Below, one piece after another: positions 1-51,160 of a stretch of 51,160 nt of DNA. A program made the translations under genes and the position numbers. This stretch comes from a virus, in the IMG/VR virus record IMGVR_UViG_3300049218_000313, positions 1 through 51,160 of that record, one strand, 5' to 3'. Each line of letters opens with the position of its first letter. Position 1 is the stretch's first letter. Below the pieces are notes generated by a model. It made no database searches. It was not told the DNA's origin and saw nothing but the letters and a program-made list of their open reading frames with translations.

Positions 1-1
1 G

Positions 2-1012
2 CTCGGCCGAGGCGGCCTCGAGAAGCGTGCCACGCAGCTGCTGGAAGGCCATGCGCATCGCGGCCGCGGTCTGCTGCTGTTGAAGCACCTGATCCTGCGC
101 AGCCATCGCCTTCGCCGTCGAGTCGGCGACCGTTGCCTGGATCTGCTGCATCTGCTGGTCGTGCATCGCCTGCGCCTGCTCGAGCTGCGCAGTCTGCTCC
201 TCCTTCGCCTGCAGCTCGGCCTGCGCCTCCTGCAGCTTCTGGCGCAAGAACGCGGCCTGGTTCTCCTGCCCCGCGGCCTCCGCAGCTTCCTCCTGAGCAA
301 GGTACTCCTGCATCGCGGGGTCGATGGCCGGCTCGATGGGCTGGCCCGGCTTAGGTGCAGGGGCGGCGTTCGAAGGGGCAGGCTCCTGCTGCTCCATGGA
401 GCTCGAGAGCCCGCCGTCGAGCAGGGCGAGCTTGAAGGCGGCAGCGGCCTTCTCGTGCGCGTGCCGGTCGAGAGCAGCACCGGCACCGCGACCAGCCTTG
501 CCCCCCATGTGCTGGCCGAGGGCGACGCCGCCGAGCGTGGCCATCGGGTTGCCCTTGCCGTAGCGGTGCATTGCAGCGCCACCCGCAAGCGCACCGAGGG
601 TGCGTCCCACGGCGTCACCCGTGCGCTCCTTACCGTGCGCCTTGTCCTTCTCGAACTCTGCGCTGATGGAGGCCTTCGCGCGCTCCTTGCCCGTGTCCTC
701 GGGGCTCTTGTACGAGGCCGCCATCTTCGCGCCCGTCTGCATCCCCTGCGCAGTGGGAGGCAGGGGTGGGGGCGGAGTGGCTTGCATGTTCTGACCACGG
801 CCCGTGGGAGGCAACATGCCGGGAGAGGGGGGCATGGCGCCACCGGCGCCCATCGCGACCTTGAGCGCGGTACGGTCGTCCTCGGTCAGGTCGGCGAACG
901 CCGCCTCGAGGTCGGCGACCGTGGCCGCCTTGTCCTTGCCGCGCACGCGGAGGAAGAAGTCCGCAGCCTCTTCGAGCGGGATGCCGTTGAGCAGACTGGT
1001 CTCGAAGTCCAT
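2..1012 (-). CDS. Virion/inner-head protein, partial (runs off the left edge; not in the ORF track)
   Basis: Hand translation from ATG at 1012: MDFETSLLNGIPLEEAADFFLRVRGKDKAATVADLE..., then a Pro-rich linker, a Gly-zipper (GRTLGALAGGAAMHRYGKGNPMATLGGVALGQHMGG) and a Gln/Glu-rich coiled coil. It has several KxA sites, no stop before the window edge, and starts 3 nt after the upstream stop. Confidence 0.8.
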   Translation of the reverse strand, partial: MDFETSLLNGIPLEEAADFFLRVRGKDKAATVADLEAAFADLTEDDRTALKVAMGAGGAMPPSPGMLPPTGRGQNMQATPPPPLPPTAQGMQTGAKMAASYKSPEDTGKERAKASISAEFEKDKAHGKERTGDAVGRTLGALAGGAAMHRYGKGNPMATLGGVALGQHMGGKAGRGAGAALDRHAHEKAAAAFKLALLDGGLSSSMEQQEPAPSNAAPAPKPGQPIEPAIDPAMQEYLAQEEAAEAAGQENQAAFLRQKLQEAQAELQAKEEQTAQLEQAQAMHDQQMQQIQATVADSTAKAMAAQDQVLQQQQTAAAMRMAFQQLRGTLLEAASAE

Positions 1013-1015
1013 CCC

Positions 1016-1552
1016 TCACTCCCAGGTGTATACGTTGTGCATGTTGTCGTTACCCGAGTACGCCCAGGTCCAGCAGGGCGCCGTGGCGCTGACGACCGCC
1101 GGCTTGTAGATCTTGCCGACCATGGCGTTGTTGTCGTCGAGACCGAGCAGCGAGTTGGCCGTGCCCGCCGCAGAGATGGTCACACCCGACGCAGGGGTGG
1201 CCTCGATGAAGAGCAGGTTCTGCTCGGGGGTGAGCAGCACCTTCACCGCGGGGATGGCTGCTTCCACCTGCGCCGCGATGTCCTTGTAGAACAACGTGTA
1301 GGGGTCGGGGTTGGTACCCGGCGGCACCGCAGTGCCGGAGCCGATGTTAGACTTCACGAAGGTGACAGTCACCGCTGAGGGGCTGGTGAAGATGAGCGTC
1401 GTGCCGACGAGGCCTGCGATGCCCACCATGTTGCCCGCAGGCACGCTGCCCCCGGAGGTGCCCTTGTTGATCGAGCCGCCGACGACACCGCCGTTGAGGA
1501 AGTTCAGGGCGTCCTCGATGCGACGGAACTTGTAGAGCTTGTTGGCAGACAT
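1016..1552 (-). CDS. Putative virion structural protein (178 aa)
   Basis: Clean ORF in the minus-strand structural operon, rich in Gly/Thr/Val with beta-strand-like segments; function inferred from context only. Confidence 0.7.
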   Translation of the reverse strand: MSANKLYKFRRIEDALNFLNGGVVGGSINKGTSGGSVPAGNMVGIAGLVGTTLIFTSPSAVTVTFVKSNIGSGTAVPPGTNPDPYTLFYKDIAAQVEAAIPAVKVLLTPEQNLLFIEATPASGVTISAAGTANSLLGLDDNNAMVGKIYKPAVVSATAPCWTWAYSGNDNMHNVYTWE

Positions 1553-1572
1553 CTTGATCTCGCTCGGGGGCT

Positions 1573-1607
1573 AAAAAAGTAGACTGGGGCTCGCGGCCCC
1601 AGTCTAC
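1573..1607 (-). terminator. Rho-independent terminator after the HNH gene
   Basis: Perfect 12-bp stem GTAGACTGGGGC/GCCCCAGTCTAC with a 5-nt loop, followed by T6 on the minus strand. Confidence 0.85.
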
Positions 1608-1611
1608 CAGC

Positions 1612-2301
1612 TCAGTGCTGGCTGGCAGAAGCCAGCGGCACCGGAATGACGTTGTGTGATCCACAATCGGCGCACTGAAGTGCTGCGCCCTTGCCGTGAT
1701 TGCCGCGACGCAGCTGCAAGTTCGAGATGTCGTTGTTCTGACGGTCCTTGTCGTTCACGTGGTGGACGGTCTCGTCCTCGGTGAGAAGACGCCCGAGATG
1801 CTTGGCCGTCACGAGGCGGTGCTCGAGGCAGTAGCGCGCGTCGGTCGTCTTGATCTGCGCCATCGGATAGAACGGGTCGTCGGGGCGCACAAGGACGAGG
1901 ACGTAGCCACCGTCAGTGACGACGCGGCCGCCCTTCCAGGCATAGTGCTCTTCGCCCTGCTGGAAGCCCTTCGGTCTGAGCGTAACACCATGCTCTTTCA
2001 GGAACCGCCGGATCGTCGAAGAACTCACGCCGAACTCCGCAGCCAGCGGCTCTGTCGCAGTGCCTTTCAGGTACCGGTGGATGATGTGGTCTCGCTGCGC
2101 ATCCGACGGCGTGAAGATAAAGTGGCTGCCGTCTCGTCGCCCCCTCTTCATGGGGATGCCGTGCCGGCGCAGCGCCTGCCTCACCATCCACGGCGACACA
2201 CCACCAAGAGTCTGCGCGATCTGTCCGGCGTTCATGGAAGTAGTCCGGTACAGGTCGACAGCACGTTGTTCCTTCTCCTCAGTCCAACCAGTCTTCAGCA
2301 T
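1612..2301 (-). CDS. Free-standing HNH homing endonuclease with N-terminal HTH repeats
   Basis: EHRLV..KHLGRLL..DETVHHVN..DRQNNDISNLQL HNH motif, a WKGG..GGYV upstream motif, two HTH-like segments (AGQIAQTLGGVSPWMVRQAL; LAAEFGVSSSTIRRFL) and a terminal CxxC. Confidence 0.85.
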   Translation of the reverse strand: MLKTGWTEEKEQRAVDLYRTTSMNAGQIAQTLGGVSPWMVRQALRRHGIPMKRGRRDGSHFIFTPSDAQRDHIIHRYLKGTATEPLAAEFGVSSSTIRRFLKEHGVTLRPKGFQQGEEHYAWKGGRVVTDGGYVLVLVRPDDPFYPMAQIKTTDARYCLEHRLVTAKHLGRLLTEDETVHHVNDKDRQNNDISNLQLRRGNHGKGAALQCADCGSHNVIPVPLASASQH

Positions 2302-2336
2302 GTAGTCCTCCTCGAGCGCCTTATGCCGCTAGGAGG

Positions 2337-2364
2337 AATATAGTACTACGTATGCATCTTTCAA
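2337..2364 (-). promoter_or_regulatory. Sigma70-like promoter for the HNH gene
   Basis: The minus strand reads TTGAAA-N16-TATATT in an AT-rich gap, followed by GGCATAAGG and an SD (GAGGAG) before ATG 2301. Confidence 0.5.
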
Positions 2365-2858
2365 TAGCTAGCGTAGGTCGAGTTCACGGCCCAGAGCTCG
2401 CTGTGTATCCCGCTGTTCGACGGGCCCAGGATGCCCTGGATGTTGATGGCCACCTTGACCCTCTGCTTCATCTGCTCAGTGAACGACTTGTAGTACTGCA
2501 GCCAGTTCATGAGCAACGGCGTCTTGTCGTTCACCCCGACGTTGATGCCGCCGTTGGAGTAGTTGATGTGGTTGCGCGTCTGCAACAGGCCAACGGACTC
2601 GATGAGCGAGATGGTCGTCATGCGCAGTATCAGGGCGTGCTGGTTGAGCTGCAGCAGGTCCTCGAGCGACAGCGACGTGAAGTGGGGCGTGCCGTTGAAG
2701 TCACTGAGTGCGTCGTAGACGGCCCAGGCCACCTGCCTGTCGCTCGACTCCTCTCCGGCCACGATGCGATTGAGCTCGGGGAAGTCCCGGTGGTAGAGCC
2801 GGACCATCTGGACGAAGTCCTTGAAGCACCGGCTCATGTGAGGGATGCCCTGCAGCAT
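2361..2858 (-). CDS. Putative head-tail connector/neck protein (165 aa)
   Basis: Helical ~165-aa ORF three genes downstream of the MCP; assignment by size and synteny only. Confidence 0.45.
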   Translation of the reverse strand: MLQGIPHMSRCFKDFVQMVRLYHRDFPELNRIVAGEESSDRQVAWAVYDALSDFNGTPHFTSLSLEDLLQLNQHALILRMTTISLIESVGLLQTRNHINYSNGGINVGVNDKTPLLMNWLQYYKSFTEQMKQRVKVAINIQGILGPSNSGIHSELWAVNSTYASY

Positions 2859-2861
2859 GGC

Positions 2862-3113
2862 TCACCCTCCTGCGACCCGCGGGGCCTTGGCCTTCGCCAC
2901 GACGTAGGACGCCGGTGGCTGCTCCCCGACGGCGAGCGCGCCGAGCGTGACGAGCTCCTGGATGCCCTTGCGCATGCGTTCCATGCGATCTGGGTTCACC
3001 ACGACGCTCGTGCCGGGGGCAACGAGGTGCTTGCCCAGCACGAACGTGTGACGAACCAGACCGCGCTGCCTGAGCGCGGCTGTTTCCACATCCGTGAGGT
3101 TGAAGACCTTCAT
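2862..3113 (-). CDS. Hypothetical protein (83 aa)
   Basis: ATGA overlap with the upstream gene, indicating translational coupling. Confidence 0.7.
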   Translation of the reverse strand: MKVFNLTDVETAALRQRGLVRHTFVLGKHLVAPGTSVVVNPDRMERMRKGIQELVTLGALAVGEQPPASYVVAKAKAPRVAGG

Positions 3114-3712
3114 CGACGGCTCTTCTTGCTGCCCTTCCCAGAGGATGCCGCCTCGGGTGCGACAGGAGCAGGGGGCTCGTCGTCGGCAGCCGCATCGGCC
3201 ATGGCCGCGTCGACCGCAGCGTCCACGTCCACGACAGGCGCGGCGTCCACCACAGCCTCTGCAGCGGCAGCAGCCGCCGCGTGACCGGCGTCGTAGGCGC
3301 GCTCGTTGAGCAGCGCGGGCTTCTGACCAGGGGGCAGGACCTGCGGCATCGCCTCGTCGTCGCCGACGTAGGGCGGGATGTACTGACCCGTGGGGGTGTC
3401 GTACTTCACCGAATCGAGGCGCTTGTTGATGAGGGGGACCTTCGGCGCCATGGGTCCGGGCTCCATGGTCATCAGGTCGACGACGCGCCCGTCAGGGGTG
3501 CGAACCTCGAGCACCTTGTCGGCAGACTTCTGACGCAGCTCAAGCAGGTTGCGCGTCACGAAGGTCTCGTCGACGAGCAGGCGCGCGCCGGGCACCAGCC
3601 TGGCCTGCGCATTGCCGACGTACTGCTTGCGCTTGAGCGCCGCCGGCAGAGTCGCACGGTGCGTGCGGTGGTGGACACTGCGGACAACGCTGTGGATTAC
3701 GTACTGGGTCAT
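3110..3712 (-). CDS. Hypothetical virion-associated protein (200 aa, acidic Ala-rich C-terminus with basic tail)
   Basis: SD GGAGG upstream; lies immediately downstream of the MCP. Confidence 0.7.
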   Translation of the reverse strand: MTQYVIHSVVRSVHHRTHRATLPAALKRKQYVGNAQARLVPGARLLVDETFVTRNLLELRQKSADKVLEVRTPDGRVVDLMTMEPGPMAPKVPLINKRLDSVKYDTPTGQYIPPYVGDDEAMPQVLPPGQKPALLNERAYDAGHAAAAAAAEAVVDAAPVVDVDAAVDAAMADAAADDEPPAPVAPEAASSGKGSKKSRR

Positions 3713-3729
3713 CGCGGGCCTCCAAACGC

Positions 3730-3786
3730 CATGGGCGCCGGCACCAGACCGGCACCGACGCCCATGTACTCTCGCAGACGCGAGAG
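3730..3786 (-). promoter_or_regulatory. Tandem stem-loops in the MCP 3' UTR
   Basis: On the mRNA: CUCUCGC-GUCU-GCGAGAG, then CAUGGGCGUCGGUGCC-GGUCU-GGUGCCGGCGCCCAUG. The G-U pairs form only on the minus strand. Confidence 0.65.
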
Positions 3787-3793
3787 CGGGTGA

Positions 3794-4918
3794 CTAGAAC
3801 TGCGTGATCTGCGGGAACTGCAGGCCGTTGTCGACCTGGTTGTTCGGCTGACCCAGCGAATCCTCGGAGAGGGCCACGAAGTTCGCGATGAGCCCGTCGG
3901 CGTTCGTCGTCGGGTTCGCGTCGGCCGAGTAGAGCTCGAGCTTGCGCACCGCCGCGATGTTGATGACCGCCATCGCGATGTCCTCCCAGGCCTGGAAGGT
4001 GATGACGTTGGCGATCTTGTCGATGTAGAACTTGGTGTTGTTCAGGACGTAGAACTTCCCGAAGAACTCCGGCTTCGTGAAGACGTAGACGTTCCCCGGG
4101 CGCAGGATGTCCGTCTTCACCGTGCGGATGTACGAACGCCCGAAGAGGGTGTTGTACTTGTACCCGTCGACCGCCGTCTCGCTCTGGAGACGATCGCCGA
4201 AGTCCTCGAGAGTCCACTGAAGGATGTCGTCCCAGTCGACCTCCGTCATCAGCAGGCGCTCCGAACGCAGGCGGTTGCCGTCCAGGAGCTTTAACAGGTT
4301 GATGACGTCCGGGCGCTGGATGGGGCGCACGGTCGCATCGTTGGTCGTCGCGGTGCGCGCGAGCTCGCCCTTGCGGACGGCGAACTCGACGACGCCGGTG
4401 CCCTGGATCTGGCTCGCGTTCAGCGGGGTCGCGGTGCCGCCGTTGGCCTGCAGCTGCAGGGCCTGGACGGCCGCCTCGACGTTGACCGTGAACTCGCGGT
4501 CCTCGACCTCCTGGATGTCCTTCACCGAGTTCTCCTCGATGATCTTCGTGATGGGCATCTCGTAGGCGAGGAGCTCCTGCTCCGTCTTCTGGAAGATCTC
4601 CGAGCTGACGGTGTAGAAGCCGACTTCTGCCTTGGGGCCGCGGATGAAGCGGGCCGTGGGGCTGCCGCGGAACGTCATGGTGAGCGCGCGGGACTGCGGC
4701 TCGACGTCCACGATCTTGACCAGGGTGTCGTGGTTGACCGAGCGCTGGCAATCGCTGCGGGTCACCTGCTCGGGGGGGATCACCTTGCGCGCGTAGGAAA
4801 CCTCGCGCAGGCGGTCGCGGATGTACGAGCCACCGTACTCCGCCATCTTCTCTTTGCCCTCGGACGACCCGAGCTTCTGCGTGAACAGCTCGTTGAGGAC
4901 GCGTGCCGGAACGGACAT
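3794..4918 (-). CDS. Major capsid protein (probable HK97 fold, 374 aa)
   Basis: Size, strong SD (GAGGAG), strongly biased codons and canonical order protease > scaffold > small head proteins > this gene > 3' hairpins. It has N-terminal KLG/KMA sites. Confidence 0.75.
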   Translation of the reverse strand: MSVPARVLNELFTQKLGSSEGKEKMAEYGGSYIRDRLREVSYARKVIPPEQVTRSDCQRSVNHDTLVKIVDVEPQSRALTMTFRGSPTARFIRGPKAEVGFYTVSSEIFQKTEQELLAYEMPITKIIEENSVKDIQEVEDREFTVNVEAAVQALQLQANGGTATPLNASQIQGTGVVEFAVRKGELARTATTNDATVRPIQRPDVINLLKLLDGNRLRSERLLMTEVDWDDILQWTLEDFGDRLQSETAVDGYKYNTLFGRSYIRTVKTDILRPGNVYVFTKPEFFGKFYVLNNTKFYIDKIANVITFQAWEDIAMAVINIAAVRKLELYSADANPTTNADGLIANFVALSEDSLGQPNNQVDNGLQFPQITQF

Positions 4919-4947
4919 GGGATTCTCCTCTCTTCCTTTCGTTCCGG

Positions 4948-5502
4948 TTACGAGCGCCAGCCCGAGATGAACCGGAGCTGACCGCCGTTATTGGCGGGCA
5001 GACGTGTGACGTACCCGACGATGGGGTCGGTGTCGCCCGAGGTCAGAAGACCATGGCCGACCAGACCCGTGAAGTTGCGCCCGCCGAAGGTGATGGTTGC
5101 AACCTTGAGCGGCTGCATCACCGCGGTGATGGCTGCACCGCCGCCCGCGCCGACCGTGGCCGAAGCGTCGAAGATGCGGGTGTCGAACTCGTAGTCACCG
5201 CGCCACAGGAGCGGGACCTTGTGCCCCGAGAGGGACTGCACGTCGTAGCGGCCGCGCTCTGCAAAGAGCGGGAAGCTGCGAGGGGGGAAGGGCGCACCGA
5301 CCGGCGCGACGGCGCCGACCGTGGTGATGTCCGTGGCGCGAATCGTCTGGTAGCTTGAGTTGAGCGTCAGCCACTCGCCGTCGATCACGCAGATGGCGTT
5401 GAGCGGCTGGATCAGGGTGGGATCCGCCATGGCGAAGTCGCGGCGCTGCACCGGCAGGATGTCCGAGACAGGCGTGAAGTTGATCTTCTGCAGAGTAGAC
5501 AT
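4948..5502 (-). CDS. Putative capsid decoration/minor head protein (184 aa)
   Basis: Directly upstream of the MCP, strong SD, beta-rich composition; assignment by synteny. Confidence 0.55.
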   Translation of the reverse strand: MSTLQKINFTPVSDILPVQRRDFAMADPTLIQPLNAICVIDGEWLTLNSSYQTIRATDITTVGAVAPVGAPFPPRSFPLFAERGRYDVQSLSGHKVPLLWRGDYEFDTRIFDASATVGAGGGAAITAVMQPLKVATITFGGRNFTGLVGHGLLTSGDTDPIVGYVTRLPANNGGQLRFISGWRS

Positions 5503-5539
5503 GACTCAGATTCTCCTCGTAGGTCGTTGGTCGGAGCGG

Positions 5540-5911
5540 CTAGCCCACGCCCCCGACGATGTACCGCTCCAGGTCCGTCGACCCCCCGGAGCCCATCTCC
5601 GGGTTGTCGTTGGTCAGTTGTGCCAGCTTCGTGCCCATGTCGGGACCGACGAGGTCCACGGCATGTTCGACCGCGTCGAGCTTGCCCGCCTCGGCGGCCT
5701 TCTCGAGACGGTCGGCGAGAGCGTCGACGGTGGTGTCGAGCTCGAGGCCCTTGCGGTGCATCTCCGACGCGAGCTTCTCGACCCGGTCACGGCGCTCCCT
5801 CGACGCCAGCTTGTCCTGCAGATCGTTGATGGTCGCCTGCTGTGCGCGCAGGGTCGCAGAAGCGTCGGTGAGAACCTCCGCGATCTGCGCGTTGCTGATC
5901 TTGTTCATCAT
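5540..5911 (-). CDS. Small coiled-coil head/scaffold protein
   Basis: SD AAGGAG precedes ATG 5911 (MMNKISNAQ). Heptad-like coiled coil with KLA/KAA sites. Confidence 0.7.
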   Translation of the reverse strand: MMNKISNAQIAEVLTDASATLRAQQATINDLQDKLASRERRDRVEKLASEMHRKGLELDTTVDALADRLEKAAEAGKLDAVEHAVDLVGPDMGTKLAQLTNDNPEMGSGGSTDLERYIVGGVG

Positions 5912-5919
5912 CCGCTCCT

Positions 5920-7284
5920 TCACGCCCCGGCCGCGGCGGCCGCAGACTCTTTGCCCTCGGCGGCCTCGGCGAGCTTCGACAGAAGCACGCGGGCCGCAGC
6001 GGTCTTGACGCTCTCCGCGGGGGCCGCAGCGGAGGCGAACTTCGTCCCGGCCTTGCCCGTGTGATCGAACGCGACCTGCAGCACGCGGTCGTGCTCGGCG
6101 CTGAGGGCCGGCTCGTTGAAGTACTTCTTGAGCTCCTCACGGCGCGGGCCGTGGGTCTCGCTCTTCTTGGCGTCGATGGCCGCCTGGTTGGACTGCACGT
6201 GGGAGGTGGGACCCCGGGGAGGGCCACCGGCGGGGTTGCCACCGGGCTGCCCGGCCATGCTGGTCTCCGGGGGCACCGCGGGGCCGGCCGAGATGCGGGC
6301 CGGGTTGATGGCGTCCTCGGCCACCTTGGTGCGCGCGAGCAGGTAGTCCGCGAGCGACGAGGGGGCAGAGCCCTCCTTGTTCTCGGGCTCGGACTTGTGG
6401 GCCGCCTCCGCCTTGTCGAGGCCCTTCTTGGCCTCCTCCATGCCCTCGGTCTCCTTCTTCTCGTGCTCGTCGGCAGCGAGCTTCGAGCGGATGAGCGAGA
6501 CCACGCCGGCGCTGGCGTGCTTGCCGTTTACGATGTTCGGCGGCATCTTGCCCGCCACGCCTGCGGCCTGGGTGTTCTCCATCTGAGTCGCACCGTTCTC
6601 GGTGCTCAGGCCCTTCTGCTGGCTCGGGTGCATTGGCACGACGTTCACGCCCTGGCCCTTGTGGTCGGGCAGCGACTTTGAGGCGGTCGCGTGCGACACG
6701 CCCGGAGCGCTCGTCTGCAGGTGCTCGGTCAGGCCGTAGGGGCCGGCCATGCTCGCGGCTTGCTTGAGCAGCTCGGCGCAGAAGTCGCACGCGCTGGCCA
6801 GCTTCTCGACATGCTCACTCTCGGGAGCCGACGCCATCTTGTCGCCGCACGCGCACTTCTCCTTACCGCACTTCTTGCACATCTTCCCCTCGGCGACCTT
6901 CTCGCTCTGGAGGTAGGCCTCCTCCGTGATGCGCACCCGCGCCGCGGAATCCACCATCGCGGCCTTCAACAGGTCCTGCAGCATCGGACGTCCAGCCATC
7001 TTTCCCATGAGATTCTCTCCTGCAACGGAAGCGCGTTTGGGCAGCATCTCAGCGCCCCGAGGGGCCATCGACTTCTGATCGGCGGACCCCGCATCGGCCT
7101 GCAGAGGAGCGCCCGTGTTCACTCGCGCGTAGTTGGTCCTGCCGGCCATACCTCTCGGCCCCCGTAGACCCGGCGCCATGGCCGGCTCGATACTGGGGGC
7201 TGGGAGCGGGGCAGCCGCGGTCGCACCCGTGGAAGAGGACAGCGGGGTCTCCGCTGCCGACTTCGAGAACAGGTGCGTGCTCAC
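5920..7284 (-). CDS. Scaffold/inner-head protein, low complexity and KxA-rich; possible internal in-frame start at 7008
   Basis: GTG start with a GGGAGA SD. A second strong SD (AGGAGAGAATCTC-ATG) lies at 7008. About 14 KxA/KxG sites and a CxxC..CxC mini-segment. Confidence 0.7.
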   Translation of the reverse strand: MSTHLFSKSAAETPLSSSTGATAAAPLPAPSIEPAMAPGLRGPRGMAGRTNYARVNTGAPLQADAGSADQKSMAPRGAEMLPKRASVAGENLMGKMAGRPMLQDLLKAAMVDSAARVRITEEAYLQSEKVAEGKMCKKCGKEKCACGDKMASAPESEHVEKLASACDFCAELLKQAASMAGPYGLTEHLQTSAPGVSHATASKSLPDHKGQGVNVVPMHPSQQKGLSTENGATQMENTQAAGVAGKMPPNIVNGKHASAGVVSLIRSKLAADEHEKKETEGMEEAKKGLDKAEAAHKSEPENKEGSAPSSLADYLLARTKVAEDAINPARISAGPAVPPETSMAGQPGGNPAGGPPRGPTSHVQSNQAAIDAKKSETHGPRREELKKYFNEPALSAEHDRVLQVAFDHTGKAGTKFASAAAPAESVKTAAARVLLSKLAEAAEGKESAAAAAGA

Positions 7285-7308
7285 GACTGCCCATCTCCCT
7301 TCACCGTC

Positions 7309-8163
7309 CTACTGGGCCCACTGGACCGGGTAGCCCACGCGCTCGAGCAACTCGAGGGCGCGGATCTCCACGGCCGTACCGACGTCGGGGGCCGACGCCA
7401 CCTTGGTGCTCTCCTCGACGAGGTTGAGCGTGAAGGCCGCGGCGATCTTGTTCGCGGCCTCCTCGGCATCGAAGCCGCCGTCGGCTGCGATCTTCTGCGC
7501 GCGCTCGAACGCGAGCTCGTCGATGGCCGAAGACGCCTTCTCCTTGTTGTGGTGGTGGACCGCAGCGGCCGCACCCGCGCCCACGGCGCCGGCACCGGCG
7601 GCATGCGCCGCACCACCGATGAGCTTGGCGGTGCCCTTGTGCATCGCCTTCTCCTCGTCGTGCGTACGGCCGACCGCCTTGACGACGCCCTTGCCCGTGC
7701 GCTCGAGGTGCTTGGCGAGCGCCTCGGGCATGCCCGCGGTCTTCTCGCCCTCGGGAGCCGTCGCCTGGGCGGCGATCTTGCGCATCTCCTGGACGTAGGA
7801 GTGAGCCATGACACGGCCCAGGAAGTCGGCCTCGGCCACCTTCTCGGCAGCGGCCTTCTTCTCCTCGTGCTCCTTCTTGGCCTCCTCGTGCTTCTTCTTC
7901 TCTTCGTCCTCCTCGTCGTCCTCGGAGGCGACCTTGGTGCCGCCGCCCTCGGCAGCCGGGGCAGCAGCGGCAGCGGTCTTGGAGACCCAGCTGTCGTACA
8001 GCTCCTGCACCTTGGTGTCGGGCATCGACTTGAGGTCGATGTTCGACTCGGAGGCGAGCTTGAGGAAGAGCTCCACGGAGGCCTGCTTCTCGAGGTCCTC
8101 CTGGGGGGCAGAGGCGGTCTTGTTGGTGCCGTAGTACTCGGCGAGGAATGCGTCCATGGCCAT
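7309..8163 (-). CDS. Scaffold/inner-head protein (284 aa), KxA-rich
   Basis: Directly downstream of the protease. Acidic and helical, with about 11 KxA sites and an internal Gly/Ala-rich cassette. Confidence 0.7.
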   Translation of the reverse strand: MAMDAFLAEYYGTNKTASAPQEDLEKQASVELFLKLASESNIDLKSMPDTKVQELYDSWVSKTAAAAAPAAEGGGTKVASEDDEEDEEKKKHEEAKKEHEEKKAAAEKVAEADFLGRVMAHSYVQEMRKIAAQATAPEGEKTAGMPEALAKHLERTGKGVVKAVGRTHDEEKAMHKGTAKLIGGAAHAAGAGAVGAGAAAAVHHHNKEKASSAIDELAFERAQKIAADGGFDAEEAANKIAAAFTLNLVEESTKVASAPDVGTAVEIRALELLERVGYPVQWAQ

Positions 8164-8166
8164 GGT

Positions 8167-11019
8167 TCAGTGGTCTCCCGCGATCTTGGCCAGCGTGTTC
8201 CTCGAGGGGAATCCCCTCTCCACGACGGCGGTCTGTTCGTCCTGACCGACTTCATCCCAGAAGGCCTGCTTCAAGTAGCCGACCGACAGCGGGGTGAAGA
8301 CGGATGCAGCAGGTGCCTCAGCGAGCTTGCGTAGATACTCCTCCGACGGCGCTGCCGTCGAAGCTACCAGGTCCTGCGTATGAGCGACAAGTTCCATGAG
8401 GCCACTGCGGTACGAGTTGTACGCAGCACCTATCTTACGCAGTAGCGGTGAAGGATGGGAAGAAGTCGCTGCGCGCTTTTCTTGGGGGGCTGTCGAAGCA
8501 ACAAGTACTCGCTTCTCGACAGCAGGCCCGAGACCAGAACGACTAGCCAGTAGCGGCGCGAGCAGACGCGCCAGAATCGGTGAGAAGAAGTCCGGTCCCA
8601 TCGGCACTGGCAACGTGTCGTCGACCTTCGGGAAGACCGTGTTCTTCGACTCAAGGTCGTCAGCAAGCGAACGCCTGCCCATCTGGATAAGGACGATCCG
8701 CTGGAACTCTCGCGGTCGTAGAACTACGCCCATCGCTGACGGTGTGGACAGCGCACTTTCTAGCGGTGCTCCCCCTAGCGCATCGAGAACATCCTTGGGC
8801 AGGTCCTTCTCGTTACGCGTGAGGACGGGCACCGCCTTGCCCACAAACTGGCTGGGCATCACATCCTTGGTGATCTCGGCGTCCTTGTCCTTGGCGAGCT
8901 TGCCGAGGAAGGCCAGCTTCAGCGCATCGACGCTGGCAGTTTTCTCCTCGGCCACACCCTCCGGGGAGAACAATGGCAGGAGCTCGTCGTCGCCGTCAGC
9001 GTAGCCGAGCTTCTCCGCGAGCTCGGCGCCGGGCAGGCTCCACACGCGGCCGTTGCCAGCGATCTTCATCATCGTCTTGGCCGTCTTGTCGGCGCCGATG
9101 AAGACGAAGCTGATGTCGAAGAACTTCGGGTAGTCGTTGTAGACGAAGACCTTCTTGCCGTTGGGCAAGATGCGGTTCATCGCCTTGCCGGCGTGCTCGC
9201 AATAGTCCTTGCGCGTTATGGACACGCCGCGAATGCCCTTGCCGTTCTTTTTGATGAGCTCCTTGTGGTAACGGAGCACAGCGTCGCCCGGCGTCTTGTC
9301 ACGCCCATGGACGAACATCGCCTGGGCCTTGCGATAGGTGTCCCAGTCGAGGCAGATGCTGCAGGTGTCGTAGGGCACCTTGCAGTTGTGCACTGCCAGC
9401 CCTTCGACAAGGTAGCTCTCATCCTCCTCCACCTCGAGGTTGAACACCTCGACCTCGGCGTAGATCGAGCTGATCTCACGGATGGGCGTGATGATGGATG
9501 GACGGTCTTCTTCCCACCCAACCATCCTGGAGTTCTTCGCGCGCAGAACCGTCGACGGCCGCACCTTGGCGGAGTAGTCCGTAAAGCGCCGCGCGTGCTG
9601 CTTGCCAAGGTGCACGACCCACTCGTCCGTCTCCTTCTGTACCAGCGCGGAGGGCTTGTGGTGCAGGCGGTGCACAGAAGCCAGCAGACCGCTGCGCGCG
9701 AGAATGAGCTGGACCTGCCATGCCAGCGCTTCCGAAGAAGTCGACCAGCCCAAGCTACCGTCGTCCGACCCGCAGCCGTCGCCATTCGCGTAGGCGCCCA
9801 GGAGCTCTAGCTGAAGCTCGGGGTTCCAGAAGAGTACTTCGGCCGACAGGCGCTTCTGCGTCGAGTACACGCCGGCCAGCCGCGTGCACCACGCCGCCAG
9901 CTGCGCGTCGTGAATGTAGATCGACACGGCGCAGTCCGAGTTCTTCCTCGGAGCAAAGGCAGGAGGGTTCTTCGTGCCAAACTCCGCGCAGAGCGCCGCG
10001 ATCTCCGTGTGCACTGCGTCGTCCTCGTGCGTCGTGAGCTCGATGCCGCACAAGTCCCCGGCCTGGTTGCGCAGCGGGTGCCCTTCGGCGAGGTAGTAGC
10101 CCAGTAGCCGCGCCGCAGCGCGCGAGGGTGCCTCACCCCCGATGTCGTTCGGAACGGGCGCCAGCGCGTAGTGGCTCAGGCTCAGGCATTCAGCATGGAC
10201 CCAGTCGGGGGACAGCGGCAGCACTGCCCGCCACGCCATGTCCCAGCCATCATTCCGCTCCTTGACCTGGTTCTCTCTTACTACGCGGAAGGGATGCTGC
10301 CGCGTGCAGTGAATCAGCGGCGTTGCTTCCGCCTTGATCGCGTACAGCTCACCCTTGTAGGGACGTCGATGGACAGAGGCCACAAGCCGCGCGCGCCCTC
10401 GATGTGTCAAGACACGTTCGCCGACCTGCACATCCTCGATGCACTTGCGCGAGCCATCAGCCATCGTGATGCGCGAGCCGGCGATGAAGCAGCCCATGCT
10501 CACGTCCGGGTAGTCGCCTGCCTTGAGCTTGTCCCAGACACCAACGCCGCCGAAGCGCTGGCACTTGTCCTCGTCGACACGCGCGACGAGCTCAACGCGC
10601 TTCATGCGCGAGTTCCACGCTGCCAGCTCCACCTCGCCGAACGCGCGGGTCGCGTCCTTGTTGCGGTGGTGGGCGTAGGGGTGCGCGAAGTAGAACGTCG
10701 GGAAACCGTAGCCCCAGTCCGCAGCCTTCGGCTTGTCGAGCAGGGGGTTGCCCGTCCAATCATCGGGCCTGTGGATGAGCGAGGCTTCGGGAAAGGCGTC
10801 GCCGTTGATGTTCGAGCCCCAGTACTCGCTGGCGCCCATCGCGTTGAGCAGCACGTACTGCGCGTCGGGCCGCGGCCGCAGAGAGGCGATGTACCTCGAC
10901 ACCTCGGGCAGCAGGAGAGGCTCGGCCGTCTTCTCGAAGGCGCCATCGGCAGGGCCGAACAGCGGGATGGCGTTCAGCCCCCGCTCGTCCTCTCCCTGGA
11001 AGAAGGCGACCTTGAGCAT
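8167..11019 (-). CDS. Prohead (capsid maturation) serine protease, intein-containing
   Basis: The spliced extein reads ...NINGDAF...HPYAHHRNKD...GEV...DVSMG|CKVPYDTCSIC...FFDISFV..GAD. This resembles HK97/herpes-type assemblin His and vSmG catalytic motifs, and the gene sits upstream of scaffold and MCP. Confidence 0.75.
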   Translation of the reverse strand: MLKVAFFQGEDERGLNAIPLFGPADGAFEKTAEPLLLPEVSRYIASLRPRPDAQYVLLNAMGASEYWGSNINGDAFPEASLIHRPDDWTGNPLLDKPKAADWGYGFPTFYFAHPYAHHRNKDATRAFGEVELAAWNSRMKRVELVARVDEDKCQRFGGVGVWDKLKAGDYPDVSMGCFIAGSRITMADGSRKCIEDVQVGERVLTHRGRARLVASVHRRPYKGELYAIKAEATPLIHCTRQHPFRVVRENQVKERNDGWDMAWRAVLPLSPDWVHAECLSLSHYALAPVPNDIGGEAPSRAAARLLGYYLAEGHPLRNQAGDLCGIELTTHEDDAVHTEIAALCAEFGTKNPPAFAPRKNSDCAVSIYIHDAQLAAWCTRLAGVYSTQKRLSAEVLFWNPELQLELLGAYANGDGCGSDDGSLGWSTSSEALAWQVQLILARSGLLASVHRLHHKPSALVQKETDEWVVHLGKQHARRFTDYSAKVRPSTVLRAKNSRMVGWEEDRPSIITPIREISSIYAEVEVFNLEVEEDESYLVEGLAVHNCKVPYDTCSICLDWDTYRKAQAMFVHGRDKTPGDAVLRYHKELIKKNGKGIRGVSITRKDYCEHAGKAMNRILPNGKKVFVYNDYPKFFDISFVFIGADKTAKTMMKIAGNGRVWSLPGAELAEKLGYADGDDELLPLFSPEGVAEEKTASVDALKLAFLGKLAKDKDAEITKDVMPSQFVGKAVPVLTRNEKDLPKDVLDALGGAPLESALSTPSAMGVVLRPREFQRIVLIQMGRRSLADDLESKNTVFPKVDDTLPVPMGPDFFSPILARLLAPLLASRSGLGPAVEKRVLVASTAPQEKRAATSSHPSPLLRKIGAAYNSYRSGLMELVAHTQDLVASTAAPSEEYLRKLAEAPAASVFTPLSVGYLKQAFWDEVGQDEQTAVVERGFPSRNTLAKIAGDH
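9385..10491 (-). mobile_element. Intein with LAGLIDADG homing endonuclease in the prohead protease (369 aa)
   Basis: Block A CFIAGSRITMADG, block B CTRQHPF, LAGLIDADG-like LLGYYLAEG and LLGAYANGDG, blocks F/G VFNLEVEEDESYLVEGLAVHN, +1 Cys. Confidence 0.92.
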
Positions 11020-11028
11020 CGCGATGTA

Positions 11029-11592
11029 CTACTTCTTCTTTCCGCCGCCGCCACTGAACGCGGATAGAATTGGAGTCCGCATCTTGTCGCGGTAGTCGAG
11101 CGACTTCTCGACGACTCCGCCGGCATGGAGCGGGTCGGTCATCATCTGGCGCATGTAGCTGCCGGCCACGATGGGGTCCTTGGCGAACATCGGATTGAAC
11201 GTGCGGAGCGTGGAGTAGGCCTGGTTGAAGAGCTTGGGCTTCTCCTGCTGCATCTCCTCAAGATCGGAGTTGTGCTCGAGCATCATGCGGAAGTCGCGCG
11301 CCTTGGTGGCAGCGTCGTAAAGCTTCTGTGCAGCAACACCGACGCCAGCTCCGATGAGGCCTGCACCGACGCCGATTGCGCCGCCGAGCGCCTTCCCACC
11401 AACGTTCATGCCGAGAGAGCGCATGTCACCGCCGGTAAGCTTCCCCTTACTGTCGATGTGCCCGCCCATGAGGCCTTCGCCGGCGCCGGTCAGGAAGTCC
11501 TTCAGCCGCCCGTCCTTCAACGCCCAGCCCTTCGGCCCAGCGGCCCTCTTCTCTGTCAGGTACTCCTCGAGGGGGTTCTTCTCACTGGCCAT
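11029..11592 (-). CDS. Virion protein with Gly-zipper/hydrophobic segment
   Basis: SD GGAGAATCCAGA-ATG at 11592 (MASEKNPLEEYLTEKRA). Contains ALGGAIGVGAGLIGAGVGVAA. The track's longer start overlaps the upstream gene. Confidence 0.7.
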   Translation of the reverse strand: MASEKNPLEEYLTEKRAAGPKGWALKDGRLKDFLTGAGEGLMGGHIDSKGKLTGGDMRSLGMNVGGKALGGAIGVGAGLIGAGVGVAAQKLYDAATKARDFRMMLEHNSDLEEMQQEKPKLFNQAYSTLRTFNPMFAKDPIVAGSYMRQMMTDPLHAGGVVEKSLDYRDKMRTPILSAFSGGGGKKK

Positions 11593-12778
11593 TCTGGATT
11601 CTCCACAGATGCTCGTTGTGGTCGCGGGTGCCTGGCACTTGCTGCAGGACCTTGTGTTTGGCCCAGCGAGCCGCGCTGGCCGCATGCCCCGGGCTGTTCT
11701 CCACATGCTGGTTCAACTCATTGCCGGCGACCAGGCCGGCGCCGACCAGGGCGGTGCGAGGGGCGGCAGCGGCGATGGTGCCGCCGACGTTACCCCCGAC
11801 CGCTCGGCCTAAAGGGCGAAGGGCTTCTCCCGCCCTCCCTGCAGCGTTCCACACCCCACCGAGCGCGCCACCGTCGGCGGTCTTGAGGTAGTTGTTCAGG
11901 CTCGAGAGATGCGTGCGCACCTCGGCGCGGGCTTCGCGCAGCTCCGCGAGCTTCGACAGCGCCTCGCAGAAGTCCCCGAACTCGACGACCAGGGGGTGCT
12001 CGTGGTTGACGACGCGCGCACCCGCGGTCTTGTCGACCGACGCGGTCATCTGCTCGATGCCGTGAAAGACCCCGTCGCGTAGCAGGCGCGGGGTGATGAG
12101 CGTGAAGGCCACCTTGATGTGGTCCTCGCTCGGAGCCACCGTCTGCCAGGCCTGCATCACCTCGCCCAGTGACACACCCGTGAGGGCGGCCTGCTTGACC
12201 TGGTGGTAGACCCGGTCCGCGAGGTCAGCGTACATGACCTCGAGTCCGCTAATCTGCGACTGCAGGTGGTCAGCGGCGCCAGCGAGCTTGTCCTTCAGCT
12301 CGATGACCTCCCCGTGGGGGTTCGCGAAGGGCAGCTCCGCCGAGCCCTCCTTGGCCAGCAGCTGGAAGAGCTCCGTCTCCGCCTTGCTCGAGGAGATCTT
12401 GTGCTCCGCAGGCGGCGACTCATAGTCGCCCGTGCCGCGGTCGAAGACCGTACCACCGCCGCCGTCGTTGAGGTCCTTCAAGATCTCCGACGGGTCTGCT
12501 GGGCCGCCGGGGAAGTCGACGACGTGGTGGGTGCCGCCTTCCTTCTTGAACTCCTCGAGGTACGCTGACGTGTTGGCGAACTCGATGACGCGCTTGACCT
12601 GCTCGGGCGAGAGCTGCGCCTGCTTGACCGTCTCGGTCACAGCCGCGGTCAGAGTCTTGTGTTCGCCCGCGCTCCAGCGCGCGGCCGCCTGCTTGCCCAG
12701 CACCTCGAGGTACTCCCCGGAGTGCGCGCGGGCATTGCGCTGCTGCATGAGTCCCTGAATGGGAAGGTCGCCGCTCAT
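11582..12778 (-). CDS. Inner-head/virion protein (398 aa), KxA-rich with Gly-rich C-terminal cassette
   Basis: SD GGGAG and about 10 KxA/KxG sites; first gene of the head sub-operon. Confidence 0.7.
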   Translation of the reverse strand: MSGDLPIQGLMQQRNARAHSGEYLEVLGKQAAARWSAGEHKTLTAAVTETVKQAQLSPEQVKRVIEFANTSAYLEEFKKEGGTHHVVDFPGGPADPSEILKDLNDGGGGTVFDRGTGDYESPPAEHKISSSKAETELFQLLAKEGSAELPFANPHGEVIELKDKLAGAADHLQSQISGLEVMYADLADRVYHQVKQAALTGVSLGEVMQAWQTVAPSEDHIKVAFTLITPRLLRDGVFHGIEQMTASVDKTAGARVVNHEHPLVVEFGDFCEALSKLAELREARAEVRTHLSSLNNYLKTADGGALGGVWNAAGRAGEALRPLGRAVGGNVGGTIAAAAPRTALVGAGLVAGNELNQHVENSPGHAASAARWAKHKVLQQVPGTRDHNEHLWRIQNGQ

Positions 12779-12819
12779 CTAGTGCTCCCTTACAAGTAGG
12801 CTACGTTACTGCAAAAGAC

Positions 12820-13521
12820 ATGGGAAGACGAAGACCCGAACCTCCGCCCGGATTCCTGGACAAGTCAGCCACCGCCAAGGAGCTCGACGTATCCATCGAC
12901 ACGGTGACCGCGCTGGTGCGCCGAGGAGCGCTCGTACCTCACTTCTTCGGCCAGCGCCGGTACCCCTTCTTCCGCATCCCGGACCTGCACGAGCTGTCTC
13001 TCGCACGCCGCGACAGTACCAACCTACAAGCTGTACGGGCCATGGCACTTCAGGCGCTTTCCGCCGCGCGTCGCACCGAGACACGGGTGGACGAGCTGTG
13101 CGCGCAGCTCGGCATCGACCACATCATCCTTCAACGAGACGAGAGCTCCCTGCGCACCTTGCTGCAAGAAGCCCAGCAGGACTTCGAGACCGCACGCGTG
13201 CGCGATGCTGGGTGGGTGCGGTACTGGAGCAGCTGCTTCTTCGCGATGGACGAGCTCTATCTCGAGCTCGCCGAGACGGTCACCGGCGTCAAGGACGCGT
13301 GGAAGATCTACCTCGACCTGGCCAACCGGCTCGCCAAGGCACTCGTCGAGGAGCAGGACGACGGGCTTCTCCTGGTCTCGAGGTACCTAGCCAGCGCCCA
13401 GAGGCATCTGGTGCACGTGAGCTACCTGCACTGCCGCCGCATGGGCAGCGGGCGCGTGGGCAAGGTGGTCTTCGACGGCCGCGCCTCGGCGGTCGATGAG
13501 CTGTCCGCGCTTCTGTTCTAG
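12820..13521 (+). CDS. HTH (MerR/excisionase-like) DNA-binding protein
   Basis: N-terminal LDKSATAKELDVSIDTVTALVRRGALVP...FFRIPDL winged-HTH pattern followed by a helical domain. Its stop overlaps the TerL stop in CTAG. Confidence 0.7.
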   Translation: MGRRRPEPPPGFLDKSATAKELDVSIDTVTALVRRGALVPHFFGQRRYPFFRIPDLHELSLARRDSTNLQAVRAMALQALSAARRTETRVDELCAQLGIDHIILQRDESSLRTLLQEAQQDFETARVRDAGWVRYWSSCFFAMDELYLELAETVTGVKDAWKIYLDLANRLAKALVEEQDDGLLLVSRYLASAQRHLVHVSYLHCRRMGSGRVGKVVFDGRASAVDELSALLF

Positions 13522-16391
13522 CCCTGGTCGATGGGTCCGCGGTAGCCAGTGCGCAGGGGACCCTGTCCCGGCAGCTCGCGGATGGGGCTGATGATGTCCG
13601 GGCGGGGGACCAAGATCATCGACACGAGCAGGCAGTACAAGATGGAGTGGAACGCATCGTCGGGGCGGTCGGGGCGGTGGTTGTACTGAATCATCCGCAG
13701 CTGGTTGTTGTACTCGGCGTAGATGTTCAGCATGTCGTTGGCGTAGGGGTCCTCGAACTCCTCCCAACGCGGGAACTCGAGCTGCTTGCGCTTGATGGCG
13801 TTGAACAGGTCGCTCATCACCTCGGTGCGCACCATCTGCCAGCGGCGGAAGGCAGGGTTCCAAAGAACCTTCTTCTTGCTGCGCGCCATGTACTGGTACT
13901 TGTGGATGCGCTTGGGGCCGAACTTCCGGGTGAGGTGGTCGTTTCGGTCGAAGCCGCCGCCGTAGTCGGCGCCGATGAGCCGGACATTGAAGTACTGAAG
14001 CATCTCGTCGATCTTAGCGAGCTGCGGCTCGGGGTCGACGTCCTCGCCGGTAAAGCGGTGGATGTAGAAGACGCGGAAGCGCTGGTTCACGTAGGTCCCC
14101 AGCGTCATCACCGTGTAGGTGTTCTCTCCGGTATTGCCCAGGTAGGCGATACGGCCGTTGCGCTCCGTCACGATGAACCCAGAAGGCACCGCGCAGCAGT
14201 ACACCTTGCCGTTGTAGGGCACGCGCGTGACGGAGGAGGACGGTGTGTTCAACTGGTAGTCGCGCCCTTCCGACCACAGAGCTCTCCAGCGCGTCTTGTG
14301 GTTGCCCTCGGCAGGCTTGTGCAAGCGAACGACGCAGCGGAGACCGAGGCGGATACAGAGCTCCTGGAAGTCTTCGCACAGACCCTTTGACGTCGAGTAG
14401 AACGCGCCGCCCGTGCAGCCTTCGCGCGGGTCCGTGTAGCCGTCCCCTCGAACAAGGGCCTGGAACAAGATGCGCAGCTGTCGCACCGACAGCTGCAGGA
14501 ACTGACGGGGGATGCGCTTGGTGTCCGATGACGTGCCGATGTTGTCGGCGTACCAGGACCAGTACTGCTTGCCGTAGATGGTCCAGTTCACGTCCCCGGT
14601 CTTCTCGTTAGGGAAGGCCGTGAAGGGGACCGCCATACGCTCCAGGCATGCCTGCATCAGCAGGTAGGTTTCGTGGTTGACCGTCTCCCGCTGCGACATC
14701 TTCACGCAGGACGGTCGGTCGCCGTCGTAGCAGACACCGGCCTCTGTGATCAGGTAGCCGAGCAGCTCCAGCCAGCTGTCCATCGTGAACGTGCGCGCAT
14801 TCGAGCCGGCATAGCCAGGTCCGCGTGGAACGGCGGGCAGGCAGAAGGTTTCTACTTCCTTCCCCTGCCAGGTGACGTGCCCCACGAACTGAACGTTGCC
14901 TCCACGCGCGGCGGTTTCACCGGCAGACTCCACGACCCACTGGTCCCGCTGTGCGACGGTCACGCGCATCTTGTGCACGTCGTTGACCAGCACGTCCAGA
15001 CCGCCCTTGGTCTCGAAGTGCAGTAGCGGCTTGTTCCAGTCGCGCACCGTACGCGCCAGAGGCAGGACGAAGGTCATCTCACGGGTGTCAGGGTCCCACT
15101 GCGCAACGCGATCTTCGTCGGTCAGGTCACGGAAGTACTTGAAGCCGCTCTCCGTGAGGATGCGCGTCTCCTCGTCGTGGCAACCCCAGTCGATACCGGC
15201 GAAGACGGGTTGGCTCGCCGCGAGCGCCTTGTAGGCGTCAAGCGCAGCGGGGTGCATCGTGATGTCCGGCTTGCTGCAGTCACGTACCTGAGCGCGCGTC
15301 AGCGGCCGCAGCCCCGAGTCGTACGAGATGCCGAGGACCTCGTTGTAGAATCGAGCTCGGTCGTACCGGCCGTAGTCGAGCATGATCTCGTCCCACGACC
15401 GCCAGGGCACCATCAGCTGCGGAATGCGGTAGGACTCGAAGATCCCCGCTTCCTGGAACTTCGACCACGTAGCATCTGGGTGCATCGGGTTGATGAGCTT
15501 CCCGCACTTCTCGCAAGACAACCCTGCGCGCTGGATGTTCTTCTCTCCGAGCACGTTCCACCACCGACCCGCCGCGCCAGCGGCGGCCGAGCCGCAGCGG
15601 TCGCAAGGCACCATCCATTCGCCCATGGTGCTCATGGGCTTGCCCTTGGACGTGCCGCTTCGGTAGTACTCGAGGACGTTGTCCATCCCCTTGGGGGTTC
15701 CCGCGTAGAGGAACCGGCGCCACTGCTCTGGAGCGTGGCTGAGCGACTGCTCGATGACCGGGATGTTGTCCGAGAGGATGTCCTGCAGCTCGTCGAGCGC
15801 CAGGCACCAAGCAGGAATGCCTCGGGTTCGGTCGGCATTGAGGAACGCGTAGCGCAGCGTGATCTTCGAGCGATTGATGAACTGCTTCTCGAAGACGTTC
15901 TGCTGCAGGAGCGACGTTGTGAACGCCTTCAGCACATCGCTGGTCTCGAGCGGCTCCTTGATGCGGTCAACCGAGAAGGTCTTCGTCTGCGTGGCCGAGG
16001 GGGAGACGTAGAGCGTGCGGAAGGCGGACACCATGCACGAGTAGGTGATGAGCCGGTTGCCGAGCAGCGTCGACTTCTCGACTTGACGGCCGCAGAAGAG
16101 CAAGACGCGCTTCGCCGACGTGTCGTAGATGTCCCGCATGTGCCGACGGCCTTCGAACGAGAAGTTCTCGTAGCCAAGCCCATCGGCGCGCGGCATGCGG
16201 AACGCCCACTCGGTGAACTGCGAGGGCGCTATGTTGGGCACGAACGGAGACTTCTTGTCTTTGTCCGGTGAGAAGGTGAAGTCCTCCATGCGGTCCGGCT
16301 CGGGGCACCAGGGAATCCCGCGGTCCGCGTCGTAGAGCTCCTCGTCTGTGAGCGCGCGCTCGAGCTCGTACTCGACCTCCGCCGGGGTCAT
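13518..16391 (-). CDS. terL: Terminase large subunit (lambda GpA-like ATPase plus RNase H nuclease), intein-containing; start uncertain
   Basis: Walker A-like CGRQVEKSTL, Walker B LALDE, coupling motif AGTP, CxxC..CxxC, FYNEVLG, nuclease GIDWG|TGE, ADYGGG and terminal PDDAFHS. Confidence 0.88.
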   Translation of the reverse strand: MTPAEVEYELERALTDEELYDADRGIPWCPEPDRMEDFTFSPDKDKKSPFVPNIAPSQFTEWAFRMPRADGLGYENFSFEGRRHMRDIYDTSAKRVLLFCGRQVEKSTLLGNRLITYSCMVSAFRTLYVSPSATQTKTFSVDRIKEPLETSDVLKAFTTSLLQQNVFEKQFINRSKITLRYAFLNADRTRGIPAWCLALDELQDILSDNIPVIEQSLSHAPEQWRRFLYAGTPKGMDNVLEYYRSGTSKGKPMSTMGEWMVPCDRCGSAAAGAAGRWWNVLGEKNIQRAGLSCEKCGKLINPMHPDATWSKFQEAGIFESYRIPQLMVPWRSWDEIMLDYGRYDRARFYNEVLGISYDSGLRPLTRAQVRDCSKPDITMHPAALDAYKALAASQPVFAGIDWGCHDEETRILTESGFKYFRDLTDEDRVAQWDPDTREMTFVLPLARTVRDWNKPLLHFETKGGLDVLVNDVHKMRVTVAQRDQWVVESAGETAARGGNVQFVGHVTWQGKEVETFCLPAVPRGPGYAGSNARTFTMDSWLELLGYLITEAGVCYDGDRPSCVKMSQRETVNHETYLLMQACLERMAVPFTAFPNEKTGDVNWTIYGKQYWSWYADNIGTSSDTKRIPRQFLQLSVRQLRILFQALVRGDGYTDPREGCTGGAFYSTSKGLCEDFQELCIRLGLRCVVRLHKPAEGNHKTRWRALWSEGRDYQLNTPSSSVTRVPYNGKVYCCAVPSGFIVTERNGRIAYLGNTGENTYTVMTLGTYVNQRFRVFYIHRFTGEDVDPEPQLAKIDEMLQYFNVRLIGADYGGGFDRNDHLTRKFGPKRIHKYQYMARSKKKVLWNPAFRRWQMVRTEVMSDLFNAIKRKQLEFPRWEEFEDPYANDMLNIYAEYNNQLRMIQYNHRPDRPDDAFHSILYCLLVSMILVPRPDIISPIRELPGQGPLRTGYRGPIDQG
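14133..15182 (-). mobile_element. Intein with LAGLIDADG endonuclease in the TerL nuclease domain (350 aa)
   Basis: Block A CHDEETRILTESGF, block B VNDVH, LAGLIDADG-like LLGYLITEAG and LFQALVRGDG, blocks F/G YNGKVYCCAVPSGFIVTERNGRIAYLGN, +1 Thr. Confidence 0.92.
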
Positions 16392-16446
16392 CTCCGATAG
16401 TGACCGCGGCTTCTCGTGTCTGTGCTGTATGTTGAACGAGGCCAAG

Positions 16447-16779
16447 ATGTCAGTACAACCTAACGCAAGAGTGGACGAGATGCTCAACAACCTCTTCGCG
16501 AGCGTACAGCGCGCAGGCCCCGTGTTCACCGGGCAGGCGCAGCTGCTGCCAGAAGGCGAGGGCTACAGGGTCGTCGTACCGCTGGTACCACACGCGTTCA
16601 ACGACAACGACCTGGGCTCCCGCGTGCAGAAGTCCCTCGCAAACTACATCCGCGCGTTCGTGCGCGAGAGCGGCTGGCGCAGCAAAGGCGGCAGCTTCAA
16701 GCGCGGTTACTTCACGCTCGACGTCGCCGCATCGAGGGCTGCGTCGAGCTCGTCGCAGAAGCGCAACGCCATCTTGTGA
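16447..16779 (+). CDS. Hypothetical protein (110 aa)
   Basis: ATG 16447 (MSVQPNARVDEML) with GAGG upstream and globular composition; overlaps the convergent gene by 73 nt. Confidence 0.55.
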   Translation: MSVQPNARVDEMLNNLFASVQRAGPVFTGQAQLLPEGEGYRVVVPLVPHAFNDNDLGSRVQKSLANYIRAFVRESGWRSKGGSFKRGYFTLDVAASRAASSSSQKRNAIL

Positions 16780-17138
16780 GGCTCGAGCACACGGCCGAAG
16801 CCGAAGGCGCGCAGCCACCAGCTGGCCTTCTCCTCGGTGTACGCGGCCTTGAGGCGGGGGAAGTCCGCCTTGAAGTAGTTCTTCGCCGTCTGCTCGAGCA
16901 CAGCAGGGAAGGTCTCGAGCCAGTAGCGCTTCGGGTCAGGCCCTGCGTTCACCTCGTCGGTGACGTAGAAGTGGTAGACCAGGTCACCTTCGGTCACCGC
17001 CACCTCGGCCGCGAACGTCGTGAGGTCCGTGACCGGCATGAAGTGGATGGGAATCGCAGGGAGGCTAGCTGTCTGCTCCCGCTCCACCGTCGCGTTGACC
17101 TGCTTGTGGCTGAGCGTCGTATTCAGGGGGGTCGTCAT
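16707..17138 (-). CDS. Hypothetical protein (true start may be 17039)
   Basis: Strong codon bias over the C-terminal ~110 aa; follows the 328-aa gene. Confidence 0.6.
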   Translation of the reverse strand: MTTPLNTTLSHKQVNATVEREQTASLPAIPIHFMPVTDLTTFAAEVAVTEGDLVYHFYVTDEVNAGPDPKRYWLETFPAVLEQTAKNYFKADFPRLKAAYTEEKASWWLRAFGFGRVLEPHKMALRFCDELDAALDAATSSVK

Positions 17139-18051
17139 GGTTCAAGTCCTTGAGGGGGGCGACGTCGACAGTGTGGTTGCCGCCGGTCAGCTGGTGGACA
17201 GATGGCATCGACACTGGGTTGGTACGTAGCGCGATCGACTGCAGCTGCGCACGCATCTCGTCTTCTGGTTTCACAACCATCTGCAGCAGCTCTTCGAGTA
17301 TCCGACTGCCCGTGATGTAGTTCAAGAACTTCTGGCTATCACCGGGCCCATCTTGGTGCGCAGCTTCGACCGCACGCATGACGGCGATGTCCCGCAGCTC
17401 CATCATCTTCTGGGAGAGCTCGAGCTTGCCGAGCTTCATGCCCAGGCGCATCTGCGCAAGCGTCGCCGTCGTGGGCGAGAAGGGCATGTCGGCTGCCACC
17501 TTGCGCGGGTCCTTGTAGTAGGCCGACATCAGAACCTTCTTCTTGTCCGCGAACGCCGGAACGTCGTCCACGGCGTTTTCGACGCGCATCTGCAGAAGTA
17601 CCCGCCACTGCGTGCTGTCGAGCAGGTTCACGTTCCAGAAGTAGTGCTGGTAGAGCTCGAGCGCCGCGGGAGTGGTGTACACCCCGCGGTTGCGGGTGAT
17701 GAAGGAAGCGATGGCCGAGAGAGGCACCTGCACGAGAAGCATCGCCTCAGCGAACTCCTTGGCGCGCGGCGTGCGCAGTAGCTCGAGGGCCATCTTCATC
17801 TCCAGCGTGCGCTGGAACATCCGCTGGATGCGTTCCTGGATGACGAACTTCAGCGACGGCAGGTGCCCTTCTTCCTCGGGGTAGAAGGGCGTAGGGGGTC
17901 GCAGGTCCGCTCGCAGGTCCGCGATGTATTCGGCCGAGATGAAGTCGAGGCCCTCTCTCAGGAGGCGCTTCTTGATGGCGGCCGTGTCGTACTTGTCGGG
18001 GTGAACCAGCAGGTACTTGATGTAGTACTCGGCCGGGCTGCGAAGGTACAT
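17065..18051 (-). CDS. Hypothetical protein (328 aa, helical)
   Basis: Starts 1 nt after the upstream stop and has phage-like codon usage. Its position near terL would fit a terminase small subunit, but no motif supports that. Confidence 0.7.
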   Translation of the reverse strand: MYLRSPAEYYIKYLLVHPDKYDTAAIKKRLLREGLDFISAEYIADLRADLRPPTPFYPEEEGHLPSLKFVIQERIQRMFQRTLEMKMALELLRTPRAKEFAEAMLLVQVPLSAIASFITRNRGVYTTPAALELYQHYFWNVNLLDSTQWRVLLQMRVENAVDDVPAFADKKKVLMSAYYKDPRKVAADMPFSPTTATLAQMRLGMKLGKLELSQKMMELRDIAVMRAVEAAHQDGPGDSQKFLNYITGSRILEELLQMVVKPEDEMRAQLQSIALRTNPVSMPSVHQLTGGNHTVDVAPLKDLNHDDPPEYDAQPQAGQRDGGAGADS

Positions 18052-18052
18052 C

Positions 18053-20317
18053 TCACTGCTTCTGGAAGGCGAGGACCTTGAGGCCCTCCAGCACGTCCTC
18101 CGTGGAACGGATGGCCTTCTCGAGTGCGGGGGTGGGGACCTCGCGCAGCCCGAGGCGGGCGGCGAGAAGGAGCTCGCACATCTTCATCTGGGCGTCGTCG
18201 ATGACCGGCATCGCCGAGATGAAGGTGCCGAGGTTCTCGGGGTTGAGGAAGCCTAGCGAGAGCACCGTGTCGACGGCGACGGGGTCGGGGATGACCGCCG
18301 CCTCCTTCCACAGGTCCACGCGCAAGTCGGGCGCGTTCTCGAGGACACGGACGGCAGCAGCCCCCGCCTCGTCGAGCGCGGCGGCGGCGATCTTGATGTG
18401 CCGCGCGACGCGCACGTTGACGGGAGTGCTCCAGGCGGCCGCCTCACCCAGCTTCTTCTGGATGTAGTCGGTCCCGGCGCCGAGTCCCGACAGAAGGAAC
18501 ACGGTGTCGTCGAGCGACAGGAAGTGCGTCTCCTCGCTGGCGAGCTTGTCGACCGGGAAGCCGTCAACGGAAAAGCTGTCGGCCCCCCCGTAGCGCAAGG
18601 TCACGGCAGCGAGCGCCTGGGCTGCCTTCTTCTCCTGCCCCATGCCCTCGGGGTCACCGACGAGCGCCGTCTCCTCCGCCTCGTCGAGGGGGAGCCAAGA
18701 GAAAGTGTCGGGAACGAGCAGCAGCCCGCTCTCGGGCTCGGGCGTAATGTTCTCGAGGTTGGGCTGAACGACGACCTGCACCTCGCGCCCATCGTAGGTC
18801 TCGGCGTGCAGGGTGACGCCGCCCTGCTCAGGCGAGTCCATGGTGGCCTTGATCGTCATCGGCACGGTCGCCTCGGCATGGCCATTGGGCAGAGTGCGGT
18901 AGAAGGCGCCCTTGCCACGAGGCGGCCCTTCAATCAGGTTGGCGCCCTCGCTGACCAGGACGCCCACGATGTCCCCCTGCACGGCCATCTGGCTGCCGTT
19001 GGTGAATAGAGCGATGGGCAGTGCGGTGCCGTCGGCGTCAATGAGGTTCGGGAAGACGTAGCCGATGAGCTCACGGCCCTGCTCGTCCTGCACCTTGTAG
19101 ATGCCGAACTGGCTGACGAGCTCCGGCTTCTCCGCCTCGGGACTCTCGGCCTCCTCCACTCCCTCGCCGAGCGCCATCGTTGCCGAGCCTGTGGTGTCGG
19201 CCGCGAGCACGACCTTGGCGCCGAGCAAACGCACGGCCTCGCCGCGGTCGAGGTGCCTCTCCTCGGGCAGCCAGCAAACGTGGCTGGCGGTCTTGAGCGT
19301 GTAGCCCTCGGCCTCCTTGCGCAGCTGTACGACCGTCGGCTTGATGTTTTGCAGCACGGAGCTGGCGAGCTTGCGCGTCGAGCTGGGCTCGTACTCGACG
19401 AGCATCTTGAGCGCGTCTCCCGCGGCCGCGCCATTGGCCACGTAAGCTGCCCAGAGTCCACGATCATGGGCAAGCTTGTTGGCGAAGGCGGTGTAGTCGG
19501 CCGAGCGAATAGTCGGCAGCACGCGGGCAAGCACAGAGCCAGTCTTGTGCATGCGGTTGAAACGCAGCCAGGCCTCCTCAGGCTCGCAGAGGTCAACGTC
19601 TGCGACGGAGCCGATCTTGTTGGCGGCGTAGGTGGCAACCGTCTGCAGCTTCTTGCCGAGCGGAGTGCCGACGTTGCGCGCGGCCGCGCTCTGCGTGAGG
19701 CGGGAGACGCGAGCCAGCCGCGCCGGGTCGGTGACCTTGCTAACGCCGGCGAGGCCCTTGGCCATCTCCGGCCCGAGGGCCTCCTTGACGCTGCCCTCTT
19801 TGCCCATGCCAACATTCATCGTCGCGCCACCGCCGCCGAACCCGTAGTTCTGACGGTACGGCGGGTAGAGCTGCCCAATCATGGACATGTCGCCGGGGCC
19901 GCGGCCGGTGATGTCGAAGGCCTGCGGGCGGAAGATGGTCTGGCGCAGACGGGCCTCGGTCAGGGGCAGCACCTTCGAGTCGTCGGTGACCAGCAGGTCG
20001 AGCGGCTGCAGCTTGCGGTCCTTGATGACGACGGGGATGCGCGCGCTCTTGATGCCCGCGGAGGCCATCGCGTCGGGGTCCGCACCGTGCTGGATCTCGG
20101 TCTTGTTCTGCACCTCGATGTGCCCGAAGCCGAAGCCACGCTCGGCGTCGACGCGGTCCATCGTGACGTGCGGCTCGAAGTCCGCGATGTAGGGAACCTG
20201 CTTGAACAGCTCCTGCATCAACTCGTTCGGCCACGAGTTGGCGTCCTCGGGAAGCATGACCTCACTTCCGAGTTTCTCAAAGACAACATCCGGCTCGAAG
20301 AACAGGGGCTGGGCCAT
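18053..20317 (-). CDS. Large virion/inner-head protein (754 aa), KxA/KxG-rich
   Basis: SD GAGAGGGAATCCC-ATG and about 13 KxA/KxG sites; lies in the structural operon. Confidence 0.7.
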   Translation of the reverse strand: MAQPLFFEPDVVFEKLGSEVMLPEDANSWPNELMQELFKQVPYIADFEPHVTMDRVDAERGFGFGHIEVQNKTEIQHGADPDAMASAGIKSARIPVVIKDRKLQPLDLLVTDDSKVLPLTEARLRQTIFRPQAFDITGRGPGDMSMIGQLYPPYRQNYGFGGGGATMNVGMGKEGSVKEALGPEMAKGLAGVSKVTDPARLARVSRLTQSAAARNVGTPLGKKLQTVATYAANKIGSVADVDLCEPEEAWLRFNRMHKTGSVLARVLPTIRSADYTAFANKLAHDRGLWAAYVANGAAAGDALKMLVEYEPSSTRKLASSVLQNIKPTVVQLRKEAEGYTLKTASHVCWLPEERHLDRGEAVRLLGAKVVLAADTTGSATMALGEGVEEAESPEAEKPELVSQFGIYKVQDEQGRELIGYVFPNLIDADGTALPIALFTNGSQMAVQGDIVGVLVSEGANLIEGPPRGKGAFYRTLPNGHAEATVPMTIKATMDSPEQGGVTLHAETYDGREVQVVVQPNLENITPEPESGLLLVPDTFSWLPLDEAEETALVGDPEGMGQEKKAAQALAAVTLRYGGADSFSVDGFPVDKLASEETHFLSLDDTVFLLSGLGAGTDYIQKKLGEAAAWSTPVNVRVARHIKIAAAALDEAGAAAVRVLENAPDLRVDLWKEAAVIPDPVAVDTVLSLGFLNPENLGTFISAMPVIDDAQMKMCELLLAARLGLREVPTPALEKAIRSTEDVLEGLKVLAFQKQ

Positions 20318-20328
20318 GGGATTCCCTC

Positions 20329-20982
20329 TCAGGACGTCAACAGGATAGCCGACAGGGAGGCAGAAGCCGAAGGGGACTTGGTGAGGATCATGACGCCGTA
20401 GACCTGGTCGGTGGGGTAGATGGCCGTCGGCGAGCCGATGGGGCCCGTTGTCAGGGCCTGGTAGTCGAAGCCCGAGTCCTCGAGCGTGGTGAACGAGTCG
20501 TAGCCGACAGCAAGAAGAACGAAGGGCCCGGCCGTGAGCGCTTCTTGTAGTTCCGCGAGCAGGTTGATGGCTGGCAGCTTCACCGCGAGCGCGGCCTCGA
20601 TGAGCAAGCCCACACCGCTCACGTTCAGCGACAACCCAGCGCTGATCGACAGCGACGCCGAGAGCGTAGCTGCGAGCTGGGCGGCGATGTTGGGCAAGCC
20701 CAGTGTGAGGATGAGGCTGACCTGCGCCTGGATCTGCACGAAGGCGGCAATGAGGGCCTCGAGGGCCGCGAAGGGGTCAGAGATCTGCAGGGTGACCTGC
20801 GCCTGCACACCGATGGCCGCACTAAGCTGCGCCGAGAGGTCCGCTGCGAGGGCGCCCAGACCGAAAGAACCCGTCAGCATCAAGTCGAACTGAGCGAGCA
20901 GGGGGACCAGAAGACCGATCTGCGCAGTAAGCCCGACGTTGATGGCCCCGAGCGGGAACTCTCCGATGTACGCGACGCTCAT
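20329..20982 (-). CDS. Hydrophobic Ala/Leu-rich baseplate-associated or membrane protein (217 aa)
   Basis: ATGA overlap with the spike gene; almost no charged residues. Confidence 0.65.
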   Translation of the reverse strand: MSVAYIGEFPLGAINVGLTAQIGLLVPLLAQFDLMLTGSFGLGALAADLSAQLSAAIGVQAQVTLQISDPFAALEALIAAFVQIQAQVSLILTLGLPNIAAQLAATLSASLSISAGLSLNVSGVGLLIEAALAVKLPAINLLAELQEALTAGPFVLLAVGYDSFTTLEDSGFDYQALTTGPIGSPTAIYPTDQVYGVMILTKSPSASASLSAILLTS

Positions 20983-22241
20983 GCCAGCACCGCAGGATTA
21001 CCCGTGAGGATGCTCCCGTAGATGGGGCCCGTCGTCAGAACCGCCGGGTTGGGGCCTGCGGACGGCGGGTTGGTGAAGGTGACGACACAAGGCACTGCCG
21101 CCGCCTGCACGCTCACCAAGTCAGACAGACGAGCCACGCCCGACTGGCCCGCGCCGAGGCGTACGACGCTGCCCTTGACGTGGGTGTATGCGCCGCCGTC
21201 GATGTCGAAGCCGTTCTTCGCGGTCATCGACGCCGTGTCGTTCGCCTCGAGGGCGAAAGGCTGCGTGAGCTTGAACGTGAGCTGCTTGGCGACCTGAATC
21301 ATCAGGTTGCCTTCTGTGCGCAGCAGCGTGTTGCCCTGCCGGTCGAAGGTGAACTTCAGCACCGAGTCCTGCACCGTGGCCGTTGCGTCGGCAAGGTCTC
21401 CGCTCTGGGCGACGAAGCCCTTCGGGCTGACGGTCACCTCGAAGATGATCGGGTTGCTGCCCTGCCCATCATCGCCCTGCGCCACCCCGGCCTCGACTAG
21501 AGTCACACCTCCGTCGGGTTCTGGCACCGGGCTGTAGACCTTGCCGCACGCGAGCTTGATGTCGGCGTACTGGTCGGCCGTGAAGATGCGGAAGGTCTGC
21601 ATGTACTGGCTGGCGATCTGCGTCTGCGAGGGGCCCGTCTGCAAGCCCCAGACTATGGAGCCGTTGGAGTTGTGGTGCTCGTAGTTCTCGCTGATGTCCG
21701 TGACGAGGTTGTTCAGCGGGATGAAGATGCGCTGCGCGAGCTCGGTAGCGCCGATCTGAAGGACGCCGCCGCGGTGCAGGATGACGAAGTTGTCGTCGCG
21801 CGTGCGCATCCAGATGTCACCCGGCACTGGCTGCGGGCGGCCACCAGCGAACGAAGCGTCAGTGGGGTTGGGTGTCTGCTGACCGTGCGAAGTCGTGCCC
21901 GCGGGCGCATCGTCGGCCGAGTCGTTGACTGTCTCTACGGCCATGACGAAGGCAATCACGAAGGGCGGCGAGCTGTCCGACGGCAGGCAGACCATGGCGG
22001 TGGCACCTACCTCGGGAAAGACGGAGATCCCCTCGCCGTTGGAGTGGTGCAAGTAGGGTGAGGACACCTGGATGTTGAAGTACCTCTTGCGGTCGTACTG
22101 CGCGATGATGTCGACCGTCCACTTCGTGAGGTTGATGTTCACGATGCTGCCCTGCACGATGCGCGCAGCCACATGCCCCTCTTTCGAGGTCATGGAGGTA
22201 CGGAACTTCGTGGAGTTGAACTGTCTCTCGGAGGAGTCCAT
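20979..22241 (-). CDS. Baseplate spike/hub protein (gpV/gp5-like OB fold plus beta-helix)
   Basis: N-terminal GSIVNIN..WTVD...FPEVGATAMV OB-fold pattern, C-terminal beta-repeat region and GVARLSDLV spike-tip-like motif. Confidence 0.6.
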   Translation of the reverse strand: MDSSERQFNSTKFRTSMTSKEGHVAARIVQGSIVNINLTKWTVDIIAQYDRKRYFNIQVSSPYLHHSNGEGISVFPEVGATAMVCLPSDSSPPFVIAFVMAVETVNDSADDAPAGTTSHGQQTPNPTDASFAGGRPQPVPGDIWMRTRDDNFVILHRGGVLQIGATELAQRIFIPLNNLVTDISENYEHHNSNGSIVWGLQTGPSQTQIASQYMQTFRIFTADQYADIKLACGKVYSPVPEPDGGVTLVEAGVAQGDDGQGSNPIIFEVTVSPKGFVAQSGDLADATATVQDSVLKFTFDRQGNTLLRTEGNLMIQVAKQLTFKLTQPFALEANDTASMTAKNGFDIDGGAYTHVKGSVVRLGAGQSGVARLSDLVSVQAAAVPCVVTFTNPPSAGPNPAVLTTGPIYGSILTGNPAVLA

Positions 22242-22244
22242 CGC

Positions 22245-25200
22245 TCAGTAGTGGTGTGCGGGCACGTCCTTGAGGTGCTCCATCCCGGGCTTGAGCGAGT
22301 CCTTCGAGGTGAGACCGAACTCCGCACCGTAGGCCAACGCAGGCACGGGGTGGGTGCCGTGCAGGTGTGAGACACTGTTCGTCGCCGCAGCTTCTGCCAG
22401 CGTCTCACGGAGCTTCTCGTGCTGCAGCTTCGCCATCCAGTCTTCTTGTAGCTCAAGAGGCATGACCTGGATACCCCTGAGGACCGGCTTGTGTTCGATG
22501 GGCTTCTTGCCCTCTCGCACGAGCTCCTGGTTCATCTTGTGGATGACGTTGAGCGGGCGGTAGTCGCCGCGCAGTACGTCCGGGTGGTCCCCGGGATCGA
22601 CGATCTCCGTGAGGTTGCCCATGGCGCGCACCACCGTCTCGATGGCGCGGCGCTTTACCCCCTCCCCCTCGTACAGGTTGTAGATCTCCTTGGCGAGGTG
22701 GTTCTGAACCTCCTCCATGGAGCCCGTGGCCCTGTACAGATGGTGTGGGTTCACGAAGGTGCGGTTGGGGTCGGACAGGTTCTCGCCGGCCTTGACGTGC
22801 TGACCGACAGTAGGTGGCGACCAGGGGATGTAGTCCGCAGCCAGGGCTGCGTGCGGCAGGCTCTGGTGTAGCGGAGCTCCACTCGGGTCCTTGCCGACGT
22901 GGTGCGCCACCCCGTCGATGAAGATGTCTACCCCCGTGGCCGTGGGCTGGATCTTCTCGACCTTGCCACTCTTCATCGCCAGCGTGGCCTCGTCAGCAAT
23001 CTTCCTGGGCAGGTCGGTCAGCTGCTCGACCCGCTTGAAGGAGTTCAGCGCCTTGGACCCCTCACCCGCACCGCCGGTGTGGAAGCTCTTCATCGCCAGC
23101 TGCACCGAGCGCTCCCCCACAGTCTGCGCCGCCATGACGCCGAGGTTGGTACCGAGCTCGTACTCACGCCCGCTCGAGCTCAGGCCGGCGCACTTCTGAC
23201 AGATGCCCTTCTCGCTCTCGCACTTGAGTGGAGAGCGCACGACGATGCGTGCGTCCTTCTTCGCTGCCTTGATCTGACGCACGACGTCGGGCGACAGCAG
23301 CGTGCCCGGGGGGAAGTCGAGATGGCCCTGCTTGAAGCCCTGTTGCAAGTAGCGGTCGTGGACGTCCTTCTCGTTGATGTCGAGCACGATGCCCTTGGAA
23401 GTGCCGCAGTCGGGCTCGTTCACCAGGATGTTCATCGTGTTGTTCATCAAGAGCTTGGTCATGTACCCAGGCCCGCTGACCTCCTGCACCTTCATGACCG
23501 TGCCGCGGCGGGCGCCGTGTAGCTGCGTCCAGTAGCCGCCCACGTCGAGCCCTTCCGAGTAGCTCTTGGTCACAGGCGTCGGGATGGGGCGATCGGCCGA
23601 GTCCTTGTAGATCATCGGCGCCAGCACCATCTGCTTGTACTGGTCCCACTCCGGCTTCACACCTGCCTTGTACATCGTGAAGAGGTTGTTCGGGTGCTTC
23701 TCCTGCTCCTTCTCGTGCAGCGCCTGCATCTCCTTCTCGGCCTGGCGGTAGACCGCGACTGACTGCCGGTCCTTCTCAGCCAGTGTTCCCTTGCCGCCGT
23801 GGATGTTGTCGACCTTCTGGTGTGCGACGCCCAGTACGTGCGAGCGCACGCGGGTGTCCGGCGTGAAGTCGCTGAGCGATAGCGTGTGAGCTCCGACCGG
23901 GATGTCGATGGTCTTCTTCGGGTCGGTGGCCGCCACGGGACTGCTGCCCATGGAGTGGAACGACAGGATGTGCCCTGCCGCGTTGGGGCGCGGCACGGTG
24001 ACGATGCCGAACGCAGCGCCGTTGCCGAGGTCCTTCATCCGGTTGACGATCTCACCGTACTTCGACGAGTGAACCGGGTCCTTGCCGATCTGCGTGAGCA
24101 GCGCGCTCAGGCCTTTCTTGTCGATGCGGTAGTCGAGGTCGTGCAGCGTCTTGGCAGCCATGTCCTCGGGTAGCGCGCTGGCCAATAGAACGCGCCCTGC
24201 CGTGGTCTTCTTGCCGTCCATGTGGACGATGTCGGTGGCGTGGATGTCGCCCTTGTTCACCGCCTCGAGCACTGCGCCGGGGTGAGCGAACGTCTTGTGA
24301 CTGTCCTTGCCGACGAGCGAGAGCTTGTAGAGACCGAGCGCGCTCTCGAGAGTGGGCTGGTACATCACCTTGCCCGTCGCCTCACTGAAGAGGTTGTTCG
24401 AGGGCATCATCTTGCGCGCCTCGGCCACCGCCTCGCGCGTGATGGGAACGAAGGCGCTCATCGTGTCGCCGTCGAAGTCGGCGTTGAAGCCGCCCACGAC
24501 GAGCGGGTGGATCTTGATGGCGTTGCCCTCGACGACCCTGGGCTTGAAGCCCTGTACGCCGTACTTGTGCAAGACAGGGTCGCGCTTGAGCAGCAGCGGG
24601 TGCTCGTCCATCGCCTTGTCGAGCGCGCGCCACACCGCCGGCGTCTTCTTCATCAGCGCGTCGGGTCCACCGAGCGCGTTCTTGATGACGCCCATGTCGA
24701 CCAGCTTTCGGATGACGAACGGGCGGTAGAGGTCGAGCGCGGCGTGCTTGGGGATACCCACCTCGTCCAGTCCGAGAGCCGGCTCAGGGACGATGGTCGA
24801 GCGCATAGTCAGGTCCTGTCGTCGCTCGGTGAGCCTGTCCTGGAAGAAGCCGTTCTTCGGGGAGTTGCCGGAGATCTGATGCAAGAGGCCTTTGTGCTCG
24901 GCGCTCTCGTAGCTCTTGCCGAAGCCGATGATGGCCTTCACGCCGTCGTAGTAGTCGCGACGAAGGTCCTTCTTGTCGTCGTCGGTGAGGTTCTTGGCAA
25001 GCACCGGGTCCTTGAGCTTGTCGTTGAACTTCGCGAAGTCGGAGTAGAGCGTGTTGACGTCGGCGAACTTGATGCTGCCATCGGGCAGCTGAGAGACCGG
25101 GCGCATCACCGGCGGGATGACCGGCAGGTTATGCAGAATGTACGCCTCGCTCGGCTTGAGCTTCAGCTGGTCGAGCGCGCGCAGGTACTTCACCTTCTTG

Positions 25201-28200
25201 AGGACGCGGTCTACCTCGCTGCCCTTCACCGTGCGGAGACGCGCCTCCGCCTTCGGCAGCTCCTTGCTGACGTCGATACGGTCGAGCAGCATCTTGATGC
25301 CCGCACCCCCGGTCACCCCGGCACCGGCGTCGGTGATGTTGCCGCTGGCCGTGACGCCCTTCTGTCCCTGCACGACAGCGAGGAAGTCCTTTCCCGTAAG
25401 ACCAGTGAGGCTCTTGATGGGCGACTCGAACAGGGGGTTGGGCACCGGCTCCGCAAGACCGATGCGCGTCCACTGCTTGCCCCCGTGACCTCCAGTCCTC
25501 GCCTCGTCGAACAGTCCGCCCGGGCGCGGCTTGAGGTCTCCGTTCTTGTCGACCTTGGACTCGACGAGGTCTGCCGGATTGGGCAGCTCCTTCTTCGCCA
25601 GCTGAAGGATCTGGGCATCCGTCATCGGCGTGAGCATGATCTCGTGGCCCTTCTTGTCCACGTTCACACCCGCACCTCGCAGCATGTCGGTGAACTTCTG
25701 GAAGGCAAAGGTGGGCTTGGGCGTGGGGTAGGGAGCGCCTGTCTGCATCGCAGCCCAGATGCGGTCGTGGTCCGAGGGCCATCGCTTCGCTGGGTTGGTC
25801 TGCGGGTCAGGACCCTCCGACTTGTACGTCTGCATCTCGCGGATGTTGGCCTTGGCGCCGTGCGCGAGTAGCGCGTACATCCCGAGGGTGCCCATCGACT
25901 GGCCACCCGTGCCAGAGCCGCTCGAGGGCTGCAGGTTCAGGTCCCAGCCCTGCTGCGGAGCGCCCATGATGTTCATCCCGCTGCGCACCGAGAGCTTCTT
26001 CTCGACCTGATGGACGAGCTTCAGGTGGTGCTGCGGACCGACCATCACCTGCCCGAGCGACTTCTTGGTGGCAGGGTCGAACAGCTCCTCGGTGTCCGAC
26101 AGCCCATGCTCCTTGAGCTCTGAGCGTACGCGAGCGAGGGCGTCAGTGTTCGGTTCGAAGTTGCGAACGACGTAGGTCTTGCCTGTCTTCTCGGCGATCT
26201 TGCCCGCGGCCGTCTCGAGCAGCTGGCCCATGTTCATGCGCCCCGGCACACCGCTCGGATTGAGCGCGACCTCGATGTGCTTGCCGTCCTTGGTGTGCGG
26301 CATCTCGGCATCTGGAAGGATCATCGTGACGATGCCCTTGTTGCCGTACCGACCGGACATCTTGTCGCCCACCTGCATCGGCTCGACGGTGCGCACGTGC
26401 ACGTCCAGGCCGTTCTTGTTCTTGTGGACAGCGACGACTTCACCCTCGAAGTCGCTGTCCCAGCGCAAGCTCTTGTCGGTGTGCGAGCCGCTCATATTCT
26501 TGCGGATGGCCGCGAGCCCAGAACGGTCCTTGATGTTGTACGGCTTCATCGCCGCGATGAGCGGGTCGCCTGGCTGCACCCGCTGGCCCACGCGAATGAT
26601 GCCGTTGTCGTCGAGCTTCGCGTACTGCTCCTTGCTGTAGAGCCCGGGCTGCTTGAGGTGGAACTGCTTCTTGTCGAGGACGGTGGCCTCGTCCTTCGGC
26701 AGCGTGTTCTTGGTGAGGTGCTCGCTCGACAGCTTGTCGGCCGCGCTCTGCGAGATGACGATGCCGTCCTCGAAGTTGTAGCCCTTGAAGGGGATGTACG
26801 CGGTGCGCAGGTTGGTGCCGAGTGCCAGCGTCCCGTTCTTCGAGTAGTTCGTGTCGGCGATGACCTGCCCGGTCTTCACCGCGTCCCCGACCTTCACGAG
26901 GGGCGTCGAGTGCAAGACACCCTTGGCGTCGTTGAGCGGGTAGTTGTGGTACAGCTGCACCTCATGGCGCTTGCCGCCATGGTCCTCGAGGATGATGGCG
27001 TCCTTCTTGACGTCGACGACCTTGCCATCCACCGTGGCCTGATGCGACGCCTGCCGTCCAACGAGCTCCTCAAACGTGGGCGTAGTCGACATGCCCGTGC
27101 CGACCTGCACCAACGCGGGTGTGCGATGCACGAGGGAGATGGCCTGCTCGATGTGACGGCTGGCCATCGAAGCGCGTCCGCCGCTGGTGTTGGCCAGGAA
27201 GGGCACGAGGTTTGAGGTCATGTTGAAGAGCTGCCACGCGTGAGGCAGCACGTACTGCGCGTCGGAGAACTTGCCGTCGCGGACGTCGTTCTTGCCCGCG
27301 GTGGTCATACGCACGACGCCATGAAGTGGCTTGGGCTTGCCGCGGTCCCAGCGCACCTGGTCGGGTAGAACAACATTGGCGTGCAGGAACTGGCCTGCGC
27401 CGACGTCCTCCATCTGACCCGTGGCGATGTTGTGCAGGCGGATCTTCGCTTCGTTGCCGACCTTGCGTACGCCGACAGGCAACCGGAGCGTGACGCCTGT
27501 CTTGTTGCCCTCGGGGGTGTTGATGGGATCGAGGAACCCGAGGTGCGTCGGGTTGATGAACTTCGCCTCGTCCGTGATCGAGCGCTCGCTCTTGATGCCG
27601 CCCGTGCCCATCACGGTCGTCTGCATCGCCGCCGAGACCATCTCCACGGGGTTGATCTGCGAGGCCACGCGCGCTGCGCTGTTCTTGGTGAAGGCCTCAC
27701 GCAGCGGTCTGTTGAAGACATCGAAGCGGACAATCTCGCGGATGTCCGACTTGTGAAGCTGCCGCACGATCTTCGGCTTGATGGTCTTCGACCCTGCGTT
27801 ACGGATGGTGTCGTGTGCGAAGTCTCCCACCGTCACGAGGTCCTTGAAGACGAGCGAGTCTCGGTCGTCTTCGGGATGCCCGCCCTGCACCTTCAACATC
27901 TTCTCGGTGGCCAGCCGCAGAGCCTCGCCCGTGACGTTGGAGAACGGCTTGCCCACCGTGATCGCCGTCGCTTCGGGGCGCAGCGGTGAGGCCGTCATCA
28001 TCTCGTGGAAGTACGCGGCCGCGGTCTCCCTATCGGGAGGGGCCACCTTCTTGTTCAGCTTGTAGAACTGGTCGAGGACACCGCTGGACTTGCGAGCGTC
28101 GCGGTTGGCCGCGAAGATCTCGTGCCCCCACGCCTTCTCGAGCTCGTGGTCCTCGACTCCCATCGTCTTGAGCAGCGGGTAGAGCGGCATGCTCGCCTTG

Positions 28201-28685
28201 CTCCCGCCGTAGTGCATGGAGAAGGTCTTCTTCGTCGGGTCGAGCATCAGGTCGAAGGCGCGCGTACCCTTGCTGGCGACGTTGAAGTGCGCCTCGACCT
28301 CACCCGTAGCGTCACGCCGCGTGTAAATGTTGGGCTTGAGGCGCCACTGGTTGTCGACCTGGTACTCCTGACCGTCGACGATGTACGAGTAACGCCCGGT
28401 CGTCTTGGGGATCTCCGCGACACGCACGCGGCGCTGGTCCACGATAGCGCCCGTTGTGTTGTCCTTGAGGGTCAGATGGGCGAACACTGGTACGGCCCAG
28501 GTGTCCCCCGTGACCTTCGCGTGATGCTGCCCGCGGATGTCATCCGTGTGCAGGGTGTCCTTCACCTCGAGCTTGTCGAGGTGCAGCGTCTGGGACCGGC
28601 CCTTGACGGGGAACTGTCCCTGGATGCCGTCCAGGACGCGCCCCTTCAGGTGCTCGAACGCTTCTTTGGGGTCGAGGTAAGCCAC
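22245..28685 (-). CDS. rpoBC: Single-chain fused beta-beta' multisubunit-type RNA polymerase (2146 aa)
   Basis: beta motifs: INPTHLGFLDPINTPEG, GYNFEDGIVIS, GDKMSGRYGNKG, LNPSGVPGRMNMGQ, LKLVHQVEKKLSVR, GGQSMG. beta' motifs: LPVIPP.MRP, LLKRDPVLH, catalytic NADFDGD (24465-24485), HGARRG bridge helix, RSPLKC..GICQKC, trigger loop GERSVQLAMKSFHTGG. The junction is near 25655. Confidence 0.95.
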   Translation of the reverse strand: MAYLDPKEAFEHLKGRVLDGIQGQFPVKGRSQTLHLDKLEVKDTLHTDDIRGQHHAKVTGDTWAVPVFAHLTLKDNTTGAIVDQRRVRVAEIPKTTGRYSYIVDGQEYQVDNQWRLKPNIYTRRDATGEVEAHFNVASKGTRAFDLMLDPTKKTFSMHYGGSKASMPLYPLLKTMGVEDHELEKAWGHEIFAANRDARKSSGVLDQFYKLNKKVAPPDRETAAAYFHEMMTASPLRPEATAITVGKPFSNVTGEALRLATEKMLKVQGGHPEDDRDSLVFKDLVTVGDFAHDTIRNAGSKTIKPKIVRQLHKSDIREIVRFDVFNRPLREAFTKNSAARVASQINPVEMVSAAMQTTVMGTGGIKSERSITDEAKFINPTHLGFLDPINTPEGNKTGVTLRLPVGVRKVGNEAKIRLHNIATGQMEDVGAGQFLHANVVLPDQVRWDRGKPKPLHGVVRMTTAGKNDVRDGKFSDAQYVLPHAWQLFNMTSNLVPFLANTSGGRASMASRHIEQAISLVHRTPALVQVGTGMSTTPTFEELVGRQASHQATVDGKVVDVKKDAIILEDHGGKRHEVQLYHNYPLNDAKGVLHSTPLVKVGDAVKTGQVIADTNYSKNGTLALGTNLRTAYIPFKGYNFEDGIVISQSAADKLSSEHLTKNTLPKDEATVLDKKQFHLKQPGLYSKEQYAKLDDNGIIRVGQRVQPGDPLIAAMKPYNIKDRSGLAAIRKNMSGSHTDKSLRWDSDFEGEVVAVHKNKNGLDVHVRTVEPMQVGDKMSGRYGNKGIVTMILPDAEMPHTKDGKHIEVALNPSGVPGRMNMGQLLETAAGKIAEKTGKTYVVRNFEPNTDALARVRSELKEHGLSDTEELFDPATKKSLGQVMVGPQHHLKLVHQVEKKLSVRSGMNIMGAPQQGWDLNLQPSSGSGTGGQSMGTLGMYALLAHGAKANIREMQTYKSEGPDPQTNPAKRWPSDHDRIWAAMQTGAPYPTPKPTFAFQKFTDMLRGAGVNVDKKGHEIMLTPMTDAQILQLAKKELPNPADLVESKVDKNGDLKPRPGGLFDEARTGGHGGKQWTRIGLAEPVPNPLFESPIKSLTGLTGKDFLAVVQGQKGVTASGNITDAGAGVTGGAGIKMLLDRIDVSKELPKAEARLRTVKGSEVDRVLKKVKYLRALDQLKLKPSEAYILHNLPVIPPVMRPVSQLPDGSIKFADVNTLYSDFAKFNDKLKDPVLAKNLTDDDKKDLRRDYYDGVKAIIGFGKSYESAEHKGLLHQISGNSPKNGFFQDRLTERRQDLTMRSTIVPEPALGLDEVGIPKHAALDLYRPFVIRKLVDMGVIKNALGGPDALMKKTPAVWRALDKAMDEHPLLLKRDPVLHKYGVQGFKPRVVEGNAIKIHPLVVGGFNADFDGDTMSAFVPITREAVAEARKMMPSNNLFSEATGKVMYQPTLESALGLYKLSLVGKDSHKTFAHPGAVLEAVNKGDIHATDIVHMDGKKTTAGRVLLASALPEDMAAKTLHDLDYRIDKKGLSALLTQIGKDPVHSSKYGEIVNRMKDLGNGAAFGIVTVPRPNAAGHILSFHSMGSSPVAATDPKKTIDIPVGAHTLSLSDFTPDTRVRSHVLGVAHQKVDNIHGGKGTLAEKDRQSVAVYRQAEKEMQALHEKEQEKHPNNLFTMYKAGVKPEWDQYKQMVLAPMIYKDSADRPIPTPVTKSYSEGLDVGGYWTQLHGARRGTVMKVQEVSGPGYMTKLLMNNTMNILVNEPDCGTSKGIVLDINEKDVHDRYLQQGFKQGHLDFPPGTLLSPDVVRQIKAAKKDARIVVRSPLKCESEKGICQKCAGLSSSGREYELGTNLGVMAAQTVGERSVQLAMKSFHTGGAGEGSKALNSFKRVEQLTDLPRKIADEATLAMKSGKVEKIQPTATGVDIFIDGVAHHVGKDPSGAPLHQSLPHAALAADYIPWSPPTVGQHVKAGENLSDPNRTFVNPHHLYRATGSMEEVQNHLAKEIYNLYEGEGVKRRAIETVVRAMGNLTEIVDPGDHPDVLRGDYRPLNVIHKMNQELVREGKKPIEHKPVLRGIQVMPLELQEDWMAKLQHEKLRETLAEAAATNSVSHLHGTHPVPALAYGAEFGLTSKDSLKPGMEHLKDVPAHHY

Positions 28686-28745
28686 CGTTCACATCCTGAC
28701 CAACTGCCCGCAGCGTACCGCGCACGAAAGAACGCGCGCAAGGCA

Positions 28746-28754
28746 GGGATAAGA
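28746..28754 (+). promoter_or_regulatory. GGNATAAG candidate phage promoter
   Basis: GGGATAAGA in the divergent gap; the same motif occurs at 2319-2327(-), 38988-38996(+) and 44062-44070(+). Confidence 0.5.
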
Positions 28755-28797
28755 ACCTGGAGACGATTCTGCTCTCTTAGAAGGAGACTCTCACGGC

Positions 28798-28917
28798 ATG
28801 GACCCGAAAAAGCCGGACAACAAGGGCGCGCAGCTCGAGAAGAACATCGACGAGCTGTTCGACATGGACAACCGCGAAGACGCGGAAGAAGAGGATGCAG
28901 ACGACGAGAACGAGTGA
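28798..28917 (+). CDS. Small acidic peptide (39 aa; not in the ORF track)
   Basis: SD AAGGAG; MDPKKPDNKGAQLEKNIDELFDMDNREDAEEEDADDENE; its stop overlaps the next GTG (GTGA). Confidence 0.65.
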   Translation: MDPKKPDNKGAQLEKNIDELFDMDNREDAEEEDADDENE

Positions 28918-29063
28918 GCGTGCGCAAGACGTTCTTCTGGTTCTTCGTGGCCGGCTTCCTCAACGGGGTGCTGATCTGGATTCGTGAGCAGGTGAAGGAG
29001 AGACATGCTGATCAACGTGTACCGGGAGCGCCCGGCGGTCATCCCTGGGACACGTCTTCTTGA
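28914..29063 (+). CDS. Small single-pass membrane protein (49 aa)
   Basis: GTGA-coupled start; MSVRKTFFWFFVAGFLNGVLIWIREQVKERH... has one hydrophobic helix. Confidence 0.5.
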   Translation: MSVRKTFFWFFVAGFLNGVLIWIREQVKERHADQRVPGAPGGHPWDTSS

Positions 29064-29589
29064 GACGACCCTCGGCATAGTCGGGATGAGAATCCCAGAC
29101 CCGCAGAACATGCGGCGGGTCTGGGATGTCCAGGGCGTGTACTTGCCCCTGCCGGGGCGCGCACTGGGTGGAGTTCGCACGAAGCTTGTCGACCAGAAGG
29201 GCTTCGTGACCTTCTGCAACCAACGCGACCTAGAAGTGATGCTGGGCCTCGCCGCTCCGGGGGACTACTGCCCCTGGAGCGGCGGGGAGTACGCGGGACC
29301 GGACTACGAAGAGTGGATCGGCTTCTGCGCCGACGAAGACGACCTGCTCGACGACCTGTTCGAGCGTGAGCTGTACCTGAGGGCCCATACGCAGAGCGGC
29401 GTGCTGTCCGGCGCGTACGACATCGAGCGGCGTGTGCACCTCGGTAAGAACAACGACTGCGAGGACGTCTTCGTTCTGGTGGGTGACTACGACTTCGATA
29501 CGGGACTGTTCCCCGACGTTCGGTTCGAGACTGTGGAACGGAGGTGGTCGAGAGCTGAAAGGAGACGAGTTCGATGGGAACAGAGCTGA
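29005..29589 (+). CDS. Hypothetical protein (194 aa, acidic)
   Basis: SD AAGGAG; clean ORF. Confidence 0.7.
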   Translation: MLINVYRERPAVIPGTRLLETTLGIVGMRIPDPQNMRRVWDVQGVYLPLPGRALGGVRTKLVDQKGFVTFCNQRDLEVMLGLAAPGDYCPWSGGEYAGPDYEEWIGFCADEDDLLDDLFERELYLRAHTQSGVLSGAYDIERRVHLGKNNDCEDVFVLVGDYDFDTGLFPDVRFETVERRWSRAERRRVRWEQS

Positions 29590-30197
29590 CGACTGAGTAC
29601 CTCGAGTTGTATCCGACTGGGCACGTCTGTGCGGATTGTGGTGACCAGATCAAGTACGCCGAGGAAGGATGGCTGCTACAGATCGTACAGCCGCAGCGGC
29701 TGAACGGGGTCACGTACCTGCACAACGTCATAGACGAAAACGACCCTGACGGCGACTTCTTGTACGACCCCTACTTCTTCTGCTTCGAGTGCATGGAGAC
29801 TCTGCTCTCCGACCTACGAGATGAGATTGCCGACGAACCCCCGGTCAAGGACCTGCCGGGGCACAGCGGCTTCGAGTGCTTCTGCTGCAGCAGCGAGATT
29901 CGCAAGTGGGAGTACACCGGGAGCCTCAGCCTCGGCGAGTTCCGCGTATCGAAGCGTGCTCCCAACGGCGTGCGGGGGCCACACTTCGTACCCAACTGCG
30001 AGCCCGAGCTCGTCTGCATCTACTGCCTGGTGCTTCTAAACGAGGGATGGATCGACATGTGGGAGAACCTCTCTCACACGGGCGAGTGCAACGACTGCAT
30101 CCAGCTGCGCTGCTGGCGCTACGGTGGTTCGTGCTCCTGCGCGTGCCACAACGGCACGGTGACTGAAGTAACACAAGATGGAGAACAGAATGTCTGA
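29574..30197 (+). CDS. Cys-rich multi-zinc-finger protein (207 aa)
   Basis: CADC, CFEC, CFCC, CIYC, CNDC..C and CSCAC; the two halves look internally duplicated. Confidence 0.7.
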   Translation: MGTELTTEYLELYPTGHVCADCGDQIKYAEEGWLLQIVQPQRLNGVTYLHNVIDENDPDGDFLYDPYFFCFECMETLLSDLRDEIADEPPVKDLPGHSGFECFCCSSEIRKWEYTGSLSLGEFRVSKRAPNGVRGPHFVPNCEPELVCIYCLVLLNEGWIDMWENLSHTGECNDCIQLRCWRYGGSCSCACHNGTVTEVTQDGEQNV

Positions 30198-31407
30198 CAC
30201 AATGACGGCGACTCTTTCGACCGGCAGCCTCGAGAAGCTCCTGAGCATCGCGATGCTCGCGCCGATGGACGACCCGCACTCGCCGAGGTGCAGGTGGGGC
30301 GCGCCCATCCTCTTCTGGGGCCCGCCGGGCATCGGCAAGTCTGGCCGCGTCGAGCAGGCCGGCGCGAACGTCGGGCTGCCGGTAGAGACGTTGTACTTGT
30401 CGACCTTGCAGCCCGAGGACCTCTCGGGCATCCCGATGCAGGACCCGCAAACGGGCGGCGCTCGTCGCGTCTGCGATCTGCCGCAGATCCTCAACCTCAT
30501 CGAGGCCAAGAAGGGCATCCTCTTCCTCGACGAGCTGACCACGGCCAGGCCCGCGGTTCAGGGCGCTGGCCTCGGCGTCGTCTACAACCGCAAGGTCGCA
30601 GGCAAGTCGCTGCCGGGCCGCGTGCGCGTCGTCGGCGCCGCGAACCCGCCCGAGGAAGCCGCAGGTGGGTGGAACCTCGCTCCCCCCATGGCCAACCGCC
30701 TGCTGCACTTCTCGGTCGGCGTTCCTGACGTCGAGGAGTGGACGGCGTGGCTACTGGGCAACTCGAACGAGGAAGTCATTCCCGTCGAGCAGGGCGAAGA
30801 GGTCGTCACCTCTTCGTGGAACGAGCACTGGTCGAAGGTCTGCGGTCTCAGCGCAGGCTTCATGCGGCGCAACCCGCGTCTGCTCTACAACATGCCCAAG
30901 CAGGGCCACAAGGACCGCGGCCGCGCGTGGTGCTCACCGCGCTCGTGGGAGGTTGCCCTGCGCTGCATCGCCACGGCCAACGCGCTCGGCCTGAGTGAGT
31001 ACGGCACGGACCTGCTGACCGCTTCGTGCGGTGAAGGACCGGCGAAGGAGTGGGTGGAGTGGCTGGCCTACGCCAACCTGCCCGACCCCAAGGACATGCT
31101 CGAGAAGGGATGGCGCGCGGACAAGCGCCGTCTGGACGTCGCGTACGCGGCGTACTCCGCGGCTATCGGCTACACGCTCGGCAAGAAGGACAAGGACGAG
31201 CAGAAAAAGTACGCCATCATGGCGTGGACGCTTCTCCGTGTGGCGGTCGAGGACAACCTCGCCGACCTGGCTCTCGCTCCGGCAGCGTCGCTGATGCACG
31301 CCGGGTACACGACAAAGGCCGGCCCTGAGATGCAAGCCGTCTGCAGGTCCGTCATCGCACGCTTCGGCGAAACGGGCCTGGCCAACTTCTCGAGGAAGAA
31401 CACGTGA
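30190..31407 (+). CDS. MoxR-family AAA+ ATPase
   Basis: Walker A GPPGIGKS, Walker B ILFLDE, sensor 1 GAANP, arginine finger PMANR, sensor 2 SPRSWE. Confidence 0.9.
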   Translation: MSDTMTATLSTGSLEKLLSIAMLAPMDDPHSPRCRWGAPILFWGPPGIGKSGRVEQAGANVGLPVETLYLSTLQPEDLSGIPMQDPQTGGARRVCDLPQILNLIEAKKGILFLDELTTARPAVQGAGLGVVYNRKVAGKSLPGRVRVVGAANPPEEAAGGWNLAPPMANRLLHFSVGVPDVEEWTAWLLGNSNEEVIPVEQGEEVVTSSWNEHWSKVCGLSAGFMRRNPRLLYNMPKQGHKDRGRAWCSPRSWEVALRCIATANALGLSEYGTDLLTASCGEGPAKEWVEWLAYANLPDPKDMLEKGWRADKRRLDVAYAAYSAAIGYTLGKKDKDEQKKYAIMAWTLLRVAVEDNLADLALAPAASLMHAGYTTKAGPEMQAVCRSVIARFGETGLANFSRKNT

Positions 31408-32945
31408 ACGCGGTCGACAACAGGTTCGACCCTGGTGAAGAGAAGATGGCCGTGGCACGTGCCGCGGCCATCCACAAGGCTCCTTACTTCGCCAGCGTCA
31501 TCTACGGCTTCGTGTTCACCCCCCTCGAGGGGATCGGTACGATGCTCTGCACGCCGAGGCTCATCCTCGGCTATGACCCCGCATGGGCGGCCGCCGCCCC
31601 TGTAGAGGTACTGGCTGCGGACATCGCGCACGAGGTGCACCACTACATCCGCAAGCACTTCGAACGCGCCGTCAGTATCGACGACCCGGCCTTGTTCAAC
31701 ATTGCCGGCGACCTCGCCATCAACCCCCAGCTCATTGCCGAAGGTTGGAAGCTGGCCGCGGAAGCCATCTTCCCCAAGAACTTCGGCCTGCCTGACGGGC
31801 TGACGACCGAGGAGTACTACCAGCTGCTGCGCCAACAGAAGCAGAAGGGCGGCGGCGGGAAGGACGAAGAAGAGAAGCCCGGTCAGGGTGGCGCGCAAGG
31901 ACAGGGACAAGGGGAACCCAACAGCTCGCAGGCACCACCGCAAAACCCCGGCTCCGGCAAGCCGTCACCGGGTCAGGAACAGGGGCAACAACCTAACCAG
32001 GGACAGGGACAGCAGCCCGGCTCTGGGAAACAGTCTGACCAAGGACCTCCTGGTAGTGGCGGAGGCCAACAAGGACAAGGCAAGGGCGTCTGCCAGGGGC
32101 ACTGCGGTGGCCTTGGTGGCACCTCCGAGCACAAGAGCCTGGAAAAGCAGCTCGATGGAACTGCGGACCTCGGGCGCACTACGGCCGAGATCAAGACCAT
32201 CGAGGTGCGTCTCGCCAACGACATCAAGAAGCACATCGAGCAGCACGGGCGCGGGTCCGTGCCTGCCGGTCTGCAGGACTGGGCATCCGCCATCGAGGAG
32301 GAGTCGCACATCCGCTGGCAGGACGAGCTCGCACATGTTCTTCGCGACACCACCGGCCGCGTACAGGCTGGTGGTGACGACTTCTCGCTGCGCCGCCCCT
32401 CTCGGCGCTCGCTGCTGCGCGGGTTCTTGCGCCCGGGCATGATCGAGAACCTGCCCGAGGTGGCCATCATCCGCGACACCTCTGGTTCCATGGGCCAGAA
32501 GCAGCTCACCGACGCCTGCAAGGAGTCCTACGCCATCATGCAGGCGCTCGGAATCGATGAGGTGTGGTTCGCCGACGCAGACACGCAGATCGCCACTCCG
32601 TGGAAGCGCGTCGGGCCGCAGTTCTTCGTGGAGCTAAAAGAAGCACACGGCCGCGGAGGCACTGACTTCCGCAGCGGCATCGAGACGGCGCGGAGGCTCA
32701 ATCCGCGGCCCGACCTCATTGTGTACGTGACCGACGGCGACGGTACGACCACGAAGATGCCGCCGCCGGACGTGGCGGTCGTCTGGGCCATCGTGCCCAG
32801 CTACTACAACAAGGCCCCTGCGAAGTGGGGCCACTGCGTCATCATCTCCGACGACCCCAAGGTCAAGAAGAAGGGGACGGTCTTCGGCGCGGACAACGAG
32901 TACGACACTGGCGAAGATGACAACGGAGAGGAGCTCGACGCATGA
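31404..32945 (+). CDS. HExxH metallopeptidase-like plus vWA domain protein (DUF2201-type)
   Basis: IAHEVHH, FNIAGDLAIN, a Gln/Gly-rich linker, MIDAS DTSGS, GRGGTDF and VTDGDG; GTGA-coupled to the MoxR gene. Confidence 0.88.
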   Translation: MNAVDNRFDPGEEKMAVARAAAIHKAPYFASVIYGFVFTPLEGIGTMLCTPRLILGYDPAWAAAAPVEVLAADIAHEVHHYIRKHFERAVSIDDPALFNIAGDLAINPQLIAEGWKLAAEAIFPKNFGLPDGLTTEEYYQLLRQQKQKGGGGKDEEEKPGQGGAQGQGQGEPNSSQAPPQNPGSGKPSPGQEQGQQPNQGQGQQPGSGKQSDQGPPGSGGGQQGQGKGVCQGHCGGLGGTSEHKSLEKQLDGTADLGRTTAEIKTIEVRLANDIKKHIEQHGRGSVPAGLQDWASAIEEESHIRWQDELAHVLRDTTGRVQAGGDDFSLRRPSRRSLLRGFLRPGMIENLPEVAIIRDTSGSMGQKQLTDACKESYAIMQALGIDEVWFADADTQIATPWKRVGPQFFVELKEAHGRGGTDFRSGIETARRLNPRPDLIVYVTDGDGTTTKMPPPDVAVVWAIVPSYYNKAPAKWGHCVIISDDPKVKKKGTVFGADNEYDTGEDDNGEELDA

Positions 32946-33418
32946 CAACGCCCGTTGTCGATCCTGACTTCGAGGGCTACGTCGACCTGCGGGCGCACTT
33001 CAAGAGAGCGCAGATCAACGTACTGGCAGCAGCTCACCGGGTTCTTGAGCAGTACAAAGACCCGGAGAGGTTCGTGACCGAGATACTGAATCAGCGCGTG
33101 GCGAACGCGGTACATCGAGCCCTGGGCTTTAGGTCTTTCGACGAGTTAGAGGCAGACAGTCCGCTAGGAAGAGCACTACTTCCGCGCATGCAGCCCATCG
33201 CAGAAAAATGGGTGGCGAAGATGTTCGAGAAACCCCTGCCGCCGAAGTTCCTTGCGTCCATGCAGGCTGCGTTCATGCGGGGCTTCGATCGCCATTTGGA
33301 CAAGCTCTGCTACAGGCTCGGAGAAGAGCTCGCGCAAAAGTACCAAGAACATATCCGCTACGAACTGCTCGGCGGCATGGACTTCGTCGAGCAAACAGAA
33401 AAGAAGATGACCCGTTAG
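32942..33418 (+). CDS. Hypothetical protein (158 aa)
   Basis: ATGA overlap; visibly less GC-biased codons than its neighbours. Confidence 0.65.
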   Translation: MTTPVVDPDFEGYVDLRAHFKRAQINVLAAAHRVLEQYKDPERFVTEILNQRVANAVHRALGFRSFDELEADSPLGRALLPRMQPIAEKWVAKMFEKPLPPKFLASMQAAFMRGFDRHLDKLCYRLGEELAQKYQEHIRYELLGGMDFVEQTEKKMTR

Positions 33419-33422
33419 GGTA

Positions 33423-33454
33423 GGGGCCCCTTCGGGGGCCCCTTCGGGGGCCCC
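33423..33454. terminator. Triple GGGGCCCC palindrome with two TTCG loops between convergent genes
   Basis: GGGGCCCC-TTCG-GGGGCCCC-TTCG-GGGGCCCC forms cUUCGg tetraloop hairpins; there is only a weak CTTCTT tail. Confidence 0.65.
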
Positions 33455-33470
33455 GCACTTCTTCTAGCCC

Positions 33471-35555
33471 CTAGACTCCGGGGTTCGCACGTCGCGCAGG
33501 GCGCTGCTCTGGCAGCGCGCGCATGTCGACCGCGTTCGCTGTGGTTTTCTCGCCACCCTCTCCGGGCCCCTGCATGGAGGCGAGCATCTGACGCACCAGG
33601 TCTCCTAGCTCGGGACTCTGCAGGTCTAGGTTCTGCAGGGCAACCTCCTGCATCTTCTCCGGCAGCAGCTTGATGGTGCGCGCCTGCGCCATCGCCAGAG
33701 TCGGCAGGTCGACGTTGCTCTGCCCCTCCTGCGCGCGCTGCTTGCCCGTCAGCTGGCTCGATACGCCAGAAAGGAAGTCCTGAGGCGACGCCGCAGCACC
33801 GCCTGCAGGAGCTGCTGCAGGCTGAGGCTGTCCAGGTGCCTGCGCGGCCGCGTTCGGATCCTGCGCCTGCAGCTGGTCGGGCACCGACGTGCCAGGTGCT
33901 GCTGCGTCAGACCCCGGGGCTCCGCCCTGACCCTGCATCTCGGGGCCGCCTGGCTCACCCGGGGCATTAGGTGCGGCCTGCGCCACCATCATTGTCTCCT
34001 GCCCCTTGGCCTGGAACTTCATCATGATGAGCTGCGACTCGCCCTGAATCTCCGCCATGGCGAGCTGCTGCTTCTTCGTAGCCGCGAGGCGCTTGTCGGT
34101 CTCGCGAATCATGATCTCGTTCTCCTCGTCCTGCGACAGGTCGCTGTCCGCCAGAAGCGTGGTGTCCGAGACCTTGTTGGCCTGGTTCAGCTGGAACATG
34201 TAGGCCTTGCGCTGAAGATCGTCGGCCATCTTGAACGGCTTGAAGCGGATGGTCGCCTCTGGCCAGCCGAGGTACGCGGCCACCTGCTTCATCATGAAGC
34301 GCGCGAGCGCCTTGTGACGCAAGATGTAGCCGAGGAACATGTTCTCCATCATCCGCATGGAGACGTTGGTGCCGGCGTAGCTCATGCCGCCGCGGATGAA
34401 CTCCGTGGGTACGCCCATGCCGTTGAGGATCTGGTCCGACCACGCCTGAATTTCCTGCGTAAGCAGAAGCGCGCGTCCGTCACCGCCAATGGTCTGGTTG
34501 CCCAGCGGTAGGGGCATGATGGGGATGTAGTTGTTGTCCATGCGCCAGCGGGCGATCTCCGCGGCGATCTGATCACGCCAGTCGACCAGGTTGATGGTCG
34601 TGTATGGATCGCTTGAGCCGGAGCCCGCCTGAGGGAAAAGAATGCGCAACGGCACGATGTGCTCTAGTAGGATGGCCTCCTGCGCCTTCTTCATGACCTG
34701 CAGGTAGAACGTGTCCTTCAGGACAGGCAGAAGAATGGGCGTTCCCCAGCCGCGGTCCTGCGTCGCCAGCGTAGGGCGGCGCATGTGGAAGAAGTTGTCC
34801 TTCGAGAAGATGACGCCCTTCTGCTCGCGCATGGCCTGGATGAAGACCTGCGGCACTCCTTCGACGATGTCCTTGCGCCCGATGACGATGTCGTTCCGAA
34901 CGACGGCGGGGATTGTGTAGAAGTAGGTGTAGTCCCCGGTGATGTCGTTGTACGTGATCTCGATGTCTTCGGGGTTCCAGCGGATAGTTTTGATGCCGCT
35001 CGCATTCTTGTAGTAGAAGTCCTGCGCCATCGCGTCGCCCACGAAACGGCACTTCGGGCACGTCAGGCGGAACTGGAAGCTCGTGAAGATCCAGTTGACC
35101 CTGATCTTCGCGGCCTCGTCGCGGAAGCCGCACTGACGGCAGTAGAGGTACTTCTTGAACGGGAAGCCCAAGCTGATGCAGGCGTTGCCGTAGCAGTGGT
35201 AGTCGAGCCCCGCCTCGATCTGGAACGCCCGTATGCGCAGGTGGTCCTGGAAGTACTCGGTCCAGCGCCTCTTCACCTCGGGCGACTCGTGGTCGATGAT
35301 GATGTCGGTGACCGGGTACTCGCTCAGCTTGAAGATGGTCGCGTTGATGAGCGGATTGGTCAGGAAGTAGTAGCGACACCACTTGAAGAGCGCCTTGACC
35401 GTGACCGGCAGGTACGTGTGCGCGACGTCGAAGAACGGTGAGGGGTAGTTGACCCCCTGCACGTTGCTGCCGCCGATACGTCCACGCGTCTGAGCGAACC
35501 GAAGGCCCGATGCAGGCCCGGTCGCGACTCCCATTCCTCCGCCGCCGATGAACAT
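33471..35555 (-). CDS. Portal protein (694 aa) with inserted Zn ribbon and disordered C-terminal tail
   Basis: Portal-like progression (NPLINATI..K..EYP, YGNACIS, FFHMRR..RGWGTPIL, ILNGMGVP.EFI.GG, IRFKPFKM.DD) plus a CRQC..CPKC insert. Confidence 0.7.
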   Translation of the reverse strand: MFIGGGGMGVATGPASGLRFAQTRGRIGGSNVQGVNYPSPFFDVAHTYLPVTVKALFKWCRYYFLTNPLINATIFKLSEYPVTDIIIDHESPEVKRRWTEYFQDHLRIRAFQIEAGLDYHCYGNACISLGFPFKKYLYCRQCGFRDEAAKIRVNWIFTSFQFRLTCPKCRFVGDAMAQDFYYKNASGIKTIRWNPEDIEITYNDITGDYTYFYTIPAVVRNDIVIGRKDIVEGVPQVFIQAMREQKGVIFSKDNFFHMRRPTLATQDRGWGTPILLPVLKDTFYLQVMKKAQEAILLEHIVPLRILFPQAGSGSSDPYTTINLVDWRDQIAAEIARWRMDNNYIPIMPLPLGNQTIGGDGRALLLTQEIQAWSDQILNGMGVPTEFIRGGMSYAGTNVSMRMMENMFLGYILRHKALARFMMKQVAAYLGWPEATIRFKPFKMADDLQRKAYMFQLNQANKVSDTTLLADSDLSQDEENEIMIRETDKRLAATKKQQLAMAEIQGESQLIMMKFQAKGQETMMVAQAAPNAPGEPGGPEMQGQGGAPGSDAAAPGTSVPDQLQAQDPNAAAQAPGQPQPAAAPAGGAAASPQDFLSGVSSQLTGKQRAQEGQSNVDLPTLAMAQARTIKLLPEKMQEVALQNLDLQSPELGDLVRQMLASMQGPGEGGEKTTANAVDMRALPEQRPARRANPGV

Positions 35556-35558
35556 GTT

Positions 35559-36623
35559 CTACAGTCCAATGTCTGCTTGCTGGCCGGCCGCTGCCGGGCT
35601 CGTGACACGCTCCGTCGGAATGTGCTGACCCGTCTCGGTAGGCTCGAGGTTCGCAGGGCCCGCTCCTGGCTTGCCACTGAGCCCGCGCAGCTTGTCGATG
35701 CCACGGCCGGCAAGGCGACCTGCGCGGCCAAGGGTGCCGCCGACGATGCTCTGCCCGACGAGGGGCATCACGCCCCCAGCGATACCGCCCACCGCGCGCC
35801 CGGCGTCCTCTCCAGCACGCTCGAACTTGCCGCGGCCCTGGTCATCTGGCGCGTCGCTACCAGCGACCGTCTTGGCGAGGCCAACGGCCGGCAGGCCGAT
35901 CATCGCAGCAGCCATGGCCGGGTGCATGTTCGACACCTGCTCCTTCAGCCCGGTACCGAGTACTTTACCCACGCCGTGCTGCCGTACCGCGCGCACGTAG
36001 CCAGGAATGCTGGTGAGGTTCATGGAAGGGTCGACGCGTCCGGTAGCGGCCGCGCTAGCGTCGAAGGCCTTCTGCGCTGACTCTACAGCGCGACGCGCGC
36101 CCGCAGCCTGCGAAAGCGGAGCACGGTCGAGCGCCTCCGTGGCCGCGGTCAGTCCCTTGCGCGCGTCGTATGCCCCACCGCGAATGCTCTCGAGCCCGCG
36201 GGGAGTGAGCATGCCCGTCAGTGCGTGCACCTGGCGCTGACCGGAGCGGGCGAAGGCCCCCACGGGCCCACGGGCGGCCGTAAGCCCGGAGAGATCTCTG
36301 CCCACGGCCGAAGCACCAGCGCCGCCAGCAGCACCCGCAAGGCCCCCGATGAGGGCCCCCTTGCCGGCGCCACCAAGCGCACCGCTGAGACCCCCGAGCG
36401 CCGCGTCCCCCATGCCAGCTCCTTGCTGACGCGCCTGCCTGTAGCTGTGCACCGCCCCGGCACCCGCGCCCACCAGCCCGCCGGCTAGCGCACCTACCCC
36501 ACCGAGCGCGCCCACGTTCTTCAGCGCAGGAGTCGCGCGTGACACGAGCCCCCCGAGGTCGAGCGCCTCCTTATGGAGCTCGTCGCGGAACGCGAGAATG
36601 GTGGCCTCGGGAAGTCTAGGCAT
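35559..36623 (-). CDS. Gly-zipper virion protein (possible ejection/membrane-inserting protein)
   Basis: Start MPRLPEATILAF at 36623 overlaps the upstream stop. HKEA is followed by several GxxxG zippers. Confidence 0.7.
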   Translation of the reverse strand: MPRLPEATILAFRDELHKEALDLGGLVSRATPALKNVGALGGVGALAGGLVGAGAGAVHSYRQARQQGAGMGDAALGGLSGALGGAGKGALIGGLAGAAGGAGASAVGRDLSGLTAARGPVGAFARSGQRQVHALTGMLTPRGLESIRGGAYDARKGLTAATEALDRAPLSQAAGARRAVESAQKAFDASAAATGRVDPSMNLTSIPGYVRAVRQHGVGKVLGTGLKEQVSNMHPAMAAAMIGLPAVGLAKTVAGSDAPDDQGRGKFERAGEDAGRAVGGIAGGVMPLVGQSIVGGTLGRAGRLAGRGIDKLRGLSGKPGAGPANLEPTETGQHIPTERVTSPAAAGQQADIGL

Positions 36624-37419
36624 TGAGGTGTAGCTGGTGCTGCAGCCGCGAGCGGCTGTCCTCGAGGAACTGGTAGGTATCGAGCAGACGGCGCAGCTGC
36701 TCTTCCACGGGGCTGTTGCCGCTGGGAGCGCGACCCGTGGCGCGGACGGCAGGCCAGCGCTCAGCGAGCGTCTTCGCGTCGAGCTCGGGGGGAAGCTCGG
36801 GGGTGACGAAGTCCGCCGGCGGCAAGGGCAAGAAGATGCCATCGTGCTGGTAGACCGTCGACACGTAGGCCTTCATCTCGCTCGACCACTCGACGTCAGA
36901 GCGGATGCGTTCGGCGATGTCGCAGGCCACGAGGCACTGTGCCACAGTCGGCGCCGGCATCACCTGGAAGTCGGGGAACTCGCCGTTGAAGGGACCGAGG
37001 CAGGCGACGAAGACCTCCCACCGCTCCCAGAAGGTGTCGACCAGGTGCAGCGTCTTGCAGGCCTGCAGCTTCGCGATGTTGAGCTCCGAGACCGAGGGGG
37101 TATGGAAGTCCTCGGGGATGAGCACGCGCCAGGTCTCGGCCTCCCAGCCCAGCCAGTCGGGCCCGTAGCGACGCAGCATGAAGAGGTCGAGCGCGAGGGG
37201 GTGCGCATCAGGGTGACGCCAGATGTTGGTCGGCGAGACGGTCATCGGGGGCGCGGGTTCTGTGGCTGTATGCTGCTCCGCACGCTCGTCACCGACCGTC
37301 TCGATCTCGGCCGTCGTGTCTGCGTCCTGGGGCACGGCAGGCACGCCGGCCCCGTACTTCTTCATGCCCACGCTCTGGAGCGCGTCGAGAAACGCGAGCT
37401 CGTTGTCCGACGCACTCAT
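36616..37419 (-). CDS. Hypothetical protein (267 aa)
   Basis: SD GGAGG; Trp-rich globular domain; lies in the portal operon. Confidence 0.7.
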   Translation of the reverse strand: MSASDNELAFLDALQSVGMKKYGAGVPAVPQDADTTAEIETVGDERAEQHTATEPAPPMTVSPTNIWRHPDAHPLALDLFMLRRYGPDWLGWEAETWRVLIPEDFHTPSVSELNIAKLQACKTLHLVDTFWERWEVFVACLGPFNGEFPDFQVMPAPTVAQCLVACDIAERIRSDVEWSSEMKAYVSTVYQHDGIFLPLPPADFVTPELPPELDAKTLAERWPAVRATGRAPSGNSPVEEQLRRLLDTYQFLEDSRSRLQHQLHLNA

Positions 37420-37429
37420 AGCGGACCTC

Positions 37430-38923
37430 CTAGTAGTAGGTCCGCTCTTGTCCAGGCCCTGTGCCGTTGGCCATGCGCATGACCATCTTCTTCTGGGCCA
37501 GCGGCAGGCTCTTGAAGATGCCGACGGGGTCCTTCAAGAACTCCTCCTGAAAGTCGGCGCCGAAGGTGGTCTTGACGGTGAAGGCCGCGATGCGCACCAG
37601 CCGGCGCAGGTCCGCCTCGGTCACGGTCTCGTTGCCGATGACCTCACTGAACTCGGGGTCGTCCGCAGAGGCGCTCTTGTCGAACCCGTAGATCGAGAAG
37701 TACGGGTCGGGGATGGTGCGGTCGTAGTGGTGGTCGAGCCCCGCAACCTTGTCGAACTCCGCGAGCAGGTCGACGACCTCCGCAGCAGACAGCACCTGGG
37801 GCGTCTCGGCGCTCGCCTCCTTCCACATGCGGAAGCGCGCCACCTTCTCGACGGCCCCAAGCAGCTTCAAGGCATCCGCGTCGTTCTGGACCTCGAGGCG
37901 CCGCACATCGAACGCCGCCTTGATCTCCGCCTCGGGAGCGAAGTCCTCGGCGCCGTACTTGCGCGCGTTGTCGCTCACGGCGACCGCCAGAGCACTGGCG
38001 CGCTTCACCAGGTTCACCGCGTACTCGTGACGCGTCGGGGGTGCCATGTGCTTGGAGTACGTGTCGAAGTACCCGCTCGCCGCCTTCACCTGGGTGTAGC
38101 TGTCGAGCGGGTACTTCTTCTGCTCGGGCAGGGCGAAGTGCTCAGCCTTCTTCTCGACCATGTACTTCGGCGGCTGCTTGTCCGACACGTCGACCGTGGG
38201 GTGCATCTGACGAGCCTGAGGAAGCGCCGAGGGTTGCTCCTTGTGCTCGGTCGCGAGGTTGTCCGCCGGCGGGACGCCCTGGTCCCCCTTCGAGGAGGCG
38301 ACGAGATGACCGACGCGTGCGGTCTTCTGGATGACGGTCTTCGAGCCCTTGAGCCCCGCACTCGGGTCGCCCGGGCCCTGGTTGGGCGCCAGCACGGTGC
38401 CACTCACCTCGGCCGTCTTGCGACCCAGCGCCGCGTCACGCGCAGCGGGCGTGACGATGTTGCCGGCGCCGCCGCCGAGCGCGCGGGTGGCCGCGAGATT
38501 CTCGCTGATGGCCTGGTGCGTGCCCTTGATGACGGGCACGGCCGTCAGCGCGGTCATCACCCCGAGCGCGACCTTCTCGAGCTCCTCTGGCGCCTGCAGG
38601 TCGTACCAGGCGCAGGCCGCCTTGAGGTTCTCGGCGGCGACCTTCTGAGCCTCGAGCGGCAGCTTGTGGGCGTTCTTGAGGAAGTACTGGACCGACAGGA
38701 CGGTGTTGCCTTCGTCGATGCACGCGTACTTGCGCAGCGTCTCGCCGTTGTTGACGAGGACCAGGGCGAAGACGTCGTCAGGAAGCTGCTCTCGCTCTTC
38801 TGCCGTCACAACGTGCGCTACTTTTACCTGCTCCGGGATGTCGTCGAAGCTCGGAAAGAGCTCGCGAAGGACGCCGCCGCCGAAGTCGTCGTACACGTCC
38901 AGAACAAGGCCACTCGTCTGCAT
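37430..38923 (-). CDS. Virion/inner-head protein (497 aa), KxA-rich
   Basis: SD GAGGAG and about 12 KxA sites. Two related segments occur (DDVFALV..RKYACID; EHFALPEQKKYPLD). Confidence 0.7.
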   Translation of the reverse strand: MQTSGLVLDVYDDFGGGVLRELFPSFDDIPEQVKVAHVVTAEEREQLPDDVFALVLVNNGETLRKYACIDEGNTVLSVQYFLKNAHKLPLEAQKVAAENLKAACAWYDLQAPEELEKVALGVMTALTAVPVIKGTHQAISENLAATRALGGGAGNIVTPAARDAALGRKTAEVSGTVLAPNQGPGDPSAGLKGSKTVIQKTARVGHLVASSKGDQGVPPADNLATEHKEQPSALPQARQMHPTVDVSDKQPPKYMVEKKAEHFALPEQKKYPLDSYTQVKAASGYFDTYSKHMAPPTRHEYAVNLVKRASALAVAVSDNARKYGAEDFAPEAEIKAAFDVRRLEVQNDADALKLLGAVEKVARFRMWKEASAETPQVLSAAEVVDLLAEFDKVAGLDHHYDRTIPDPYFSIYGFDKSASADDPEFSEVIGNETVTEADLRRLVRIAAFTVKTTFGADFQEEFLKDPVGIFKSLPLAQKKMVMRMANGTGPGQERTYY

Positions 38924-38987
38924 CGCTGACTCCTCGCTGTGAACGTACTAGGCATGCCGCCGTTCCCGCAAGTATCGCAGGGGGGCA

Positions 38988-38996
38988 GGCATAAGG
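38988..38996 (+). promoter_or_regulatory. GGNATAAG candidate phage promoter at the start of the replication block
   Basis: GGCATAAGG lies 34 nt upstream of ATG 39031 in the divergent gap. Confidence 0.5.
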
Positions 38997-39030
38997 GAAT
39001 TGGAAGGCCAAGTAGGCCTGGAGGTCACCA

Positions 39031-39660
39031 ATGAACGTGCCGGTCACCATGACCACGCCCCAGAAGGAAGAGCTGCCATCTTGCTTCGCCAAGGAGTGGG
39101 ACAAGAACGCGCCAGAATGCGCGGGAGGTCCTGACCCGAACTACGTCCACCCGATCACCCAGCTCCACGTCCACGAGCAGTGCAGCGTCTTCTCTTCCTG
39201 TGGAGCACGCCAGCAGGCCATCCGCCAGTCGCAGCTCATTCCACAGCAGCAGTTGATTCGTCCGCCGAGCGTCCCCTGGCAGCAGCCGGCGCCGATGCCC
39301 GCACCGGCACAAGCACCACAACCCGCAAACTCGTTCGCCGAGTTCCTTGCGAGGCAGCGCGCGCAGCAGGTCGAAGCGCAGCGTCAGCAGGCGATGAGTG
39401 CACCGCGCCCCATGACGGCAGCCCCGCAGCCTACCCAGGCCATGCCCGCACCGGTCATCCAGCCGACGTACGCGCACTACCCGGCCCCGGTGTACCAGCT
39501 GAACTACCAGATGCCCGGGTATCTTTCGACGCCGGAAGAACGCGCCGATGGTGAAGGGCTCTGGCCGGTGCTACTTCGAGAAGTCATCCGGTCGCTGTTC
39601 AAGGCGTCAGGCCACGCAGTCGCTCACTTCTTCGACGTGAGAACGATGAAGGGGAAGTAG
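39031..39660 (+). CDS. Cys4 domain plus Gln/Pro-rich disordered protein (209 aa)
   Basis: CFAKEWD..APEC...CSVFSSC, then a Q/P-rich tract and a C-terminal amphipathic helix; SD GGAGG. Confidence 0.7.
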   Translation: MNVPVTMTTPQKEELPSCFAKEWDKNAPECAGGPDPNYVHPITQLHVHEQCSVFSSCGARQQAIRQSQLIPQQQLIRPPSVPWQQPAPMPAPAQAPQPANSFAEFLARQRAQQVEAQRQQAMSAPRPMTAAPQPTQAMPAPVIQPTYAHYPAPVYQLNYQMPGYLSTPEERADGEGLWPVLLREVIRSLFKASGHAVAHFFDVRTMKGK

Positions 39661-39681
39661 CCGACACCAGGAGGAAGAAGC

Positions 39682-41454
39682 TTGGAGCTAGTCATACGTC
39701 GGCCGGACACGGGGTACTTGGAAGCCAACCTCTGGGTCCCCAAGTCCGCGATCAACGCGGAGGGGACCAAGAGGGCGCTCACGTTTCAGACCTTCGACCA
39801 GCAGAAGGTCATCCTTCTGACCCTCTACAAGGAGACAGAGCACCACCTGCTGGTGCCGCGCGAGTTCTGGGACCCGAAGGACTTCTCCTTCCCGGTGGTG
39901 GACTGCCGCCCCAGGCGGTACGAGCGCGTCGACATCAGCAGTCGCGTGCGCCTCGACCACCGCTTCGAGGGAGGAGCTCTCATCCCCACGGGAGACACGG
40001 CCCAGGAGGACGCAATGCGCGCCCTCCTGGTCTCACACGGGGGCGTGCTGCAGCTCGCTTGTGGGAAAGGCAAGACCGTCGTGGCGCTCGACTACATCGC
40101 GCGCCGCGGCGTTCCCGCCATCATCATCCTCGACACTACGCAGCTGATGATGCAGTGGCGCGAGGAGATCGAGCAGCACCTTGACGTGCCCGGAGGGGTG
40201 GGGCTCATTCAAGGCGAGACGCGCGACTGGAAGAAGGCGGTGGTACTGGCGACGTACCACTCGCTCTCGGCTTGGGCGCCGACGATGCCCGAAGAAGTAC
40301 GTCGCTGGTTCGGCACCGCGGTTTGGGACGAGGCCCACCACGTCGCAGCCCCGGTGTTCTCACGCAGCGCCGATCTTTTTTACGGTGTGCGGCTCGGTCT
40401 GACCGCAACGCCCGAGCGCGATGACGGGATGCACGTCGTCTACAACTTCCACCTCGGGCCGGTCGTCTACAAGAACCTGCTGCAAGACCTCAAGCCTCGC
40501 ATCTACTTCGTCTGGACGGGCACGGGGCTCGACAAGAACGACCCACACGTCCAAGCCGCGGTCAACGACTGCAACGGTGACCTCCACATCGGCAAGGTCG
40601 CTGGCTTTCTTGGCAGACAGCAATCGCGCCTGAACTTCGTCATCGACCAGGTGAAGCAGGCGGTCGCCAACGACCGCAAGGTCATCGTCCTGTCCAAGAG
40701 CGTCGACGCACTCGTGAACATGTGGGCCACCTGGAACCAGCAGAAAGACCTCATCACGGACATCTCGTTCCCTACAGCAGCTGACGTCGGCGAGACGGTG
40801 CCGCCCTTCGAGCTCACCGACAAGGAGATCGCCAAGCTCACGAAGAAGCTGCACATGACCATCGGGCACATCGCCAAGCAGCCTGCCAACCTGCAGGCAG
40901 AGCTGCAGACAAAGGCGCAGATCGAGCACACGCTCGAGGCGCACCGGGTCTACAAGAAGTGCGAGTCCTTGTGGAACAAGAAGCGTGCGGAGTACCTCAA
41001 GCTGCTCATTGCGCAGCCCAGCACCGCCGGACTGATGATCTACAAGGTCGACCCCGAGACGCGCACAAGGATGCTGCGCGAGAAGCAGGTGACCTTCGCC
41101 ATCGCAAAGTACGGCCGCGAAGGACTCAACGAACGCAGCCTCGACACCATCATCGTCAACGAGCCACTCTCCAGCCGCAACGCGCTCCAGCAGCTGCTAG
41201 GACGTGTGCTTCGCGAGAAGAGGGGAAAGAAGGAACCGGTCGCCGTCTTCCTTGAGGACGACATCGGTCCCTTCATCGCCATGTGCAAGAAGCTCCGGCG
41301 GCATCTGACCGAGTGGCCGCACGATGAAGGCGGCCCCTTCCAGTACGAAAACCTCGGCTACGGAAACAACACCAGGAGAACACCCCCATCATGGAAAACC
41401 GCGACAAGCAGCACGTTCATGGCAAAAACCGGCACGGGGGCACCTGGGTCCTGA
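39682..41454 (+). CDS. Superfamily 2 DEAH-box helicase (UvsW/ResIII-like)
   Basis: QLACGKGKT, WDEAHH, GLTATP, EGLN...LDT and QQLLGRVLR. Confidence 0.9.
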   Translation: MELVIRRPDTGYLEANLWVPKSAINAEGTKRALTFQTFDQQKVILLTLYKETEHHLLVPREFWDPKDFSFPVVDCRPRRYERVDISSRVRLDHRFEGGALIPTGDTAQEDAMRALLVSHGGVLQLACGKGKTVVALDYIARRGVPAIIILDTTQLMMQWREEIEQHLDVPGGVGLIQGETRDWKKAVVLATYHSLSAWAPTMPEEVRRWFGTAVWDEAHHVAAPVFSRSADLFYGVRLGLTATPERDDGMHVVYNFHLGPVVYKNLLQDLKPRIYFVWTGTGLDKNDPHVQAAVNDCNGDLHIGKVAGFLGRQQSRLNFVIDQVKQAVANDRKVIVLSKSVDALVNMWATWNQQKDLITDISFPTAADVGETVPPFELTDKEIAKLTKKLHMTIGHIAKQPANLQAELQTKAQIEHTLEAHRVYKKCESLWNKKRAEYLKLLIAQPSTAGLMIYKVDPETRTRMLREKQVTFAIAKYGREGLNERSLDTIIVNEPLSSRNALQQLLGRVLREKRGKKEPVAVFLEDDIGPFIAMCKKLRRHLTEWPHDEGGPFQYENLGYGNNTRRTPPSWKTATSSTFMAKTGTGAPGS

Positions 41455-41990
41455 TCACGGCAGGTGCGGCACGTGTACTAGGACTCGTTGATTCCTTGCT
41501 TCGCGCCGCCAGCACCCCCGAAGAAGTCCAGGCAGGGGACGTGAAGCGCTACGTCACGCGGGAGACCGTGGACGGCACCACGAAGATCGCCGTGGAGGCA
41601 GCCCCTGTCTACGCGGTCATGCTCGCGCACATCGTGACGCTCAACCCCTGCCTGGACTTCTTCGCACCGCTGCGCACTAGCGTGAAGAGGGACGCGCAAG
41701 GACGCCCGGTTCCTGGCCCCGACGGGCAGCCCATCATGGTCATGAGCCGCGACCCGATCGTCACCACGCGTGACTTCTCGCTCAAGCCCTACCCTGTCCA
41801 CATCCGCATCGGCCCGGGCGTACAGTTCGACTTCCTCAGCCAGATGCACGAGGACGATCAGGACACGTACAACGGGTTCATCACCGCGGCCTTGGGCCAG
41901 GCCAAAGAGGAGAGCGTGGCCGGTAGCGGTCTTGTTCTCCCCTCCACGAACGAAACTGCGGCCATCAGCCGTCAGCACGGCCGTGGCTGA
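41391..41990 (+). CDS. Hypothetical protein (199 aa)
   Basis: Clean ORF overlapping both neighbours; AGGAG upstream. Confidence 0.6.
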   Translation: MENRDKQHVHGKNRHGGTWVLITAGAARVLGLVDSLLRAASTPEEVQAGDVKRYVTRETVDGTTKIAVEAAPVYAVMLAHIVTLNPCLDFFAPLRTSVKRDAQGRPVPGPDGQPIMVMSRDPIVTTRDFSLKPYPVHIRIGPGVQFDFLSQMHEDDQDTYNGFITAALGQAKEESVAGSGLVLPSTNETAAISRQHGRG

Positions 41991-42861
41991 CATCGCTGCG
42001 GTGAGGCCCGACGCGCGTAAGACGCTCGGCGAGCTACAGCAGGAGTGGTCCAGCTGCGTCAGGTGCAACCTCGGCAGGAGGCGTATCGAGGCCGAGGGTA
42101 AGTTCATCTTCGGCCGCGGCACCCCGGGCGGTGTGATGCTCATCGGTGAAGGTCCTGGCAGCGTGGAAGAGAAAGAGGGGGTGCCCTTCGCCGGCAGAAG
42201 CGGCCGCATCTTGCACAGCGTTCTCGCACTACTCGGGCTGGACGAGTACTACGAAACAAACCTCGTCGCCTGCCGCTCCTGCTCGCAGCAGTTCAACGGA
42301 CAGGGCCAGCCCCTGATGCGGACGAACTGGTCTACGCGCCAGCCGGAGCTCGTCTACAAGGACGAGCCTCCTACGCCCCCGCAGTACAACGCGTGCCTGC
42401 CGAGGCTGTACGAGGAAATCTACCTAGTCGACCCCACCGTCATCATCGGGCTGGGAGGCAAGGTGTCCGAAGCCCTGATGGGTCACTCGATCACCATAAC
42501 GCGTGACCGTGGCGAACCCGTGCAGATCTCCATACCCGGAGCCGGCTACCGGCCCGTACTCACCGAGAAGCGTAAGGAATGGCTGCACCGCACGCCGGAG
42601 GGCTTTCGCACGATCAGCGAACAGAACGAGGTGCGGTACTACTTCATGCCGACGCTGCACCCGTCGTACGTGGAGCGCAAGCTGAAGGACATGGGCCACG
42701 ACAGCCCCTTCCGCCAGCTCGTGATCGACATCAAGAAGGCCATCCGCGCGCACGAGGTGTACCGCGAGATGGTCTTCGGTTTGCTGCCGACGAGCAACCA
42801 GGATTCTGACGACGAGACCATGCACCGCCACATTCAGGCGACAGAGGAACCGGAGGACTAG
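41983..42861 (+). CDS. Family-4 uracil-DNA glycosylase-like protein
   Basis: CVRCNL, MLIGEGPG..EE.EGVPFAGRSG..L, TNLVACR and TLHPSY; GTG start at 41983. Confidence 0.85.
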   Translation: MADIAAVRPDARKTLGELQQEWSSCVRCNLGRRRIEAEGKFIFGRGTPGGVMLIGEGPGSVEEKEGVPFAGRSGRILHSVLALLGLDEYYETNLVACRSCSQQFNGQGQPLMRTNWSTRQPELVYKDEPPTPPQYNACLPRLYEEIYLVDPTVIIGLGGKVSEALMGHSITITRDRGEPVQISIPGAGYRPVLTEKRKEWLHRTPEGFRTISEQNEVRYYFMPTLHPSYVERKLKDMGHDSPFRQLVIDIKKAIRAHEVYREMVFGLLPTSNQDSDDETMHRHIQATEEPED

Positions 42862-43299
42862 ATGGAAAAGCGTAAGGCCAAGAAGGTCGAAGCGGAGGCA
42901 GTACCCGAGGTAGTCGAGTTCCTCGACACGCAGAGAGCGCTCGAGGACTTCAAGGAGGAACATGCCGCGATCTTCGAGCAGCTGCACGAGCTGACGGACC
43001 GCTACAACGCAGCGTTCGAGGCTGCGGAGAAGGCCTGCCGCAGCAAGGAAATGAGCTGCGGTCCTTTCGACCTCTACCAGTTCACGACGAAGTACGACCC
43101 CGAAGCGCTGTACAACGCCGTCGGACGCGACAAGTTCCTGCAGCTCGGTGGGTCCATCGGAACCTCGACGGTCTACACGCTGGACAAGGCCCGCTTCGAG
43201 ATCTGCGTGAGCCAGAACAAAGTGCCCGAGGACGTCGTGCTGCAGGTCCGCAAGGAGACGCCCAACTTCCACAAGCCCGAGAAGCTGGTCATCCCGTGA
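42862..43299 (+). CDS. Hypothetical protein (145 aa, N-terminal coiled coil)
   Basis: SD GGAGG; abuts the upstream stop. Confidence 0.7.
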   Translation: MEKRKAKKVEAEAVPEVVEFLDTQRALEDFKEEHAAIFEQLHELTDRYNAAFEAAEKACRSKEMSCGPFDLYQFTTKYDPEALYNAVGRDKFLQLGGSIGTSTVYTLDKARFEICVSQNKVPEDVVLQVRKETPNFHKPEKLVIP

Positions 43300-43589
43300 T
43301 GGCCCGGCTGGAGGTGGAGACCGCGGAAGGGAGGCGCACGCTGAAGGAGGAGCAGTCCCCGCCTCTCGCTTCGATCTGGAGCCCTGGGCCTCACCCGCAC
43401 TCCCGGGTGGGGCTCAACGTAGGGACCCAGCACAACTTCGGGCAGGTCAAGATCGCCGCCTATGTCGAGTACGAGTGCGACCAGACCGAGGCCAAGGTCA
43501 ACGAGGCCGGTCTGCTATCGTTCCTCAAAGCGCTCGAGTTCGTGAAGGACGGGATGCAGCTCATGCTGTCCGAGGAGAAGAAGACGTGA
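43296..43589 (+). CDS. Hypothetical protein (97 aa)
   Basis: GTGA overlaps at both ends. Confidence 0.65.
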   Translation: MMARLEVETAEGRRTLKEEQSPPLASIWSPGPHPHSRVGLNVGTQHNFGQVKIAAYVEYECDQTEAKVNEAGLLSFLKALEFVKDGMQLMLSEEKKT

Positions 43590-43921
43590 TTCGCGGCAAT
43601 GCCAAGTTCGACAGCATCTCGGTGGGCGAGTTCTCCGGCAGCTTCCTGGGGTCGACGCTGGCCTTCGAGGCAAAAGCGGCCTTCGTGAACTCCAAGACTG
43701 GGGACACCCACGGCTGGACGAAGAACGGACAGTGGTCGCCGCCGGTCATCGAGAAGCTGAAGGAGCTGCGAGCCCTCATGGAGATAGACCTGGGCCGGCT
43801 GCATCTCGAGGGCGGCGGCGAAGTCCTTGTCTCCACCTCCGCAGGCCTTCCCCGCGCCAGCGGTGGTGGCCTCGGGGAGCACTTCAGCGGTGACAGCGGG
43901 GGCTCAACCGAGCAGGTCTGA
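43586..43921 (+). CDS. Hypothetical protein (111 aa)
   Basis: GTGA-coupled start (MIRGNAKFDSISVGEF) with GAGGAG upstream. Confidence 0.65.
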   Translation: MIRGNAKFDSISVGEFSGSFLGSTLAFEAKAAFVNSKTGDTHGWTKNGQWSPPVIEKLKELRALMEIDLGRLHLEGGGEVLVSTSAGLPRASGGGLGEHFSGDSGGSTEQV

Positions 43922-44100
43922 CCACCCCTACATCTTGGGGGTGTTGAGCCGAAACTACTAGAGCTGGCGCCTCGCGCAGGACGTGTTGACGGACCCCCTC
44001 CCGGGGAGTCATGTTGACTGCCCTGCGCGAGGAGCTGGTCGCAACTTCCTTAGCCCCTACGGGTATAAGGCGGCTGCCGTACCAGCACGTCTCTCTGGAG
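43922..44100 (+). ncRNA. Candidate structured RNA or ssDNA element (multi-hairpin) upstream of the replicative helicase
   Basis: Largest intergenic gap in the window. It has three hand-folded hairpins containing G-U pairs, an 11-bp perfect inverted repeat and three TGTTGA repeats. Confidence 0.4.
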
Positions 44101-44105
44101 GAAGA

Positions 44106-45545
44106 ATGTCTCATCAGCTGGCCTTGTGTGCCCGTGTCGTTCGTACCGGGGACATCTCGGTGCCTCTCAAGTTCGGCATCACCGTCGATGACTTCACCGC
44201 GGCAGAAGCAAAGAACTTCTGGACCTTGCTTCTGAACTACTACACCCAGCAGGAAAGCCGCGGCTCGGTACTCGGAGAGGGAACGCTCCACACCTGGTTC
44301 AAGCAGCTCAAGCTACAGGACGACATGCCGGGGTCGACCTTCGAGACCCTCTGCTACGAAGTCCGTCGCGCACGCATCGTGACCGAGGCCAACAACGCGG
44401 TCGTGCGCTTCTCAGAGGCCGTCAACATCCCAGCATGCAACCCGACCGCAGACATGGCTGCGCTGGTCGCCAAGGTGAACAACCTCATCTCGTTGGGCAC
44501 GACGGCCAATACGGACGTCTCGCTCAGAACGGGACTCGACAACATCAAGCGCAAGCTCGACCTGGCCAAGCAAGGTGTGCGGACCGCGAAGCTGGACTGG
44601 CCATGGAAACCGCTGCAGGACGCCACCTTCGGCATTCAACCCGACGACTACATCGTCTTCTATGGCCGCCCCAAGTCGATGAAGACGTGGGTGCTCTGCT
44701 ACCTGTTGTCGTGGGCCTTCGAGAACGAGAAGAAGCTCGTCGTCTACACGAAGGAGATGACCCCGGACAACGTGTACATGCGCACCCTCGCGTGCATCCT
44801 GCGGTTCTACTACGAGGAGCTGCGCGCGGCGTCGAGCGACACCGAAAGACCACTAAGCCCCGCGAACGAAGAGCAGTTCTACCAGCTCATCGCGTACATC
44901 CAGACCTGGGGACTGGACAGTCTGATCACGGTGCTGAGCGGCAAGGACGTCCCTGCCGGTGGCGACACCGTCGCGTGGCTGGGCAGCAAGATCGAGCAGT
45001 ACAAGCCAGACCTTTGTTTCATCGACGGGCTGTACCTGCTGAGCGACCCGCACAAGGAGGACCACGCCCGCGTCAGGAGCATCTCGCGCGATGTGCGTCA
45101 AATGAACCTGGCCACGGGGGTCCCCGTCATTGCCACGCTGCAGGCCAATCGCAAGGCCGCGGGCCATAGTGACGCCAATCTGGACGAGATCGCGTACTCG
45201 GACGCCATCGGGCAGGACGCCACCATCGCAGCCCGCGTCATCAACGACAAGACATCGCCCACCATCAGCATCGTCCTGGCGGGCAGTCGGGAGTTCAAGC
45301 TGCACGGCCTACGCATCAACGCCATCCCGGCCAAGGACTTCACGTTCCACTCGGAGCTGACGGAGAAGGACATCCAGAAGGCGAAAGAAGCCGACCAGAC
45401 CGATGTCGAGAAGAAGGACGAACTGCGGTCTTCCGAGGGCAAGAAGAACAAGAGCCAGAAGACCATCGAGGCCGGCACGGATACTGACCACGTCAGGGCG
45501 ATGGTCTCTGTCGCGAGGGAGATAGCGGAGGGCACGCTTCCGTGA
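44106..45545 (+). CDS. dnaB: DnaB-like (SF4) replicative helicase
   Basis: Walker A variant GRPKSMKT, TKEM, FIDGLYL, VIATLQANR and IAYSDAIGQDA; SD GGAGG before ATG 44106. Confidence 0.85.
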   Translation: MSHQLALCARVVRTGDISVPLKFGITVDDFTAAEAKNFWTLLLNYYTQQESRGSVLGEGTLHTWFKQLKLQDDMPGSTFETLCYEVRRARIVTEANNAVVRFSEAVNIPACNPTADMAALVAKVNNLISLGTTANTDVSLRTGLDNIKRKLDLAKQGVRTAKLDWPWKPLQDATFGIQPDDYIVFYGRPKSMKTWVLCYLLSWAFENEKKLVVYTKEMTPDNVYMRTLACILRFYYEELRAASSDTERPLSPANEEQFYQLIAYIQTWGLDSLITVLSGKDVPAGGDTVAWLGSKIEQYKPDLCFIDGLYLLSDPHKEDHARVRSISRDVRQMNLATGVPVIATLQANRKAAGHSDANLDEIAYSDAIGQDATIAARVINDKTSPTISIVLAGSREFKLHGLRINAIPAKDFTFHSELTEKDIQKAKEADQTDVEKKDELRSSEGKKNKSQKTIEAGTDTDHVRAMVSVAREIAEGTLP

Positions 45546-46537
45546 GCGACGAGATCAAGCAGATTGCGCAGACCTACCTGCGCAAGGTGAAGCCATCCGG
45601 CAACGAAGACGTGATGGCCATCTGCCCGTTCCACTCGAAGTCGGACGGCACGGAGGAAAGGAACCCCTCCTTCGCGATGAACGTCTACAGCGGGCTCTGG
45701 TACTGCCACTCGTGCCACGCCCGCGGCAACCTGTACTCCTTCCTGCGCAACGTCGGGCTGCCCAGGGCGGACATCGAGTTCTACTACAAGGGGGTACTCG
45801 AGGAGGCGGCACAGTACGCGCCGAAACCACCGAACCCGCTCGACCCAGTCCAGGCCACCAAGGAACCGCTCGAGGAGTCCCTTCTAGGACTGTTCGACTT
45901 CTGCCCCAAGCTACTGCTCGACGAGGGCTACCCGGAGGAACTGCTGCGGCAGTTCGACGTGGGCTACGATGAGAAGCACCAGCGCATCACCTTCCCTCTA
46001 CGCAACATTGAGGGAGCGCTGGTGGGCTTGAGCGGGCGCACGGTGACCGGCGCATTCCCTCGGTACAAGATCTACGACAAGGAGTACCTCGACTTCGGTC
46101 TGCCGGAGCGTAAGACCGAGAAGCGCGCGCTACTCTGGAACGCGCACCGAGTCCTCGTGCAGCACACTTTCCACCCCGACCCCGACGAGCAGTACGTGGT
46201 CATCACGGAGGGCTTCAAGGCGGTCATGCGGGTCGCGCAGGCCGGCATCAACAACGTCGTCGGGCTTCTAGGCTCTTACATGTCCCAGGAGCAGCAGTGG
46301 GTCATCGAGCGCCTCATGGACGGACCCATCTTCATGATGCTCGACAACAACGATGCCGGGCGTCTCGGTCAGCTTGACGCCACCAAGCGCCTGATGAAAA
46401 CAGTACCGAACGTCTGGGTCGTAGACTACGATGCTGCGCAGCCCAGCGAGCTATCTACTACGGCCATTCAAGAAGCACTTCTCGCAGCAAAGCCAGCGCT
46501 CACCTGGCTCACACATCAAGCAGCCGCCGCATACTGA
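45542..46537 (+). CDS. dnaG: DnaG-like primase (CHC2 zinc finger plus TOPRIM)
   Basis: CPFH..NPSF..WYCHSC, RITFPLRN..G.LVG.SGR, ITEG and LDNNDAG. Confidence 0.9.
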   Translation: MSDEIKQIAQTYLRKVKPSGNEDVMAICPFHSKSDGTEERNPSFAMNVYSGLWYCHSCHARGNLYSFLRNVGLPRADIEFYYKGVLEEAAQYAPKPPNPLDPVQATKEPLEESLLGLFDFCPKLLLDEGYPEELLRQFDVGYDEKHQRITFPLRNIEGALVGLSGRTVTGAFPRYKIYDKEYLDFGLPERKTEKRALLWNAHRVLVQHTFHPDPDEQYVVITEGFKAVMRVAQAGINNVVGLLGSYMSQEQQWVIERLMDGPIFMMLDNNDAGRLGQLDATKRLMKTVPNVWVVDYDAAQPSELSTTAIQEALLAAKPALTWLTHQAAAAY

Positions 46538-46551
46538 AAGGTACAGCCACC

Positions 46552-47733
46552 ATGGCCTATGGAAAGAATCCCGCAGCACTCGGTCTCGTCGCCTCCTTCC
46601 GCCAGATGAGCGGAGAAGCCACCCGCAACGGCGGGGGCAAGCGCGTCAAGGGGAACATCCCCTACTTCGTCGACATGTACCAGCCTAGTCTCGGCGAGAT
46701 CGACACGGTCCGTCTGATCCCCGGCAACTACCTGCAGGACCAGCTCGTCGGTGAGGGCGACGCCGTGCAATCCATTGCAGTGGAACGCCCCTTCATCAAG
46801 TTCGTCGAGCACTTCCACGGCGGCAAGCAGCGCGGGTGCATCTGCAGCGCCGGCGCGTTCGCGAACTTCAAGGACAAACGCGGCGCCTGCCACGGATGCG
46901 ACATCTTCTGGGAAACCGTGATCCGCACACCAGAAGGCAAGCTGCAGTCGCCCATCATCAGCCGCCAGAACAAGTACGCGTTCTCGGTCTTCGACTACGG
47001 CGTCTACCACAAGATGGAGCAGATCGACCGCCAGACGGGGCAGGTGAGGACCAGCTCCGTCACCAAGGAGGCCTACTTCAACTGGACGAAGTGCCTCGGA
47101 CAGGGCTGCGACGCCTGCCGCGCCGGCAAGGAGTCGAAGACCGGCGACATGCGCCACTGGCCGATGAACTACACCCAGTTCCAAGTGCTGCGCGACACCG
47201 AGATCCACATCGGCAAGTCCTGCGCCACCTGCAGCACCGAGAACTCCATCGTCAGTCTCGGCTGGATGTGCCAGCACTGCGGTGAGTGCGCCATCGACAT
47301 GGGCTCGACGGCGCTCAAGAACGACGAGCTGCTGCAGATCACCGACAACCGCTACCTCTGCGCTTCCTGCGGCGAGAGCGGGTTTCTGACGGAGGTCTAC
47401 GAGTGCCACTCGTGCGCCCCGCGTGGGCAGACGGGTGTTCGTGCCTCTCTCTTCGACGTCGACCTGCGCGTGAAGCTCATCGTCGCCGGGGGAAACAACA
47501 ACAAGTCACTGCAGGTGATGGGCTGGTCTGCGCCGCATCCCATCAATCCCGCTCTCGCCGAAGTCGCCAAGCCGGTCGACCTCGTCGCTCGCTACGCCCC
47601 CGACTTCCTCGAGTCGCAGGCCTCCAAGTTCGGCATCACCACGGGCGGCCCCCAGCGCAGCCCCGTTACGAGCACCAGCCAGCCGGCTGCTGCTACGGCC
47701 TATTCGAACCCGTACGGGCCGAAGACGGCGTAG
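46552..47733 (+). CDS. Putative gp32-like single-stranded DNA-binding protein with extra Zn ribbons
   Basis: VRLIPG...PFIKFVEHF...CICS...CHGC resembles the gp32-type N-terminus. It lies between primase and polymerase, has strong codon bias and its own terminator. Confidence 0.55.
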   Translation: MAYGKNPAALGLVASFRQMSGEATRNGGGKRVKGNIPYFVDMYQPSLGEIDTVRLIPGNYLQDQLVGEGDAVQSIAVERPFIKFVEHFHGGKQRGCICSAGAFANFKDKRGACHGCDIFWETVIRTPEGKLQSPIISRQNKYAFSVFDYGVYHKMEQIDRQTGQVRTSSVTKEAYFNWTKCLGQGCDACRAGKESKTGDMRHWPMNYTQFQVLRDTEIHIGKSCATCSTENSIVSLGWMCQHCGECAIDMGSTALKNDELLQITDNRYLCASCGESGFLTEVYECHSCAPRGQTGVRASLFDVDLRVKLIVAGGNNNKSLQVMGWSAPHPINPALAEVAKPVDLVARYAPDFLESQASKFGITTGGPQRSPVTSTSQPAAATAYSNPYGPKTA

Positions 47734-47745
47734 TCTCGTCAGAAC

Positions 47746-47783
47746 AAAGCCCCGCCCTCTCATAGAGGGCGGGGCTTTCTTTC
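47746..47783 (+). terminator. Rho-independent terminator
   Basis: AAAGCCCCGCCCTCT-CAT-AGAGGGCGGGGCTTT followed by CTTTC. Confidence 0.85.
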
Positions 47784-47795
47784 GTGGAGGAACTG

Positions 47796-49841
47796 ATGGG
47801 TTGGAACATCCGTCTGCCGGATGCTGATTGGTACACGCCCAAGGACCCGCGACTCGCAAACCTCGTCGAGGAAGTGCGCGATCAGGACGTCGTCGCCATC
47901 GATACCGAAACCACAGGCCTGAAGGTCTGGAAAGACACTGTTCTGTTCTGGTCCATGGCCTGGGGAGACCACCGACGCGTCTGCATGCCGGCCAGCACGC
48001 TGCGCTACTTCCACGAGTCCTTCGCTGACTCCACCAAGCGCTGGGTGATGACCAACGCGAAGTTCGACATGCACATGCTGGCGAACATGGGCATCGAGCT
48101 CGCGGGTGACTGCATCGACGTCGCGGTGATGCACTCGCTGCTCTACGAGAACGAGAGCCACGCCCTCAAGGACATGGCAAACAAGGTCCTCGGCTGGCGC
48201 TGGACGGACTTCTTCGACACGTTCAAGCCCCTCATGGTGCCCGACAACACCAAGGCGCCAAAGCTGCTCAAGAGTGGCGTCTTCAACCAGCCTACGCGCA
48301 GGGAGACCATCCAGGAGATGCTCATGCGCTGCTACCGCGAAGACCTGCCGAAGCTGGTCGACTACACCTCGAACGACGCATACGGGACTCTGCGCATCTA
48401 CGAGAAGCTCAAGAAGGAGCTCGAGGACAACGTCACCCACTCGCTCTACCCGCAGTGGCTGCCGACGATGGCGCACCTGTTCTTCCTGACGGAGGCGCCG
48501 TTCACCAAGGTCCTCTGGAAGTGCGAGCGCAACGGCGTCTTTGTGAACCGCAAGTACCTGCAAGACCTGCGGGTGCCCATGTGGGAAGAAGTCGAGCAGC
48601 TCCGTCGCCAGGAGGTTCAGATCACCGGCAACGCAGGCTTCAACTCCAACTCGCCCCCGCAGCTACGCGCCTACTTCATCGACAAGCTAGGTCTGCGCCC
48701 CTTGATGTACACCTCGGGCGGCAAGAGCGGAGTGAAGGAGCCCTCCATCGACAAGGGGTTCCTCGAGCACTACGAGGACGAAGTCCCGCTCTGCAGCGTC
48801 ATTCTGCGCAAGCGTAAGCTCGAGAAGCTCATCGGCACGTACATCGACGGCGCGGACGAGCACCTCGACAGCGGCGGTCGCATCCACACGCGGTTCAACC
48901 AAGACGTGGCGCGCACCGGGCGCCTATCCTCGAGCGACCCGAACCTGCAGAACATCCCCACCCCCGAGAAGGACAAGTTCCAGTTGCGTGGCGCCTTCCA
49001 GGCCACGAAGGGCAATGTCCTCATCGTCGGTGACTACGCGCAACTCGAGATGCGTCTACTCGCGTGCGCGACCGTGACACCCGAGAACCCCGAGGGCGCC
49101 AAGGAGATGATTCAGATCTTCCTGGACGGCAAGGACATCCACATGGGCAACGCCGCGATGGTGTATGGGCCCATCATCAAGCGCCAGCACGGCTGGGACC
49201 TCACCTACGAGTTCCTCAAGGAGGCGAAGAAGATCGACAGCCAGGTGAAGGAAGGCAAGCTGCCCGCCTCAGCACGCACCGAGCGCGTTGCCCTCGCCCT
49301 GGAGAAGCGCAACCACATCAAGTCAGTCGGCTTCGGCCTGAACTACGGGATGAAGGAGAACAAGCTCGCTCGGCAGCTGGGCATCTCCAAGGAGGAGGCC
49401 AAGGCCATCATCGAGGCCTACCTCGGCACGTACCCGGCGGTCTCCGCGTTCTACGAGTCAGCCATCACCGAGACACAGCAGACAGGCTACTCCTTCACGC
49501 TTCTCGGCCGCCGGCGCTTCCATCCGGGCATCGCGAGCCCCAACCCCCTCGACCGCTGGGGCGAGGAGCGCAAGGCCGTGAACAACCAGATTCAGGGCAC
49601 AGCTGCCGACGCCGTACGCCTGGCCATGATCAACTGCGACAAGGCCAACCTCGAGGCGAAGTACGGCTGCAAGATGCTCCTGCAGATCCACGACGAGCTG
49701 ATGTTCGAGTGCCCGGCGGAAACCGCCGAGGCTGCGAAGGCAGAGATTGAACAGATCATGCGGCACCCGTTTCCTACAGACCTCATCGTCCCGCTGGACG
49801 TGAGCATCGGCATCGGGTCCGCCTGGAACACGGCGAAGTGA
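47796..49841 (+). CDS. polA: Family A DNA polymerase (3'-5' exonuclease plus polymerase; no 5'-3' exonuclease)
   Basis: ExoI DTETTG, NAKFD, RTGRLSSSDPNLQNIP, motif A DYAQLEMR, motif B KSVGFGLNYG, NNQIQGTAAD, motif C QIHDEL. Confidence 0.95.
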   Translation: MGWNIRLPDADWYTPKDPRLANLVEEVRDQDVVAIDTETTGLKVWKDTVLFWSMAWGDHRRVCMPASTLRYFHESFADSTKRWVMTNAKFDMHMLANMGIELAGDCIDVAVMHSLLYENESHALKDMANKVLGWRWTDFFDTFKPLMVPDNTKAPKLLKSGVFNQPTRRETIQEMLMRCYREDLPKLVDYTSNDAYGTLRIYEKLKKELEDNVTHSLYPQWLPTMAHLFFLTEAPFTKVLWKCERNGVFVNRKYLQDLRVPMWEEVEQLRRQEVQITGNAGFNSNSPPQLRAYFIDKLGLRPLMYTSGGKSGVKEPSIDKGFLEHYEDEVPLCSVILRKRKLEKLIGTYIDGADEHLDSGGRIHTRFNQDVARTGRLSSSDPNLQNIPTPEKDKFQLRGAFQATKGNVLIVGDYAQLEMRLLACATVTPENPEGAKEMIQIFLDGKDIHMGNAAMVYGPIIKRQHGWDLTYEFLKEAKKIDSQVKEGKLPASARTERVALALEKRNHIKSVGFGLNYGMKENKLARQLGISKEEAKAIIEAYLGTYPAVSAFYESAITETQQTGYSFTLLGRRRFHPGIASPNPLDRWGEERKAVNNQIQGTAADAVRLAMINCDKANLEAKYGCKMLLQIHDELMFECPAETAEAAKAEIEQIMRHPFPTDLIVPLDVSIGIGSAWNTAK

Positions 49842-49860
49842 ACAAGGAGCTCGGACTCAG

Positions 49861-50328
49861 GTGACCGCGATCATCGTCAAGGCGCGGCTGGACCGGCAAG
49901 TCGCGGAGCTTCTCGGGAAGAAGCCACGCGAGGTCTCTGCCATCACCGCGACCTTCTTACACGAAACCATCCGCGCACTGGTATCAGGCGGGCGCGTACA
50001 GCTCGACAATCTCGGTGAGCTGTACGTCACCGTGCGCAGCGGCGTGCTTCACAGAACGACCTTCCGTGGAAAGAAGTCCGTGCAGGCTGTTCCGGCGAAG
50101 TACTATGTGAGCTTCAAGAAGGCGGCGAAGCTCCGCGAGGAGCTCAGGCTGCGCTTCCACAAGGAGAACATCATGGAGAAGTACGGAGTCGACGAGGGCA
50201 CAGATCAGGAGAACCTCGAGAAGAAGGCCGCGGCGGGCTGCCCGGTGTGCGGCAAGAAGCCCGTTCGCCACGGGGGCATCCTGATGTGCCCCGACCATGG
50301 AAGCGAGCCATTCGAGCAGAAGAAGTAG
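49861..50328 (+). CDS. HU/IHF-like DNA-binding protein with in-frame C-terminal Zn-ribbon module
   Basis: HU pattern (KARL..QVAE..G...VQLDNLGEL.V..R....PAKYYVSFK.A.KLRE), then MEKYG...CPVC..CPDH, which has its own SD before 50173. Confidence 0.75.
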   Translation: MTAIIVKARLDRQVAELLGKKPREVSAITATFLHETIRALVSGGRVQLDNLGELYVTVRSGVLHRTTFRGKKSVQAVPAKYYVSFKKAAKLREELRLRFHKENIMEKYGVDEGTDQENLEKKAAAGCPVCGKKPVRHGGILMCPDHGSEPFEQKK

Positions 50329-50349
50329 TCCAACCACAGGAGTCACAGC

Positions 50350-51160
50350 ATGCCGCGGATGCCCGTCACCGAGATCAGCAAGAAGATGGCCGCCCTCGAG
50401 GCCAAGCTGAACAAGAAGCCCGAAACGAAGGGAGGTCGTGTCATGGCAGACATCGACCACTCTCCGAACACCTACTTCCTGCGCAGGCCTAGCGGCATCA
50501 TGTCGCTCGACGTGCACACCGGTGGCGGGCTACCCGCGGGTGGCCTGACGTACCTGTCGGGGCCCGACGGCGCCGGCAAGACGTTCCTGCTCTACAAGTA
50601 CTTCGCGATGAACCAGCGCCTGTACGGCCCCAAGTCGTGCATCGCGCTGGGCGCTACAGAAGCCGCGCCCGACCACTTCTTCATGCGCAAGTGCGGCATG
50701 CAGATCGCCATCCCCGAGGAGATGATCGACGAGCGCGTGCAGGAGCTGAAGATTCGTGGCTTGCCCCCGTACACCAAGGAGCAGCTGAAGGACTTCCGCT
50801 CGGCCACGATGGGCCACGTGAAAGTCGTGCTCGGGGGCACAGGCGAGGAGGTCCTCGACGGCCTGCTCGATTGCTTCCAGAGCAAGGCGTTCGACATCAT
50901 TGGCCTCGACTCGGTCTCGGCGTGCTTGCCGGCAGCGGACAAGCAGAAGGACCTCGACGAGAACGCCAAGCGTGCCGCGGCCGCGGGTCTGCTCACGAAG
51001 TTCTTCCAGCACTACCTCAATGGCACGACGGGCTACTACGGCAACAACCCGACGACGGTCATCTTCACGTCGCAGGTACGTGCCAATCCCGATAAGAACA
51101 AGCCGGGACCTGCCGCCATGTGGGCGCGTGAGTACGCCGCCGTCGGCGCGTGGGCGGCCA
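50350..51160 (+). CDS. recA: RecA/UvsX-like recombinase, partial (runs off the right edge; not in the ORF track)
   Basis: Hand translation: PSGIMSLDVHTGGGLPAGG, Walker A GPDGAGKT, TGEEVL, Walker B IIGLDSVSA, VIFTSQVR; SD AGGAG. Confidence 0.9.
   Translation, partial: MPRMPVTEISKKMAALEAKLNKKPETKGGRVMADIDHSPNTYFLRRPSGIMSLDVHTGGGLPAGGLTYLSGPDGAGKTFLLYKYFAMNQRLYGPKSCIALGATEAAPDHFFMRKCGMQIAIPEEMIDERVQELKIRGLPPYTKEQLKDFRSATMGHVKVVLGGTGEEVLDGLLDCFQSKAFDIIGLDSVSACLPAADKQKDLDENAKRAAAAGLLTKFFQHYLNGTTGYYGNNPTTVIFTSQVRANPDKNKPGPAAMWAREYAAVGAWAA

Follow-up and report, generated by a model that had tools for sequence, protein, structure and literature searches.

In an uncultured, Arash-like myophage, several proteins of the head-assembly region carry basic inserts flanked by copies of a short motif, phi-[E/D]-K-x-[A/G, sometimes S]-[S/A/E]. 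This motif is probably the cleavage site of an adjacent candidate prohead protease. The window analysed, that is the whole stretch of 51,160 nucleotides, comes from a 137-kb record (74% complete) of a large, uncultured soil phage. Relatives of the phage lineage comprised more than 240 uncultured phages and two cultured groups, represented by Arash and Vibrio phage D69. With modest confidence we favour the joint reading that a protease of the gp21/assemblin fold cuts the K-x-A motif and that the basic inserts between its copies are freed as intact peptides. All genes described here lie on the minus strand, and their coordinates are those of the window.

In seven motif-rich proteins K and A were found at offset 2 82 times, compared to 22–42 times at other offsets. 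A local-shuffle null gave 31.8±4.8 for offset 2, and none of 500 shuffles reached 82. The offset profile for K..A was flat in control proteins, and genome-wide only 7 of approx. 115 genes were enriched in K-x-A. The sequence logo was hydrophobic at positions -2 and +1, with E or D at -1 and Ser enriched 4.4 times at +3. The motif found was phi-[E/D]-K-x-A-[S/A/E], and not the known L/I-x-E or A-x-E. The syntenic genes of Arash contained K-x-A at offset 2 42 times, with a null of 19.5±3.8, and those of D69 contained the motif 48 times, compared to 12–28 at other offsets; four of the five D69 downstream genes that were checked had no K-x-A, with 0.3–1.7 expected. In the present phage, in Arash and in D69 a single short motif was common to the N-terminus of the capsid protein, the protease and the core/scaffold proteins and was rare elsewhere, and the three genomes share it although they differ in GC content.

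The major capsid protein (3794..4918; phrog_2522, major head protein) contained one single N-terminal site, K24-M-A26 (4841-4849), as a candidate propeptide cut. The site was 0.98 conserved across 64 orthologues, where this and all following orthologue counts are raw and ignore the kinship among the relatives. An equivalent site was found at K27 in Arash and D69, so that all three phages carry one site at residue 24–27. A 127-aa helical head-module protein (5540..5923), whose family HMM matched Arash gp225, had 4 K-x-A sites (1.0 expected). The portal protein was located at 33471..35555 by tblastn with Arash gp204, which is annotated as portal (E 5e-83, 31% identity), and was not enriched (3 sites, 3.2 expected). 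The family HMM of another gene, g11029 (11029..11592, 187 aa), matched Arash gp221. Conservation of g11029 began at residue 39, and the true start probably lies at M39 of the ORF as listed. It contains a TM-like glycine-zipper stretch, LGGAIGVGAGLIGAGVGVA, with a Kyte-Doolittle hydropathy of 1.75 over 19 residues.

The candidate prohead protease is encoded by g8167 (8167..11019, 950 aa). Its N-domain (10492-11019 plus 9088-9384) is split by an intein (9385-10491; Hint and LAGLIDADG matches), which is inserted after an invariant DVSMG and is absent from most orthologues. A disordered K-x-A-rich linker (8878-9087) and then a helical C-domain follow. When the AlphaFold2 model of an intein-free orthologue (L003, residues 47–285) was compared with known structures, it matched T4 gp21 (5jbl_B) with a Z of 8.2 and an rmsd of 2.8 for 131 of 164 residues, and the next seven structural matches were herpesvirus proteases (Z 6.1–7.5; herpesvirus proteases as a whole matched with Z 5–7.5). 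The Foldseek E-values for this model were weak, approx. 0.7. H117/H118, S174 (in DVSMG) and H216 were invariant in 29 orthologues, and their order in the sequence would be right for a His-Ser-His triad. Searches of Pfam and PHROGs gave only intein or unknown-function matches and no protease family, and a profile built from the protease alignment found no PDB sequence at E up to 1. We name g8167 a candidate prohead serine protease (clan SH) with the fold of T4 gp21 and herpesvirus assemblin, assigned by the modelled fold only and at a middling Z.

The acidic, scaffold-like protein g7309 (7309..8163, 284 aa) contained 13 K-x-A sites (5.9 expected) and a basic cassette, residues 144–206 (7546-7734), between K141-T-A (7735-7743) and K209-A-S|S-A (7531-7539). 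Within the cassette a Gly/Ala run comes after an amphipathic stretch (muH 0.72). Among orthologues the region from the RKIA site to the K-x-[AGS]-S-A anchor varied between 16 and 154 aa. The Gly/Ala stretch was present in 19 of 39 orthologues, K-x-[A/G/S]-S-A stood at the position of the cassette end in most orthologues, and an MPEAL-like element was directly preceded by K-x-A in 13 of the 14 orthologues having it. For about half of the Gly/Ala stretches no strict K-x-[AG] came in the next 12 residues, and some cassettes of relatives have internal K-x-G or K-x-A sites. In 7 other relatives the Gly/Ala-then-K-x-[AG]-S-A cassette was found in the g5920 orthologue and not in the g7309 orthologue. 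The Gly/Ala run reached a maximum hydropathy of 1.22, which is below the TM range, and with the cassettes and g11029 as queries Pfam up to E = 5 gave no Gly-zipper match, only DUF2207_C at E 0.15. The combination of profile match and TM-like hydrophobicity that would define a Gly-zipper membrane peptide was thus not found.

A second scaffold-like protein, g5920 (5920..7284, 454 aa; 15 K-x-A sites, 6.8 expected), carries a Cys4 cassette, E132-D148 (6841-6891), between K129-V-A (6892-6900) and K149-M-A (6832-6840). CxxC-x4-CxC, or a three-Cys variant of it, occurred in 13 of 30 orthologues and may form a Cys4 metal site; no match was obtained with this cassette in Pfam. The cassette was bracketed on both sides in 10 of these 13, and 13 of the 17 orthologues without it retained a single site. 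The Cys peptide itself includes K-C-G and K-C-A.

Three further proteins were rich in the motif. The all-helical acidic g11582 (11582..12778, 398 aa), with a family HMM matching Arash gp220, had 8 K-x-A sites. Six were at least 0.9 conserved, and K299 was 0.73 conserved. K299-T-A (11876-11884) precedes a basic, Gly-rich, hypervariable tail, residues 302–398 (11585-11875), of which the length was kept among orthologues and the identity was low. The AlphaFold2 model placed K299 at the end of a long helix; a Foldseek search of BFVD with the model gave nothing informative. In g18053 (18053..20317, 754 aa; 12 K-x-A, 4.5 expected) K173-E-G|S and K258-T-G|S enclose a hypervariable insert, S176-G260 (19538-19792), whose length from GKEG|S to K-x-[GAS]-S ranged from 0 (L085) to approx. 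190 aa (L086). No match to g18053 was obtained by Pfam, PHROGs, tblastn against phages or a search of the Arash genome, nor a usable one in the ESM Atlas. We had considered g18053 as the portal, but Arash gp204 matches the gene at 33471-35555 instead. Two genes upstream of the portal, g37430 (37430..38923, 497 aa) contained 16 K-x-A sites (4.7 expected) and a segment, residues 120–168 (38420-38566), between EKVA and RKTA. A GC3 of 0.90 shows its minus-strand frame to be the real one. Pfam and PHROGs searches with all head-module proteins and the isolated cassettes gave only intein, terminase and capsid matches.

An initial annotation had described five such segments, including residues 181–233 of g18053 (19619-19777), as compositionally distinct pieces of head polyproteins that start right after one K-x-A site and mostly end at the next. 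All five lie at the positions given there on the minus strand and translate as quoted, each starts directly after K-x-A, and all are net basic (+2 to +5) in proteins of net charge approx. -17. The g5920 and g37430 segments end at KMA and KTA, respectively, that of g18053 at KIG, a K-x-G, that of g11582 at the C-terminus and that of g7309 at K-A-S|S-A, which is not a strict site. Of the proteins concerned, g18053 is only a putative head protein. Comparison of homologues had been proposed to reveal segments hypervariable or prone to indels exactly between K-x-A sites. Such variation between motif copies was observed for the inserts of g5920, g7309 and g18053, whereas in g37430 the segment and both its sites were conserved in the two full-length orthologues. 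The comparison of homologues thus came out largely as the annotation had expected, and a candidate protease of the gp21/assemblin fold adjoins these genes. The interpretation as a whole, maturation that releases small peptides inside the capsid which could be ejected to act on membranes or host defences, was partly supported; release, ejection, membrane activity and metal binding are hypothetical steps of it. By alignment column the conservation of bracketing sites was low (0.18–0.31), because of the presence or absence of cassettes and misalignment; the unaligned segments reverse that picture.

The K-x-A motif could be a protease site while the cassettes are mere unconstrained low-complexity spacers, lost together with the scaffold by degradation or expulsion and without function as peptides. 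A shared preference for exposed, disordered linkers would then account for the coincidence of sites and indels. The inserts are indeed hypervariable in length and sequence, are missing from about half of the orthologues and gave no family match, and for T4 and SPN3US the general expectation is that fragments of propeptides and core exit the head (PMC9958956, PMC10052503). However, K-x-A was depleted within the cassettes in spite of their richness in K and A, with observed/expected values of 0.47 (g7309), 0.83 and 0.19 inside and 2.5–5.3 in the flanks. Several features recur in very divergent orthologues, namely a Gly/Ala run flanked by His or Lys, a start resembling MPEAL and the CxxC..CxC pattern, and one type of cassette is found in two different host genes. 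In addition, the charge of the cassette was tightly anticorrelated with that of the rest of the protein (Spearman -0.82). We regard plain spacers as rather unlikely.

Alternatively, K-x-A could have a structural or binding function in the helical core proteins, which might for instance use it repeatedly to contact the capsid shell or one another; the inserts would then stay covalently joined to their proteins, as loops or tails. Of the eight conserved g11582 sites, four lie within model helices of pLDDT above 90; they would be poorly accessible, or perhaps serve another purpose. The hydrophobic positions -2 and +1 of the logo could also suit helix packing. T4 gp22 is a largely helical protein. 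Against a structural motif, gp21 breaks it down, as it does gp67 and gp68, to small peptides (PMC9958956). The conserved sites of the protease, moreover, lie in its predicted disordered linker (pLDDT below 50), the motif takes the same N-terminal position in the capsid proteins of three distant phages, and it stands at the borders of non-homologous inserts. It also resembles the sites after which assemblins cut (A-S, A-T) and follows the P3-x-P1 logic of gp21-type proteases. We thus consider a structural motif improbable. That the bracketing reflects DNA-level recombination between short motif-encoding repeats, with no meaning at the protein level, would explain why orthologues without the insert mostly keep one motif copy, as expected from deletion between repeats. 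This explanation is very improbable, as in the window the codons on the two sides have no more in common than AAG plus GC(N), approx. 5–6 nt, DNA microhomology was not found at the cassette flanks, and protein-level conservation of the motif extends over genomes that differ in GC content.

Under the favoured reading of protease cutting and peptide release, the protease would cut its own linker and the N-terminal part of the capsid protein, and also several core/scaffold-like proteins of acidic, helical character, at the copies of the motif. By analogy with the assemblins, which cut after Ala, the cut position would be after the small residue of the motif. Maturation would reduce the acidic helical parts to small fragments, while the net-basic, K-x-A-poor inserts (the amphipathic plus Gly/Ala cassette, the Cys4 knuckle and the Gly-rich tail) would each emerge as one intact peptide of 20–100 residues. 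As they are flanked by the probable cutting-site motif, they may come free as small peptides in the capsid. It is speculative that the peptides remain with the DNA, that they neutralise charge or that they are ejected. The larger scenario, in which the acidic scaffold/core proteins are carriers, the freed cationic peptides stay with the packaged DNA, are ejected and act on the host membrane or defence systems, and the cassettes are exchanged between phages at protease sites, appears doubtful to us.

Although head maturation of the gp21/assemblin type is a familiar process, its specificity has been mapped in few cases, and the mapped phage examples that we found all cut after Glu. The apparent Lys-x-Ala/Gly site of the present lineage comes closer to the herpesviruses, whose rule is cleavage after Ala. 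Should the motif prove to be the cut site, sequence alone would suffice to predict the virion proteome after processing, and the arrangement would be a compact way to encode variable internal peptides within scaffold proteins.

T4 cuts its acidic core many times, whereas it retains small, basic internal proteins and injects them (PMC9958956). As in the present phage, a protease of the same fold adjoins the scaffold and capsid genes, and a three-residue motif is common to the N-terminus of the capsid protein, the protease and the core proteins (gp21; gp22, gp67, gp68, IPI-III, Alt and the gp23 N-terminus). The motif of T4 is L/I-x-E instead of K-x-A/G, with no sequence similarity between the systems, and its basic pieces are encoded by separate genes with an N-terminal targeting tag, whereas those of the present phage are embedded in acidic core proteins. 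The phiKZ-like SPN3US resembles the present phage in being large and in having an RNA polymerase in the virion. For its protease gp245 the motif takes the form P3-x-P1 (AXE), Ser is favoured at P1', and a propeptide is cut at several places; many head proteins undergo this processing, and some propeptide fragments remain detectable in virions (PMC10052503). Unlike the present phage, SPN3US belongs to an unrelated lineage, has Glu at P1 and removes mostly N-terminal propeptides; no variable internal cassettes were described for it. The PrV assemblin cuts after Ala and before Ser or Thr, at YLQA-T and VQA-S (PMC4498786), and this A-[S/T] cleavage matches the A-[S/A] of our logo. Herpesvirus assemblins share with g8167 the fold (as modelled) and a C-terminal scaffold-like part fused via a cleavable, in g8167 putatively cleavable, linker, but differ from the present system in having two or few sites, a hydrophobic P3 and not Lys, and no release of peptide cassettes.

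The closest cultured relatives are Arash (gp220-gp226) and Vibrio phage D69. Both have a syntenic head module in which the motif, there phi-[E/D]-K-x-A-[S/A], is enriched as in the present phage, with capsid proteins of only 27–28% identity. Neither the K-x-A motif nor head processing has so far been described for Arash or D69. Arash gp224 is a basic, Gly/Ala-rich protein encoded as a separate gene, unlike the embedded cassettes, and a comparison with the g11582 tail and the g7309 cassette showed no significant homology (E 0.17 or worse). The Arash virion proteome, with identifications at the protein level and coverage values unsuited to locating propeptides, lists gp218 and gp220-gp226 and not gp219 (PMC10585845). 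Arash is in culture, and LC-MS/MS data of its virions exist (PMC10585845).

The Lys-x-Ala (K-x-A) motif, a candidate cleavage site, was found more often than expected by chance in seven proteins of the window. In these proteins Ala followed Lys at an offset of 2 in 82 cases, and at offsets 1 and 3-7 in 22-42 cases. Shuffling inside 20-residue blocks gave 31.8±4.8 occurrences at offset 2, and none of the 500 shuffles reached 82. The offset-2 peak was absent for A..K, R..A and E..A, and seven control proteins had a flat offset profile. In the whole record, approx. 115 genes had GC3 support, and the enrichment was confined to the seven proteins named first. The logo read hydrophobic at position -2, E/D at -1, K, L/T/V, A, S/A/E, A, with Ser 4.4-fold enriched at the position following A. 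In the syntenic genes of Salmonella phage Arash the count at offset 2 was 42, against 13-25 at other offsets and a null of 19.5±3.8, and position -2 was L, M or I in 32 of the 42 sites. Vibrio phage D69 gave 48 at offset 2 vs 12-28 elsewhere; downstream of its capsid gene five genes were checked, of which four contained no K-x-A (0.3-1.7 expected) and the fifth contained one. Since the genomes of the window phage, Arash and D69 differ in GC content, base composition is not the cause of the motif. The capsid proteins of all three phages carried one site each at residue 24-27, about ten residues ahead of a conserved R-x-[KR]-L-R-E; in Arash this site is K27-E-A29. We concluded that K-x-A is very probably a functional motif and that it is probably the cleavage motif of the neighbouring candidate protease.

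The window covers the initial 51 kb of an IMG/VR record of 137 kb (completeness 74%, CheckV estimate) and has a GC content of ~64%. The genes of interest, named by their lower window coordinate, lie on the minus strand throughout. Their order starts with g18053 (754 aa), g17065 and g16707, followed by the large terminase (13518-16529 (-), 1003 aa, GpA_ATPase match), g11582 (398 aa) and g11029, then the candidate prohead protease g8167 (950 aa, Hint and LAGLIDADG intein matches), g7309 (284 aa), g5920 (454 aa), g5540 (127 aa), g4948 and the major capsid protein (3794-4918 (-), phrog_2522). Because of its length of 1003 aa and a weak LAGLIDADG_3 match at residues 687-756, the terminase is probably likewise intein-bearing. 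Within this otherwise minus-strand operon of head genes, the terminase and g11582 are separated by a lone plus-strand gene (12820-13521 (+), 233 aa). No family or fold match was found for g18053 in Pfam, PHROGs, tblastn against phages or the ESM Atlas. It was ruled out as the portal, as Arash gp204, the annotated portal, had its match (E 5e-83, 31% identity) at 33471-35555 (-), 13 kb away from the terminase and capsid genes. The 217-aa protein encoded at 20329-20982 (-) contains hardly any charged residues (Lys 0.9%) and much Ala, Leu, Ser, Gly and Ile; it had no family match and was found as orthologues in all six portal-side loci. By capsid protein the nearest cultured relatives were Arash, at 28% identity, and a group of three Vibrio phages, at 27%. 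IMG/VR contained 243 capsid-protein relatives, of which the best 80 were used together with 10-kb flanks.

Motif counting in the portal protein revealed no K-x-A enrichment. In the single-chain RNA polymerase (22245-28685 (-)) residues 7-9 form a K-x-A (LDPKEAFEH) that may serve for trimming of the N-terminus; over the whole protein the motif was not enriched (11 sites vs 14.5 expected). Beyond the window, at 120768-126543 of the genome, an extended motif, phi-x-x-[ED]-phi-x-K-x-[AGS], was present in three proteins, of 228 aa (AFVDELEKIA, residue 25), 246 aa (AFADELEKISA, residue 47) and 486 aa (AFYVRDLRKQA, residue 375). The first two may be packaged proteins in which the motif region is an N-terminal propeptide or a targeting tag.

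Orthologues of the candidate protease g8167 are mostly ~575-590 aa long and do not contain window residues 177-545, and this stretch was thus identified as an intein. It carries a LAGLIDADG domain (9385-10491 (-)) and directly follows the DVSMG motif, which is invariant; position +1 is C, S or T. The intein was absent in about 50 relatives, and a few had one or two inteins at DVSMG or other positions, resulting in orthologues of up to 1390 aa. In an AlphaFold2 model of an intein-free orthologue (29-sequence alignment, mean pLDDT 70) the N-domain was predicted with confidence and the C-domain was helical; residues 271-352, which link the two, had pLDDT below 50. Foldseek alone gave weak matches for this model. 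Upon re-alignment with VIA-align, T4 gp21 ranked top (5jbl_B, Z 8.2, rmsd 2.8 Å, 131/164 residues), followed by seven herpesvirus proteases with Z 6.1-7.5. As no sequence-family match was found in Pfam, PHROGs or a profile search of PDB sequences, we treat the protein as assigned to the gp21/herpesvirus-protease fold at the level of the predicted fold. H117/H118, S174 and H216 were invariant among the 29 aligned sequences. Conserved K-x-A sites within the protease itself (window K645, K693, K707 and others) fell in the disordered linker of the model, and a further site, K30, in its low-confidence N-terminus.

Five segments in head-assembly and other proteins had been described in the initial annotation as inserts of distinct composition that begin directly behind a K-x-A and mostly end at the next. 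The translations of all five matched exactly at the coordinates given there, each directly after K-x-A, and all were net basic (+2 to +5) within proteins of net charge ~-17. The g7309 segment, a strongly amphipathic stretch (muH 0.72) plus a Gly/Ala run, ends in the window at K-A-S↓S-A and not at a strict K-x-A; in most orthologues this end site is K-x-[A/G/S]-S-A. The g5920 segment has the pattern CxxC-x4-CxC.

The expectation that cassettes vary between the sites was borne out for g5920, g7309 and g18053. It failed for g37430, in which the segment and both flanking sites were conserved in the two full-length orthologues and the segment is thus not hypervariable. Of 30 distinct g5920 orthologues, 13 had a cassette containing 3-4 Cys, which occurred in five or more sequence versions, and 10 of these 13 had K-x-[A/G] both within 9 residues upstream and within 11 downstream; the 17 orthologues without a cassette had a single site there in 13 cases and two or three sites in four. 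In g7309 the region separating RKIA from the anchor K-x-[AGS]-S-A-phi-D-x-L-A was 16-154 aa long. Of 39 orthologues, 19 had an uncharged Gly/Ala run there that measured at least 16 residues, and the region was net basic wherever the run was present. An MPEAL-like element, in some cases at another position, was found in 14 orthologues, in 13 of them with K-x-[A/G] no more than 3 residues ahead. The insert of g18053, bordered by GKEG↓S on one side and K-x-[G/A/S]-S↓VL on the other, measures 85 aa in the window, with 0 and ~190 aa in two relatives; the 56-aa piece noted initially is an inner fragment of this larger insert. The tail of g11582 starts after L-K-x-A, a site conserved at 0.73, and its length is maintained among orthologues with identity near zero. 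Low alignment-column conservation of the bracketing sites (0.18-0.31) was an artefact of cassette presence/absence and of misaligned variable regions.

In seven relatives the Gly/Ala run was missing from the g7309 orthologue and present in the variable middle of the g5920 orthologue, in several of them with a basic stretch ahead of the run and KK-K-E-A↓S-A behind it. Despite their richness in K and A, the cassettes were depleted in K-x-A: observed/expected was 0.47 (g7309 interior), 0.83 (g11582 tail) and 0.19 (g18053 insert), compared with 2.5-5.3 in flanking parts. In g7309 the variable region and the remainder of the protein were negatively correlated in net charge (Spearman -0.82, n = 39, without phylogenetic correction). 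We are fairly confident in regarding the cassettes as discrete modules with copies of the motif at their borders.

Other observations temper this picture. The g11582 model was all-helical (mean pLDDT 78.6), with four of eight conserved sites within helices of pLDDT above 90 and the other four, including K299 at the tail start, at helix ends. A strict K-x-[A/G] within 12 residues after the Gly/Ala run was found in only 16 of 30 runs (null median 18); the remaining runs had K-x-S-S-A variants or a site farther off. The Cys cassette of g5920 contains K-C-G and K-C-A. Intact release of the cassettes is, on balance, the best composite explanation, which we favour by a modest degree. It appears improbable that, as further proposed, released peptides would stay in the virion, be ejected and target membranes or host defences.

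Virion proteins of Arash include gp218 and gp220-gp226, identified at protein and not peptide level, with gp219 missing from the table (PMC10585845). One of them, gp221, is homologous to g11029, which contains a TM-like glycine zipper. The listed ORF of g11029 (225 aa, 11029-11706 (-)) overlaps the end of g11582; because conservation begins at M39, the true start is probably at 11592. Arash gp224 (16317-16937 of its locus), a basic, Gly/Ala-rich virion protein of 206 aa, has its own gene, with those of the scaffold-like gp223 and gp225 on either side. It is similar in composition to the cassettes embedded in the window proteins, but homology between them was not significant.

In T4, gp21 breaks gp22, gp67 and gp68 down to short peptides and also trims the internal proteins, Alt, gp23 and gp24; the basic internal proteins are injected along with the DNA (PMC9958956). 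SPN3US gp245 cuts after A-x-E with Ser favoured at P1', the propeptides hold several motif copies, and some fragments stay in virions (PMC10052503). Herpesvirus assemblins cut after Ala, at YLQA-T and VQA-S, and free themselves from the C-terminal scaffold part (PMC4498786). The window phage fits this general scheme, but its motif differs from that of these systems. Its unusual trait is the placement of variable basic peptides within acidic core proteins, where candidate sites flank them.

Follow-up and report, generated by a model that had tools for sequence, protein, structure and literature searches.

We detected that an uncultured phage of ~185 kb encodes both RNA polymerase (RNAP) large subunits as a single protein of 2146 residues. 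Its gene (22245..28685, minus strand) lies in a window of 51,160 nt, the whole stretch of DNA analysed here, belonging to a genome record (G000) that is 74% complete, and was identified by the ORF list, translation, Pfam/PHROG/NCBIfam matches and full-length homologues. On its sequence, the gene is best explained as encoding a functional bacterial-type RNAP core with beta and beta' in one chain. The best reading, which we hold with moderate confidence, is that the fused RNAP and a phage sigma factor are packaged together as a two-protein holoenzyme that serves early transcription.

Domain organization of the fused RNAP

The ORF list and translation gave an uninterrupted frame with a GTG start and 2146 codons plus stop, and the N-terminus VAYLDPKEAF agrees with the family consensus MxxLDPxxAF. 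The original prediction of one 2146-aa ORF with beta motifs followed by beta' motifs was borne out by the order of the Pfam domains. Rpb2_3 (residues 340-402; 33.1 bits, cut-off 21), Rpb2_6 (564-902; E 7e-63, 213.4 bits, cut-off 23.4), Rpb1_2 (1357-1427; 92.4 bits) and Rpb1_5 (1712-2034; 67.4 bits) scored above their cut-offs, and Rpb1_1 (1142-1226; 27.6 bits) was under its cut-off of 39.7. Judged by domains and motifs, the protein comprises bacterial-type multisubunit large subunits (beta + beta', double-psi beta-barrel).

The beta module (residues 1-1014; 25644..28685, minus), delimited by an L-INS-i map to E. coli and S. aureus and by Rpb2_3 and Rpb2_6, contains the lobes, the Rif/fork-loop region (333-399), the double-psi beta-barrel, the flap and the C-terminal clamp. 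The beta' module (residues 1015-2146; 22248..25643, minus), delimited by the E. coli map and by PDB sequence and Foldseek matches, contains the zipper, lid, clamp helices, rudder, active site, bridge helix, second Zn site, trigger loop and jaw, and it matches bacterial beta' in PDB by sequence. The catalytic NADFDGD read from the translation (residues 1401-1407; 24465..24485, minus) is invariant in the family alignments, and the bridge helix and trigger loop show full alignment to E. coli. The second Zn site is kept (C1760, C1822, C1829 and C1832; 23190..23408, minus; translation and alignment to E. coli beta' 814-898), with cysteines nearly invariant across the family.

In bacterial enzymes, sigma region 4 docks on the beta flap tip and sigma region 2 on the beta' clamp helices. 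The flap-tip region of the fused RNAP (residues 713-737; 26475..26549, minus) aligned to E. coli beta 887-915 in 25 of 29 columns and the clamp helices (residues 1209-1255; 24921..25061, minus) to E. coli beta' 264-309 in 46 of 46 columns, and the clamp region is helical in the AF2 model. The universal, catalytic and sigma-docking elements all align to E. coli.

The protein had been described as streamlined and ~600 aa shorter than E. coli beta plus beta'. The measured shortfall is 603 aa, since the E. coli subunits total 2749 aa (1342 + 1407), but it mostly reflects absent E. coli lineage-specific inserts and the beta' Zn ribbon. SI1 and SI2 are absent from the beta module in the L-INS-i map, SI3 is absent from the beta' module in the map to E. 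coli, and the N-terminal Zn ribbon of beta' is missing (only 8/36 columns align to E. coli). Compared with S. aureus beta + beta', the shortfall is about 245 aa only.

The beta/beta' junction and the fused family

The alignment placed the E. coli beta 1342/beta' 1 boundary at RNAP residues 1014|1015 (window ~25643/25644), at most 4 codons from the site near 25655 where a join without a linker had been proposed. The AF2 model and family conservation predict that the junction (residues 1007-1020, AGVNVD-KKG-HEIMLT; 25626..25667, minus) forms a tight, linker-free beta-hairpin. The structure prediction suggested as a check, here an AF2 model of residues 640-1500 (pLDDT 88, pTM 0.80), shows this hairpin together with the clamp helices; the junction strands lie at model positions 368-373 and 376-381, in a block with pLDDT 88-94. 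Foldseek matches to the model, at 3.6-4.6 A, included the gamma subunit of cyanobacteria and beta' of bacteria. Conservation is even across the junction and the whole RNAP length (107 aligned homologues).

We detected more than 120 RNAP clusters at 56-77% identity, nearly all of 2120-2170 aa. At 50% identity the family falls into more than 150 clusters; the best 150 representatives all have E < 1e-159, with beta' beginning near residue 1020-1050. The fused RNAP is borne by 66 IMG/VR contigs/loci, with genomes of 167-196 kb, and complete genomes have a single RNAP locus each. That the fusion arose from a chimeric assembly, or from a frameshift error joining two genes during sequencing, can practically be dismissed: nothing was found in its favour, the conserved junction recurs in hundreds of assemblies obtained independently from several sources, and the cultured phages Arash and D69 share the same beta-to-beta' junction.

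Phylogenetic position

In the tree (LG+G4, quick search, no archaeal outgroup), the phage clade (support 100) stands outside the clade of 21 bacterial rpoBC rows (support 100), which includes rpoBC from Myxococcota and Deltaproteobacteria MAGs. The phylogeny proposed as a check thus gave the expected outcome, the RNAP family nesting in no bacterial rpoBC clade among the 21 rows sampled. A recently captured and fused host rpoB-rpoC, still dependent on host alpha, omega and sigma, might be suspected as the top matches in PDB and NCBIfam come from bacterial rather than archaeal beta/beta', and cellular beta-beta' fusions of the Helicobacter and Wolbachia type exist (NCBIfam NF007172, NF011417), with the same beta-beta' order in one polypeptide. 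These fusion models are the best-scoring NCBIfam matches, but the phage protein is far below both cut-offs (NF007172, 481 bits vs 5372; NF011417, 463 vs 4632). Cellular fusions are ~2840-2890 aa long and work with alpha, omega and host sigma, whereas the phage family branches outside bacteria in the tree. With just 25-37% identity to any bacterial beta', all 21 bacterial rows in one clade without the phage family, and the Zn ribbon and lineage inserts lost, recent capture is very improbable.

Genome context and the phage sigma factor

As predicted, the RNAP gene heads the structural operon, being the first gene of a minus-strand block of particle genes. The next gene (420 aa; 20979..22241, minus) starts 3 nt after the RNAP stop. 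The spacing and co-orientation claimed for a baseplate spike gene stand, but the spike identity is at the level of a lead: the 420-aa protein had no Pfam or PHROG match, and its protein-atlas neighbours (Phage_base_V, Gp5_OB and VgrG-type; feature score 0.95, TM 0.4-0.54) make a probable baseplate hub/spike (gp5/gpV-like) plausible. The portal protein is 31-33% identical to the portals of Arash and D69.

No alpha, omega or sigma gene was found when the window was searched, as had been claimed, and searches of G000 and of complete relatives likewise revealed neither alpha nor omega. The window's only Sigma70_r4 signal, at 1612-2301, corresponds to a helix-turn-helix within an HNH endonuclease. 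The absence of a recognisable sigma is true of the window but not of the genome, which encodes a family-conserved sigma70-family protein of 269 aa at G000:118112-118921. Pfam Sigma70_r3 scored above cut-off (41.8 bits) and Sigma70_r2 and r4 below threshold; NCBIfam sigma models align over regions 2-3, and alignment revealed region 4-like motifs at the C-terminus. For the AF2 model (pLDDT 87), the top 50 Foldseek matches were all sigma70-family chains over 230-300 aligned columns, the full-length ones being sigmaS, sigmaA and sigmaB. The protein has regions 2, 3 and 4 in order and is a full sigma70-family member, 38% identical to Arash Gp10. One copy of the gene was present in 8 of 9 relatives checked, and it was not found in the remaining relative, which is 91% complete; 83 sigma clusters occur on the same large contigs as the fused RNAP family.

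Promoters

We detected two promoter classes. The class I bipartite promoter, GCAAG-N17-GGnATAAGr, is located upstream of early-type/replication-type genes. GGBATAAGR has 4 matches in the window vs 0.43 expected, and the motif has 14 genome copies, almost all of them intergenic, sense-oriented and followed after 17-40 nt by a ribosome-binding site and ATG. An AA-rich element resembling a -35 box lies 17-18 nt upstream of the core. Motif search located the core GGCATAAGG 34 nt before the replication-type block (38988..38996, plus) and 17 nt before the HNH endonuclease gene (2319..2327, minus), and the core GGTATAAGG before the helicase-primase genes (44062..44070, plus). Another copy, GAAAG-N15-GGGATAAGA (28726..28754, plus), found at the same position in relatives, is divergent, faces the MoxR/VWA block and overlaps the class II promoter.

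This candidate class II promoter, TTGCGC-N17-GGTACGCT (28712..28741, minus), was found by pattern scan 26 nt before the RNAP GTG, and relatives keep TTGCnC-N18-TAnnCT or GCTATACT upstream of the RNAP gene. The scan gave 5 genome matches, two of them at the heads of particle-gene blocks; the second candidate, TTGCGG-N17-AGTACGTT (38942..38971, minus), lies 18 nt before a 497-aa gene heading the portal block.

The class I motif was enriched against control in relatives G003 (15 vs 2), G005 (13 vs 0) and G002 (24 vs 11) and in Arash (20 vs 8), where copies lie 30-40 nt ahead of the ATG of non-structural genes on the reverse strand. In Vibrio phage D69 the motif is not enriched (12 vs 17 in the control), although the sigma gene is present. 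The conservation of a -10-like core in phages with hosts of different phyla fits a phage-borne reader.

T4 gp55 and SPO1 gp28 redirect the host core RNAP, and the phage sigma studied here could likewise steer the host core to GGnATAAGr, with the fused RNAP initiating with another factor or none. Phage sigmas serving the host core are common (PMC7824862), and the class II promoter preceding RNAP resembles a host-type -35/-10. We regard this as unlikely, given that across the family sigma is found together with the fused RNAP, both are present in Arash virions (PMC10585845), the same -10-like core recurs across host phyla, and the phage core retains the clamp helices and flap tip. Pairing of the fused core with the phage sigma and the assignment of each promoter class to an enzyme are what we infer.

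Virion packaging

The original prediction of a virion-packaged enzyme has indirect support from a homologue in virions of one relative, Arash. In mass spectrometry of Arash virions, the RNAP homologue Gp206 ranked first among all proteins, with 3516 spectra; Gp216 was also abundant, with 1210 spectra, and the sigma Gp10 was detected with 467 spectra and 100% coverage (PMC10585845). By homology to Arash, the fused RNAP is most likely present in virions of the phage studied here.

Alternatively, it may be a non-virion enzyme made during infection for middle or late genes, like the phiKZ nvRNAP, with the Arash signal being contamination by a very abundant protein. The 116 proteins of the Arash virion proteome include ribonucleotide reductases, clearly non-structural enzymes (PMC10585845), so carry-over of abundant non-structural proteins is possible. 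The single RNAP per genome also speaks for this alternative and makes some intracellular role for newly made enzyme likely in any case. Nevertheless, Gp206 tops the spectra, above the major capsid protein (PMC10585845), the RNAP gene is first in the particle block here and in Arash and D69 directly follows the portal gene, and a late-only enzyme cannot start the programme unless carried in; a purely non-virion role is therefore unlikely.

Comparison with known systems

The closest known systems are the RNAPs of Salmonella phage Arash (OQ632216; Gp206 + Gp216) and Vibrio phages D69/D181/D148. Arash and D69 form one clade with the fused RNAP (support 100), with 31-33% identity over 70-89% of the query, and share a homologous sigma, the lack of an alpha gene and a portal gene nearby; Arash also has the GGTATAAGr motif. 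In these phages, however, beta' is split: beta and N-terminal beta' form a 1525-aa protein, and C-terminal beta' is a separate protein of ~606 aa encoded several genes away. The Arash/D69 enzyme is known from annotation and detection.

The phiKZ/AR9 phages also encode RNAPs of the beta/beta' type that lack alpha and omega, one set of which is packaged and transcribes early genes (PMC7598289, PMC7824862, PMC13282480). They differ in having 4-5 polypeptides, two paralogous sets and no sigma70-family gene (PMC7824862, PMC13282480), compared with one chain, one locus per genome and a recognisable sigma here, and their RNAPs are far more distant in sequence.

The mReC phages (Weinheimer & Aylward 2020, PMC7481178) are uncultured tailed phages from metagenomes whose beta (~1000 aa) and beta' (~900-1000 aa) are compact, resemble those of bacteria and branch deeply. 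The two subunits are separate in every entry of parts 10 and 11 of 14 of supplementary data 2, and the mReC capsids match T4 Gp23 (PF07068), whereas the candidate capsid here had no Pfam match. That paper uses fusion or fused only for crAss-like phages and nowhere mentions sigma. The mReC group is set apart from the phage studied here by these published features of gene organization and capsid type. We found no published description of a fully fused enzyme.

The crAss-like phi14:2 gp66 and the N4 vRNAP are large single-chain RNAPs, virion-packaged for early transcription, and an N4-like logic is suggested here, in which early genes would be served by a packaged enzyme and late genes possibly by the host RNAP. 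Neither is known to use a sigma70-family factor. The protein gp66 is too divergent for detection by beta/beta' models (PMC7481178), and the N4 vRNAP is a T7-like single-subunit enzyme (PMC7824862). In Cobetia phage Carin-5 (PV155638), the phage sigma gene adjoins the phage beta and beta' genes, indicating that a phage sigma beside a phage multisubunit RNAP is annotated elsewhere; its beta and beta' are distinct proteins (1083 + 927 aa) that form a very long branch and are not encoded within a particle-gene block.

Proposed function

In the packaged-holoenzyme reading that we favour, the RNAP gene would be expressed late, together with the particle genes, under a TTGCnC-N17/18-TAnnCT promoter of canonical appearance, the head would take up RNAP and sigma, and both would be ejected with the DNA. 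Transcription would then begin at the phage GCAAG-N17-GGnATAAGr promoters before early/replication-type genes. The fused RNAP would thus act in early transcription and may be independent of host alpha, and the short hairpin fusion probably replaces the assembly role of the cellular alpha dimer and omega. The fusion is real and old, and the fully fused design is common to hundreds of unstudied phages.

Domain layout of the fused RNA polymerase

We confirmed that the RNA polymerase (RNAP) gene at 22245..28685 (-) is a single unbroken ORF with a GTG start, encoding 2146 aa (ORF list and translation). The Pfam domains follow the order beta and then beta' (Rpb2_3, Rpb2_6, Rpb1_1 below the cut-off, Rpb1_2 and Rpb1_5), and the top NCBIfam matches are cellular beta/beta' fusion models together with rpoC/rpoB, all far under their cut-offs. 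The L-INS-i alignment of 11 family members with the beta plus beta' of E. coli and S. aureus places the beta/beta' junction between residues 1014 and 1015, at most 4 codons from the position originally proposed. The AlphaFold2 model of residues 640-1500 is confident (pLDDT 88, pTM 0.80); the junction AGVNVD-KKG-HEIMLT is modelled as a tight beta-hairpin, and the cyanobacterial gamma subunit and bacterial beta' superpose on the model at 3.6-4.6 A.

The earlier estimate of a protein about 600 aa shorter than the E. coli subunits was exact (2146 vs 2749 aa for beta plus beta'). According to the alignment with E. coli, the shortfall consists mainly of E. coli lineage-specific inserts: beta SI1 (23/119 columns aligned), beta SI2 (0/103) and beta' SI3 (0/188). 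The difference from S. aureus, with beta and beta' ORFs of 1185 and 1215 codons, is only ~245 aa. The beta' N-terminal Zn ribbon is absent (8/36 columns aligned to E. coli), as are the first 34 residues of beta'. Both barrels are present. On the beta side, the Rif/fork-loop region, the flap with its flap tip (713-737) and the beta C-terminal clamp are kept; the beta' side keeps the zipper, lid, clamp helices (1209-1255), rudder, NADFDGD (1401-1407), bridge helix, second Zn site, trigger loop and jaw. As far as alignment can tell, all universal RNAP elements are present in the fused protein. The idea that the head protease cleaves the RNAP, as a polyprotein, at K-x-A was rejected, since 11 such sites vs 14.5 expected represent no enrichment.

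The downstream gene starts 3 nt past the RNAP stop codon, the spacing given in the original prediction. As to the baseplate spike named there, the evidence comes from protein-atlas neighbours (Phage_base_V, Gp5_OB, VgrG), which suggest a candidate baseplate hub or spike.

Distribution of the fusion and relation to other RNA polymerases

A word-indexed search detected >120 clusters with 56-77% identity to the RNAP, nearly all of 2120-2170 aa, on contigs reaching ~200 kb. Exhaustive search produced 11,925 matches to the beta' half; the best 150 of these, taken as 50%-identity representatives, all have E < 1e-159, with beta' starting near residue 1020-1050 in most of them. IMG/VR holds 66 RNAP loci (38-72% identity) in genomes of 167-196 kb, some with terminal repeats. 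Conservation among 107 aligned members is even, the junction included. Judged from the sequences, the fusion is genuine, old and widespread. With hundreds of clusters from many habitats, on genomes of 167-196 kb, this is a very large lineage, and its large RNAP family is present in the databases but unstudied.

The longer family members hold LAGLIDADG inteins. Some proteins (P0199, P0152, P0203 and others) are as long as 4739 aa and match in as many as five stretches, suggesting several inteins in one gene. In a Bacteroidales MAG, a binned contig of 204 kb (L165) carries a 2873-codon open frame with 36-39% identity to the RNAP.

Megablast of the region found no match among cultured phages, of which the nearest relatives, with 31-33% identity, are the Vibrio phages D69, D181 and D148 and the Salmonella phage Arash. 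In Arash and the Vibrio phages, beta and the N-terminal part of beta' form one protein of ~1525 aa, whereas the C-terminal part of beta' is encoded by a separate gene; the beta/beta' junction is the same as in the fully fused RNAP. The tree of concatenated beta plus beta' (37 rows, 1951 columns, LG+G4, quick search), built without an archaeal outgroup and with other phage RNAPs on long branches, places the fully fused family, Arash and D69 in one clade (100*) and all 21 bacterial rows in a second clade (100*). Some Myxococcota and Deltaproteobacteria MAGs include phage-like contigs as well; their own rpoBC falls in the bacterial clade. Identity of the RNAP to bacterial beta' is 25-37% in every phylum sampled. 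Nesting within a bacterial rpoBC clade would have spoken against the original interpretation; because the phage clade stands apart from all 21 bacterial rows and identity is in this low range throughout, the RNAP is not nested there.

A clue to the host comes from the myxobacterium Pendulispora rubella, whose 13.6-Mb chromosome has an annotated 2045-aa homologue with 59% identity (P0109, LVJ94_35230). Phage-like contigs carrying the fused gene (L008, L164 and L172) are binned in Myxococcota and Deltaproteobacteria MAGs. A copy in the chromosome would point to a prophage or the remnant of one, not what would be expected of a phage with its own RNAP.

The RNAP is a variant of the known phage multisubunit-type RNAP, and our literature search did not turn up any account of a phage beta-beta' enzyme that is bacterial-like and fully fused. 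Among the supplementary entries covered from the paper on the uncultured phage group mReC, every one is a split beta/beta' pair, unlike the fused RNAP here, which sets it apart from that described group, and sigma is never mentioned in the paper (PMC7481178). Reviews describe the phiKZ-type jumbo-phage enzymes as split and lacking sigma (PMC7824862, PMC13282480). In Cobetia phage Carin-5, the annotated genes for sigma (196 aa), beta (1083 aa) and beta' (927 aa) are adjacent to each other (L161:1041-7866). Carin-5 is a cultured marine phage with hypermodified DNA, and forms a very long branch in the beta/beta' tree.

Accessory subunits and a phage-encoded sigma factor

Neither alpha (PF01000, PF01193) nor omega (PF01192) was detected in the 137-kb record holding the window (G000), which is 74% complete. 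The search for alpha was also negative in Arash, D69 and three further relatives, two of them 100% and one 91% complete. We also looked for a non-virion paralogue of the RNAP in G000, Arash, D69 and three relatives of 100% completeness, and found none; every complete genome has just one catalytic beta' locus and hence no second RNAP set.

The original prediction of no recognisable sigma holds for the window but not for the genome. In the window, the weak Sigma70_r4 match at 1612-2301 is the helix-turn-helix of an HNH endonuclease. We detected a full sigma70-family gene at G000:118112-118921 (-) (L006:2113-2922), encoding 269 aa with 38% identity to Gp10, the sigma of Arash. The protein clears the Pfam Sigma70_r3 cut-off, its regions 2-3 align to the FliA/WhiG, SigB and RpoD models, and its C-terminus is region 4-like. 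The top 50 Foldseek matches of its model (pLDDT 87) are all sigma70-family, with 230-300 aligned columns. The gene is present in one copy in 8 of the 9 relatives checked, and the 83 sigma clusters are found on the same large contigs as the RNAP. The region 2.3 tryptophan pair of sigma70 is replaced in the phage sigma, which may be linked to the unusual -10 core nATAAG (G, not T, at -7).

Two promoter classes

The class I core GG[CGT]ATAAG[GA] was detected in 4 copies in the window vs 0.43 expected and in 14 copies in the record, nearly all intergenic, sense-oriented and 17-40 nt ahead of a ribosome-binding site and ATG. The core is preceded, at 17-18 nt, by a -35-like element centred on AA (GCAAG or GAAAG); this architecture is that of a sigma70-type promoter with an extended -10. 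Class I sites lie ahead of the HNH, MoxR/VWA and replication genes and of many small genes, and none was found before the blocks of particle genes. Complete relatives are enriched in the core (15 vs 2, 13 vs 0 and 24 vs 11 in the control), as is Arash (20 vs 8), with no enrichment in D69. Its distance to the ATG is 30-40 nt in Arash, where the genes concerned are non-structural and on the reverse strand; in closer relatives it occupies the same divergent site beside the RNAP gene. The motif tracks the phage RNAP and sigma across host phyla, which argues that it is read by the phage's own machinery.

The class II element, the candidate promoter TTGCGn-N17-(G/A)GTACGyT, stands ahead of the RNAP block and the portal block, and relatives keep it as TTGCnC-N18-TAnnCT or GCTATACT. 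It resembles a canonical -35/-10 promoter and may correspond to TAAAAT in Arash. GTACGyT alone was rejected as a late promoter, the scan being not specific, which leaves just the two bipartite class II sites at the heads of operons. The divergent intergenic regions 28712-28754 and 38942-38996 each carry class I (+) and class II (-), overlapping in the former. In Arash the -10 elements of the two classes are back to back, CCTTATACC and CTAAAATA (locus L002, around 15504 and 17280).

Other genes in the record

Divergent from the RNAP gene, 30178-32945 (+) encodes a MoxR-like AAA ATPase (AAA_5) followed by a DUF2201 metallopeptidase/VWA protein. The HNH endonuclease (HNH_3) at 1612-2301 (-) is probably of the homing type; it has N-terminal helix-turn-helix domains, and 17 nt ahead of it lies a class I promoter of its own. 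The large terminase ORF at 13518-16529 (-) encodes 1003 aa, ~2x the usual length, and its homology to Arash TerL falls in two blocks with ~350 codons between them, consistent with an intein. Unlike the remainder of the record, the ~7 kb at G000:55608-62715 are almost without ORFs according to the GC3-based gene caller, and may contain genes of different composition or RNA genes.

Virion packaging and proposed function

All experimental evidence for packaging comes from Arash. Its RNAP part Gp206 was the top-detected protein in virion mass spectrometry with 3516 spectra, the other part, Gp216, gave 1210 spectra, and the sigma Gp10 gave 467 spectra with 100% coverage (PMC10585845). The Arash virion list comprises 116 proteins, some of them clearly non-structural, so carry-over is possible (PMC10585845). 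Gene order fits packaging: here the block of particle genes opens with the RNAP gene, and in Arash and D69 the RNAP gene directly follows that for the portal.

The original interpretation, a virion-packaged, alpha-independent RNAP transcribing the early blocks, is partly supported, the main correction being a phage-encoded sigma as the likely partner. Most likely, the RNAP works with this probably co-packaged sigma on the conserved phage promoter. A more complete scheme, which we put forward tentatively and hold at somewhat less than even chances, is a self-contained holoenzyme of two polypeptides, the single-chain beta-beta' and the phage's own sigma, without alpha and omega. It would be packed in the capsid, ejected along with the DNA and read a lineage-wide promoter across host phyla (-35 GCAAG, 'GG' extended -10, and -10 nATAAG with G replacing T at -7). 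The particle genes, the RNAP gene included, would be read from canonical host-type promoters.

If true, this would be an N4-like programme made from a cellular-type enzyme, and a third route to virion-borne early transcription beside N4/crAss and phiKZ. It would also be the simplest known bacterial-type holoenzyme, with two proteins vs six. The RNAP is near enough to cellular RNAP (25-37% identity, every core element alignable) for direct comparison, and the holoenzyme would provide a natural test of the need for alpha, omega and the beta' Zn ribbon, and might be used, together with its own promoter, as a compact orthogonal system for transcription.
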